Source: Pristiophorus japonicus (Eukaryota). Taken from it: a DNA stretch of 64,000 nucleotides. Made by a program: the position numbers and the translations under genes. This document shows positions 1 to 64,000 of this stretch, in pieces (the first letter of the stretch is position 1; each line of letters opens with the position of its first letter). The notes under the pieces are model-generated. The model worked only from the letters and a program-made list of their open reading frames with translations. It was not told the DNA's origin and did no database searches. Location: NCBI RefSeq assembly GCF_044704955.1, contig NW_027254113.1, positions 1 to 64,000 of the forward strand, in the 5' to 3' direction.

Positions 1-1668
1 GACAGCAAAGCTTCGATAGATATGTAAAGAGAAAAAAATTAGTTAGGACAAATGTAGGTCCCTTGCAGTCAGAATCAGGTGTTAGGGAAATTGATGGGAT
101 TGACGGTCGATAAAACCCCAGGGACTGATAGTCTGCATCCCTGAGTATTTGAGGAAGTGGCCCTAGAAATAATGGATGCATTGGTGCTCATTTTCCAACA
201 TTCTATAGATTCTAGATCAGTTCCTATGGATTGGAGGATAGCTAATGTAACCCCACGTTTTAAAAAAGGTGGGAGAGAGAAAACAGGGAATTATAGACCG
301 GTTAGCCTGACATCGGGAGTGGGGAAAATGTTGTAATCCATCATTGAAGATGTAATAGCAGCGCATTTGGAAAGCAGTGACAGGATCTGTCCAAGTCAGC
401 ATGGATTAATGAAAGGGAAATCATGTTTGCCAAATCGTCTTGAAGTTTTTTAGGATGTAACCAGTAGCGTGGACAAGGGAGAACCAGTGGTTGTGATGTA
501 TTTGGACTTTCAAACGGCTTTTGGCCAGGTCCCACATAAGGGATTAGTGTGTAAAAATTAAAGCACATGGTATTGGGGGTAATGTATTTACGTAGATAGA
601 GAACTGATTGGCAGACAGGAAGCAAAGAGTAGGAATAAACGGTTCCTTTTCAGAATTGCAGACAGTGACGAGTGGGGTACCTCAAGGTTCAGTGCTGGGA
701 CCTCAGCTAGTTACGATATACATTAATGATTTAGGCGAAGGAATTGAATGTAATATTTCCAAGTTTGCAGATGACACTAAGTTGGATGGCAGTGTGAGCT
801 GTGAGGAAGATGGTAACAGGCTGCAGGGTGACTTGGACAGGTTAGGTGAGTGGACAAATGCATGGCAAATGCAGTATAATATAGATAAATGTGAGGTTAC
901 CCACTTTGGTGACAAAAACAGGGAAGCAAAATATTATCTGAATGGTGACAAATAAGAAAAGTGGAGGTGCAACGAGACCTGGGTGTCATGGTACATCAGT
1001 AATTGAAAGTTGGCATGAAGTTTCAGCAAGCGGTGAATGGCATATTGGCCTTCTTCGCGAGAGTTATTGAATATAAGAGCAGGAAGGTCTTACTGAAGTT
1101 GTACAAGGGCCACACCTTCATATTTGTGTAGAGTTTTGGTCTCCTTACCTGAGGAAGGACATTCTTGCTATTGAGGGAGTGCAGCGAAGGTTCAAAAGAC
1201 AGATTCGCGGGATGGCAGAACTGACATATGAAGAAAGACTGGATCGACTAGGCTTATATTCACTGGAATTTAGAAGAATGAGAGGGGATCTCATAGAAAC
1301 ATGTAAAATTCTGACGGGATTGGACTGGTTAGATGCAAGAAGCATGGTCCCGATGTTGTGGAAGTCCAGGACCATGATTCTAAGGATAAGGGATAAGCAA
1401 ATTAGGACCGAGATGAGAAGAAACCTCTTCACTAGAGAAATGTGAAGCTGTGGAATTCTCTACCACAGAAAGTTGTTGAGGCCAGTTCGTTAGATATATT
1501 CAAAAGGGAGTTAGATGTGACACTTGCAGCTAAAGGGATCAAGGGGTATGGAGAGAAAGCGGGAATGGGGTAATGAAGTTGCATGATCAGCCATGATCAT
1601 ATTGAATGGTGGTGCAGGCTCGAAGGGCCGAATGGCCTACTTTTTCACCTATTTTCTATGTTTCTATG
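1..1668 (+). mobile_element. CR1 LINE, degenerate RT and 3' end
   Basis: RT motifs SGVPQGSVLGP and KFADDTKL (ORF 608-955), C-terminal YEERLDRLGLYSLEFRRMRGDL, ends in TTCTATG-type 3' tail; many stops and frameshifts. Confidence 0.93.
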
Positions 1669-2068
1669 TAATCGCAATGCAGGTCATGAAAAGTGCGTTG
1701 CCATCAAGATTGATTGGACGCAAGAGGGCACTGACATCACGGAATTACTCCATAATCTGCTTCCAAGGATACATTGAATATGGGAAAGTATAGAGACCAG
1801 GATAATCAAGAAGTCGGTGATCATTAAATCCAGAAGGAGGACATCACTTGCTTGTGAGACCTTCTTCATTCGTATGATGTGCCACAGTGCACTTGAGGTC
1901 CCGGTAATGCCCGATACAAGCACTAATACAAGGAAACAGGGAAGGGCGATGATTTTGATCTGAGCCACTTCGTCATAGGCGTTGTCCATCGAGGGCCCAG
2001 TCTGATTGGATGAGTTGATCTCCGACCAGGATCTGTTGACTTGCGTTCCAACTCTCAAAACTAACCAT
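1667..2068 (-). pseudogene. Rhodopsin-class GPCR fragment (P2Y/delta-group-like; N-terminus to TM3), frameshifted and truncated by CR1
   Basis: ORF 1684-2097(-) has N-glycosylation sequons NSSNQT, TM1-like IIALPCFLVLVLVSGITG and TM2-like DLMITDFLIILV. A shifted frame reads INLDGNALFMTCIAIT, a TM3 stopping just before the expected RY, and abuts the CR1 tail. Confidence 0.65.
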
Positions 2069-2244
2069 TTGATGTTGTGGCAAATAATAAAGAGCAACCA
2101 ATCAAAATATGGGGTAAATTAAAGATATATTCTCCAAAAACAGTTGATACTGCCCTGTAAGGTTATTTGTTGTTGAAGTTATCAGTTGCTTCTCCACCAT
2201 GTTAATCCGATCTCAGTGGGTTTGACTGGTTGAAGTTACCTCCT

Positions 2245-3476
2245 TTTTGAGGAATTAACCAGGTTGGTCGATGAGGGCCAACCATATGAAGTAATGTATA
2301 TGGACTTTCGCAAAGCATTTGATAAGGTCTCACATGGCAAACTAATCACAAAAGTAAAAACTCTTGCGATACAAGGCAAAGTGGCAAGTTGGACCAAAAA
2401 TTGGCTCAGAGGCAGGAAGCAATGGATAACGGTTGATGGGTGTTTTTGTTGCTGGAAAGATCTTTCCAGTGGTGTTCCACAGGGCTCAGTTCTAGATCTC
2501 AACGTTTTGTGATATACATCAATGATCTAGACTTGAATATAGGGGGTATGATTGAGAAGTTTGCAGATGATACTAAAACTGGCTATATGGTTGATAATGA
2601 AGAGGAAAGTTGCGTAATGCAGGAAGATATGAATCAACTGGTCATGGGTGCAGAATAGTGCAAATTTGAATTGAATCCAGAGAACTGTGAGGTAATGCAT
2701 TTGGGGATGGCTATCAAGGAACGGGAATACACTTTAAATGGTTGCAACTGAGAAGTGTAGAAGAACAAAGGGACTCTGGATGTCCAAAGTGCATGTCCAC
2801 AGATCCCTGAAAGTAATAGAGCAGGTAGATAAGCTGGTTAAGAAGGCATACGGAATGCTTGCCTTTATTAGGCAAGGCATAGCATACAATAAAGGTGGTT
2901 TATGTTTGAACTGTATAAAATACTGGTTAGGCCACAGCTGTAGTACTGGTCACGACATTAAAGGAAGGGCGTGATTGCACTCGAGAGGGTATAGAGGAGA
3001 TTTAGGAGGATGTTGGCAGCAGTGGAGAATATTAACTGTGAGTACAGATTGCACAGGCTAAATTTGTTTTCCTAGGAACAGACGAGGCTGAGGGGTGAAC
3101 TGATTGAGGTGTATTCATTTATGAGGGGCCAAGATAGAATAGATAGAAAGGGTCTATTTCCCATAGAAGAGGGGTCGACATACAGCGGGCATAAATTTAA
3201 AGTAATTGGTAGAAGGTTTAGAGGGCAGTTGAAGGGAATTTCTTAACGCAGAGCGTTACTGAGGTCTGGAACTCACTGGCTGAAAGGCTGGCATAGGGAG
3301 AAACCCTCACCACATTTACAAAGTACTTGAATGTGCAGTTGAAGTATCGTAACCTGCAGGGTTACGGACCAAGGCTGGGAAGTGGGATTTGGCTGGTTTG
3401 CCTCTGATTGACTGGCATAGTCACGATGGGAGGAAATGGCCTCCTTTCGTGCTGTAAACTTTTGTGATTCTATGAT
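2245..3476 (+). mobile_element. CR1 LINE RT/3' fragment
   Basis: YMDFRKAFDKVSH, SGVPQGSVL and KFADDTK motifs; 3' tail TTCTATGAT. Confidence 0.9.
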
Positions 3477-3637
3477 GTTGCTCTCTGAAATCTTTGGAAA
3501 CCAGTAGATACGAGAGATCCCTGAGGGTCCAGCATGCATAATTTCACACATCAAGGACGAAACTGCATCCTGTAAATGGACGGATATGATTAAAGTTATT
3601 GAAATACTGAAAATAATGTCATCCTATACGTGAGAAA

Positions 3638-4355
3638 GCGAGATATCTGTGCACTGACTAATGTCTCAGTCGCTCTCCCTCCCGATGTTAACTGTATATT
3701 TACAGATGTCTCGATGCCCCCCACCCCTCTCGCAGGAAAACATATTTACGTTGACTGGTGTCTCCCAGTCTCTTGTCACTCAAGAAATGTTTGTACAGTG
3801 CTGGTATCTCTCAGTCCCTTCCCAACTCAGGGAGATTTCTGTAGACTGGCTGGTGTCCCTCAGTCCCTGCTCGCACAAGAGATATCTGTGCAGTGCCTGG
3901 CGTCTCAGTCTACTCTCCCTGAGGGAGATAGCTCTACACTGGCAAGTGTCTCTCCGTCCCTGTCCAGCATGGAGGTATCAATATATCGACAGTTTTCCTC
4001 ATTCCCCTATCCCTCATGGCTATACCTGCATACTCAAGAAATATCTGGACACTGACGGGTGTCTCTCTGTCTCATGTCCTGAGGTGCTATCTGTACAATG
4101 GACGGTTTATCTCTGTCCCTCTCCTTCATGGATATATGAGAATATTGACTGATGTCGTTCAGTTCCACTCCACAGGGAGATATCTGTACATTGACTGATT
4201 TCTCTCACTCCTTCTCCATCAGGGAGAGATCTCGACATTGATTGGTATCCATATGACTTCCTCCCTCAGGGACATATCAGTACATCGACTGGTGTCTCAG
4301 TCTGTAACCCTCATGGTAATAGCTGCACAGTGTCGGGTGCCTCTTAGTCCCTGCT
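3638..4355. repeat. Degenerate minisatellite, unit about 43 bp
   Basis: Recurring GAGATATCTGTACA(C/T)TG(A/G)CTGGTGTCTC(T)CAGTCCCT units running into the N gap. Confidence 0.8.
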
Positions 4356-4593
4356 NNNNNNNNNNNNNNNNNNNNNNNNNNNNNNNNNNNNNNNNNNNNN
4401 NNNNNNNNNNNNNNNNNNNNNNNNNNNNNNNNNNNNNNNNNNNNNNNNNNNNNNNNNNNNNNNNNNNNNNNNNNNNNNNNNNNNNNNNNNNNNNNNNNNN
4501 NNNNNNNNNNNNNNNNNNNNNNNNNNNNNNNNNNNNNNNNNNNNNNNNNNNNNNNNNNNNNNNNNNNNNNNNNNNNNNNNNNNNNNNNNNNNN
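4356..4593. other. Assembly gap
   Basis: Run of N. Confidence 1.
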
Positions 4594-5012
4594 GGGAGAT
4601 TGAGTAGACTACTCCTATATCCTCTAGAGTTACGAAGAATAAAATGTCATATAAAAACTACAAAATTCTTCCAGGGCTTTACAGAGTAGACGCAGGCAAG
4701 ATCTGGCAGGAGAGTCTAGAACTAGGCTTTCACTATCTCAGGATAAATCAGGACTTAGATGAAGAGAAATGTCTTCACAGAGGTGGGTGATTCTTTGGAA
4801 TTCTCTGCTCAAGAGGGCAGTGGAGGCATACTCGTTCAGTAAGTTCAAGGCAGATATCGATAGATTGTCGAATAATAAGTGAATCAAGGGATTCTTGATA
4901 GTGCTGGAAAGTGCAGTTGAGGTACAAGATCAGCCATTACTTTACTGAAGGGCGGAGCAGGCTCGTGGGGCCAAATGGCCTCTTACTGCTCCTATTTTTT
5001 ATGTTATTATGT
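4594..5012 (+). mobile_element. CR1 LINE 3' end
   Basis: Matches the 3' ends of other CR1 copies in the window (GGCGGAGCAGGCTCG...GGCC...TGCTCCTAT tail). Confidence 0.8.
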
Positions 5013-5449
5013 ATCCCTGCATTGTGCCTCACTGATTTTCAATTGAATATGATTTCTGATGTGACTCGTAATGTACTTCCACGGTTTTAAGGACTGTTGA
5101 GATAGTGTCCACTTGATCCTGAGACATAGCGTCACATCCAGCAACAAGCAAAGGAGATGAAGGTCGGTCTGATTCAGACTGGATGGGGAAGTTGTTTACA
5201 TTCTTTAATTACAGTGTGCCAAATGTACATTTATCAAGTGTCCGTACACCCTGCGGTTTCCATCTCCTGACCCTCGCCCCTCTCCTGCATTATGTTATTG
5301 CAGATCCCGCTCGCCAGTCCCACCATGCAGTGTATTACATGGCAGTACAAAATGAGATTTCCATAACTTGATTTTGAAAGTGTAACTTTTCCACACACAC
5401 AAATCGAACTGCAAACAGCGCTCAACATTATATTTACCGATCTACCGAG

Positions 5450-5692
5450 CTATCTGTCTATCCTATCAATATCTATCTTTCAATCTGTCTCTATATCTAT
5501 AGATTCTTCTAGCCCTTTCTGTCTATCTGTCTAACTATCTATCTGTTAGTCTGTCTGTCAGTCTGTCTATCAGTCTGTCTGTAGGTATATCTGTCTATCT
5601 ATCTATATATTTATCAGTCGATCTATGTAACTATCAATCTATTCGGCTGTCTGTCTATCTTTCTATCTGCCTATCTGGCAGATTATCCCTCT
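5450..5692. repeat. (TCTA)n/(TCTG)n microsatellite
   Basis: Tetranucleotide repeats next to the gap. Confidence 0.9.
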
Positions 5693-5844
5693 NNNNNNNN
5701 NNNNNNNNNNNNNNNNNNNNNNNNNNNNNNNNNNNNNNNNNNNNNNNNNNNNNNNNNNNNNNNNNNNNNNNNNNNNNNNNNNNNNNNNNNNNNNNNNNNN
5801 NNNNNNNNNNNNNNNNNNNNNNNNNNNNNNNNNNNNNNNNNNNN
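5693..5844. other. Assembly gap
   Basis: Run of N. Confidence 1.
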
Positions 5845-5879
5845 AGGAATTTATCTCTTTTTCAATATCTTGATTCGTT

Positions 5880-6060
5880 TATAATTGTAGCGCCCCCTAC
5901 TGCTTTCTTAATTTTTTAACGCATGGAATGTCATGTTCTTTAATAATTGTTGCGCCCCCTGCTGCCCTCTGACTGATTTGCCGCAAGACAAACGACGCTC
6001 TGTACAAATTTAGCACCGCCTACTGCCATCTGACAGATTTAGTGCAAGAGAACGGACACT
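5880..6060 (-). promoter_or_regulatory. About 61-bp tandem units each with a CTCF-like motif
   Basis: TAGCGCCCCCTACTGC (5888), TTGCGCCCCCTGCTGC (5950) and TAGCACCGCCTACTGC (6011); the reverse complements resemble the CTCF core CCAGCAGGGGGCGCTA. Confidence 0.5.
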
Positions 6061-6077
6061 CTACAAACAAAGATACG

Positions 6078-8000
6078 AGCATACATACAATGATGGAAAG
6101 GTTAAGACCATCTGGTCCATTGAGCCTGTCCCACGCCGCCCGAAACGATGTGATCTCCTGGAAATAGCAAAAATCTGATTAAAAACCCAGGCCAATTTTG
6201 GAGAAGAAATTTGGCAAATTCTTCTCTGATCCATCTAGGTGATCGAAACTAGTCCAAGTGATCACTCTGGCCTTGAATTTCCTGCAGTACATACCTTCTG
6301 TAACATGTGATCTCTACCGCAGCCAGAAACAAATCCAGCTTTCACTTGAGGAATTCAGTGAGTCTGCATTCATTACATGAAATGACAGATTGTACAATGG
6401 TCTACTATCTTCTGGGAAAAGATCCACCTCCTGACATCTAACCTAGATCTAGTCCTATACAACTGAAATATGTGATACCTGGTCCTACCTAACCTATTTA
6501 ATTGAAATAAACTATCGACTGGAAAACCTTCTATTTCCTTCATTATTTTAAAACCTCAATCAGATCCCCCCTAAGTCTATGCTGATCTAAGGAATTGAGT
6601 TCCAACTCTTTCAACCTATCTTGGTAATTAAAATGCTTTATACTTGGAAATAGCCGAGTGACCCTCTTGTTCTCCTTTTCAGAGCGTCAATATCACCTAT
6701 CATGTGAGGAGGACAACACTGGACACAGTATTCAAAGCTCGGTCTGACTAAGGCCTTGTTCAAGGACAAAACAGTACACGTCCTATTATAATCAAATGTC
6801 CTTTGGATACACCCCGATGCCTTATTTGCTGTAACTATCACTGCACAGCATTGCTCATGTACCTTTAAGGATGTATGTACTAGAATGCGCAATTCTATTT
6901 CTATCTGCGCCAAATTTAATACCTTTCCCTGGAGGGTGTAAGAATGTGAACATTTGCCCTACCCACATGCATAAATATGCACTTATCTAAGTCGTACATC
7001 ATTTTCCAGACTTGAGCATAATCTACCAGCACATTCAGATCTGCCTGAAGCAGTCGAGCATCTGCTATAATTCAAAATCTCACTCAGATCTTGGTATCAT
7101 CTGCAAATTTAAAAGTTTTGCGCGCAATCCCAAAATCTAGATCATTAATACAAATAGTAAAACACAATTGTCCCAACACTGTCCGCTGCCAGACACCACG
7201 GGTGACTAGTCTACAATCAGATTCAAATCCATCAATTATTACTTTTTACCAGTGTCCTGCCAGCCAGTTCTGAATCCAACTCAATATATTTCAACGTTTA
7301 CCAGAGGCTCCGATCTTATACAAAAGCCTTTTGTGCGGTACTTTTTCAAAATGTTTTGGGAAATCTGAGTGGACAATGTCTGCTGGGCTTCCCTGATCCA
7401 CAAACTTCGTAACTGTTTCAAAAAATACAATTAGATTTGCGAGATATTACCTCTTTTGTATGAAGTCATATTGGTATGCCTAAAATGTCCCTCCCTATCC
7501 AATATTCTTAAATCCCTTATGGTTGCTTCAAACATCTTACCTATTACTGATGTTAAACTGATGGGCCTATAGTTGCCCGGGTCTGTCTTGTCACCTATTT
7601 CAAAAATGGGGTCTGCATTAGTCTCCTTCCAATCTGTAGGAAACATTCAAGAGAGCAGTGAGCTATTAAAAATACAGGCCAGGAGCTCTCACAGCTCATG
7701 TCCTATCTCACAGAGGACCATCAGGCTGATATCATCCAGCACGGATGCTCTATCTATTTTCAAGTTCTTAATTATTTTTACCCTAACGTTTTTATCTTTG
7801 GTAATGCTGCTAACAAAATTAGTAGAATTAAATTCTAATATTCGAGCATCATTTTCAAGGGTGAAGACTGATGCAAAGTACAAATGTAATATTTCCACCA
7901 TTCTTAGTGAATCCTTTGCAACCTGCCCTTGAACACCCTTCAGTGGACCAATACAGTCTTTGATAAGTCTCTGATTCACCACGTAAAGAAAAATGCTGAT
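6078..8000 (-). mobile_element. Older CR1-clade LINE fragment
   Basis: GDKTDPGNYRPISLTS and ALVRPSFEYCVQ motifs on the minus strand. Confidence 0.85.
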
Positions 8001-8214
8001 CCCATTACTGCCACAGTTGTCTACAAACCATTAGTCCATTAGTGTTTGATGATATAATAGCAGCCATCATTTTCTTTAGCTGTTTCCTGGATTCAACCCT
8101 GTTTATTTGAGTATTACATGTTTTAATTGATAATAAAAACGTTTCTGTTTACATCTTATTTGTCTGTCTAGTTTTACCATCCCGATTATTGATTTATCGG
8201 ATGATGAGGGATGT

Positions 8215-8305
8215 GGTTTATAATATTAGCACCCCTTCTGCCGTTTGACGGTTTGCTGCAGAACAAGGGTTGCTCTGTCCAATGGTAGCACCACCTACTT
8301 CCCTA
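8215..8305 (-). promoter_or_regulatory. Two more CTCF-like motif units
   Basis: TAGCACCCCTTCTGC (8227) and TAGCACCACCTACTTC (8286), same orientation and about 60-bp spacing as 5888-6026. Confidence 0.35.
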
Positions 8306-8392
8306 TGACTGCTTTATTGCAGGATGAGAGACAAAAGTTATCATTAGATCGCAACAACTGCTTTCTCCCACTGAGATAATTTGGGTCCGATT

Positions 8393-8690
8393 AAGGAACA
8401 TAACAAACATTAGAAATAGGAGCAGGAGTAGGCCCTATGCCTCTCGAGCCTGCTCTGCCATTCAATAAATTCAAGATTGATCATCGAACTCAACTACACT
8501 TTCCTGCACAATCTTCATATCCACAGATTCCCCATAGACTCCAAAAATCTATCTGCCTCAGTCTTGAATATATTCAGAGATATGAGGCCGAGAATTCAAA
8601 AGATTCAGAACCCTCTGAGTGAAGAAATTCCTCCTCATCTCGATCCTAAATGGGCTTCCCCTTATCCTGAGACTGTGCCCCATAGTTCTA
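8393..8690 (-). mobile_element. CR1 3' end fragment
   Basis: Reverse complement of the CR1 tail (AAATAGGAGCAGGAGTAGGCC) and KKFLLISILNG antisense signature. Confidence 0.85.
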
Positions 8691-9036
8691 GAGAAAACAC
8701 CAGGAATTGAACTCGGACCTCCATGCTGTGTATGGTTTTATGGCATCTTCGAATGTCCAGATGGAGATTTTCATTTTATTTTCCTTAGAAAGATACGGAA
8801 GTCTTTTTTCCCCTTCCACATGGTGCAATATTCATTGGAAGTTATTCTAATGTAGAAAAGGTGAGCTCGAAAATGGCTGCCTTAATTTGTTTGTTTCAAT
8901 GACCATAGCTAACAATAAAATTGCACAATCTGATTGGCTCACTAGGGATTAACATTCGGTATAACTAAGGGATCATTAGAATGAGCCACAACTCATGTTG
9001 GAGCTACTGTCTGCAGCAATTCTTTTCTCACTGAGA

Positions 9037-9100
9037 ATGCACGCCCCTGGAAACAGTCCAATACTTTCCATTTACTATCCGCTTCTCGCTGCTATCATTG
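9037..9100 (+). pseudogene. Exon 1 of GPR139-like pseudogene
   Basis: ATG at 9037 reads MHAPGNSPILSIYYPLLAAI, the IYYP-L-AA start of TM1 typical of shark GPR139-like receptors. The expected GVP/donor region is scrambled by a GCAAGTCATT duplication. Confidence 0.7.
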
Positions 9101-9219
9101 CAAGTCATTACAGCAAGTCATTGGTTGTTAAGGTTTCTGCTGATATTCTGCGTCTTTACCCGTTTTGACATTTTGTGTTTCGAGATTTTGCTTCACAGCC
9201 GCTTTGTTCATTGTGTTCT

Positions 9220-9310
9220 AATGAAAGATCACTGATCTGATGCATTAACTCATTTTCTCTTTCCACAGATGTTGCTTGATCTTCCAGGTTTTCTGTTCTC
9301 ATTTCAAATC
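9220..9310 (+). repeat. Remnant of a common elasmobranch repeat terminus (Penelope-like)
   Basis: TTAACTC...TCTCTTTCCACAGATGTTGC...TTCCAG...TTTTCTGTT motif, recognised from recall. Confidence 0.5.
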
Positions 9311-9719
9311 TCCCTGAGTCAGAGTATGTGTCTTTTGTATCCCTGTTCATTGTGAAATTTTATTGGAATTGTAAAGTTCCCCGGTGTCCAAAGCAAAATT
9401 TATTACATCATTCTGCATCAGCGTGACTTCTTGTCCCAGATCTATATTCGCACTGCCTTCAGCTAACAATCTCTGTTCAAGTCCAAAAGTCGTTATTTTT
9501 AAAAAGTAAAAATCGTGTGACTAATGAAAAAATATGAAGTGAACCGATGCAACAATGATCGGTCAATAATTTGTGTCTTGATATGTATTTCCCGCCACTT
9601 TTCATCAGTGCAGTTAATTCTGGTGATCAAGCACTGGTTCACAAATGCTGTCTACGGACAAATGTCCAGAAATGATGCCTGTAAATGTTTATTAAAATGC
9701 ATCTATTTCTGAATATTGC

Positions 9720-9952
9720 GTTGAAACGATACGAAAATCAGCTGTGTAGTTGATAATGAAGAATAAAGGTGCGGACAGCAGGAAAATGTCTATCAACGGG
9801 TCAGGTGGGCAGAACAGTGGCAAATTGAATTTAATCCAGAGGTTTGTGAGGTAATGCATTTGGGGAAGGCTGACAAGGAAAGGGAATACACATTAAATGG
9901 TAAACTGAGAAGTGTAGAGGGACAAAGAGACGTTGGAGTGCATGTCCACAGA
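9720..9952 (+). mobile_element. CR1 fragment, 5' part of the host of the Tx1 insertion
   Basis: Collinear with the CR1 at 2560-2800; continues at 17128. Confidence 0.8.
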
Positions 9953-10167
9953 ACTCTTTTTTTGGGAGAAAATTAACACATGAAATCAGTAAATCGTGTC
10001 CCCCCGATCTGGGCGGCGCACCAACATTTCCAAGGCACTTTTTTTTTCGTAAGTTTTTTTTTGGGCACTAAAATCTTATTTTTTTTTCTCCAAGTGCCCC
10101 CTATAAAAGGGGAGGGGGACACTAAAAACACCGGCAATTGAAACAAATTAAACTTTAAAATATAAAA

Positions 10168-13100
10168 TCAAATTAAAATTTGGTTGCCGGGCGTGACGAT
10201 GCACTCCATTCCCTCCGGCGCCCACCTCTCGTGGAAGGCCACGAGCGTACCGGTGGACATCGCATGCTCCATCTCCAAGGACACCCTGGCACGGATGTAT
10301 GCGCGGAAGAGAGGCAGGCAGTCAGGTTGTACGACCCCCTCGACCGCCCACTGCCTGGACCGGCTGATGGCACCCTTGGCCGTGCCCAGGAGCAGTCCTA
10401 CGAGGAGGCCCTCGGACCTACCCGCTCCCCTCCGCACAGGGTGTCCAAGGATCAGGAGTGTGGGACTGAAGTGCAGCCAGAATTTCAGGAGCAGCCCCTT
10501 TAAATAATAAAAAAGGGGCTGCAACCTCGCGCATTCCATAAAAACATGGAACACGGACTCTTCCAGACCGCAGAAATTGCAGGCGGACTGCGAGCCCGTG
10601 AACTGGTTTAAAAATTTATTGCACGGGACTGCTCCGTGCACCACCCTCCATGCCAAATCCCCGATAAATACTGGAAGGACTCCCGCGTCGAGTGCCCTCT
10701 ATTGGTGACCCCCGCCTCCTCCGGACGGCAAGATGGTACGCCATGGCGTGTCCGGATGGCAGACGAGGATGGCAAAGTTGAGAGTGTGCAGGAGCAGCCC
10801 GTACAGGAAACCCCTCCGCACGGAACTGAAAGGCTCGGAGGGGATTTCCTCGAGGCGGCTCAAGTTGTGAGGCGCCGGCTCCCGAGGGAGGTTCCAGGGT
10901 TTGGCGCCGATGAGGAATTCCGTCCGGACGTGGGTCAGTTCGGACGGGATCTCCCCACGTGCTTGAGCCTCCTCGATGCATCTAATGGAGTCAGGGTCCA
11001 GAGCTGTTTTTAGCGACTCAATGGCATTGGCCGCGTGGCGGACGTTGGTGGAATTTAGGCGCCACGCCAGCATGTCTGGCGCCATCCAGCCCGCTCCTTC
11101 GCCATCGAGCAGGTTCCTAACCCTGGTCACCTCACCAGCCACAGCTCTCTCGTCCGACCGCCACCAAAAACCTCGGTCGTGGAGATACGGATTCCCGAGC
11201 AGCGGCTCCTGCAGGACGGCCGCCACTCCAGCCGGTGGAGAGCTGCGCTTGGTGGAGACTTTGTTCCAGACCGTGGTGAGTTCCTTGTAAAAGACAGGCA
11301 TCTCCTGGAAGGCGGTCCTGACGCCCCCCAAGCTCACAAACAGGAGCTGCGTGTCGTAGTTGAGGCCGTGCTGCTGGCGGAAGAAATACGTCGCCAGAGC
11401 ACGCCACCTAGGAGGGGGCTCGACGAAAAGGTATCTCTGCAGGGTCTGAAGACGGAAAGTCGCGAGCTGCGTGCTGACGCACGCCAACGACTGACCGCCC
11501 TCCCCAAGCAGGAGAATCAAGACCGCGGCAGAGACACAGTGCTTCCTGTTGTTCCAGAAGAAATCCACCAGCTTCTTCTGTATCTTGGTGACAAACGCAG
11601 GGGGAGGGGTCAAAGTGGCCAGCCGGTACCACAACATGACTAGCGCTCGACCCCTGTAGGACAGCACTCGGAGCAGTACTGTCCAGCACCCTAGGCGAGC
11701 GGCGAACTTGGCCTCCAGCTCTTGCCAGTTCGCTGGCCAGGATTCCTCGTCGGGGCTAAGGTAGACTCCCAGATAGAGGAGATGGGTCGTGCTCCAGGCA
11801 AAAGGCCTGAGCTCCTCCGGCAGGGAGTCCACCCGCCACTGACCAACCAGGAGTCCGGAACATTTCCCCCAGTTGATGCTGGCGGAGGATGCGGCCGAGT
11901 AAATCTCCCGGCACTCACGCATCCTCCGCAGGTCAGCGGGATCCTCTACCGCGAGGAGCACGTCATCGGCGTAAGCCGAGAGGACGACCTCCACGCCCGG
12001 CCCTTGCAGAGCCAGTCCCGTCAACCTCGTCCGCAGGAGGCGCAGGAAAGGCTCCACGCTGATGGCATATAAATGGCAGGACATGGGGCATCCCTGGCGC
12101 ATCCCTCTCCCAAAGCCAAGGGGCGCCGTCAAGAACCCGTTTACCTTTATCAGACACTCTGCAGCGGCGTGCAAAAGTCGGATCCGGGCGACGAAATGCG
12201 TGCCAAACCCGAAAGCGCGCAGAGTCCCGAACAGGTAGTCGTGATCCACCCTGTCGAACGCCTTATCTTGGTCGAGAGATAGGAAGGCGACCGACAGACC
12301 AGCCTCCTGGGAATGATGGATGAGGTCCCGGACCAGATGGATATTATCGTGAATTGTCCGGCCAGATACCGTGTAGGACTGGTCGGGGTGGATCATGAGG
12401 TCCAGCACGGCACCAAGGCGAGCAGACATCGCCCTGGCGAAGATTTTGTAGTCCGTGCTGAGGAGGGAGACTGGGCGCAAGTTCTTAAGGAGGCGGAGAT
12501 CGCCCTTCTTCGGCAGCAGGACGATGACTGCCCTGCGCCAAGAGAGGGGCATCTCCCCGGTCGCCAGACTTTCCCCCAGGACCCGCGCATAGTCGCCCCC
12601 CAGGACGTCCCAGAATGCCCTGTGGAACTCCACGGTCAGCCCGTCCAGCCCCGGGGCTTTTCTCCTCGAGAGACGGGCGAGGGCGCCGGTCAGCTCCGCC
12701 AAGCTTAGCGGAGCTTCCAGATTTTCGGCGCCCTCCGGGCTGACCTTCGGCAGGTCCTCCCACAAAACTCTACGCGCTTCATCGCTGGACGGATCCGGAG
12801 AAAGCAGAGCCCCATAATATTCACGGGCCGTGTTGTTGACGCCCTCCGGATCCGAGACGAGAGAGCCGTCGTCGGCCAGCAGCGTCAAGAGCTGCTGACG
12901 GACACTCTGCTTTTTTTCCAGAGAGTAGAAGAAGGGGGAGCCACGGTCCAGATCCCGCAGGAACCGGATCCGCGACCTCACGAACGCGCCTCGGGACCCG
13001 ACGAGCTGCACGTCCTTCAGCGCGGCCTTCTTCACTTCGTACACCATCGGCAGTCCGGGTCCTCAACGACTTGACCGAGACGGGACTCCAGGTCGAGCAC

Positions 13101-14045
13101 CTTTTTTTCTAGGCGCCCGACCCTGGCCGCCCGCCTCTAGGTCGACCCCCTTGCGTACTCTTGACAGAAGACGCGTATATGAGCCTTGCCCACGTCCCAC
13201 CACAGCCTCAAGGAGGGGAAGCCCCCCTGCTTCCTCCTACAGTCGGCCCAGAAACGACGGAACGAGTCCTGGAACCGCACGTCCTCCAGCAGCTGGTTGT
13301 TAAAATGCCAGTACGTGGACCCCGTCCTCGCACGGAGCGAAGCGAGCTCCGCCCACACCAAGTGTTGGTCCGAACACAGCACCGGTCGCATGGAGGCCGC
13401 CGGGACGCAGGAAACGTACGCCCGAGACACGTAAAGGCGGTCGACTCTGGACCATCCCACTCCAGGCCTCACCCAAGTAAAGGTGCTGGAGTCGGGATGG
13501 AGATTTCGCCAGACGTCCACCAAGTCGAAGGACCCGACCAGGTCCCACAACTTCTCCATCGCCGTCATGCTCTGCGGGGCACCGGAGTGGTCCCTCGCCG
13601 AGAGGGTGCAGTTAAAATCCCCCCCGAGGACAATGCAGTCACCGACGTCGACGGAGCCAAGAAGAGCGGACACCTCTTCGAAGAAGCGCGTCTGCTGCGG
13701 TCCGGGCTGAGGGGCGTACACGTTCACGAGATAGAGCGGCACGTCCCCCAGGCGAACCGTGACGTGCAGCAAGCGGCCTGACACGGGCTCCTCGACCACC
13801 AAGATCTCCGGCTGAAAATGCGGGGCCAACAAGATGGCCACCCGACAAGAAGTGGTAGTGAGGTGGCTCATGCGGACCTCTCCTTGCCATTCCAGGAGCC
13901 ACGTGGCTTCGTCTCCTGGAACGGTGTGTGTTTCTTGCAGGAAGCACACCGCATATTTCCCCTCACGCAGGAGCGAAAAATTGTTAAATCAACGGTGTGC
14001 CCCTCTGCTGCCATTGATGTTGAGGCTGGCTATGGTTATCTTCAT
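10168..14045 (-). pseudogene. Tx1-like ORF2 (endonuclease, reverse transcriptase, zinc finger), disrupted
   Basis: Starts MKITIASLNING; contains FLQETH, GGDFNC, SRVDR, KAPGLDG, LDQDKAFDRV, RQGCPMS, AYADDV and CNFC...HVFMEC; at least 3 premature stops and 1 frameshift. Confidence 0.92.
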
Positions 14046-14113
14046 GACAAAAGCATAATGCAACCTCTACCTAACCTATTGTGGGGGGGGTGAGTGGAGT
14101 CCTTTGTTGACCT

Positions 14114-16185
14114 TTACTCCTTCAGCAGCCCAGCGAGGAACTTTTTGAGCCGGCGCAGCTCAAGGCCTTGCGCCTTTGATAAGGGCACGCACGCGGCCAT
14201 GGTTTTAGTGGCGATGCGGACGGAAGCGATGAGCAATCCCGGCTCGGACCATCTTTCCCGGGCCAGATGGGCTTGGTCGCGGCGACCCTGGCTCTGGGCC
14301 AAAAAGTCCCGGAGTTCCTCTACGGGAATGAGGGGGGACTCAGCGGCGGGCACGAGGAGATCCACCGCCTCACTGGCGATGGACTCGAGATCTACACCCG
14401 CGTCCTCCACCGAGTCCCCGTCCCCCTCCGGGTGGTCACCGCTAGCAGCCGGCCCGTGGACCGCACGAGGTACGGCAAACGGCCCGGCCGCTCCATCCGG
14501 CCCTGGCTCTGCTCCGATCCCACCCCCAGGATCGTCGACAGAGGAGTCTCCACTGGGCTCTGTTAAAAGTGGTGCTGGGTCAGGAAGTGACAGCGGAAGG
14601 GGATCCTCCCCCTCCCCAGGAACCGGGGAACACGGAGAGACCTGGCCAAAGTAATGTTCCAGGTCCTCCAAGTACCCCAGCTTCAAAGTCGGGGGCGAGG
14701 GTTGTTGTTCTTCCCCCTCCCCGCCGCCACCCCCCGGCCCAGCGTGTACAGATTCATAAAAATTGTTGATACTGTGTATTTCCGCCGAGTCGAGCAAGTC
14801 CCGGGGGAAGTTGGATATTGGCTGGGCGGGCTCAGGTTCGGCATTTTCGGCCCCGCCCACCTCAGTCCCCGGGACGCTCGACCCGGCGGCAATGAAATCC
14901 ACCGCTGGCCCCACGCCCCCCACGACAGGCAGATCTTCCACGCCATCCCCGGGAGGCAGAGGCTGGGCAGCCTCGACTCTCTCACCCTCCCCGGGGACAG
15001 ATTCCTCCTGCCTACGGCGCAGTTTGGAGGCGCTCGTGGGGGACGCGGGACACGCGGCAGGCACCGACTCCTCCACGGAGGGATGTTGTTCCCCCTCCGC
15101 CTCATTGGAGCGGCGCCTCCTTTTGTTCCTGGGTGAGCGCGGAGGCAGGGAGACCTCCATGTCTGCCGAGGCCTCCCGCTCCACCACCCTCCTTTTTCTT
15201 TTCTTGCCCGCGCCCGAGCCCCTCTGTGATACTGGTGAAGGGCTTGGGCATGGGCTCAGGGCACCCCGCGCTCGCCGATGTCAGGGTTGGGCTGAGCGCG
15301 GTGTTCAAGCTGTCTGGCGCACTGAGGGGACCCGCCTCGAGATGTTTTGCCTTCCTCCGCACCTTCTTTCCGATCGGACGCTCTTCCTCTCCCCCCGCTG
15401 GAGGCATTGAAAACAAAGGCCCCCGACGATGACCGCGCACCCACAGCTCCCGGCACGCGGACGCTACTAGGGGGAGTGGTGGCGGCGGCGCCAGCCTTGG
15501 CCGCCTTCGGTGGTTTGGCGGCTTTGGAGGCGGAACAGTTCTTGCGAACGTGCCCCACCTCGCTGCAGGCATGGCACCGCACGCCGTCCGACGTCCAAAA
15601 GACGCGGTAGGCTGTCCCCTCATGCACCACATTAAAATTGCCCTCCGTCGTCTCCTCCCGCGCCAGCCGGACAAAGAGCTGGCGGCGGAAGGAGAAAACG
15701 TGGCGCAGGCTGCTCTCCCTGAGGCCGAGCGGTATGGGGTTGGTCCCCGACCTTACCTCCCCCAGTTGGTGTAGGTGAGGGAGGAGGAGCTGAGCGAGAA
15801 CAAAGGGCGGGACTTTTGATATGATGACCCTCTGCGCGGTGGCCTCGAGAGGGTCCACCGGCAGGAACGTCCCGCCCACCGTGAGCCCCTTTTCGAGGGC
15901 CAGGGACACCGCCCGCTCTGACCCCATGAAGAACACGGCCTTCCCAGACATCTTGGAGGCTGTGACAATGGCCGAGGGGCCGACTACCCCAGCCATCGCC
16001 CGCACGCACTCTTCAATGCTCATTGTGGGGTGAGTGTAGCTCTTGACCCCGTGTTTTTTTGTTATCAGAATGAATGGTGGCAGGGCAGCAGGAGGCGCAG
16101 GAGGCGCAGGAGGCACCGTGGATGTGGACGCCGCCTGCGCATATGTCCTAGCTGGCCCTGCCACCAGCGTGGATGGGGTCGCCAT
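14114..16185 (-). pseudogene. Tx1-like ORF1 (gag-like, zinc knuckle), frameshifted
   Basis: MATP...TYAQAA, RRM-like SKVPPFV region, CHACSEVGHVRKNC knuckle, then a Pro/acid-rich C-terminus split across three frames. Confidence 0.88.
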
Positions 16186-17127
16186 CACGGGGTCCCTTTA
16201 AGGGCTACACCCACCCCAAAGTCACAGGCCTTAATAGTCTTTAATTGGCCTCGTTGGTGTTTTGAGCAGAGGGAGCTCTAAAAGAGTCACACCTCTCCCC
16301 TAGTTCCCGAATGGGGAGGGGCCTTGCTCTCTCTGCTCAGTTGTCTTAATTGTTTTATAATTAGGAGCAAAGGGCTCTCACAGAGAGAGGGGAGAGACAG
16401 AGAGAGAGAGAGAAAGAGCGAGGGGGGTATGAAAGAGGGTAGCTGCGAGGGCAGGTCTCCCCTCACAGTGATGGGTGGGTGTTTCTTGGGGTACACTCCC
16501 CAGATGGCAAAAAACACAGTCTTTGTAGAATGGTCTTCGGGTGGGGGGAGAAGATGTCATCACCTGGGTTAGCTGGAGCCACCCAGGCACACACTCCCAA
16601 CGATGTTTAATAGGGTAATTAGTACTACTTCAGCCAGGTAGCTCCAGCTATCCCAGGCTAGGCAATGAGGGAGGTGTGATTCAGTGGTGTGTGGGGCCTA
16701 GCTGTAAGCAAGACCCCCACACACACTTCCACACACACACACCCGCCGCGATGTTCCGGCCCTCGAAATGTTTTCTTTCCTCCCCCCACCGATACAATAA
16801 AGTCTTTCGGGGAATGCACCAAAACACACCCACCTGTCGAAGATTGTCGAAATGGCTCTCCCTCCTTCCACACTGGATGGTGTTTTCTCAGGATGTTCTT
16901 TTCCCCCTCTCTCCAACTCTCTGTAGTAGCAATAAATGATACATTTTCTGCTCTCCTCCTCTCCCTCTGGACCTTGAATTGTAGTAAGCCAGCCCTCTCC
17001 TTCTCTTCCTGGGCTGGTCTCAGGGTTCACTCTCGGCCTTCCAGACAGGAGCTTCAGCAGGGAATTCCTTCTCTCACAGCAGCAATGCTCCAACTGATTA
17101 GGCCACGCCTCCAAAGCTCCACCATTG

Positions 17128-17795
17128 GTCCACAGATTCCCTGAAAGTAACAGGCCAGGTGGATAAGGTGATTAATAAGGCATAATTAAAGCTTGCATTT
17201 ATTAGCCGCGGCATAAAATACAAGAGCAGGGGGGGCTTATGCTTCAACTGTATAAAACACTGGTTTGGCCACAGCTGAAGTATTGCGTGCAGTTCTGGTC
17301 ACCGCATTGCAGGAAGGAGATGATTGAACTGGAGATTTACGAGCATGTTGCCGGTAGTGGGGAATATTAGCCACGAGGACAGATTGGATAGCCTGGATTT
17401 GTTTTTCTTGGAACAGAGGGGAAACTTCATTGAGGTGTATAAAGTTATGACGGGCCGAGATATAGTGGATAGAAAGGGTCTATTGCCATTAGCAGAGGGA
17501 TCAACAACTAGGATACATCAATTTAAAATAATTATTAAAAGTTTTAAAGGGGATTTGAGGGGAATTTCTTCATGCAGTGTTGTGGTGGTCTGGAACTCAC
17601 TGCCTGAAAGGATGGTGGAGGCAGAACCCCTCACCACATTTAAAAAGTACTTGGATATGCAACATATGTGCCATAACCTGCAGGATTACAGACCTAGAGC
17701 TGGAACGTGTGATTAAGCTGGATAGCCTCTTGTTGGTCGAGGGCCTTAAATGGCCTCCTTCCGTGCTGTAAACTTCTATGACTCTATTAGTCTAT
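17128..17795 (+). mobile_element. CR1 fragment, 3' part of the host of the Tx1 insertion
   Basis: Resumes GTCCACAGATTCCCTGAAAG; has VWNSLPERMVEA and a TTCTATGA tail. Confidence 0.88.
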
Positions 17796-18194
17796 ATGAT
17801 CGAATTTCTGAACTGATTTAATGATTGCATGATTGACGTGTGATTTTAGCCATGCATTTAATGAAGGGATATTCTGCGTCAGTAAATGGTTGACAATCAG
17901 TGAACGATAAACAGTTTAAGTCACGAAGCTGCACCTAAAACTCCATGGCCTGTTCTCAGTGTCCTGCTCCTCATTCATTGCTTCAGTCCGCCCTCGCTCC
18001 TTCACATTCGCTGTTCCCGCTTCCCTTCCTCAAACACTATTCAAATCTTAACAGATCAATCTCTGCCGACAGGTAACTGAATAATTCCCATTGCGAGGTG
18101 AAGTATCTAAGACTGAAATATGATCAAAATAAATAAACATCAAGGAGGAGTGATACATAATGTTACTGATTTCTTTTCTGTCTCTTTCTTGCAG

Positions 18195-19104
18195 CTAACT
18201 TGGTGACAATTGTGATCCTGTCCCGAGGAAAGTGCGGTCTTTCCAGATGTATCACTTGGTACCTGCTGTCCATGGCAGTGGCAGATCTCCTGGTCATTAT
18301 CACCGCTGTGATATTAAACCGGATCAGTGGAATTTATCTTCAATTTAGTCTGCTGTCCACCACTCCAGGCTGTACTATAACATCTATCCTAATTTATGTC
18401 GCCACGGATAGTTCCGTCTGGTTAACGGTCGCTTTCACCTTCGATCGATTTGTGGCCATATGATGCCAGAAATTGAAACAAAATATTGCACTGAGAAAAA
18501 TGCGGCTCTGATTATAGTCATGGTCGGTTCCCTGAGCTGTTTAAAAAACATTCCTTCTTATCTCACATATGGACCTATGTTCATAACTGACAATGTCCCG
18601 TGGTTATGTAACATCAAAGTAATATTTTATACTTCTCCTCTATGGATATTATATGACTGGCTTGACAGAATTTTAACGCCATGACTCCCCTTTCTCCTGA
18701 TATTGCTGCTCAATGCTCTGACCGTCAGACATATTCTAGCGACCAGCAGAGCCCGCAGGAGGCTCCGGGCCCATAGCAGTGGAGAGAATCAAAGCGACCC
18801 AGAGATGGAGAGACGGAGAAAGTCCATCGTTTTACTCTTTACCATCTCAGGCAGTTTCATCCTATTATGGACAGTGTACGTTATAAATTTCTTGTATGTC
18901 CGAATTACAAAGAATAATTATTTCTCAGGTTCCAATTTCAAAGACCCAAAATGTATTCTCCAAGAAACCGGAAATAGTCTTCAGCTTTTGAGTTCCTGCA
19001 CAAACACGTGTATTTATGCAGTGATCCAGAGTAAATTCAGAGAGGAGTTAATGGATGCGCTGAAATATCCAATGAATCTCTTTATAAAATTAATCAAATT
19101 ATAA
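18195..19104 (+). pseudogene. Exon 2 of GPR139/GPR142-like class A GPCR pseudogene
   Basis: Polypyrimidine-AG acceptor at 18193-18194; NLVTIVILSRGKCGLS, MAVADLL, AFTFDRFVAI, LLNALTVRHI and CTNTCIY motifs. TGA at 18461 and 18682 plus a 1-bp deletion near 18478. Confidence 0.9.
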
Positions 19105-19213
19105 AAATGTATTTTCGTGTTAATTCTGCATAATATCACACCCAGTGGGCCATCCTGTCCTGTCAGTTCTGAACCAGCTTTGTCCAGCTCCATCAGCCCA
19201 AATAACATGGCCC

Positions 19214-19302
19214 ATCTCGACATCCAAGTCTGAGAAATCGAATATCTCGACATCCACATGCGCGATATCGTATATCTTGACATCCATGTGTGAGAAATCG
19301 TA
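19214..19302. repeat. 30-bp tandem repeat x3
   Basis: ATCTCGACATCCA.GT.TGAGAAATCG.AT units. Confidence 0.8.
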
Positions 19303-19455
19303 CAACTGATTTGCGTGTAATTAAGATTATATTTTAATCAGAGGGCCTTATTTCAGTACTGCCGGCGGTTTGTTTCCTCAGAGTAGTATTATCATACGAA
19401 TGCTAGCAAATACTTTTCCATTCTATTGAGCTCTCATGAATCACCATCGGCTCAC

Positions 19456-19562
19456 TGCATTACAACAGTGACTACACTTTCAAAAAGTATTTCACTGGCT
19501 GTAAAGCGCATTGAGACGTTCACGCGTTGTGAAAGGTGCTATATAAATCCAGTACTTTCTTT
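19456..19562 (+). mobile_element. SINE 3' tail (SacSINE1/DeuSINE family)
   Basis: TTACAACAGTGACTACACTT...GGCTGTAAAGCGC...GAAAGGTGCTATATAAAT; same tail as the SINE at 32690-33110. Confidence 0.7.
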
Positions 19563-19699
19563 ATTTCCTTGTTAGAGTCAGGATTATGCGACTATGTGAC
19601 AACCAGTTGTTATCCTGTAGAGACCGCTCTGAATAACCTTGATTCATAACTCTCAGGAATATTGCGAGTGGTGGATCATGGCAGCAGTCTCTGTGATCC

Positions 19700-21045
19700 T
19701 GCGAAAAATAGAGACAAAATTAACAGTCACTTGGACAAGTATGGATTAATTAAAGGAAGCCAGTATGCAGTTGTTAAAGGTAAATGGTGTTTAAATAACT
19801 TGATTGAGTATTTTTACATTGGTAACAGAGAGGGTAGATGAGGACAATGCGGTTGATGTGGTATACATGGACTTACAAAAGGCATTTGTCGAAGTGCCAG
19901 CTAGTACGTTTGCCTGCAAAGTAGAAGCCCATAGAGTAAAAGGGAAAGTGACAGCATGGGTACCAAATATGCTGAATTACAGGAAAGAGGGATTAGTGAT
20001 GAATGGTATGTGTTTCTGGCTGGAAGCTGTTTTTCAGGTATCAGTGTTACCCAGGGGTCTTTATCAGGAACGTTGCTTTTCTTGATATATATTGACGAAT
20101 TGGACTTGGGTGTACATGTCTCAATTGCAAAATTTACAGACGACACAAAACTTAGAAGTATGCTGAACATTGACGCGGACAGTGATAGACTTCAAAAGGG
20201 GACCGCAGGCTGGCGGAATTAGCGGACCCGTGGCAGATGAAATCCAATGCAGAAAAGTGTGAAGTGTAACATTTTGGTAGGAAGAACGAGGAGAAGCAGT
20301 ATAAATTAAAGGGTACAATCCTAAAGGGCGTGCATGAACAGAGAGACCTGGGATACACGTTCACAAATCGTTGAGAGTGGCAGGTTGAGAAAGCAGTTAA
20401 AATAACAATCGCCATCCTGGGCTTCATAAATAGAGGCATAGCGTACCAAAGCATGGAAGTTAAGATAATCCTCTATAAAACGCTCGTTCGTGCTCAACTG
20501 GAGTGTTGTATCCAATGCTGTGCATCACACTTTAGGAAGGATGTGAAGGCCTTCGAGAGAGTGCAGAAAAATTAGAAGAATGGTTCCAGGGATGAGGGAT
20601 TTCATCTACGTGCATAGACTGGAGAAGCTGGAATTGTTCTCTGGAGCAGTGAACCTTGAGAGGACATTTGATAGAGGTATTCAAAATCATGAGGGTTCTG
20701 GACAGAAAAGACAGGGTGAAACTCTTCTCATTGGCGGAAGGTTCGAGAACAAGAGGACACAGATTTAAGTGGACTGGCAAAAGAACCAAAGGCGACTTGA
20801 GGAATAACTTTTATATGCAGCGAGTGGTTATGATCTGGAAAGCACTGCCTGAAAGGATGGTGGTGGCAAGTTCAATGGTGGTTTTCAAAAGGATGTTGGA
20901 TAGCTACCTAAAGCGGAAAAATGCAGGGCTATGGGGAAAAGGTGGGGAGTGGGAATAGCTGAGGTGCTCTTGCAGAGTGCGGACAGGGGCTCCACAGGCC
21001 GAAATGTATCCATTTATGCTGTAACCCAATCTATGATTCTATGAT
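19700..21045 (+). mobile_element. CR1 LINE RT/3' fragment
   Basis: VDVVYMDLQKAF, KFTDDTKL and IWKALPERMV motifs; TTCTATGA tail. Confidence 0.88.
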
Positions 21046-21719
21046 CCTGCACCAGCCACAATATAATGATATGATGGTACGATATGGGCGCACTTACAAC
21101 GTCACCAACAACACCTTAAAATTGAAATTCTATTTCCCATTGCAAGCTGCTATACTCAGTAAAGTGAGCAACTGTTTGGCAGGGAGGTATAACAGAAAGT
21201 AAAGAAGCATTGCATGCAATTCCTTTCCTGGTAAAAGGCACCAAATTCTTTAATTGGGTAACAGCATTTGAATAGGATTGACGAATCGCCACGATGTAGT
21301 TACTCTCCTCCCTCTCATGTGAATTTGGCGCATCACTCAGAATGCCACTCAGTAACAATAAAGGAGGAGTTACACACATTTTGGAGGAGCATTGCTCTGG
21401 GTAGTATTTCTGAATGGTAATTCAAGCCTCCCTCCCAACTGCACCTCACTTGTTCAAATTAAGAAAATATTCGGGGATGCAATTTAACCATTCAACGTTA
21501 TGAATATTGCAAAAGAAGAAATTGGAATCAGTAAATAGAGTGAACGAGAGAAAGTGTGAGAGAGGAGAGAAAGATTGAAATGGAGAAAGAACAAGAAGCG
21601 TAAGAGAACAAAATAAGGTAATAGTAAAAGAAAGCAAAAATGACAGAAACCAAGAAATGTTTAACTTGGTGATTGTCCTTCTATACCCGCTGTTTCTCTT
21701 AGATGTTTGTATCTATTCT

Positions 21720-21872
21720 CGAGATATGGGCGTAGATGGCAAGGCCGGAATTTATTGTGCATTACTGGCTGCCCTTGAAAAAGTGTTGGTGGGCTTTCTC
21801 CTTGCACCGCTGCAGTCCATGTGGTGAATGTGATGTCACGTAGGAAGTTCCAGTATTTCAACCCATGGACAA
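21720..21872 (-). mobile_element. HE1 SINE / HER1 LINE-like 3' end
   Basis: GGCAAGGCC..ATTTATTG...GCCCTTGA...CCGCTGCAGTCCATGTGGTG motif, recognised from recall of elasmobranch repeats. Confidence 0.5.
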
Positions 21873-22179
21873 TAAAGTAACAACGATAAATGAAAATTCC
21901 GGATGGTGCTTGACATATAGAATCACACAATAATACAGCATTGAAGGAGGTCGTCTGACCAATCTTGTCTGTGCTCGCTCTGTGAAAGAACCTTCTCCAA
22001 ACTACTCCTTCCATTAACCCCGCTGTGTTTTGGTCGACACGAATACGCTTCTTCTTATAATTTGCTGTAAAGAGACTTGCAGCATGATTCAAGGGGAATT
22101 GGAGCATTGCTGCGGGACAACGGTCCCGTACGTAGAATGATACAACACCTAAGGACGCCGTTACGATCCTTTGTGCCTC

Positions 22180-22570
22180 CTCTTTGCAAGAGCTGTTCAA
22201 TTAGTCCCACACCTTTGCATTCCGCCATAGAACTGTTCGTTTATTCGTTCAAGTGTTTACACAATTCAATTTTGAACGTTGCTACTGACTCTGCTTCCTC
22301 CACCCTTTCAGGCTCTGCATTGCGGATCAAAGCAACTCGCCTGGTAAAATAATGTTTCCTCGTGTCATCTGTGGTTCCTTTCCCAATTACTTTAAATCTT
22401 TGTGCTTTGGTTACCGACCCTTCTGCTAGTGGAAACAGTTTCCCTAATTTAATCTCTCAAAACTCTTCATAATTTTGAACAACTCTATTAAATCTCTTCT
22501 TAACCTTCTCTGTTTTAATGAGATCAATGCCAGCTTCTCCAGTCCCTGCACAGAATCCCCTCATCCCTGT
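22180..22570 (-). mobile_element. Degenerate CR1 3' fragment
   Basis: Reverse complement similar to the CR1 3' region at 20650-20950. Confidence 0.65.
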
Positions 22571-22641
22571 TATGAAAAAAAATTCAACATGTTGTTTTAA
22601 AAGTTCCCTCAATTACAGATATTGCTTTATCGAATCGCTCG

Positions 22642-22694
22642 ATGACAGATATCTTCTTGGTTTGGTCTGTGGTTTCCCTGGAATTTTTTACATA
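22642..22694 (+). pseudogene. Candidate leader exon of the V pseudo-segment
   Basis: ATG reads MTDIFLVWSVVSLEFFT (hydrophobic, signal-peptide-like) about 260 bp upstream of the V acceptor; donor site not clean. Confidence 0.35.
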
Positions 22695-22952
22695 GTCGAT
22701 CAGTTTGAAGCACCGTGATTCTCAGTCAACAGAAATAGACGGCGCTGTATTCATTTTCTGCTACAAAAATTGACAAAGGAAAAATTAATATTCATTTAAA
22801 TGACGAGCATCGAATTTTCCTCTTGCAAAATCGGCACCAATTTCCCTGGTGTTATAGCGGTATAAGGTAAACTGCGTTGCCGGGATCAGGTGCAGGCGTA
22901 CTAGTAACGATCTGGATCTTCGGAACTGGTGTTGTAAGTACATTTATTTCAG

Positions 22953-23272
22953 CTTTATCTCCTTCATATACCGTAATCTCATATTGAGGCTGCATTACCG
23001 AACTCCATTGGATTTTACCTGTAAACCTTATTTAAATCATCATTTAATGTCCTTCTTAATTAGCATAATTTAAACCAGCGCAGGGAACACTTACCACAAC
23101 CTACCTGCTACCGAGATTATTCTGGTGAAATACATCGGCTATTATGAAGGTAATATATTTTGCCAGAGACGTTTCTCTGCAGATCTCTAAATTGTGACAA
23201 AGTTTACCAGTTTAACCATCTCTGGGCTGCAGATGACCGAACCTGCAATTTTTTTTAACGTGCCCTGGGGCT
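22953..23272 (+). pseudogene. T-cell receptor alpha/delta-type V gene segment pseudogene
   Basis: TTTATTTCAG acceptor, then 320 bp to the heptamer. FR3 reads QRRFSADL*IVTKFTSLTISGLQMTEPAI, then (frameshifted) RALG, matching ...LTISGLQLTDSAVYYCAL. A DFTCK remnant marks the first Cys. Confidence 0.75.
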
Positions 23273-23311
23273 CACAGTGATGGAACTCAGTTCAACCCTC
23301 GTACAGAACCT
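23273..23311 (+). other. Recombination signal sequence (23-RSS)
   Basis: Perfect heptamer CACAGTG (23273-23279), exactly 23-bp spacer, nonamer ACAGAACCT (consensus ACAAAAACC), directly after the V FR3. Confidence 0.75.
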
Positions 23312-23990
23312 CCCGCCACTTTGTAGATCTTGGCTCCGACTGCTGAAGTCGTATATAACGGCGGGCAGATCCTGCCACATTGGTTCCTGTGAGCCGACAC
23401 ATACTGAGATGGACCCAAAGGACAGTCTCCTGTATGAAGGGCTCACAATAAACTGATTTCTTGATACTCGGGGAAATGTCCTGCAGAGCCAATCAATTGG
23501 GCAGGTTGAGTATCTTAGCGACATACACGAAGCAGATGCCAACTGGTTGCAGCTAAAGTTAATTGTGAGAACAGCATGACAACATTCGCTGGCATCACCT
23601 CGGATCTAGAATCAGAATATTAAGCCTGTGCTGGCACTTTGAAAGAGCTATTGTATTAGTCCCAATCTTTTCTGAAAGCCCTGCAATTTTCTCCCTTTAG
23701 ATATTTAACTAATTCCCTTTTGAAAGTTAATATTAAGTCTTTCCCCCCACTCTTTCACGTAGTATATTCCTGATCATAACTGCATCAATAAATTCGGCCC
23801 TTTTCACCTCAGGCTCCTTTTCCAATTTGCTTAAATCAGAAATCAAACATCAGGAAATATATGTGTCCCTGGTACTAACTTCAACTGAGTTGCGTACCTG
23901 GATTCCGTGGATGACGCCATAATTCCTCGCATACATCATAGCACAGTGATTGGCTGTTTCTTCGAAGGTTACTGCCGTATCCGTAGGATT

Positions 23991-24272
23991 TGTTCACTGA
24001 TTTCACGTTGATAGTATCAGAAGGAATGGCGCAGAGCAGGAAGACAGGATCTCCAGGGTGATGTTCAGTGAGTTCAGCGAATGGTATCAAAGGGAATGAA
24101 GCAGAGCAGGGAGGCAGGATCCCTAGGAAGATGTTCAGTGAGTTCAGGGAGATGGTATCAGAAGGAATGGAGCAGAGCAGTGAGAACAAATCCGTGGTTG
24201 ATGTTCAGTGAGTTAAGCGAGATGGTATCAGAGGGAATAGTGCAGAGCAGACAGAAAGGCAGTCCGGGGAAG
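23991..24272. repeat. About 70-bp tandem repeat x4
   Basis: TGTTCAGTGAGTTCAG..GATGGTATCAGA.GGAATG..GCAGAGCAG units at 23991, 24062, 24132 and 24202. Confidence 0.85.
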
Positions 24273-24294
24273 AAGTGACAGCGGGTCGTGTTTA

Positions 24295-25110
24295 ATTTGA
24301 GATCATGCACTTTGGCAGAAAAAAATCAAAGAGCCAGTTATTATTTAAATGGAAAAAGATTGCAAAGTGCCACAGTTCAGCGGGACCTGGGGGTACTTGT
24401 GCATGAAACACAAAAGGATGATATGCAGGTACAGCGAGTGATCAGGAAGGCCATTGGTATCTTGGCCATTATTGTGAAGGGGATGGAGTATAAAAGCAGG
24501 GAAGTCTTGCTACAGTTATACAGGATATTGGGGAGGCCACAGCTGGAACTGTGTGCGGTTTTGGTTTACATATTTATGAAAGGATATACTTGCTTTGGAG
24601 GCAGTTCAGAGAAGGTTCACTCGGATGATTCCGGAGATGAGGGGGTTGACTTATGAGGAAAGGTTGAGTAGTTTGGGCCTCGACTCATTGGAATTCAGAT
24701 CAATGAGATGTGATCTTATCGAAATGTATCAGATTATGAGGGGGCTTGACAAGGTGGATGCAGAGAGGATGTTTGCACTGATGGGGGAGATTAGAATTAG
24801 AGGGCATGATCTTAAAATATGGGGCCGCCCAATTAAAAAAGAGATGAGGAGAAATTTCCTCTCTAAGAGGGTTGTAAATCTGTGGACTTCGCTGCCTCAG
24901 AGAGCCGTGGAAGCTGGGACATTGAATAACCATATGATAGAAATAGACAGTTTTTTAAACGATAAGGGGCTATGGGGAGCATGCAGGGAAGTGGAGCTCA
25001 GGACATTATCATATCAGCCATGATATTATTGAATGGCGGAGCAGGCTCGAGATGCAGTATGGCCTACTCCTGTTCCAATTTCTTATATTCTTATGTTTTT
25101 ATGTATGTTC
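24295..25110 (+). mobile_element. CR1 3' fragment
   Basis: QRDLGVLVHE and YEERLSSLGLDSLEFR motifs; 3' tail. Confidence 0.9.
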
Positions 25111-25539
25111 CTCATAAAGGAGAACGGCTGGCAGTGATTACCGTACTCATTTCTGTCTGTGTGGACAATATGCATTCAGGTCACCTTTAAAGAGTTGAAT
25201 CGAAAACAAAACTTACATTCTACGAATGCCCTCCCAGAGAGGAGGATGTCAATCGTATATTTGGGCAGAACAAAACGACAATGATTTTACATCAGAAATT
25301 GATATTGCCCGTGCATCACACATTCTGTATGTAGGTGCCCAACGGGCACAAAGCTCCAAATGTACCTGCAGATGCAGCGTGAACCCTCATCTCCTCTCTG
25401 TCAAAAATAGTCTCTCCACCTGTCGTCTCTTTCTTGGCTTTCTGTATGTATATAACAGAAACATTGGAGCGCCTGTCTGTGTGTCAGTTAGGCCCCAGTC
25501 TTTGGGAATCATTCCAAGAGTTTGTGCTCCCTAGTGTGT

Positions 25540-25870
25540 CTGGAAGTGTTTGATGGGACAGTATCGAGTGAGCTTTAATCTGTATTTAACCCGTGCTGCT
25601 CCTGCCCTGGGTGTGTTTGATGGGACGGTGTAGAGGGAGATTTATTCTATATTAAACCCGTGCTGTACCTGCCCTGGGAGGGTATGGAGTGCAAGTGTAG
25701 ATGGAGCTGTTCTCTGTATCTAACCCGTACTGCACCTGCCCTGGGAGTTCTGATGGGACAGTGCAGAGGGAGCTTTACTCTGTATCTAACCCGTGTTGTA
25801 CCTGCCCTGAGAGTGTTTGTTCGGACAGTAGAGGGAGATTTGCTCTGACGCATACTATACTGTATCGGAC
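25540..25870 (+). repeat. About 65-bp shark tandem/satellite repeat
   Basis: GTGTTTGATGGGACAGTGTAGAGGGAGCTTTACTCTGTATCTAACCCGTGCTGTACCTGCCCTGGGA units, about 5 copies. Confidence 0.85.
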
Positions 25871-26616
25871 TTTGGTGCATCAGAGGCCTGCTCTTTAATA
25901 TAACCTGGCACGTGAAAGACCATAATATTAGAGGAGACCGCCTGGTCGCTGTGCAGTCATTCCGCCTCTGGTGCATGATGCAACAAGACAGGGGAAAATG
26001 TGCCTTCACTCTGATGGGACACTAGGTGGCGCAGTGGCTCCTTAACCGAAGGGACTTGGATTCAAACACAAACAGGATAGGACGCGGGAAGAATAAATTT
26101 CATGGAAATAAAACAACATGTGATAGGGAAATAGAACATGTGAAGGAGCCTTGGAGTAAGGAGTTCAGCAAAGTCCAATTTATTCCATTTGCCATTGCAG
26201 TTTTATTAACAATTTCACAGAGAACAATTTACAGAGAAGGTTTTCAAAAGTTCACACAAATTGAATATAACAAATGAGCGTCACATTAATACCAGAACAC
26301 AGTCGGTCTGAGCTGCCAGCTATCTGTACAACTCTAACAGACATCAGGGAGAGAAACAGATGTTCAACACCAAGGGAAGGGAATAATTGTGAATCATGAA
26401 TGATAAAATGACTTATGTACACATGAGATATTCAAACAATTGTTTAACTCCGAGATACATTTACATTATAGCCACGGTTATCTCACACATTTCAAACAGA
26501 GAAATGAAAAAGTTGAAGGCAATTGACTCCGGGAATCACCAAGAGGACATAATTTATTTTCAAGACACAGTTAACAACCAGAGGAGAAAAATCCACAGCG
26601 GCCGAAATTCAGTCAA

Positions 26617-26625
26617 TCACTTGAC
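26617..26625 (-). pseudogene. IGHM: IgM TM2 exon (VK-stop)
   Basis: CTCTTTAACAG acceptor then GTC AAG TGA, completing the KVK cytoplasmic tail; AATAAA signals near 26180-26207. Confidence 0.85.
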
Positions 26626-26763
26626 CTGTTAAAGAGGGATAAAAGTTTGAAGCAGCGTTTTAGTGATTTGGCGCATTAATTTCAGGGTTGTTATCAATGA
26701 AACATTTAGAGATTTGTCAAACCTCTTCAATCAACTCGAACTGAGTGCATTGAATCTTCTCAC

Positions 26764-26891
26764 CTTCACCAGAGTGATGGCAGCGCTGTAAGAAATGCTC
26801 AGGAAGAACAAGATGATGAATGTGGAAGCGGTTGTCCAGATGTTGCTGCTCTCGTCCTCACACTCTTCACTCCAGATGTGGTCTGAGGAAT
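26764..26891 (-). pseudogene. IGHM: IgM TM1 exon (intact)
   Basis: AG/GT-bounded 128-bp phase-1 exon: DSSDHIWSEECEDESSNIWTTASTFIILFFLSISYSAAITLVK, with the antigen-receptor TM (CART) motif. Confidence 0.92.
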
Positions 26892-27529
26892 CTACGGGAT
26901 GTAGGGAAGGAAATATATTCAGATCGTTTGTTAATCCAAGATCTCATCTTATTATTACGTATTCTATTTTCTTTCTTTAAGGTGTTAGTTTGTTCTCTAT
27001 TTTAATGTTCAATGTATGCCCTGTGTTAAGTTAATCACGCTCACTAATCTATCTGTGTTCCTAATTCCACAGTCGTTCCTTCTTTATGATCCTTCTATAG
27101 TCGGTTTTGGAAAATATGACAGTTTTCCTTCAATGTTACAGGCTAATTGATTTTGCATCAATTCCATAGGATTTACCATTCGGGAATAGTATGATGTAAT
27201 ATCGAGGGAAATATACTGAATGATATCGATTAATTTAACAATAGCTTCAGATAGCTAATTATTCGGAGGCTGTCAAAGGGACAGGGTAAGACATCAGATG
27301 TGAGTTATAATCTGGATTAATTTGTGGTAGTCAAGGTTCTGAACATAATTAATTTGCATGAGTTTCCAACTAAGAACTTTGATTCAGTTTGTGTGCAGGA
27401 CCAGAATATAGGAATGTAAGATATTATGGTATCAGAAATGATTTATTTAATACAATCGTTGCAGACTGTCTGTTCAAAGAATTTATTTTAATTCTATGTT
27501 CGTCTGTTACCTGACGTATTTTTTGCACT

Positions 27530-28160
27530 TTAGTGTTTGTGTATGTGTGTATGACGATCTCTTCTTTTGGTGTTGTCTGTGTTTGTGTGTTGATGTGTAT
27601 TGATATGTAAGTTTGAATGTTTTAATGTGTCATTCCATATATGTATATTTATGTGTAAGTGTTTGTGATTTTTTGTAAGTTTGTGTATGTTTACATGTAA
27701 GCCTTTGTGTGTATATATGCAATTTTTTGTGGTTATGCTTAAATATGTGTGTTCTTTGTAAGTACGTTCATGTATGTGTTTTAATGTGTTTGTGTATGGA
27801 TATGTGTAAGTGTTGTGTATGTTTATGGGTAAGAATGTGTGCATTTATGTGTAACTGTGTATGTTCGCATGTAAATGTGTGTGTGTGTTATCCGTTAGTT
27901 AGTTTGTGTTGAATATGTGTTTATGCGAGTTTAAGTGTGTGTGTTTGTGTGTGTGTGTGTGTGTGTTCGTGCTTCTGTTTTATTAAAGGGTGTGTTTATT
28001 TTTGCTGTCATATTAATGGTGCTGTGGTTCTGACAATGACAGTGTGTATTATATTCTGGGTATGCGTAATATCTTGTGTCAGTGTGTCAATGTATGTGTT
28101 TATGTGTAAGTCGCTGTGTGTTTATGTGTAAGTCCGTGTTGTGTTTATGTGTAAGTGTGA
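27530..28160. repeat. TG-rich low-complexity tract
   Basis: Degenerate (TG)n/(TATG)n. Confidence 0.9.
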
Positions 28161-28299
28161 ACTTCCACAAAAACATACACTACTAACGTTTACACGCATT
28201 CTTCCTCGCTCTGTGTAAATGTGTTCAGTGTGAGACACAATGTGACATCAGCCGACGGAATACAACAACTCAATCGATGAGCATCTCTCTCTGGTGGCA

Positions 28300-29290
28300 T
28301 TGAGGGGTACAATGAGTTAACAATTGCCCTTTGCCCTCTCGCTTGTGCGGAAGTCGGATACATTGGGTTAACAATTGCAGATTCCCCTCACTATGCTGGG
28401 GTAGTGGGCGGGACAGTAAGTTAACAATTGCCCTTTCCCCTCTCTCTGGTGGGGAAGAGGGTTTACATCATCATAGGCAGTCCCTCGCAATCAAGGAAGA
28501 CTACTTCCACTCTTAGCATGATTTCTTAGGTGGCTGTTCAGTCCAATAGGGAACCACAGTCTCTGTCACAGGTGGGAAAGACCGTGGTTGCGGGAAGGGG
28601 AAGATTTTACAGGTTTGCCGCACGTTCCTTCCACTGCCTGCGCTTGATGTCTGAATGCTCTTGGTAACGAGAGACGAGGGGCTCAGCGCCCTCCCGGATG
28701 TACTTCCTCCATTTAGGGCGGTCTTTGGCCAGGGACTCTCAAGTGTCAGTGGGTATGTCGCACTTTATCAGGAGGCTTTGAGGTCGCTTGTAACGTTTCC
28801 CCTGCCCACCTTTGGCTCATTTGCCATGGACGAGTTCCGAGTAGAGCGCTTGCTTTGGGAGTCTAGTGTCTGGTGTGCAGACAATGTGGCCGGCCCAGAG
28901 CAGCTGATCAAGTGTGGTCAGTGCTTCGCTGCTGGGATGTTATCCTGGACAAGGACGCTAATGTTGGCGCGTCTGTCCTGCCAGGGAACTTGTAGAATCT
29001 TGCAGAGACGGAGTGAGGTTACAGTGGATTAACAATTGCCGTTTCCCCTCACTCTGGTGGGGCAGTGGGAAGTACAGTGGGTTCAGAATTGCCATTTCAC
29101 CACTCTTTGGTACGGCAATGGCGTTACAGTGGGTGAATAATTGCCCTTTCATCTCTCTCTGGTAGTGCAGTGGGAGGTACAGTTGGTTCAGAATTGCCCT
29201 TTCACCTCTCTGGTGGGGTAGTGGGAGGTACAGGGGTATAACAATTGCGATTTCACCTCTCTCTGGTGGGGCGATGGGAGATACAGTTCG
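28300..29290. repeat. About 50-bp minisatellite split by an RTE insertion
   Basis: TTAACAATTGCCCTTTC.CCTCTCTGGTGGGG.AGTGGGAGGTACAG units on both sides of 28466-29010. Confidence 0.75.
28466..29010 (-). mobile_element. RTE-clade LINE 3' fragment
   Basis: Minus strand encodes LCKILQVPWQDRRANISVL...GHIV...LPKQALYSEL; ends in a (ATG)n-type tail. Confidence 0.8.
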
Positions 29291-29714
29291 TGTTCGTGTG
29301 TGGACCTCATTTCAGATCCCAGAGTGTGCGATGCTGCCAAATAAAACTGGCCCCAAATCTGAAGGGATGGACAACACGAGAAACAAGGGCACCGAGATAT
29401 AAATGTACAGCATTTGTTTATCGGGAAATAGAACTATGCAGATTCTCCCAGTGGGACGAAAGTTGCTGAAATGACTTTGAGGTATCCTGTCATTAAAGAG
29501 CTTCTCTTTGTCTCCAACCTATATATGAGCTGAGAGCGCTGAATGTACCAGCTTTGGCCACAAGTCCGACAAATATTCTGCTTCAGATTAACAGCCCGCC
29601 GCTTGGCTAAAATAGGAAACAATATTAATTGAGCGGCTGTGTGTGTAACTCACGATTGGAAGAAAAGGCCTTTATTGTTTTTTATTTAAGAACTGAAAGG
29701 CAATCGAGAGATTC

Positions 29715-30097
29715 TCATTGATAAGAATTGATGTTGTCCATCAGAACAAGGGAAATATTCACAAAACTGGGTTTACCTCTGGATTTATTGACGGTTCTGT
29801 TGGTGATCTTCAAGGAGATCGCTTCATGTCCAAACACACAGGAGTAAGAGGCGCCGCTGGCCCACTCGTTGGCTGCAATGGATAGCAGGCTGTACACAAA
29901 GAATGATCTGCTGCCATTCTCCGCCATCACCTCAGTGTTCTTGTAGTTGACCGGCTTGTCCTTGACAGTCCATTTGACGAAGATCTCTCGGGGGGAGAAA
30001 CCTCTCACTAAGCAGGTGAGGCTGACCAACCTCTGAGCAGAGACTTCTTCTGCCGAGGGCAGGAGGACAGACACGGCTGCTTCCCATGGATCTTTCG
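29715..30097 (-). pseudogene. IGHM: IgM CH4 exon plus secretory tailpiece
   Basis: [17 protein letters not shown]...[14 protein letters not shown]...[20 protein letters not shown]; acceptor CTACAG; internal G|GTAAA donor (after 29777) for TM splicing; AATAAA at 29671-29676. Confidence 0.93.
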
Positions 30098-30978
30098 CTG
30101 TAGAACAGTTACAATAAAGGCCAATGAACTGGACAGTTCCAGAGAAAATGGTGGGAGTTTTAATCTAATAAAACAGGCGTGTTGAGGTTGTGAGGGTGAT
30201 TAAATTGGTAAAAATCGGAATCCCGACATCAACCCGACCACTCCTGGTTGCAATATTTTATTTGAATAATATATTTATAGGAGGCTGGAATCCTCTATTT
30301 TAACCTCTATTCGGTTTTTAACTGTAGCTGGTCCGGCTTGACATACTGTGTAAATCCCAGCAGTTACAGCTGCACCCAGGTGGTTATTGCCCTTACACCT
30401 CCCTCCTGGATCCAGGGTCCCTGCCTAACCCACCCCCCGCGATCCGAGAGCTCCTCACTCGGATTTCAATCCTCCTCTTCTCCCGGGTGGCCTGTGAGAC
30501 CACCACCACCAACTCGCCTTCTCCGTTTAAATTCGCCAATGTCCCGTAGTTACACGTCAGAGAAATATGCTCTTCGTTGACATTTAACGCTTTATTATTT
30601 CCCCTCTGGGGCCTCTCTGGTTTACCATCCCGCAGCAGAGTGAACATAATCTTTCTCTCTGAAATCTTGAAGGGTTAGACTTGAATTTACTGCACAGATC
30701 AAGGCGATTTGGCCAACCGGTCTATGCCTGTGTTTATGCTCCATACAAGCCTCAACCTGACTCAGTTCATCTAACGCTAATAACATACCCTTCTATTCCT
30801 TTATCGCTCATGGACTTATCCAGTTTCCCCTAAAATACATAACCTCAGGTCAAAGAGTGGGATTACCAAACTGAATGATCAGAGTATCCATTAAGCACTT
30901 TATGTAATGAATTGGCCCTTGAACATGCACCGGAAATATTCACAGTGTCTGACTTATTGCAACAGTCTCCCCGCTCAC

Positions 30979-31276
30979 CCTTTTCCTTGTGGATAGAATC
31001 TCTGATAGGAGTCGGCATATCCTGCTGGCTCACCACGCAGTAGAACTTATCCCCACTCAGCGAGTCTTGTGTCGAGATGTTTAAGTTGCTGATCACTATG
31101 TTGGGATCCTCACCGGGTTGGACGGCAATCTCTGATTTCAAAGCCTCCTTTTCTCTGGTCCAGGTAACGGTGAGCCCATAAGGAGCGTCAGACACGACGC
31201 AGGTTAAGGTCACCGTCGCCTCCCGTAAGTCCTGTGCCAGTGACTGTGATTTTTGAATCGCTGCATGGGACATCCA
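30979..31276 (-). pseudogene. IGHM: IgM CH3 exon, frameshifted
   Basis: [21 protein letters not shown]...[19 protein letters not shown]; a 298-bp exon between phase-1 junctions (not a multiple of 3) that lacks the LPPS motif. Confidence 0.9.
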
Positions 31277-31984
31277 CTGCAAAACAGGAATGAAAGTCAG
31301 GAAAAGCTGCATCTTCAGAATCAGGACACAATATTTAGCCTTAACTCGTTCAAGGGGGCTAAATCACTTTTGAGATAGCAACCTCTCGCTGTTGCTTTAA
31401 CACCGACGTTATTTGAAGGACAATGAATTGGCAACGATTCGGGGAGATCTGTAACATTTCCTGTGTATTTGCTGCCAGAGTCACCTGTAATTGGCTGTGA
31501 AGCAAATAACCAGCGTAAAACGGGAATACATTGTGGTGCAATTGTGTTAGGCACTGAATAGCGCTCTTCCTGAAATCCCTTGCTCCTTTATACCCATCTA
31601 TAGATCCTTGCATCCAAACGCATCTCCGCTGGTTGTAATAGTGAAGCCCAAATAGCCCGAAGGTCAAGAGGTCTACACCAGCATTACTCTCGTTCGAAAC
31701 AAGTGTCAATTTAATTTCAGGATTTATGGGACAACAGGAAACAAAGCTAAGTTTCTGGTCACTTGCTGTGATCTTTATTGCGGTGAAAATGTGCAGGAAC
31801 CAGTCACAGCCCCCGTCAGAGGAGAAGTGCAAGGTCCGGAGAATGGAGTTCCAAAGGGTCTTTTGTGGTGGGGCATCATTTTTAATGATGTGAGGTAGTT
31901 TGTTAATTTCTGTCATTACTGAACATTTATCATGTCTGGTGAGAGAGAGTCAGAGTTAAATATGACCTCAGGGCATTAATAGCA

Positions 31985-32490
31985 ACATAGGAACAGGAGG
32001 AGGCCATTCATCCCATCTATCCTCTCCCGCAATCCAGTTATATCAGGGCTGATCTACACTCAACACCATCTTCACGCCTTGGTTCTGTAACCCTTGATAA
32101 TCTTGCCTAACAAAAATCTATCAATCTCACTTTTCAACTTTTCAATTGAAACCAAGCTTCAGCAGCTTTTGGGGAGGGAAATCCAGACTTTCTGTGAAGA
32201 AATCCTTCCTGACATCACTTCTGCACGATCCAGCTCTAACTTTAAGATTCTGCTATTTGTACTGGACTTTTCCAACAAAGGAAATAATTGTTCTACATCT
32301 ACTTGATTAATTGTATTTATCTACTTGAACACCTCAATTGTATCACCTCTTAATATTCTCTACTCGTCTCCTCATCATTTTATTTTATTAGTCCCGGTAT
32401 AATTCGGGTAAACCTGAACTTTATCGCCTCCATGACCATTATATCCTTCCTGAGGTGCGGAGCCCAGAATTGGACTCAGCGCTCTGAATA
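31985..32490 (-). mobile_element. Degenerate CR1 3' fragment
   Basis: ACATAGGAACAGGAGGAGGCCATTCA tail in reverse orientation. Confidence 0.7.
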
Positions 32491-32687
32491 GGGTAGATGC
32501 CCATTCCAACAGTGGGTTCCTGGACAGTTAGCAGTAAAGGGTTCCAGACTCCGACTGCCACTCCGTATATGATCAGCCAACTCAGGATAAACCTGAGAAT
32601 AAGGGCACGTTACTCACTGCCTGAAATCAGAGCAGGGGGAAAGCTTCGTTGGCGAGTTTATTAAATCCTGAACAATGAGGAATCCTG

Positions 32688-33110
32688 AACCAGAAGATCG
32701 TGGGTTGAAGTCCCACTCCAGATACTTGATCACAAAATGTAAGCTGAGATTCCCAGTGCAGTACTGGGGGCGTGGTGCACTATCGGAGGTGCCGTCTTTC
32801 GGATCACGTGTTAAACCGAGGATCCGTCTGGCCTCAGGTGGACGTAAACGTTCCCCTGGAATTATTTCAATGAAAAGCCGAGGAGTTCTCCCTGGTGGCC
32901 TGGGAATATTTATAGCTCAAAAAACACCACTAAGCAAAATATAATCTGGTCATTATCACACTGCTGTTTGTGGGAGATTGCTGTGCACTAAATGATTGCT
33001 GCACGTTGTACATTACAACTGTGATCACATTTCACAAATTAATTCATTGGCTGGCAAGCGATTTGGTTCAGACTAAGGTAGCTGAAGGCGCTGTTTCTAG
33101 GCAAGTTTGT
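32688..33110 (+). mobile_element. SacSINE1/DeuSINE-family SINE
   Basis: tRNA-like head remnant (GTGGGTTGAAGTCCCAC), Deu core GGAGGTGCCGTCTTTCGGAT...TTAAACCGAGG...CAGGTGGACGTAAA, and 3' tail. Confidence 0.8.
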
Positions 33111-33242
33111 AATCACAATAATACACAAACTGCATGATTGGAAATTAGGAACAGTTCGGTGCTTTTTACTAATTTCAATAAAAGTCCTGACTGAGATCAA
33201 CGCTCAGAATGGTCTGTAACCTCCTGGGATTGTACCTCTTAC

Positions 33243-33560
33243 CCGGAGATCTGATGAAGTTACGGCTTTGCGTGACCCCTTCATGAGTGACCTGGCAGGT
33301 GTAGACCGAGCCGGTGAACCATTCCTCGGCGGGGACTGTCAGCCGACTGGCCGCCGAGAAGTTCCCGTTCACCTCAAATACGGGAGAGGTGACGGAGCCC
33401 GAATCTAGGAGTTGTCCACTCTCCAGCCAATTCACGGTCAGTGACTTTGGCCGGAAATCGATGATTGAACACACGGCGCTTGCATATCTGCTGCTGGTGA
33501 TTTGTTCAGTAGAACTCAGCGTGAGGAGAACAGTTGGAGGGATGATGTCGCGTTCAGGAT
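33243..33560 (-). pseudogene. IGHM: IgM CH2 exon (open frame)
   Basis: 318-bp phase-1 exon: [14 protein letters not shown]...[15 protein letters not shown]...[30 protein letters not shown]; AG acceptor and GTAAG donor. Confidence 0.93.
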
Positions 33561-33679
33561 CTTCAAGAGAAGACAAATTATTGACAATGCTTGCAAAATC
33601 AATCATTAAGAAATGCATAGTGTCCTTATATTTTAACAGGTTCTTCGCTGTCAGACTAACACTAACCTGGCATTTACAG

Positions 33680-34100
33680 AGAGCAGAACTGTGCATAGTC
33701 TTCTCAGTGTGATCTGAAGACCGGAACTGTGCATAATATTCTTAGTATGATCTGGAGACCAGAACGTTACACGGTATTCCAAGAGTGATTAGGAGACCAA
33801 AACTGTAAACAATATTCTTAGTGTGATATGGAGACCTGAACTGTGGACAGTATTCTAAATGTGATATGGAAACCATAACTGTGCATAATATTTTAAGTAT
33901 GATAGGGAGACCAGAACTATACACAGTATTTTAATTGTGATATGGGAGACCAGAACGGTGCACAGTATTATAAGTGCGATAGGGAGACCAGAACTATACA
34001 CAGTACTCTAAGTGTGATATGGAGAACAGAACTGTACACAGCATTCCAAGTGTAATATGGAGACCAGAACTGTACACAGCACTCTAAGTGTCGTCTAACC
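33680..34100. repeat. 38-bp tandem repeat x about 11, CR1-derived
   Basis: GGAGACCAGAACTGTACACAGTATTCTAAGTGTGATAT units; resembles antisense CR1 GGAGACCAAAACTGTACACAATACTCCAGGTGTG at 58496. Confidence 0.85.
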
Positions 34101-34934
34101 AAATTTCTGTCCAAGTTGAACATACCTTCTCATCTTATCACAGTTTGCCCTGTATCCCACATCACTAACCTAGCATTGTGATGGCCTAGAACGACACACC
34201 ACGTCAAACCTCGCAGTAGATTGTGCTGCTGCACACCTCTGACTCGGTGATGGTTAACCGGCTCTTTTTCGTTCTTCCAGGAAAGGCTGATGATTTTATC
34301 TTTCTTTCAGGAAAAGCTGGTGATTTTTGGTTAGTAGTCCATCGCCAAACAGCGGAAGCAGTTTCTCCCTACTCAGCGCACTGTGATCTGGGCTCTATTC
34401 CATTCTATTGAATGGACGTTTCTTGAGTTTCCTCCTTCCTCCCACTCAATAAATAATTCGAATTAAATACCATTCCAAAATCCGGTTAATTGGAAGTTTC
34501 TCCTTAAAACGGCCCATTTCAATTCCCATTGTAGTACTTGTTATATAACAATGACCTGGACTTGGTTATAGAGATTCCATCTTGAAGTCCGAAGATGAAG
34601 CAAAACATGGCTACGTAGCCAATAGTGAGCATGATAGTAACAGACTTGAAGAGGAATCAGAGAGACGAGTGAAATGGGCAGGGACATGGCAGGTGCAATT
34701 TAATGCGGATAATTGAGAAGCGGTGCACTTTGGGTGGAACATGGAGAGGCAGTATCATCTAAATAGTATTGTTTTGAGGGGATACAAAAACAAAAATATC
34801 TGGATATTGCACCCGTGTCAATATTACTAAAAATGTTCGGAAATGCTCACTGAAAGCCGAATTGTATGCGTTTGTATGTGGGGTTGGGGTTGAAGCCCAG
34901 ATTCTCAACGAGACAGAATCCAGACTCTCACAGG

Positions 34935-35016
34935 ACCAGGATAGCCGAGTGGTTGAGGCGTTGGCCTTAAAATTCAATGGGTTTTTCCCGCGTGGGTTCG
35001 TACCCAACTCCTGGTA
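34935..35016 (+). tRNA. tRNA-Leu(TAA)-like, degenerate
   Basis: ACCAGGATAGCCGAGTGGTTGAGGCGTTGGCCTTAAAATTCAATGG...GGGTTCGTACCCAACTCCTGGTA. Confidence 0.75.
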
Positions 35017-35741
35017 TCTCTTTAATTTAACACGGATTTCCTCCCATTCTGATCAGTGAGACCGGATTTTCATCGGTTGAATCAGCAAATTTCTGTAACA
35101 ATGTGACACTCTGAACCGATAATGAAATGAAATTGTGAAATGTATCTGTGTCGCTCGGTCTCTGCCTCTCTCTCTCTCTTCAGAGTGTTGTGCATATGTT
35201 TGAGTCTTTGTCTCTCTCTGTCTGTCCCTGTTTCTCTGTTTATCTCTGTCTCTCAATCTGTCTCTTTCTCACGGTGCCACGTCTGTTCCAATGGGATTCT
35301 CTCAGACTCTTTGCCTGACTGGCTCTCTCTTTCCCATCATTTCGGTCTGTCCATGTCTTTGCCTGTCTCTGTTAGTCCCTGCCTGTAAGCTGAGAAGTAT
35401 TTCCATCATTTTCTGTTTTAGTCTCTATCGCTCTCTCTCAATCTGTCTCTCTCCTTGTCACTGTCTTTATCATTGTCTTTCTCTCATTCTTTCCCTCTCT
35501 CTCTTAATAGATCACACACACACATCTCTGTATATGTATATGTTTGAGTCTTTTTCTCACTCAGTCTGCCTCTCCTTCTCAGTCTCACACTTTCTGTCTC
35601 TCGTTGTCTCTATCTCGCTGTCCGTCTCTCCCTGTTTGTCGGTTTGTCTCTGTCTCTCAATGTGTCTGTCGACTTCTCATGGTGTCCAATTCTGTTCACA
35701 CTGGCTCGATTCCTGCTCTGACAAAACTGGCACTCGACAGT

Positions 35742-35813
35742 TCCTCGTTAGTATAGTGGTGAGTAACCCCGCCTGTCACGCGAGAGACCGGCGTTCAATT
35801 CCCCGACGGAGAG
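35742..35813 (+). tRNA. tRNA-Asp(GTC), best-preserved copy but with stem mismatches
   Basis: TCCTCGTTAGTATAGTGGTGAGTAACCCCGCCTGTCACGCGAGAGACCGGCGTTCAATTCCCCGACGGAGAG, about 5 differences from canonical vertebrate tRNA-Asp; T-run downstream. Confidence 0.8.
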
Positions 35814-36007
35814 GCAGTTGTTTCAAAATATAGAATTTTACTTCTGTTTCTTGGTAGAGATTCATATTAAAAAGTTCCAGAGCAAGAAAGAACTGTAAAG
35901 GTACATGTAGAAGATAGAGCCTCTTCCAGATTTTTAGCAAACGGAGACTTTTTCACGATTCTTTGGCCGTCTGCTGCACAGAGATGGATGACTGAGTTTT
36001 TTCTGAG

Positions 36008-37012
36008 TGTTGTTTACATTGTACATTAATGATTTAGACGAAGGGATTAAATGCAGTATCTCCAAATTTGTGGATGACACTAAGTTGGGTGGCAGTGTGA
36101 GCTGCGAGGAGGATGCTATGAGGCTGCAGAGTGACTTGGATAGGTTAGGTGAGTGGGCAAATGCATGGCAGATGAAGTATAATGTGGGTAAATGTGAGGT
36201 TATCCACTTTGGTGGTAAAAACAGAGAGACAGACTATTATCTGAATGGTGACAGATTAGGAAAAGGAAGGTGCAACGAGACCTGGGTGTCATGGTACATC
36301 AGTCATTGAAGGTTAGCATGCAGGTACAGCAGGCGGTTAAGAAAGCAAATGGCATGTTGGCCTTTGTAGCGAGGGGATTTTAATACAGGGGCAGGGAGGT
36401 GTTGCTACAGTTGTACAGGGCCTTGGTGAGGCCACACCTGGAGTATTGTGTACAGTTTTGGTCTCCTAACTTGAGCAAGGACATTCTTGCTATTGAGGGA
36501 GTGCAGCGAAGATTCACCAGACTGATTCCCGGGATGGCGGGATTGACCTATCAAGAAAGACTGGATCAACTGGGCTTGTATTCACTGGAGTTCAGAAGAA
36601 TGAGAGGGGACCTCATGGAAACGTTTAAAATTCTGACGGGTTTAGACAGGTTAGATGCAGAAAGAATGTTCCAAATGTTGGGGAAGTCCAGAACCAGGGG
36701 TCACAGTCTGAGGATAAGGGGTAAGCCATTTAGGATCGAGATGAGGAGAAACTTCTTCACCCAGAGAGTGGTGAACCTGTGGAATTCTCAACCACAGAAA
36801 GTAGTTGAGGCCAATTCACTAAATATATACAAAAGGGAGTTAGATGAAGTCCTTACTACTCGGGGGATCAAGGGTTATGATGAGAATGCAGGAAGGGGGT
36901 ACTGAAGTTTCATGTTCAGCCATGAACTCATTGAATGGCGGTGCAGGCTAGAAGGGCTGAATGGCCTGCTCCTGCACCTATTTTCTTTGTTTCTATGTTT
37001 CTATGTTTCTAT
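36008..37012 (+). mobile_element. CR1 3' fragment (relatively young)
   Basis: KFVDDTKL and RPHLEYCVQFWSP motifs; (TTTCTATG)n tail. Confidence 0.92.
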
Positions 37013-37047
37013 GAATCTCTACCTTGTACTCACAAGGTTTTCACAGG

Positions 37048-37130
37048 ACTAGGGTAGCCGAGTGGTTAAGGCGTTGTCCTTAAAATTGAATGGGGCTTTT
37101 CCCGCGTGGGTTCGTGCCCTACTCCTGGTA
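37048..37130 (+). tRNA. tRNA-Leu(TAA)-like pseudogene
   Basis: ACTAGGGTAGCCGAGTGGTTAAGGCGTTGTCCTTAAAATTGAATGG...CTCCTGGTA. Confidence 0.7.
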
Positions 37131-37371
37131 TCTCTTCAATTTGACACGGATTTCCTCCCATTCTGATCAATAAAACCGAATTTTCATCGGTTGAATCAGC
37201 AATTTTCTGTAACAATGTGACACTCTGAACCGATAATAAAATTAAATTATGAAATGCATTTGTGTCGCTCGGTCTCTGCCTCTCTCTCTTCAGAGAACTG
37301 TGCATGCGTTGGGATGTTTGAGTCTTTGTCTCTCTCAGTCTGACTCACTCTGTCTGTCCATGAAAGACACA

Positions 37372-37451
37372 GTACTCGTGGCCGAGTGGTTCACGCGACG
37401 GAAGAGAAATCCATTGGGTTATCCCGCCAGGTTCGAATCCTGCCAACAACG
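37372..37451 (+). tRNA. tRNA-Ser(AGA)-like pseudogene
   Basis: GTACTCGTGGCCGAGTGGTT...AGAAATCCATTGGG...GGTTCGAATCCTGCC. Confidence 0.7.
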
Positions 37452-37747
37452 ATTCTCAGCATTTTTCATTCCATTTCACAATTTAACCGGTTCTCTGGCA
37501 AACTGATCCTGAGATAAATGGAATAACGTCCCACACCTTTCAACACTGACAGTTTATTCTCATTTTTATTAATCTGCAATATTCACGATACATCCGTTTC
37601 AAAAATCGCAAACATCAGTCAAAGTTGCGACAGTGATTCAACCTGTATATCCCTCGAGATGTCTAAGGCATCTGTGCATGCCCGTTGGTGCGTGCAAATC
37701 TTTGGTTATGTGTGTGTGTGTCTCTGTGTCTCTCTATCTCTATATAT

Positions 37748-38393
37748 GGCATGTTCGCCTTCATAGCTGGGTGATTTGAGTATAGGAGCAGGGATGTCTT
37801 ACTGCAGTTGTACAGGGCCTTGGTGAGGCCATACCTGGAATGTTGTGTTCAGTTTTGGTCCCCGAATCTGAGAAAGGACGTACTTGCTATTGAGGGATTA
37901 CAGCGAAGGTTCACCAGCATGATTCCCGGGATGGCAGGATTGACATCTGAGGAGAGACTGGATCAACTGGACTGGTATCCACTGGAGTTTAGAAGAATGA
38001 GAGGGGATCACACAGAAACATATAAAATTCTGACGAGATTGGACAACTTAGAGACTGGAAGAATGTTCTCGTTGCTGGGGTGTTTGAGACCAAGGATTAA
38101 ATTCTAAAAATAAGGGGTAAGCCATTTATGACCGAGATGAGGAGAAACTTCTTCACTCAGAGAGTGGTTAACCTGTGAAATTTTCTACCGCAGAAAGTCG
38201 TTGAGGCCAGTTCGTTAGATATAATCAAAAGGGAGTTAGATATGGCCCTTATGGCTAAAGAGATCAAGGGGCATGGAGAGAAAGCAGGAAATGGGTACAG
38301 AGGTTGAATGATGAGCCATGATCTTATTGAATGGTGGTGCAGGTTCGAAGGGCCGAATGTCATATTCCTGCACCTAATTTCTATGTTTCTATG
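37748..38393 (+). mobile_element. CR1 3' fragment within array unit
   Basis: QFWSPNLRKDVLAIEG motif; CR1 tail. Confidence 0.88.
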
Positions 38394-38916
38394 TTGATGC
38401 GTGTATATTTTTGCTTATTGTGTGTGCGTGTATCTGTGTATGTCTATCTGTATGTATGTATCTGTGTATGTGCAAATGTCTGTGGAAATCATCACCATGA
38501 ATTTGGTACGTCCTGGAACTTTTAAAAAAACTTGGGGAAATAATACGGTTGTGAACTTTGGTTCAGTGGCTCCATTCTCGACTGAAGCAGGAGGTTGTGT
38601 GTGTAAGTCCCACTCCTGAGACTTGAAAACATCATCTTGGATGACAGTCAAATGCATTATTTGGGGAATGTTGCATTGTTGAAGCTGTTGACCATCGGCT
38701 GAAATTTTAAATTGAAGCTCCATCTGCCCCCTCGGGTGTATGTGAAAGTTCCCAGAGCCTTAGTCGAAAAAGAATCGGAGAGCTGCACCCGTGTCAATAT
38801 TACGAAAAATGTTCGTAAATGCTCCCTGAAATCCAATGTGTCTGTGTGTCACTGTGGGGGTGCAGCTGAAGCCCAGATTCTCACCGAGGTAGAGACCAAC
38901 CACTGACATGATCACG

Positions 38917-38999
38917 ACCAGGATGGCCGAGGGGTAAAGGCGTTAGACTTAAGATGTAATGGGTTTATACCCACGTGGGTTCAACCCCGCCTTCTGGTA
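38917..38999 (+). tRNA. tRNA-Leu(TAA)-like pseudogene
   Basis: ACCAGGATGGCCGAGGGGTAAAGGCGTTAGACTTAAGATGTAATGG...CTGGTA. Confidence 0.72.
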
Positions 39000-40183
39000 A
39001 TTCCTTAATTAAACAGAGATTTTTCCCATCCTGCTCAGTGATACCCGATTTTCATCTGCTGAATCACCAATTTTCTGTAACTATGTGACACTCTGAGCCG
39101 AAAAAGAAATGAAATTTTGAAATGTATCTGTGTCACTCTCTCTCTTTAGAGAGCTGTGTTTGTGTTTTCGTGTTTGAGTCTTTGTCTCTCTCTCTGTCTA
39201 CCTCTCTCTGACCCACTCTGTTTGTCCCTGTTTCTCTGTTTGTCTCTGTCTCTCAATCTGTCTCTTTCTCACGGTGTCTAGTTCTGTTGCCATGGGATTC
39301 TCTCAGACTCTCTGTCTGACTGTCTCTTTCTGTCCCGTTATCTCTGTCTGTCCATGTCTTTGCCTGTCTCTGTTAGTCCCTGTCTCTAACCTGATAAGTA
39401 TTTCCATTATTTTCTGTTTTTATCTCTATGTCTCTCTCTCTCTATCTGTCTTTCCCTCGATCTGTCGCCCTCTTTGTCTCTCTTTTTGTCCCTCTTTTTC
39501 TCTGTCATTCCATAACTATCTGCCTCCCTCTCTTTATGGAGCATGCAAATACATCTCTGTGCACGTCTGTGTTTGAGTCTTTTTCTCATTCAGTCTGATC
39601 CTCCCTTTCAGTCTCAAACTTTATTTCTCTCTTTGTCTCTACCTCGCTATCTGTCTCTCCTCGTTTCCCTGTTTGTCTCTGGTTCTCAATGTGTCTGTCA
39701 CTTTCTCACGGTGTCCAGTTCTGTTCGAATGAGATTCTCTCAGTCTCTCTGTCTGACTGTCTCACTCTTTCCCATCATCTCTGTCTGTCTATCTTTTCTG
39801 CCTATCTGTCTCTCTTTGCCTGTCGCTGGTAGTTCCTGTCTCTAACCTGCTGAGTATTTCCATCATTTTCTGTTTATATCTTTGCCTCTCTCCCAATCTG
39901 TCGCTGTCTCTCTATCTGTCTCTCTCCTTGTCACTCTCTTTATCATTGTCTTTCTTTCACTTTTTCCCTCTCTCTCTTTATTGATCACACACACACATCT
40001 CTTTATATGTAGGTGTTTGAGTCTTTTTCTCAGAGTCTGCTTGACTTTTCAGTCTCACCCTTTCTGTCTCTCGTTGTCTCTCTCTCGCTATCTGTCTCTC
40101 CCTGTTTGTCGGTTTGTCTCTGTCTCTCAAAGTGTCTGTCGACTTCTGTTCACAGCTCGATAACTGCTTTGCCACAACCCGTA

Positions 40184-40255
40184 TTCTCGTCCGCATAGTG
40201 GTGAGTATCCCCGCCTGTTACGTTGAAGAACCGGGTTCAATTCCCCAATGAAAAA
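40184..40255 (+). tRNA. tRNA-Asp-derived pseudogene (anticodon GTT)
   Basis: TTCTCGTCCGCATAGTGGTGAGTATCCCCGCCTGTTACG...GGGTTCAATTCCCC; acceptor stem broken. Confidence 0.65.
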
Positions 40256-40474
40256 GCAGCTTTTTCAAAATGTCGAATTTTACTTCTGTTTCTTGGAAAA
40301 GATTCGTATTAAAAAGTTTCAGAGCAATATGGAACAGTAAAGATATAGCAAGAGGAGATTGACTCTTCCAGATTTTTTGCAAACGGAGACTTTTTCAGGA
40401 TTTTGTGGCCGTCTGCTGCACAGAGATGGATGACTGAGTTTTTTCTGAGTAACGTTTAAAGTGCCAGAGACGCA

Positions 40475-40556
40475 GTAGTTGTGGCTGAGTGGTTAACGCG
40501 ATTTTCTAGAAATCCTTTGGGTTTACCCCGCGCAGGAACGAATCCTGCCGGCTCTG
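40475..40556 (+). tRNA. tRNA-Ser(AGA)-like pseudogene
   Basis: GTAGTTGTGGCTGAGTGGTTAACGCG...CTAGAAATCC...GCGCAGGAACGAATCCTGCC. Confidence 0.7.
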
Positions 40557-41089
40557 ATTCTCAGCATTTTTCATTCCATTTTATAATTTAACCAGGTTTT
40601 TGCAAAACCGTTCCTAAGATAGGCGGAAGAACGTCCCACACCTTTCAACACTGAAATCTATTTCTCATTGTTATGCAATATCTCAATATCTGCAATATTC
40701 AGGATGCATACAGATAGAAAAACGCAAAAATCAGCCAAAGTAGCGAAAGTGATTCAGCCTGTCTATCCCTCTATATGTATAAGGCATCTGTGCATGTCCG
40801 TTGGTGCATGTATATTTTTGTTTATGTGTGTGTGTGTGTGTCTCTGTGTCTGTCTATCTGTATCTATGTCTCTGTGTATGTGCAACTGTCTGTGGAAATC
40901 ATCACCATGAATTTGGTATGTTCTGGAACTTTTAAAAAAGACTTGGGGAAAATAATACGGTTGTGAACTTTGGTATTGGCTTTCGTTCAGTGGCAGCATC
41001 CTTGACTGAAAAACGCAAAAGCCAGCCAAAGTAGCGACAGTGACGCTGCCTGTCTATCCATCTATTTGTCTAAGGCAACCTATGTATAT

Positions 41090-41800
41090 CTTGATCTGGG
41101 TGTCATGGTACATCAGTCATTGATTGTTGGTATGCAGGTGCAGAAGGCGGTAAAGAAGCCAAATGGCATGTTCGCCTTCATAGCGAGGGGATTTGAGTAT
41201 AGTTGCAGGGAGGTCTTACTGCAATTGTACAGGGCCTTGGTGAGGCCACACGTTAAATACTGCGTTCAGTTTTGGTCTCCAAATCTGAGGAAGGACGTCC
41301 TTGCTATTGAGGGAACACAGCGAAGGTTCACCAGCATGATTCCCGGAATGGCAGGGCTGACATATGAGGAGAGACTGGATCAACTGGGCTGGTATCCACT
41401 GGAGTTTAGAAGAATGAGTGGGGATCTCATAGAAACATATAAAATTCTGACGAGATTGGACAGCTTCGAGGCTGGAAGAATGTTCTCGTTGCTGGGGTGT
41501 TCAAGACCAAGGATGACAGTCTAAGAATAAGGTGTAAGCAATTTAGGACCGAGATGAGGAGAAACTTTTTCATTCAGAGCGTGGTTAACCTGTGAAATTT
41601 TCCACCGCAGAATGACGTTGAGGCCAGTTCGTTAGATATATTCAAAAGGGCCCTTACGGCTAAAGGGATCAAGGGGTATGGAGAGAAAGTAGGAATGGGG
41701 TACTGAGGTTGAATGATGAGCCATGATCTTATTGAATGGTGGTGCAGGCTCGAAGGGCCGAATGGCATATTCCTGCACCTAATTTCTATGTTTCTATGTT
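41090..41800 (+). mobile_element. CR1 3' fragment within array unit
   Basis: DLGVMVHQSL...RPHVKYCVQFWSP motifs; CR1 tail. Confidence 0.88.
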
Positions 41801-42321
41801 GATGCGTGTATATCTTTGGTTATTGTGTTTGTATGTGTCTGTGTATGTCTATCTGTATGTATGTCTCTGTGTACGTGCAACTCTTTGTGGAAATCATCAC
41901 CATGAATTTAGTACGTCCTGGAACTTTTAAAAAAACTTGCGGAAAATAATACGGTTGTGATCTCTGATATCGGTTTTGGTTCAGTGGCTCCATTCTCGAC
42001 TGAATCAGGAGGTTGTGTGTGTAAGTCCCACTTCTGAGACTTGGCTGACACTCAAATGCAGTACTTGGGGAATGTTGCATTGTTGAAGCTGTTGACCATC
42101 GGCTGAAATTTTAAATTGAAGCTCCATCTGCACCATCGGGTGGATGTGAAAGTTCCCAGAGCCTTAGTCGAAAAAGAATAGGAAAGTTGCGCCCGTGTCA
42201 ATATGACGAAAAATGTTCATAAATGCTCCCTGAAATCCTATGTGTCTATGTGTCGCTGTGGGCGTGGAGCTGAAGCTCAGATTCTCACAGAGGCAGAGTC
42301 CAACTACTGACAGGATCAGGA

Positions 42322-42404
42322 CCCAGGATGGCCGAGTGGTAAATGTGTTGGACTTAAGATCTAATGGGTTTATACCCGCGTGGGTTTGAACCCCAGTCCT
42401 GGTA
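42322..42404 (+). tRNA. tRNA-Leu(TAA)-like pseudogene
   Basis: CCCAGGATGGCCGAGTGGTAAATGTGTTGGACTTAAGATCTAATGG...GGTTTGAACCCCAGTCCTGGTA. Confidence 0.72.
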
Positions 42405-43290
42405 ATTCCTTAATTAAACATAGATTTTTCCAATCCTGCTCAGTGATACACGATTCTCAAATGCTGAATCTCCAATTTTCTGTAACGATATGACACTCTG
42501 AGCCGATAATGAAATGAAATTGTGAAATGTATCTGTGTCGCTCGGTCTCTGCCGCTCTCTCTCTTTAGAGAGCTGTGTTTGTGTTTGTGTGTTTGAGTCT
42601 TTGTCTCTCTCAGTCTGCCTCTCTCTGACACACTCTGTCTGTCCCTGTTTCTCTGTTTGTCTCTGTCTCTCAATCTGTCTCTTTCTCACGGTGTCTAGTT
42701 CTGTTGCAAAGGGATTTTCTCAGACTCTCTGTCTGACTGTCTCTCTCTGTCCCATTATTTCTGTCTGTCCATGTCTTTGCCTGTCGCTGTTAGTCCCTGA
42801 CTCTAACCTGATAAGTATTTCCATTATTTTCTGTTTTTGTCTCTATGACTCTTCTCCCTCTCTCTCTCTCTGTCTTTCTCTCTATTTGTCTCCCTCTTTG
42901 TCTCTCTCTTTGTCCCTGTCCTTTTCTCTGTCATTCCATCGCTATTTGCCACCCTCTCTTTATGGAGCACGCAAATACATCTCTGTGTATGTATGTGTTT
43001 GAGTATTTTTCACATTCAGTCTGATCCTCCCTTTCAGACTCAAAGTTTATGTCTCTCTTTGTCTCTATCTCACTGTCTGTCTATCCCTGTTTCCCTGTTT
43101 CACACACGCATCTGTAGGTGTTTGAGTCTTTTTCTCGCTGACTCTGACTGTCTTTTCAGTCTCACCCTTTCTGTCTCTCGTTGTCTCTCTCTCGTTGTCT
43201 GCCTATCCCTGTTTATCGGTTTGTCTCTGTCGATCAATGTTTCTGTCGACTTCTGTTCACAGCTCGATTACTGCTCTGACGCAACCCGTT

Positions 43291-43362
43291 CCCTCGTCCA
43301 TCTCGTGCCGATTATGCCCCCCTTTTACGCGGGAGAATCAGGTTCAATTCCCCGATGGAAAA
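43291..43362 (+). tRNA. tRNA-Asp-derived pseudogene, highly degenerate
   Basis: CCCTCGTCC...ACGCGGGAGAATCAGGTTCAATTCCCCGATGG, same flanks as the other Asp copies. Confidence 0.55.
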
Positions 43363-44312
43363 GCAGCTTTTTCAAAATGTCGAATTTTACTTCTGTTTCT
43401 TGGTTTGGATTCATATTAAAAAGTTCCACAGCAATATAGAACAGTAAAAATACAGCAAGAGGAGATTGCCTCTTACAGATCTTTTGCAAACGGAGACTTT
43501 TTCTGGATTCTGTGGCCGTCTGTTGCACAGAGATGGATGACTGAGTATTTTCTGTTTTTGTCTCTATGTCTCTCTCTGTCTTTCTGTCTTTCTCTCTATC
43601 TGTCTCCCTCTTTTTCTCTATCTTTGTCCCTGTCCTTTTCTCTGTCATTCCATCGCTAATTGCCTCCCTCTCTTTTTGGAGCACGCAAATACATCTCTGT
43701 GTATGTATGTGTTTGAGTCTTTTTCTCATTCAGTCTGATCCTCCCTTTCAGTCTCAAACTTTCTGTCTCTCTTTGTCTCTATCTCACTGTCTGTCTCTCC
43801 ATGTTTCCCTGTTTGTCTCTGGTTCTGAATGTGTCTGTCTCTTTCTCACGGTGCCCAGTTCTGATCGAAAGGGATTCACTCAGTCTCTCTGTCTGACTGT
43901 CTCACTCTTTTCCATCATCTCTGTCACTCTATGTTTCTGCCTGTCTGTCTCTCTTTGCCTGTCGCTGGTAGTTTCTACCTCTAACCTGCTGAGTATTTCC
44001 ATCATTTTCTGTTTATATCTGTCTCTCTCTCTATCTGTCGCTCTCTCTCTATCTGTCTCTCTACTTGTCACTGTCTTTCTCTCACTCTTTCCCTCTCTCT
44101 ATATATAGATCACACACACCTATCTCTGTATATGTAGGTGTTTGAGTCTTTTTCTCACTGAGTCTGCCTCACTTTTCAGTCTCACCCTTTCTGTCTCGCG
44201 TTGTCTCTCTCTCTCGATGTCTGTCTATCCCTGTTTGTCGGTTTGTCTCTGTCGATCAATGTTTCTGTCGACTTCTGTTCACAGCTGGATTACTGCACTA
44301 ACGCAACCCATA

Positions 44313-44384
44313 CCCTCGTCCGTATAGTGGTGATTATCCCCGCTAGTTATGCGGGAGAACAGGGTTCAATTTCCCGACGGCGCA
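44313..44384 (+). tRNA. tRNA-Asp-derived pseudogene (anticodon GTT)
   Basis: CCCTCGTCCGTATAGTGGTGATTATCCCCGCTAGTTATGCGGGAGAACAGGGTTCAATTTCCCGACGG. Confidence 0.65.
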
Positions 44385-44602
44385 GTAGTTTTTTCAAAAT
44401 GTCGAATTTTACTTCAGTTTCTTGGTATAGATTTTATTAAAATGTTCCAGAGCAATATAGAACAGTAAAAATACAGCAAGAGGAGATTGCCTCTTCCAGA
44501 TTTTTTGCAAACGGAGACTTTTTCAGGATTCTGTGGCCGTCTGCTGCACAGAGATGGACGACTGAGTTTTTTCTGAGTAACATTTAATGTGCCAGAGACG
44601 CA

Positions 44603-44684
44603 GTAATTGTGGCAGAGTGGTTAAAGCGATGGACTAGAAACACTTTGGGTTTTCTGCGCGTAGGTTAGAATCCTGCCGACTACG
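44603..44684 (+). tRNA. tRNA-Ser(AGA)-like pseudogene
   Basis: GTAATTGTGGCAGAGTGGTTAAAGCGATGGACTAGAAA...AGGTTAGAATCCTGCCGACTACG. Confidence 0.72.
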
Positions 44685-45199
44685 ATTGTCAACATTTTTC
44701 ATTCCATTTTACAATTTAACCAGGTTTTGGCAAAACTGATCCTGAGATAGATGGAATAACGTCCCACACCTTTCAACACTGACATTTTTTTCACATTTCT
44801 ATTAGTCTGCAATATTCACGATACATACGGATAGAAAAATGCAAAAATCAGCCAAAGTCGTGATTCAGCCTGTCTATCCCTCGATATGTCTAAGGCATCT
44901 GTGTCTGTCCGTTGGTGCATGTATATTTTTGGTTATGTGTGTGTGTGTGTCTCTGTGTCTGTCTATCTGTATATATGTCTCTGTGTATGTGCAACTGTCT
45001 GTGGAAATCATCACCATGAATTTGGTATGTCCTGGAACTTTTTCAAAAGACTTGGACAAAATAATACGTTTGTGAACTTTTGCATTGGCTTTGGTTCAGT
45101 GGCAGCATTCTCGAAGGAAAAACGCAAAGGCCAGCCAAAGTAGCGACAGTGACCCTGCCTGTCTATCCGTCTATTTGTCTAAGGCACTCTGTGTATATC

Positions 45200-45926
45200 T
45201 TGATCTGGGTGTCATGCTACATCTGTCATTGAAAGTGGGCATGCAAGTGCAACAGGCGGTGAAGAAGGCAAATGGCATGTTCGCCTTCATAGCTAGGTGC
45301 TTTGAATATAGGAGCAGGGAAGTCTTCCTGCAGTTGTACAGGGCCTTGGTGAAGCCACACGTTAAATATTCTGTTAGTTTTGGTCTCCAAATCTGAGGAA
45401 GGACGTCCTTGCTATGGATGGAGCACAGGGATGGTTCACCAGCTTGATTCCAGGGAGGGCAGGACTAACATATGAGGCTAGACTGGATCAACTCTGCTGG
45501 TATCCACTGGAGTTTAGAAGAATGAGAGGGGATCTCATAGAAACATATAAAATTCTGACGAGATTGGACAAGTGAGAGGCAGGAAGAATGTTTCTGTTGC
45601 TGGGGAGTTCGAGAACCAGGGGTCACAGTCTAAGAATAAGGGGTAAGCCATTTAGGACCAAGATGAGGAGAAACAGCTTCATTCAGAGAGTGGTTAACCT
45701 GTGGAATTCTCTACCGCAGTAAGTTGTTGAAGCCAGTTCGTTAGATATATTGAAGAGGGAGTCAGATATGGCCCTTACGGCTCAAGGGATCAAGGGATAT
45801 GGAGAGAAAGGAGGATATAGGTACTGAGGTTGAATGATCAGCCATGATCTTATTGAATGGTGGTGCAGGCTCGAAGGGCCAACGGCCTACTCCTGCAACT
45901 AATTTCTATGTTTCTATGTTTCTATG
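45200..45926 (+). mobile_element. CR1 3' fragment within array unit
   Basis: Same 5' breakpoint (CTTGATCTGGGTGTCATG) as the 41090 copy; CR1 tail. Confidence 0.88.
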
Positions 45927-46269
45927 TTGATGCGTGTATATTTTTGGTTATTTTATGTGTGTGTGTGTCTGTGTATGTCTATCTTTTTGTATGTCTCTGT
46001 GTATGTGCAACTGTCGATGGAAATCATCACCAAGAATTTGGTATGTCCTGGAACTTTTTAAAAAACTTGTGGAAAATAATACGGTTGTGATCTTTGGTAT
46101 CGGCTTTGTTTCAGTGGCTCCATTCAAAAGGTCGTGTGTGTAAATCCCTCTCCTGAGACTTGAGCGCATCATCTTGGCTGACACTCAAATGCAGTACTTA
46201 GGGAATTTTGCACCTCTTTTATGTCTTTCTCTCTCTATATGTCTATAAATGTCTTAATCTTACTCCCTC

Positions 46270-47158
46270 GATTCAAATCTAGATCATTGATATATACCAC
46301 AAAAATCAAGGGACCCATGACTGAGCCCTGCAGAACCCCACTGGAAACATCCTTCCAGTCAAAAAACATCCATCATTCATTAGCCTTTGCTTCCTACCTC
46401 AAAGGCAATTTTGGATCCAACTTGCTACTTTGCTCTGGATCCCATGGGCTTTAACCTTCGTGACCGGTCTACCATGTGGGATCTTATCAAAAGCTTTGCT
46501 AAAGGCCAAATACACTATATTGTATGCAGTACCCTCATCGACCCTCTTGGTTGAATTTTGTGAGGAGGTAATCAGGTTCGTCAAACACAATCTTCCCTTT
46601 ACAAATCTCTGCTGACTGTCCCTAATTAGTCCTTGCCTTTCTAAATGTAGATTTATCCTCCAATAATTTTCAAATAATTTTCCACCACTGAGGTTAGGCT
46701 GACAGGCTTGTAATTACTCGGCCGATTCCTTTCTCCCTTCTTAAACAAGGGTACCACATTAGCAGTCCTCTGGCACCATGCCCAAATCCAAATAGGACTG
46801 GAAAATGATGGTCAAGGGATCTGCTATTTCCTCTTTTACTTCACTCAACAGCCTGGGATGCATTTCATCTGGGCCTGGGGAATTTTCTACTTCCAAAGCT
46901 GCTAAACCCCTTAATAATCCTCTCTCACTGTTTATTTCATCCAGAATTTCAAACTCCTCCTCGATAACAGTATCTGCATTGCCCCTTTCCTTTGTGAAAA
47001 CAAGATGCAAAGTATTCATTAAGAATCATAACAACATCTTCCGCCTCCACACAAAGATTACCTTCATGGTCTCTAATAGGCCCTACCCTTTCTTTAGTTA
47101 TCCTCTTGCTCTTAATATATTTATCGAATTTCTTTGGGCTTTCCTTAAGTTTACTAAC
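46270..47158 (-). mobile_element. CR1 LINE, RT part of the host of the Gypsy insertion
   Basis: YLAFSKAFDKIPH and NSPGPDEMHPRLL motifs; continues at 52991. Confidence 0.88.
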
Positions 47159-47424
47159 TGTTAAGTCCTGACTCTAATGTACTGATTTACACAAGACACA
47201 TGCTGAAGTCAAGGTCACTCAGGACCTGCACCTTTAATTCCAGGTCTCCAGTGCTGCACTTGCCTGAGATCTCCCTTTATATACCTCAGTGGGACAGGTA
47301 TGGAATGTCTCCTGCAAGTGCACCCCTGGTGGTAAGGTATGCTTATTGTTACAGGTCATATCCAGTTACAGTCATGTATAGCATGGTAAGATATAGTTAT
47401 ACACAGTAATGTGAGATACATGCA
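47159..47424 (-). repeat. 3' LTR
   Basis: About 17 differences (hand count) from 52724-52990; adjacent PPT at 47425-47436. Confidence 0.93.
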
Positions 47425-47772
47425 TCACCCTCCCCCAAGGTCTTATTGCCTTTATAGATTCAGTCTCTCGGGTGGTCTGCGCTCTCTCGTGGAGCGGCTT
47501 TGTTGTGGTTCAGTTGTTTGCCTTGGTGCCTGTTTTTCGTTCGGTGTGATTCCTGGTATCTCGCCTGGGCTGTCTGTTGAGACTGCCCTTTCTTCAGGTT
47601 GTTCCACCTGTCTGTCCACCAGGTGTGGTGTGAGTTCCATTTGATAGTCTGCCTCTGGTTCTTCAGTGTTATCAGTGAATCTACTTTTTACTTGGTCTAC
47701 ATGCCTCCACCAGGTTTGGCCATTGTCCATTTGTACAACCAGTAGCCTGTTTCCCTCTTTGTCTGTTACTGT

Positions 47773-48887
47773 TAAGGTGCTGACATGGATTGAGATCTGG
47801 TTGTCAGACAGGAAGCAAAGAGTAGGGGTAAATGGGGACTTTTCAGAATGGCAGGCAGTGACTAGTGGGGTACCGCAAGGTTCTGTGCTGGGGTCCCAGC
47901 TGTTTACACTGTACATTAATGATTTAGACGAGGGGATTAAATGTCGTATCTCCAAATTTGCGGATGACACTAAGTTGGGTGGCAGTGTGAGCTGCGAGGA
48001 GGATGCTATGAGGCTGCAGAGGGACTTGGATAGGTTAGGTGAGTGGGCAAATGCATGGCAGATGAAGTATAATGTGGATAAATGTGAGGTTATCCACTTT
48101 GGTGGTAAAAACAGAGAGACAGACTATTATCTGAATAGTGACAGATTAGGAAAAGGGGAGGTGCAAAGAGACCTGAGTGTCATGGTACATCAGTCATTGA
48201 AGGTTGGCATGCAGGTACAGCAGGCGGTTAAGAAAGCAAATGGCATGTTGGCCTTTATAGCGAGGGGATTTGAGTACAGGGGCAGGGAGGTGTTGCTACA
48301 ATTGTACAGGGTCTTGGTGAGGCCACACCTGGAGCATTGTGTACAGTTTTGGTCTCCTAACCTGAGGAAGGACATTCTTGCTATAGAGGGAGTGCAGCGA
48401 AGGTTCACCAGACTGATTCCCGGGATGGAGGGACTGACCTATCAAGAAAGACTGGATCAACTGGGCTTGTATTCACTGGAGTTCAGAAGAATGATAGGGG
48501 ACATCATAGAAACGTTTAAAATTCTGACGGGGTTAGACAGGTTAGATGCAGGAAGAATGTTTCTAATGTTGGGGAAATCCATAACCAGGGGACACAGTCT
48601 AAGGATAAGGGGGAAGCCATTTAGGACCGAGATGAGGAGGAATTTCTTCACCCAGATAGTGGTGAACCAGTGGAATTCTCTACCACAGAAAGTTGTTGAG
48701 GCCAATTCACTAAATATATTCAAAAAGGAGTTGGACGAAGTCCTTACTACTAGGGGAATCAAGGGGTATGGTGAGCAAGCAGGAATGGGGTACTGAAGTT
48801 GCATGTTCAGCCATGAACTCATTGAATGGCGGTGCAGGCTAGAAGGGCCGAATGGCCCACTCCTGCACCTATTTTCTATGTTTCTAT
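47773..48887 (+). mobile_element. CR1 3' fragment inserted in the Gypsy integrase
   Basis: Uninterrupted RT C-terminal frame; the Gypsy sequence rejoins across a GT microhomology. Confidence 0.93.
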
Positions 48888-51800
48888 GTCCCTGCAAGCC
48901 ATTTGGGACCCCGGCCATAGTTTAGCACAAACACTTTGTCCCCTATTTCATTCCACCTCCCCTTCGAATTTCGGTCATGGTACTCAGTTACCTTTTGCCG
49001 CATAGCCTCAATAATTTCATGCATGTCTGGGAGCTCTTTAAGGTTCGTTTCATCAATAGTTGCATGGGGGGAACCCCAGTCAACGAATGCGGACAAGATC
49101 TGTATGCCAGCAGCAGTTGTGACAGGCGGCTCTACAGCGTGGGAACTTGGATTATGAGCATGCCTTGTTTAATGATCTGCACTGCACGCTCTGCCTGGCC
49201 ATTGGAGGCCGGCTTGAAAGGTGCCGTCGTGAAAGGTGCCGTCGTAACGTGATTTATACCGTGGTCAACTATAAAATTGTGAAATTCTGCGCTAGTGAAG
49301 CACGAACCATTATCACTGACCAATATATCAGGAATGCCGTGCGTTGCAAACATGGTTCTAAGGCTCTCCACAGTGGTGGAGGTGGTGCTCGATTTTAAAA
49401 TGGTGCACTCGATCCATTTTGAAAATGTATCAACGACTGCAAGGAACATTTTGCCCATGAATGGGCCTGTATACTCTACATGTACCCGCGACCACAGTTT
49501 GGTGGGCCAGGGGCTTAGGGGGGCCTTCCTGGGAGCATTACTAAGTTGGGCACAAATGGAGCACCGACGGACGCAGAGCTCCAAGTCCGCATCAATGCCA
49601 GGCCACCAGACATGAGATCTGGCTTTGGCCTTCATAAGGACGATCCCCGGGTGCTCGCGATGGAGCTCCTGGACAAACGCCTCCCTGCCTCATAAAGGCA
49701 TAACTACTCGGCTGCTCCACATCAGGCAGTCTGCCTCTAGTGAGAGTTCATGCATGCGCCTACGGAAGTGTTTGACCACCTCGGGGCAGGCATCGTGAGC
49801 CTCTGCCCAGTCATCGGTTAAAATGCATCTTTTAACTAGAGATAACGTGGGGTCGCTGGTCGTGCAGGCTCTGATTTGGCGAGCCGTAATGGGCGAACCT
49901 GTGGATTCAAAGGCATTGATTGACATGACCATCTCACAGTCCTGTTTGTCGTACCCTTCTGTGGTCGCCGGGGTAGCCTGCTAACCATGTCGGCACAGTT
50001 GTCTGTGCCTGGTCTGTGCCTTATCGTGTAGTCGTAAGCCACTGAATGCGCCCCGAGGTGTTGCCGTTGATCGCCTTGCACTCGGATAGTAGGGACGTGA
50101 GAGGTTTGTGGTCAGTTTCTAATGCAAACTTTGCCTCGGAAAGGTATTGGTGCATCTTTTTGACACCGTACATGTACGCGGGCGCCTCCTTCTCAACCAT
50201 ACCGTACGTGCACTCCGCCCGCGAAAATGACCTGGAGGCATAAGCAGCGCGCTGCAATTTACCCACATCATTGACATGCTGTAAAACGCACCCGACCCCG
50301 TGTGCTGATGCATCACACGTAAGGACTAACTTTTTACATGTGTCAAAAAAGGCTAAAACACTCTTGGAACATAGACAGTTGCGTGCCTTATTGAAGCGTC
50401 TTGGGCGTCTCCGCAAAACCAATTGCACCCCTTTCTGAGTTGCACATGGAGAGGCTCCAGCAGCGTGCTCAATTTCTGCATAAAGTTCCCAAAGTAATTG
50501 AGTAGCCCGAGAAAGGCACGCAGTTTCGAGACATTCCGGGGCCTGGGTGCCAGGCGAATCGCTTCGGTTTTGGATTCGGTTGGGCAGATTCCATCAGCGG
50601 CAATCCTTCTGCCCAAAAATTCAACCTCAGGCGTGAAAAACAGACACTTGGATTTCTTAACTCTTAGGCCTACCCGATCCAATCGAGTTAGTACTTCCTC
50701 AAAATTGCGGAGGTGAGGGTAGGTGTCCCTGGTCGTGATGAGTATGTAATCTTGAAACACAACCATCCCCGGGATGGACTTGAGCAGACTTTCCATGTTG
50801 CACTGGAATATAGCAGCTGCCGACCTGATGTCGAAGGAGCATCGATTGCACACAAAAAGGCCTCGATGTGTGTTGATGGTGGTGAGTAGCTTAGACTCTT
50901 CCGTCAGTTCTTGCGTCATATAAGCAGATGTGAGGTCAAGTTTCGAAAAAAGTTTTCCTCCAGCCAACGTGGCAAATAGGTCCTCCGCTCTGGGCAGCGG
51001 GTATTGGTCCTGTAGGGAGACTCTGTTTATGGCAGACTTGTAATCCCCACAGATTCGCACGGATCCATCAGGCTTCATGATGGGGATGATGGGGCTTGCC
51101 CAGTCACTGAATTCCACGGGGGAAATTATGCCTTCCCGCAGAAGCCGGTCCAGTTCTTTTTCAATCTTTTCCCTCATCACATAAGGCACAGCTCTAGCCT
51201 TGTGATGGACCGGTCTGGCATTCTGTGTGATGTAGAATCTAACTTTAGCCCCTTTGAAGGTGCCCACACCTGGCTGAAAGAGATGTTCAAAACGGCTTAG
51301 AACTGTTGAGCAGGAGGTCCATTCCTCTGACGACATGGCGTGAACATCATCCCATTTTCAATTAAGTTCTGCTAGCCAACTTCTCCCCAACAGGTCTGGG
51401 AGATCCCCGGGGACAATCCACAGGGAAAGTTGGTGCACCATCCCTTTGTGTGTGACTGAGAGCCTGGCGCTGCCAAGGACTGGGACGATTTCTTTAGTAT
51501 AGGTCCTTAGTTTGGTGTCGATCTTTGTGAGTTTTGGTCTGTTACTTTTGTGCAGCCACAGCTGTTCAAATTGTTGAACGCTTATGAGGGATTGACTGGC
51601 CCCCGTGTCCAGTTCCATGTTGATGGGTATCCCGTTGAGTAGAACCCTCATCATAATTGGAGGCGTCTTGGTGTAAGAACAGTGGACGTTGATCATGTTA
51701 ACCCCCTGTACCTCGGCGTCCCGTGCACTGTTCCAACCGTTTTCTGGTCCGCTTTCCGACGTTTCCGATTCGTATACAAGCCGAGCTGCTGTTTTTCTGC

Positions 51801-52688
51801 ACATGCGAGACAGATGCCCTGTGTAGTTGCAGTTTCTGCAAACGGCATGCTGAAATCGACACCCCCTGGTTGAGTGCCTGCCCCCACATCTCCAACACAG
51901 ACCGTTTCCATTGTTTCTGAAGGATGAGCTGCATCTGGCTGATCTCCCTTGAGCTTCTCTCAATCTGTTGTTGATTGCTCGCATTGTGGGTTGATGAGGT
52001 GTGATTGGCCGTTCATGTGGCCCTTGATTTTGATGGCTTCTGGCGCCACTGTCTGCTGTTGAAAGCCTGCTCTCCTGCCTTTGTCTGTATGTGGGGGTAG
52101 CGATTTGTTTCACAATTTGAACCCCTTGTTCTGATGCCTCATTGGTTGTCGTACCTGAATTATAGATCAGCCTCCTTTCTTCTTCGCCTGCCAAGAACGT
52201 CTGTGCGACCAGTGCTGCTGCCTCTAGAGTCAAGTTATTAGTCTCTATAAACTTTTGGAATATGCCTGCGTGGCCTATTCCTTCAATAAATAAGTCTCTC
52301 AGTACTTCTCTCCTTAGTTTATCGGGGAACTCACATGAATTAGCCAGCCTCTGAAGTTCCGCCACAAAGTCGGGTATTCTTTGGCGCACACAGCGTCTGT
52401 ATTTGTAGAACCTATGTCTGGCCATGTGTAGGCTGCTCGCTGGCTTCAGATGGTCTCTCACCAGTGTGCTCAACTCCTCAAACGACTTGCTTGCCGGTTT
52501 CTCGGGTGCAGGTCTTTTATTAAAGCGCATGTTTTCGAGCCACAGCTGGTCAAGAGATGGGCTCTTCTCTTGTATGCCTTATCGTCGCCCAACCAGTCTT
52601 TGGTCACAAAGCTTTGCTGGAGCCTTTCTATAAAGTCATCCCAATTGTCTCCAGCATTGTATTTCTCATTTGAGCTGTTGGTAGCCAT
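48888..52688 (-). pseudogene. Gypsy gag-pol, frameshifted
   Basis: Two zinc knuckles (CWRCGGRH..C, CRNCNYTGH..C), protease LDTGA, RT RICGDYK/KLDL/FQDY, RNase H CDAS..GVG/ETDHKPL, integrase WWPG/VSDNG/SNGQAER; integrase tail continues at 47452-47772. Confidence 0.92.
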
Positions 52689-52723
52689 TCTGTGGATTCT
52701 GTGATCCTGTAACTCATCGCCAC

Positions 52724-52990
52724 TGTTAAGTCCTGACTCTAATGTACTGACTTACACGAGACACAGGCTGAAGTCAAGGTCACTCAGGACCTGCACCTTT
52801 AATTCCAGCTCTCCAGTGCTGCACTTGCCTGAGACCTCCCTTTATATACCACAGTGGGACAGGTATGGAGTGTCTCCTGCAAGTGCACTCCTGGTTGTAA
52901 GGTATGCTTTTTGTTACCGGTCATATCCAATTACTGTCATGTATAGCATGGTAAGATACAGCTATATACAGTAATGTGAGATACATGACA
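52724..52990 (-). repeat. 5' LTR
   Basis: TG...CA termini; followed on the minus strand by a PBS (52713-52722) similar to the complement of the tRNA-Ser(GCT) 3' end. Confidence 0.93.
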
Positions 52991-55030
52991 CTAACCAAGT
53001 ATTTTTCATGCTCTGTCTTAACATTCCTAATATCCTTTTTAATTTTACCTCTTAATTTTCTATATTCCGCCAAAGATTCGACAGTATTTAGCCATTGGTG
53101 TATGACATAAGCTTCCCGTTTTTTCTTTACCCTCGCCTGTAAGTCCCTAGACATCCAGCGGGTTCTAGAATTGTTATTCCACCCTTTTTCTTTAAAGTCA
53201 CATGTTTGGCCTGAGTCTTCCAGACCTCCTCCTTGAATGTTTCCAACTGTTCCGACACTGATTTACCTACAAGTAGCAGTTTCCAGTCCACTGTGGCCAA
53301 ATCACTCCTCAACTTAGCTTTTCCCCAATTTGGGACATTTATTCGAGGCCTATCCTTGTCCTTATCCATAACTAACTTGAATCTGACTGAATTATGGTCA
53401 CTGGCACCCAAGTGCTCTCCCACGAATACACCTTCAACCTGCCCAGCTTCATTCCCCAAAACTAAATCCAAAACCGCCCCTCTCGTGTTGGGCTTGTTAC
53501 ATACTGACTAAAAACGTTCTCTTGAATGCAGTTGAAGAATTCCGTACCCTCTATACCCTTCGCACTATATTTGTCCCAATTAATATTAGGATAGTTAAAA
53601 TCCCCTACTATTAGTGCCCTAAGGTTTTTGGACTTCACAGCAATTTGCCGATATATTTGTTCCTCTATCTCCCTCTATCTCCCTCCCACTGTTTGAGGGT
53701 CTATAATACACGGCCAGCAGTGTGATCACCCATTTTTTATTTTTAAATTCGATCCATGTGGCCTCATTTGATGATCTCTCTTAACTATCCCTCCTCACCG
53801 CTGTAATAAATTCTTTAATCGATACCGCGAAATTCTTTTTACCCCCCTCTCTCTCTTGTCTAAAAATCCTGTAACCAGGAGTATTGATCTGCCAAATCTG
53901 CCCCTCTTTCAGCCATGCCTCTGTAATGGCTATAATATAATCCTCCCAAGTATCTACCTGTACTCTTTGCTCATCTGCCTTACTCGCTATACTCCTTGCA
54001 TTAAAGTATATACCATTTAGCACAGGAAGCCCTCCTTGATTGCTACTTACTAACCCTTGTTTCCTCTGTTTTACAGATTCGATTTCTAAATTCTTGCTAT
54101 CCAATTTCTGCTTTACTTCCTTCCCTATTGAATGTTTTCTCAGGTTCCAATCCCCCTGCCAAGCTAGTTTAAACTCTCCCCAACAGCACTAGCAAAGCTC
54201 CCTGCGAGGATATTGGTCCCGGCACTGTTGAGGTGCAACCCGTCCTGTTTGTACAGGTCCCATCTCCCCCAGAAAAGGTCCCAATCCCTCAGTAATTTAA
54301 AGTCCTCCCTCCGACACCAATCCTTCAGCCACGCGTTCATTCTCTCGCTCCTTCTATTCTTGTGCTCATTAGCACGTGGCACTGGTAGTAATCCAGAGAT
54401 TACTACCTTTGAGGTCCTACTCATTAATTTTCTTCCTAGCTCCCCAAATTCTGCCTGTAGGACCTCATCCCTGTTTCTACTTATGGTGCTGGTGCTGATA
54501 TGGACCATGACCTCTAGCTGTTTACCCTCTTTCCCTCCCCCAGAATTCCCTGCGTCTGCTCTGTCACATCCCTGACCCTGGCACCACGGAGGCACCATAC
54601 CATTCTGGAGTCACGTCTGCGGCCACAGAAACGCCTCTCTGCTCCCCTAACTATAGAATCCCCAATCACGACAGCTCTTTTATTCTTCGTGTTTCTCCCC
54701 TGTGCAGCTGAGCCACCCATGGTGCCTTGGAATTGGCTCGAGCTGCACACCCCAGAGGCACCATTGCCCTCACCGATGCTCAGAAGTGAATATCGGTTTG
54801 AAAGAGAGGTGGACTCACGGGGGCACTCCTGCACTACCTGCCAAGCGTTCTTACTCTGTCTGGTGGTCACCCACTTCCCCGCTGCCTGCACGCTTTTAAT
54901 CTGTGGGGTGACCATCTCCTAAAAGGTGCTATCCACGGAGCTCTCAGCCTCGCGGATGCACCGTATTGAGTCCAGCCGCCGCTCATGCTCCGAAACATGG
55001 AGCTCGAGTAGTTGAAGCTGGAGACTCCTC
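52991..55030 (-). mobile_element. CR1 LINE 5' part (ORF1 SGNH-esterase-like plus ORF2 endonuclease)
   Basis: VIGDSIVRG, VVISGLLP and DGLHLN (ORF1); YFNARSI, IAITEAW and GASDHN (endonuclease). Confidence 0.9.
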
Positions 55031-55033
55031 CTA

Positions 55034-55305
55034 CACAGTCACTGACACCAATTTCATCCTGTCTGATAATAAAACCACCCCACAGTAACTGACACCAATC
55101 CCCTGCTGTCTGATATGAACCCACCCCACAGTTACTGACACCAATCCCCTCCTGTCTGATATAAACCCACCACACAGTCACTGACACCAATCCCCTCCTG
55201 TCTGAAATAAACCAAATCCACAGTCACTGACACCAATCCCCTCCTGTCTGAAATAAACCCACCCCACAGTAACTGACACCAATCCCCTCCTGTCTGATAT
55301 AAACC
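55034..55305. repeat. About 47-bp tandem repeat x6
   Basis: CACAGT(C/A)ACTGACACCAATCCCCTCCTGTCTGA(T/A)ATAAACCCACC units. Confidence 0.9.
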
Positions 55306-55496
55306 ATCATCATCAAAGGCAGTCCCTTGGAGTCGAGGATGACTTGCTTCCACATTACAAATGAGGTCTCAGATATCTGTTAAGTCCAATGTGGGAGCTA
55401 CAGTCTCTGTCGCAGGTTGGACAGACGGTGGTTGAAAGTACGTTGGTTGAAGTGCCGGTTTGTTGAAGTGCTTGGGTTGTCGTGTGCTCCTTCCGC
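55306..55496 (-). mobile_element. RTE-clade LINE 3' end
   Basis: Similar to 28466-28640 (CATCAT..GGCAGTCCCT...GA.GACT..CTTCCAC). Confidence 0.65.
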
Positions 55497-57950
55497 TGGG
55501 ACCAATGACACAGGTTGAAAGAGGGGTGAGGTCCTGCAGGCAGAGTTTACAGAGCCAGGGGAGAGATTAAAAAGCAGGACCTCAAAGCTAGTAATCTCTG
55601 GATTACTCCCGATGTCACGAGCGAGTGAGTACAGAAATGGCAGGATAGAGCAGATGAATACGTGGCTGGAGAGATGGTGCAGGCGGGAGGGCGTTAGTTT
55701 CCTGAGGCATTGGGACAGCTTCTGGGGGAGGTGGGACCGGTACAAGCTGGACGGGTTGCATCTCAACAGAGCCGGGACCAATATCCTTGCGGGGGCAGGG
55801 GTTGCTAGTGCTGTTGGGGAGAGTTAAAACTAGCCTGCCAGGGGGATGGGAACCTGAGAATAGATTCAGTAGGGAGGGGAGTAAAGCTGGAATTAGAAAG
55901 CAAAATTAAAGAAAGTGAGTTTGAAGGAGAGAGGAAACAAGTGGGGAAAAAAGGGGGAAAAAACAATCTTAAAGGCACTTTGTCTAAATGCACGGAGCAT
56001 TTGCAACAAAATAGATGGGTTGACGGCACAAATAAATACAAATGGGTATGATCTAATATCTATTACAGAGACATGGTTGCAAGGTGACCAGGTCTGGGAA
56101 TTAAATATTCAGGGGTACTTGACAATCCAGAAGGACAGACAGAAAGGAAAAGGAGGTGGGGCAGCTCTATTGATAAAGGATGGAATAATGAGAAACAATA
56201 TTGGCTCAAATGATAAGGATGTTGAAACAGTTTGGGTGGAGATAAGGAATAATAAAGGGAAAAAGTCACTGGTGGGCGTAGTCTATAGGTCGCTTAACAG
56301 TAGCAACTGTGTTGGTTGGAGTATAAACCAGGAAATAGTGGGGGCTTGTAAAAAGGGAACAGCAATAAGCATGGGTGATTTTAACTTCCATATTGATTGG
56401 ACAAATCAAATTGGTCAGGGTAGCCTTGAGGAAGAGTTCATAGAGTGCATAAGAGATGGGTTATTTCAGCAGTGTGTAATGGAACCAACCAGGGGGCAGG
56501 CTATCTTAGATCTGGTCCTGTTTAATGAGACAGGATTAATAAACAATCTCCTCGTAAAGGATCCCTTGGAATGAGTGATCAGAGCATGATCTGAATTTCA
56601 AATTCAGATGGTGGGTGAGAAAGTTGGATCTATAACCAGCGTACTAATCTTAAATAAAGGAGACTATGTAGGTATGAGGGCAGAGTTGGCTAAAGTGGGC
56701 TGGGAAAATAGATTAAAGTGTCGGATGTTTGATGAACAGTGGCGTACATTTAAGGAGATATTGCACAACTCTCAAGAAAAATACATTCCAGTGAGGAGAA
56801 AAAAGTGTAAAAGAAAAGATATCCATCCGCGGCTAACTAAAGAAATAAAGGACGGTATCCAATTAAAAGGGCATACAAAGTGGCCAAAACTAGTGGGAGG
56901 ACAGAAGATTGGGAACCTTTTAAAAGCCAGCAAAGAATGTATAACAAATTTAAGAAAGGGAAGATAGACTATGAAAGTAAACTAGCACGAAATATAAAAA
57001 CAGATAGCAAGAGTTTCGAAAGGTACATAAAAAGGAAAAGAGTGGCTAAAGTAAATGTTGGTCCCTTGGAGGACGAGACCGTGTAATTAGTAATGGGGAA
57101 CATGGAGATGGCAGAAACTCTGAACAGATATTTTGTATCGGTCTTTACGGTAGAGGACACAAACAATATTCCAACAGCGGATAGTCAAGGGGCTATAGCG
57201 GGGGAGGAACTTAACACAATCACAATCACTAAGAAGGTGGTGTTCATTATGATAATGGGACTAAAGGCGGATAAATCCCCTGACCTGATGGCTTGCATCC
57301 TAGGGTCTTAAGAGAAGTAATGGTAGGGATAGTGGATGCATTGGTTGTAATTTACCAACATTCCCTGGATTCTGGGGAGGTCGCAGCAGATTGGAAAACT
57401 GCAAATGTAACCCTTCTATTCAAAAAAGGAGGCAGACAAAAAGCCGGAAACTATAGACCAGTTAGCCTAACATTTCTGTTTGGGAAAATGTTGGAGTCTA
57501 TCATTAAAGAAGTAGTCGCAGGACATTTGGAAAAGCACAATTCAGTCAGGCAGTCACCATGGATTTATGAAGGGGAAGTCATGTTTGACAAATTTGTTGG
57601 AATTCTTGGAGGATGTAACAAACAGGGTGGATAAAGGGGAACCAGTGGATGTGATGTATTTGGTCTTCCAGAAGGCATTTGACAAGATGCCACATAAAAG
57701 GTTACGCACAAGATAAAGTATCACGGGGTTGGGGGTAATATATTAGCATGGATAGAGGATTGGCTAACTAACAGAAAACAGAGTCAGGATAAATAGTTCA
57801 TTCTCGGGTTGGCAATCTGTAACTAGTGGGGTGTCGCAGGGATCAGTGCTGGGACCCCTACTATTTACAATCTATTTTAACGATGTGGAAGCAAGGATCG
57901 AGTGTAACATGGCCACATTTGCTGACGATACAAAGATGGGAGGAAAAGCA
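55497..57950 (+). mobile_element. CR1 LINE (ORF1 end, endonuclease, RT), 5' part of host
   Basis: DGLHLN, LNARSI, ITETW, MGDFN and GNYRPVSLT motifs; continues at 60721. Confidence 0.9.
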
Positions 57951-60720
57951 ATATAGAAACATAGAAACATAGAAACATAGAAAATAGATGGAGGAGTAGG
58001 CAATTCGGCCCTTCTAGACTGCACCCCATGCAATGAGTTCATGCCTGAACATGCAACTTCAGTACCCCATTCCTGCTTTCTGAATATACCCCTTGATTCC
58101 CCTAGTAGTAAGGACTTCATCTAACTCCTTTTTGAATATATTTAGTGAATTGGCCTCAACAACTTTCTGTGGTAGAGAATTCCACAGGTTCACCACTCTC
58201 TGGGTGAAGAAATTCCACCTCATCTCGGTCCTAAATGGCTTCCCCCTTATCCTGAGACTGTGTCCCCTGGTTCTGGACTTCCCCAACATTGGGAACATTC
58301 TTCCTGCATCTAACCTGTCTAACCCCGTCAGAATTTTAAACATTTCTATGAGTCCCTTTCATTCTTCTGAACTCCAGTGAATACAAGCCCAGTTGATCCA
58401 ATCTTTCTTGATAGGTCAGTCCCGCCATTCCGGGAATCAGTCTGGTGAACCTTCGCTGCACTCCCTCAATAGCAAGAATGTCCTTCCTGAGGTTAGGAGA
58501 CCAAAACTGTACACAATACTCCAGGTGTGGGCTCATCAAGGCCCTGTACAATTGTAGCAACACCTCCCTGCCCCTGTACTCAAATCCCCTCGCTACGAAG
58601 GCCAACGTATCATTAGCTTTCTTAACCGCCTGCTGTAACTGCATGCCAACCTTCAATGCCTGATGTACCATGACACCCAGGTCTCTTTGCACCTCCCCTT
58701 TTCCTAATCTGTCACCATTCAGGTAATAGTCTGTCTCTCTGTTTTTACCACCAAAGTGGATAACCTCACATTTATCCACATTATACTTCATCTGCCATGC
58801 ATTTGCCCAGGCACCTAACCTATCCAAGTCGCTCTGCAGCCTCATAGCATCCTCCTCGCAGCTCACACTGCCACCCAACTTAGTGTCATCCGCAAATTTT
58901 GAGATACTACATTTAATCCCCTCAACTAAATCATTAATGTACAGTGTAAACAGCTGGGGCCCCAGCACAGAACCTTGCGGAACCCCATTAGTCAGTGCCT
59001 GCCTTTCTGAAAAGTGCCCATTTACTCCTACTCTTTGCTTCCTGTCTGACATCCAGTTCTAAATCAATGTCAGCACACTACACCCAATCCCATGTGCTTT
59101 AACTTTGCACATTAATCTCTTGTGTGGGACCTTGTCGAAAGCCTTCTGAAAGTCCAAATATACCACATCAACTGGTTCTCCCTTGTCCACTCCACTGGAA
59201 ACATCCTCAAAAAATTCCAGATGATTTGCCAAGCATGATTTCCCTTTTACAAATCCATGCTGACTTGGACCTATCATATTACCTCTTTCCAAATGCACTG
59301 CTATGATATCCTTAATAATTGATTCCATCATTTTACCCACTACCGATGTCAGGCTGACCGGTCTATAATTCCCTGTTTTCTCTCTCCCTCCTTTTTTAAA
59401 AAGTGGGGTTACATTGGATACCCTCCACTCCATAGGAACTGATCCAGAGTCAATGGAATGTTGGAAAATGACTGTCAATGCCTCCGCTATTTCCAAGGCC
59501 ACCTCCTTAAGTACTCTGGAATGCAGTCCATCAGGCCCTGGGGATTTATCGGCCTTCAATCCCATCAATTTTCCCAACACAATTTCCCGACTAATAAGGA
59601 TTTCCCTCAGTTCCTCATCCTTACAAGACCCTCCGAACGCTTCTATATCCGGAAGGTTGTTTGTGTCCTCCTCAGTGAATACCGAACCAAAGTACTTGTT
59701 CAATTGGCCTGCCATTTCTTTGTTCCCCGTTATGTCTTCCCCTGATTCTGACTGCAGGGGACCTACATTTGTCTTTACTAACCTTTTTCTCTTTACATAT
59801 CTATAGAAACTTTTGCAATCCGTTTAATGTTCCCTGCAAGCTTCTTCTCGTATTCCATTTTCCCTGCCCTAATCAAACCCTTTGTCCTCCTCTGCTGAGT
59901 TCTAAATTTCTCCCAGTCCCCGGGTTCGCTGCTATTTCTGGACAATTTGTAAGCCACTTCCTTGGCTTTAATGCTATCCCTGATTTCGCTTGATAGCCAC
60001 GGTTGAGACACCTTCCCTTTTTAATTTTTACGCCAGACAGGAATGTACAATTATTGTAGTTCATCCATGTGGTCTCTAAATGTCTGCCATTGCCCATCCA
60101 CAGTCAACCCCTTTAGTATCATTCGTCAATCTATCCTAGCCAATTCACTCCTCATACCTTCAAAATTACCCTTCTTTAAGTTCTGGACCAAGGTCTCTGA
60201 ATTAACTGTTTCATTCTCCATCCTAATGCAGAATTGCACCATATTATGGTCACTCTTCCCCAAGGGGCCTCGCACAACGAGATTGCTAATTAATCCTCTC
60301 TCATTACACAACACCCAGTCTAAGATGGCCTCCCCGCTAGTTGGTTCCTCGACATTATAGTCTAAAAAACCATCCCTTATGCACTCCAGGAAATCCTCCT
60401 CCACCGTATTGCTTCCAGTTTGGTTAACCCAATCGATGTGCTAATTAAAGTCACCCATTATAACTGCTGCACCTTTATTGCACGCACCCCTAATTTCATG
60501 TTTGATGCCCTCCCCAACATCACTACTACTGTTTGGAGGTCTGTACACAACTCGCACTAACGTTTTTTGCCCTTTGGTATTCTGCAGCTCTACCCATATA
60601 GATTCCACATCATCCAAGCTGATGTCCTTCCGAACTATTGCCTTAATTTGCTCCGTAACCAGCAATGCTACTCCGCCTCCTTTTCCTTTTATTCTATTTT
60701 CCTGAATGTTGAATACCCCT
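57951..60720 (-). mobile_element. CR1 LINE nested in opposite orientation (endonuclease through 3' tail)
   Basis: (ATAGAAAC)n tail; [25 protein letters not shown] and MGDFN motifs. Confidence 0.93.
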
Positions 60721-61368
60721 GTGAGGAGGACACAAAAAATCTTCAAAAGGACATACAGACTAAATTAGCGTGCAAACATTTGGTAGATGGAGTATAATGT
60801 TGGAAAGTGTGAGGTCATGTGCTTTGGCAGAAAAATTCAAAGAGCAAGTTATTAACTAAATGGAGAAAAATTGCAAAGTTCTGCAGTACAGCGGGACCTG
60901 GAGGTACTTGTGCATGAAACACAAAAGGTGTGTATGCAGGTACAGCAAGTGCTCAGGAAGGCCAATTAAATCTTGGCCTTCATTGCAAAGAGGTTGGAGT
61001 ATAAAAGCAGGGAAGTCTTGCTACAGTTATACAGGATATTGGTGTGGGCACACCTGAAATATTGCGTACGGTTTTGGTTTCCATATTTACGAAAGGATAT
61101 TCTTGCTTTGGTGGCAGTTTCTTCTCGGAGGGTTGTAAATCTGTGGAATTCGCTGCCTCAGAGAGCTGTGGAAGCTGGGTCATTGAATAAATTTAAGACA
61201 GAGATAGACAGTTTATTAACCAATAAGGGAATAAGGGTTTATGGGGAGAGGGCAGCGAAGTGGTCCTGAGTTCATGATCGGATCAGCCATGATCGTGTTG
61301 GGTTATGAAGCAGGCTCCAGTATGGCCTACTCCTGCTCCTATTTCTTATGTTCATTTGTTCTTATGTT
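60721..61368 (+). mobile_element. CR1 host, 3' part
   Basis: GTGAGGAGGACAC resumes after GGAAAAGCAAT; CR1 tail. Confidence 0.87.
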
Positions 61369-61384
61369 CGACACTGTCTCATCA

Positions 61385-61455
61385 GACACTTCCAGGGCAG
61401 GTACAGCAAGGGTTAGATATAGAGTAAAGCTCCCTCTACAATGTCCCATCAAACG
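61385..61455 (-). repeat. Single unit of the 65-bp shark repeat
   Basis: Reverse complement of the 25540-25870 unit. Confidence 0.75.
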
Positions 61456-61832
61456 CTAAACCTTGCCCATAATGAGCAGGGCTCAGGGAGGTTGGTTGCT
61501 AGGTACTGCAGTGATGTCATTAAGCTAGTTTGAACAGCTAATAGTTATTCCAAACTAACTTAGGCCAGCGTATCTGGCCACACAGAAAAACCTTGTGGGG
61601 AGTTGAGAAAGCATCAAGCACTAAACAAAGCAGTACATTTAAAGCACCAAGCACTAAACAAAGCACAAAAATAAACATTCAATAACAAATAAAAAATACA
61701 AGGAAGCTGAGATGACCTGCACCTAGCACCAAGATTTACAAAGCACGAAACAAAGCACAAAAAGTAATGAGCAATTAATTAACAAATAAAAAATAGAAGG
61801 AATCCTGCATCTAAAGCACCGAGACCAAAATA

Positions 61833-63400
61833 ATTGATGGGACTGAAGGCCAATAAATCCCCGGGGACTGATAGTCTGAATTCCAGAGTATTTAAGGAAG
61901 TGGCCCGAGAAATAGTGGATGCATTGGTGATCATTTTCCAACAGTCTATCGACTCTGGATCAGTTCCTATGGACTGGAGGGTAGCCAATGTAACAGCACT
62001 TTTTAAAAAAGGAGGAAGAGAGAAAACGGGTAATTATAGACCGGTTAGCCTGATATCAGTAGTGGGGAAAATGTTGTAATCAATTATTAAAGATGCATTT
62101 GGAAAGCAGTGACAGGATCGGTCCAAGTCAGCATGGATTTATGAAATGGAAATCATGCTTGACAAACCTAGAATTTTTTGAGGATGTAACTGATAGCGTG
62201 GACAAGGGAGAACCAGTGGATGTGGTGTATCCAGACTTTCAAAAGGCTTTTTACAATGTCCCACACAAGAAATTGTTGTGCAAAATTAAAGCACATTGTT
62301 TGGGGGGTAATGTACTGACATGGATAGAGAACTGGTTGGCAGACAGGAAGGAGAGAGTCGGGATAAACGGGTCCTTTTCAGAATGGCAGGCAGTGACTAG
62401 TGGAGTGCTGCAGGGCTCAGTGCTGGGACCCCAGCTATTTACAATATACATTAATGATTTAGATGAAGGAATTGAGTGTAATATCTCCAAGTTTGCAGAT
62501 GACACTAAGCTAAGTGGCGGTGTGAGCTGTGAGGAGGGCTAAGAGGCTGCAAGCTGACTTGGACAGGTTAGGTGAGTGGGCAAACGCATGCCAGATGCAG
62601 TATAACGTGGATAAATGTGAGGTTATCCACTTTAGTGGAAAAACCACAAAGGCAGAATATTATCTGAATGGCAGCAGATTAGGAAAAAGGGAGGTGCAAC
62701 GAGACCTGGGTGTCAAGGTACATCAGTCATTGAAAGTTAGCATGCAGGCACAGCAGGCGGTGAAGAAGGCAAATGGTATGTTGCCCTTCAAAGCTCAGGA
62801 ATTTGAGTATTGGAGCAGGGAGGTCTTACTGCAGTTGTACAGGGCCTGAGTGAGGCCTCACCTGGAATATTTGTTCAGTTTTGGTCTCCTAATCTGAGGA
62901 AGGACATTCTTGCTATTGAGGGATTGAAGCAAAGGTTCACCAGACTGATTCCTGGGATGGCAGGACTGACATATGAGGAGAGACTGGATCGACTGGGACT
63001 GTATTCACTGGAGTTTAGAAGGATGAGAGAGGATCTCATAGAAACACATAAATCTTTTTCGGGACTGGACAGGTTAGATGCAGGAAGAATGTTCCCGATG
63101 TTGGGGAAGTCTCGAACCAGGGGACATAAGGGGTAAGCCATTTAGGACTGAGATGAGGAGAAACTTCTTCACTCAGAGAGTTGTTAACCTGTAGAATTCT
63201 CTACCGCAGAGAGTTGTTGATGACAGTTCATTGGATACATTCAAGAGGGAGTTAGATATGGCCCTTACGGCTAAAGGGATCAAAGGGTATGGAGAGAAAG
63301 CAGGAAAGGGGTACTGAGGTGAATGATCAGCCATGATCTTATTGAATGGTGGTGCAGGCTCGAATGGCTGACTCCTGCATCTATTTTCCATGTTTCTATG
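61833..63400 (+). mobile_element. CR1 RT/3' fragment
   Basis: NKSPGTD, GNYRPVSL and KFADDTKL motifs; CR1 tail. Confidence 0.92.
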
Positions 63401-64000
63401 TAATAAGCAATCAATCAATAACAAATACAAAGGTCGGCGAATCGGTTCTTTCTCAGTGTTGATCTGCTCCTGGTGATATACCCTCAACCCCCTACTGACT
63501 GCAACTCAACTTGCATGTATGTGCAGTCAAAACTCAGAGAAAGCTCAGAATCTCTTTAGCGAACTTAAACTGGGGTCTCAAGAGATCTCTTACAACCCAG
63601 AGTGCGAAATAAAAAATGGACCACAATCAATCAATAAATGAATAGACACACAAAAAATAGAAGTCCCACCTTCAGCGGGCCGCCGATGAGGGAGCCCATT
63701 AGGCCAGGGATAGGGGCGGCACGCTTCGGGCCCGTCCCACACAGCCTGCAGAGCACACGCAGAGATTCTGGGGTCGAGAAGCTACTGCACATGCATGCAC
63801 ACTCTAGCGCGCATGTGCAGAGGTCCCGGCACTGTTTTCAGCACCGGGACCTGGCTGCGTTTCCATCGAGGCGAGGCTGGGGAGCGGCCAAACTCGGCCT
63901 GAAGATTTTTGGCGCCCTAATCGGTGTAGAAAAGCGGCTCACCTCTGGTCATTTCGACAGAAATCTCTACTGGTCAAATTTGAGCCCCAAGAGTGGGACT

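What the first reader, a model, noticed from the sequence alone, without database searches (positions are those of the whole stretch)
22642..33560. TCR alpha/delta-type V segment with a 23-RSS facing an IgM constant-region pseudogene
Seen in sequence: a decayed V exon (22953-23272; FR3 ...RFSADL*IVTKFTSLTISGLQMTEPAI..RALG) followed by CACAGTG-23bp-ACAGAACCT, about 3.3 kb from the IgM TM2 exon on the opposite strand. The ORF track misses it. Established: cartilaginous fish mix Ig and TCR parts (IgH V joined to TCR-delta C, NAR-TCR), and IgH-related segments have been reported linked to the TCR alpha/delta locus. Inference: this is either an Ig/TCR interdigitated part of the TRA/TRD locus or a duplicated orphon cassette preserving that linkage. 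This is the best candidate for an under-described system in the window.
Basis: partly seen in the sequence, partly recalled or inferred. Interest (0 to 1): 0.8.

Follow-up and report, generated by a model that had tools for sequence, protein, structure and literature searches.

The report
Dead V genes beside headless IgM
Behind a shark IgM antibody gene that has lost its front half lie two broken variable-gene pieces that still carry recombination signals; this mix of antibody and T-cell-receptor-like parts was described for sharks in 2025, so it is a decayed example of a known layout.

Summary
A V-type FR3 (23170-23272, +) abuts a perfect heptamer, a 23-bp spacer and a 6/9 nonamer (23273-23311). 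It lies 3.3 kb from IgM TM2 on the other strand.

This relic is on the minus strand: leader 23135-23095, GTAAGT donor, 76-nt intron, V exon 23018-22718 ending ...EYSAVYFC, then CACGGTG, a 22-nt spacer and AAAAATTCC. The two relics lie head to head with their signals pointing outward.

The IgM part has CH2, CH3, CH4, TM1 and TM2, all open and with intact splice sites. It has no CH1 and no V-D-J in the window, and its secretory-tail cysteine is lost.

The "TCR alpha/delta" label could not be shown. The only formal hits are to antibody V domains (V(+): 11 of 11 light chains; V(-): 16 antibodies and 1 TCR alpha). No shark V references could be fetched.

TCR alpha/delta-type V exons between shark IgH clusters were published in 2025 (PMC12227049). 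This scan's earlier notes record the same cassette on other pieces of this genome. Verdict: a real but dead relic and a new member of a known kind; low interest.

The parts
23170..23272 (+). V(+) relic, solid part: FR3 from RF.. to the V end (RFSADL*IVTKFTSLTISGLQMTEPAIFFNVPWG). It has one stop (23188-23190), and Asn (AAC, 23257-23259) stands where the second Cys should be. It may extend 5' to about 23066 in the same frame, but there it overlaps the leader and intron of V(-).
23273..23311 (+). 23-RSS of V(+): heptamer CACAGTG (7/7), 23-bp spacer, nonamer ACAGAACCT (6/9 to the consensus ACAAAAACC). It points towards the 3' end of the IgM relic.
23095..23135 (-). Putative leader exon of V(-): ATG plus MYFTRIISVAGRL, followed by a GTAAGT donor. 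It is one base out of phase with the V exon, which is either a lesion or a sign that this leader reading is chance.
   Evidence: read from the sequence, no statistical test
23019..23094 (-). Putative 76-nt leader intron of V(-) (GTAAGT ... TTTACAG).
22718..23018 (-). V(-) relic, V exon of 301 nt in one frame: KIQWSSVMQPQYEITVYEGDKAEINV...PDPGNAVYLIPL*HQGNWCRFCKRKIRCSSFK*ILIFPLSIFVAENEYSAVYFC*LR. It has three stops (22854-22852, 22794-22792, 22728-22726). The first Cys is replaced by Val (22941-22939), no FR2 Trp is recognisable, and the second Cys is kept.
22680..22717 (-). RSS of V(-): heptamer CACGGTG (6/7), 22-nt spacer, nonamer AAAAATTCC (6/9). It points away from the IgM relic.
33243..33560 (-). 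IgM CH2 exon: 318 nt, open, AG acceptor and GTAAGA donor, phase 1, Cys-Trp-Cys kept.
30979..31260 (-). IgM CH3 exon: 282 nt, open, phase 1.
29715..30097 (-). IgM CH4 exon with secretory tail and stop. The internal membrane-form donor (G|GTAAAC) follows 29777. The tail reads ...LMDNINSYQ, where Tyr replaces the Cys seen in 4 of 4 comparators. There is a 3-residue gap relative to 6 of 6 comparators.
26764..26891 (-). IgM TM1 exon (SSDHIWSEECEDESSNIWTTASTFIILFFLSISYSAAITLVK), open, with a GTGAGA donor.
26617..26625 (-). IgM TM2 coding part (VK plus stop) after a TTAACAG acceptor.
23312..26616 (.). 3.3-kb spacer between the V(+) RSS and TM2. It is mostly interspersed and tandem repeats: a 70-bp array at 23991-24250, a LINE fragment at about 24290-25100 that is repeated elsewhere in the window, and a 67-bp array at 25540-25847. 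No J and no C exon.

Best explanation
This is a dead remnant of an antigen-receptor neighbourhood in a shark genome. Earlier scan notes call the species a sawshark; my own calls gave only a coded organism.

On the minus strand lies the back half of an IgM cluster: CH2, CH3, CH4 with secretory tail, TM1 and TM2. It has lost CH1 and V-D-J, so it cannot make a heavy chain. Downstream of it lie two V-gene relics placed head to head, each still followed by a 23-type recombination signal.
- V(+) is a 5'-truncated fragment whose signal faces the IgM 3' end.
- V(-) is a nearly full-length V gene (leader, intron, V exon, RSS) in the same orientation as IgM.

Neither V can encode a domain, because both carry stops and have lost landmark residues. 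No J, D or C partner is in reach, so nothing here rearranges or is used.

The V relics are orphan, translocon-style V segments of the kind reported between elasmobranch IgH clusters near the TCR alpha/delta locus. Their exact type (TCR alpha/delta, lambda-like or 'intermediate') is unresolved. The cassette was copied several times in this genome after the repeats in the spacer had been inserted.

Shown: the parts, their order and their lesions. Inferred: the history (loss of the IgM front half, truncation of V(+), segmental duplication) and the TCR-locus affinity.
For: - V-likeness of both 3' ends: (3634 PDB V-domain hits, best single-V E 6.7e-5) against the control (138 hits, best E 0.0075; 11 of 11 light-chain FR3; 17 of 17 V-domain chains for V(-) alone, E 0.41-7).
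- The motif [ST]A.Y[FY]C followed within 22 nt by CAC[AG]GTG occurs once in the window and in 0 of 100 Markov-1 simulated windows.
- Of 32 CAC[ATG]GTG heptamers in the window, only these two follow a V-type FR3 end.
- The two FR3+RSS stretches align with each other better than shuffles do: score -16 against -34.6 +/- 5.7, largest of 300 shuffles -15.
- IgM exons: Pfam C1-set. CH4 is 71% identical to a Chiloscyllium punctatum protein, E 1.4e-47. Exon borders and open frames.
- Headless: only the 3 known exons among 1609 six-frame pieces match a C1-set profile; the next best has E 0.11 and does not look Ig-like. No J motif.
- Lesions in CH4.
- Other copies: the DNA contigs of run X1 (same species label) laid on the V region are 95-98% alike, not identical (13 differences plus 2 gaps in 284; 7 in 301). 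At 22973 and 22975, all 3 contigs carry other letters.
- Print: PMC12227049 section 6.
Against: - The type of either V was not established. Every attempt to fetch shark V references was blank.
- The 59-aa FR1-FR2 piece of V(-) has no V hit in PDB (2 hits, both ribosomal protein S15a, E 1.5) and none in Pfam. Among 1.84 billion representatives it had one hit, a spurious repeat protein. V(-) upstream of FR3 therefore rests on gene structure and on motifs that I recall.
- Its leader is one base out of phase.
- All five IgM exons are open while the V relics 3.3 kb away carry 2-3 stops per 100 codons. The constant part is therefore either recently disabled, kept uniform by gene conversion, or still used in some way; 'dead' is inferred from the missing front half and two lesions, not from broken frames.
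- Multi-copy status rests on short contigs and on unchecked earlier notes.
- Linkage to TRAC/TRDC is untested.
Confidence: 0.75

Rival explanations
1. V(+) is the relic of an Ig lambda-type light-chain V, not a TCR V. It would be an orphan left from an IgL minicluster of the antigen-receptor complex.
For: - All 11 PDB phmmer hits of its FR3 are antibody light chains, several of them named lambda.
- 59 of the 60 listed hits of the control profile, which V(+) dominates, are antibody light-chain V domains.
- It shares the run SLTISGLQ with them.
- A 23-bp spacer is the lambda V arrangement in mammals (recalled).
- PMC12227049 section 6 says some IgL loci are linked in the same complex.
Against: - No J motif and no C1-set exon follow it on the + strand, although shark IgL genes sit in compact V-J-C clusters (PMC12227049 section 6).
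- The comparison covers only 29 residues against mammalian proteins, in a bank where antibodies far outnumber TCRs.
- The RF-to-Cys spacing of 30 codons fits TRAV/TRDV and only some lambda families (recalled).
Confidence: 0.25
2. The headless IgM constant region is still used. Its open CH2-CH4-TM exons would be spliced to a distant or trans-rearranged V exon, possibly a TCR-type V joined by inversion through the facing RSS. This would give a chimeric TCR-V/IgM-C chain, the mirror image of the known shark IgH-V/TCR-delta chains.
For: - All five exons are open, with intact phase-1 splice sites and the membrane-form donor, while the neighbouring V relics are riddled with stops.
- Earlier notes say the cassette is kept in several copies (unchecked).
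Against: - The facing V(+) is truncated, has a stop and lacks the second Cys.
- There is no D or J with a 12-RSS anywhere in the window, so the 12/23 rule has no partner.
- CH4 has lost the tail Cys that 4 of 4 comparators keep, and it has a 3-residue deletion.
- Runs X5-X7 gave no depth over 22592-23586. The pieces they laid on the TM region are only about 82-92% alike, so they come from other IgM genes. Their library type is not on record.
Confidence: 0.04
3. One of the two V readings is a chance pattern. Only one V relic is real, and the other strand's 'V' is an artefact of antisense open frames plus a chance heptamer.
For: - The two readings overlap between 23019 and 23170, so both cannot be ancestral coding there.
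- Neither gives a Pfam V-set hit in pieces.
- A single RSS at 3 mismatches is expected 0.78 times per window.
Against: - Each 3' end is independently V-like: V(+), V(-), and adding V(-) to V(+) raised the hits from 138 (control) to 3634.
- The V(-) motif plus heptamer occurred in 0 of 100 simulated windows.
- The overlap is resolved if V(+) is simply truncated upstream of FR3.
Confidence: 0.07

Closest known systems
Elasmobranch antigen-receptor complex (AgRC) of Flajnik et al. 2025, Sci Adv (PMC12227049; abstract, section 6 and three passages read)
   Same: IgM constant exons lie in the same few kilobases as orphan V exons that carry a 23-RSS and are not part of the IgM cluster. The paper states that TCR alpha/delta-type V exons lie between IgH clusters and that other V domains are intermediate between TCR and Ig.
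   Different: All parts here are relics: the IgM has no CH1 or V-D-J, and the V segments have stops. [quoted passage not shown] Linkage to TCR alpha/delta constant genes and PSMB5 was not testable. The paper's table S1 with coordinates could not be seen because supplements are closed.
Inverted V segment behind a constant gene (TRDV3 behind TRDC, TRBV30 behind TRBC2 in mammals; mentioned in PMC12227049 section 15, gene names recalled)
   Same: V(+) lies downstream of the constant exons in the opposite transcriptional orientation, with its RSS facing them.
   Different: The constant gene here is IgM, not TCR. V(+) is a truncated pseudogene, and there are no D or J segments upstream with which it could join by inversion.
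Shark IgM minicluster (V-D-D-J-C mu 1-4-TM)
   Same: CH2, CH3, CH4 with secretory tail, the membrane-form donor, TM1 and TM2 are in the canonical order and splice phase. CH4 is 60-83% identical to shark and chimaera IgM CH4 sequences.
   Different: There is no CH1 and no V, D or J within the 30 kb upstream held in the window. The tail Cys is replaced by Tyr, and CH4 has a 3-residue deletion.
TAILV / IgH-V use by shark TCR delta (named in PMC12227049 section 15; details recalled)
   Same: Ig-type and TCR-type gene parts lie side by side in cartilaginous fish.
   Different: Those cases are Ig-like V segments used with TCR constant genes. Here, V segments of unresolved (possibly TCR-like) type lie next to an Ig constant gene, and nothing suggests they are used.

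Membership tests
Rearranging antigen-receptor V gene segment | V-domain FR3 ending in ..[DS]A.Y[YF]C a few codons before the signal | tested here: met
   V(-)...EYSAVYFC, then 8 nt, then the heptamer. V(+)...TEPAIFFN with Asn in place of Cys; FR3 matches V domains.
Rearranging antigen-receptor V gene segment | RSS: CAC-heptamer, 12 or 23 (+/-1) spacer, A-rich nonamer directly at the coding end | tested here: met
   V(+): 7/7 heptamer, 23 spacer, 6/9 nonamer. V(-): 6/7 heptamer, 22 spacer, 6/9 nonamer. No RIC score could be computed. Each RSS alone is within chance.
Rearranging antigen-receptor V gene segment | Open V exon with Cys23, Trp41 and Cys104, and a split leader | tested here: not met
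   V(+): one stop within the FR3 part (a second at 23071-23073 if the longer frame is read), no Cys104, and FR1 and leader not found. V(-): 3 stops, Val for the first Cys, no recognisable Trp, leader 1 nt out of phase. Both are pseudogenes.
TCR alpha/delta V (TRAV/TRDV) | Groups with TRAV/TRDV, and not with Ig V, in similarity searches or a tree | tested here: inconclusive
   V(+): 0 of 11 PDB hits are TCR. V(-): 1 of 17 is a TCR alpha chain, E 1.2. No shark V references could be fetched, so no tree was made.
TCR alpha/delta V (TRAV/TRDV) | Lies in the translocon V array upstream of TRD D-J-C and TRA J-C | not testable with these tools
   Only 64 kb are held. No TCR C, D or J is in the window. 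Orphan V segments with no nearby J fit a translocon array but do not prove it.
Ig lambda light-chain minicluster V | V followed within a few kb by J (12-RSS) and C lambda on the same strand | tested here: not met
   There is no J motif in any frame and no C1-set piece on the + strand.
Shark IgM minicluster | C mu 2-4, secretory tail, TM1 and TM2 in order with phase-1 introns | tested here: met
Shark IgM minicluster | V, D, J and C mu 1 upstream of C mu 2 | tested here: not met
   None were found in 33561-64000 on the minus strand. Upstream are a 76-bp tandem array, repeated units of about 3.4-4 kb, and LINE fragments.
Elasmobranch AgRC (IgH clusters linked to TCR alpha/delta) | Same chromosome region as the TCR alpha/delta constant genes and PSMB5 | not testable with these tools
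   No access to the rest of the scaffold. Earlier scan notes place sister cassettes beside TCR-type V arrays (unchecked).

The most novel reading that the evidence does not exclude
The multi-copy cassette 'open-reading IgM CH2-CH4-TM without a head, plus flanking V segments with outward 23-RSSs' is kept because the constant part is still expressed. For example, it could act as an acceptor for trans-rearranged or trans-spliced TCR-type V(D)J exons. That would give a TCR-V/IgM-C chimeric receptor, the reciprocal of the known shark IgH-V/TCR-delta chains.
Probability: 0.03. Interest if true: 0.8.

Novelty: new member of a known kind. Interest (0 to 1): 0.2.

Why it matters
This adds one more decayed example, in a squalomorph shark, to the 2025 report that antibody heavy-chain clusters and TCR-type V segments are interleaved in cartilaginous fish. 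Three small points go beyond that report:
- Two V relics are packed head to head within 630 bp.
- The IgM constant exons are still open although the gene has no front half.

If the sister copies show the same pattern, the open exons would raise the question of gene conversion or residual use. None of this changes the current picture of antigen-receptor evolution.

Tried and rejected
1. Typing the V by homology. Pfam on three V(+) pieces and two V(-) pieces found 0 families. PDB phmmer gave 0 hits for the 38-aa V(+) piece. For the 59-aa V(-) piece it gave only 2 ribosomal-protein rows. For the 21-aa V(-) piece it gave 0 hits.

2. Fetching shark V references.
- ESM Atlas with the 38-aa piece gave only unnamed bacterial clusters at 0.82-0.83.
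- The 1.84-billion representative search with the 59-aa piece gave one hit, a 907-aa tandem-repeat protein, which I rejected as spurious.
- The word-index search with the same piece found no candidate.
- The word-index search with CH2 found 13 candidates, none at E <= 0.001.
Without references, no frameshift-aware alignment and no tree could be made, and RIC scoring of the RSS was not available.

3. Comparative route through IgM CH4 homologues. Their contigs are 958-1937 nt, too short to reach a downstream V, so I did not fetch them.

4. Reads. All four runs are contigs. They show other, 95-98% alike copies in X1 and no cover of the V region in X5-X7. They give no copy number, no expression level and no joints at the RSSs.

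5. A 'fixed RSS-CTCF cassette' (lead from note s1-879426). No CTCF-like motif lies within 2 kb of either RSS; the nearest are at 25524 and 26019.

6. A second copy of the V within the window: none.

7. A transposon-like reading of the two outward RSSs. I rejected it because the heptamers abut coding ends and the nonamers are distal, which is the opposite of RAG-transposon ends (reasoning from the sequence).

8. A review (PMC5192425, passages searched) gave nothing on RSS spacers of shark light chains, so that point stays recalled.

9. The spliced IgM model was searched exon by exon only. The joined step was left out.

Full report
WHAT WAS CLAIMED. It lies 3.3 kb from the TM2 exon of an IgM constant-region pseudogene on the other strand.

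THE SIGNAL AND THE V(+) END. The signal is exactly where stated: heptamer 23273-23279 (7/7), 23-bp spacer, nonamer 23303-23311 (6/9). It is the only 23-RSS in the window at 3 or fewer mismatches. By itself that is within chance: 0.78 are expected, and 50 of 100 shuffles have at least one.

What makes it real is the sequence it abuts.
- The 29-codon open piece 23191-23277 (IVTKFTSLTISGLQMTEPAIFFNVPWGSQ) gave 11 PDB hits with phmmer (E 0.31-1.5). All are antibody light-chain V domains aligned at FR3 positions about 72-95; one row, 3ks0_L, is printed under its antigen's name.
- A two-row profile of this piece and the FR3 piece of the second relic (below) hit 3634 distinct PDB sequences at E <= 10. 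The 60 listed are all antibody V chains. The best chain with one V domain has E 6.7e-5.
- The same profile made with an unrelated 21-aa window piece gave 138 hits, best E 0.0075.

Both FR3 pieces therefore carry V signal. V(+) has a stop at 23188-23190, and Asn stands where the second Cys should be.

A SECOND V RELIC ON THE OTHER STRAND. A scan of all CAC-heptamers with an A-rich nonamer, and of all 32 CAC[ATG]GTG sites, showed one more site preceded by a V-type end. On the minus strand...ILIFPLSIFVAENEYSAVYFC*LR is followed by CACGGTG (22717-22711), a 22-nt spacer and AAAAATTCC.

- The motif [ST]A.Y[FY]C with CAC[AG]GTG within 22 nt occurs once in the window and in 0 of 100 simulated windows.
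- A profile of this 21-aa piece alone hit 17 PDB sequences (E 0.41-7). All are V-domain chains, with the match ending at the conserved Cys: 16 antibodies and one TCR alpha chain.
- Upstream, in one frame, the minus strand reads KIQWSSVMQPQYEITVYEGDKAEINV...PDPGNAVYLIPL*HQGNWCRFCKRKIRCSSFK*... over 301 nt from a TTTACAG acceptor (V exon 23018-22718).
- This is preceded by a 76-nt intron with a GTAAGT donor and a 41-nt ATG exon (23135-23095).
- The leader is one base out of phase, the first Cys is Val, and no FR2 Trp is recognisable.
- The 59-aa FR1-FR2 piece has no formal support. PDB gave only two ribosomal-protein rows and Pfam gave nothing. The 1.84-billion representative search gave one spurious repeat protein, and the word-index search found no candidate.

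That part rests on gene structure and on a TRAV-like FR1 pattern (V.Q....V.EG..A.I.C) that I recall and did not test.

CONSEQUENCE FOR THE OBSERVATION. If that stretch is read as one V(+) exon, the two Cys positions are 79 codons apart, which from recall is longer than in any V type. The 38-aa and 71-aa pieces have no hits.

The simplest reading is a 5'-truncated V(+) (FR3 plus RSS, 23170-23311) lying head to head with a nearly full-length V(-). Their signals point outward and their coding ends are 554 bp apart. The two FR3+RSS stretches resemble each other more than shuffles do: score -16 against -34.6 +/- 5.7, with a maximum of -15 in 300 shuffles. There is no second copy of either in the window.

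THE IgM PART. On the minus strand the exons are as follows.
- CH2: 33560-33243.
- CH3: 31260-30979.
- CH4 with secretory tail: 30097-29715, with the membrane-form donor after 29777.
- TM1: 26891-26764.
- TM2: 26625-26617.

All frames are open, all junctions have AG/GT, and the phases fit. CH4 is 71% identical to a Chiloscyllium punctatum protein (E 1.4e-47). In total, 6 of 10 candidates scored E <= 0.001.

Against 4 of 4 comparators that cover the tail, the window has Tyr for the tail Cys. Against 6 of 6 comparators it lacks three residues after KPV.

A C1-set profile built from these exons and the six hits found only the same three exons among 1609 six-frame pieces. The next best had E 0.11 and did not look Ig-like. 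No J motif exists in any frame. Upstream of CH2 lie a 76-bp tandem array, repeated units of about 3.4-4 kb, and LINE fragments.

The gene is therefore headless, with two lesions at conserved sites, but it is not riddled with stops like the V relics. I searched the exons one by one and left out the joined model.

V TYPE. I could not resolve it.
- For a light-chain (lambda-like) V(+): every formal hit.
- For a translocon, TCR-like V: both V segments are orphans with no J or C behind them, whereas shark Ig genes sit in compact clusters (PMC12227049, section 6). The RF-to-Cys distance in V(+) is 30 codons, which fits TRAV/TRDV and some lambda families from recall. V(-) ends in SAVYFC.
- PDB holds no shark TCR V that I could see and is dominated by antibodies, so the hit lists cannot decide the question.

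No shark V reference could be obtained, so no tree was made.

OTHER COPIES AND EXPRESSION. One run search found four DNA runs of one sample holding 46-55% of the sampled words, and three small runs of unknown library type. When these were laid at 80% likeness on 21000-26950, the listed X1 contigs over the V region were 95-98% alike, not identical. At 22973 and 22975, all 3 contigs read other letters. This fits further copies or a different individual.

X5-X7 had no depth in the five bins 22592-23586. On the TM region they laid only pieces that were about 82-92% alike, that is, from other IgM genes. Contigs give no copy number and no expression level.

This scan's earlier notes (AI notes, unchecked) describe the same layout, a V with a 23-RSS 3.3-3.5 kb behind a dead IgM back half, on several other pieces of this genome. 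Some have rows of three or four V relics. Those notes call the species a sawshark. So the scan has found this before on other DNA.

WHAT IS KNOWN. Flajnik et al. 2025 (PMC12227049) was found. I read the abstract, section 6 and three passages. [quoted passage not shown] It also recalls the inverted V behind the C exons of the TCR beta and delta loci, which V(+) resembles in position.

Its table S1 could not be seen, so I cannot say whether comparable V-behind-IgM pairs are listed there. My two other searches (listings only) showed no paper on a V relic behind a headless IgM. The sawshark search (listing only) showed no immune-locus paper for that species.

VERDICT. The finding is real but ordinary: a dead Ig/TCR-neighbourhood remnant, a new member of a published kind. 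The TCR alpha/delta label is unproven. The only mildly puzzling point is that the constant exons of a headless gene are still intact.

Noticed in passing
window 10699-13949 (minus strand), inside the 59-64% G+C block 10001-16000: A G+C-rich non-LTR retrotransposon sits in an otherwise roughly 42% G+C region. It has long open frames: a 782-aa ORF with a reverse-transcriptase domain (E 1.7e-32) and a 270-aa ORF with an endonuclease/exonuclease/phosphatase domain (E 3e-8). Two further long ORFs beside it (14114-15187 and 15256-16188, minus strand) have no Pfam family. The open frames suggest a young insertion.
   Followed up: partly
window 34808-44570: Upstream of the headless IgM lie three or more copies, 77-78% alike, of a unit of about 3.4-4 kb (34808-36000, 38784-40442, 42187-44570). 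They are rich in CT/GT low-complexity runs. Such repeats occupy the place where CH1 and V-D-J would be expected.
   Followed up: partly
window 33679-34091: A 76-bp tandem array (38-bp half-unit, 5.4 copies, 79% matches) starts only about 120 bp upstream of the CH2 acceptor. It may mark where the front half of the cluster was lost.
   Followed up: no
window 26019-26032 (+): A CTCF-like motif (ACACTAGGTGGCGC, 1 mismatch to the consensus used) lies about 600 bp beyond TM2, between the IgM relic and the V relics. The window as a whole has 18 such matches against 10.3 expected.
   Followed up: no
window 29715-30097 (minus strand), CH4: All IgM constant exons are open, although the V relics 3.3 kb away carry 2-3 stops per 100 codons. 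The two parts of the cassette have very different apparent ages of decay.
   Followed up: partly
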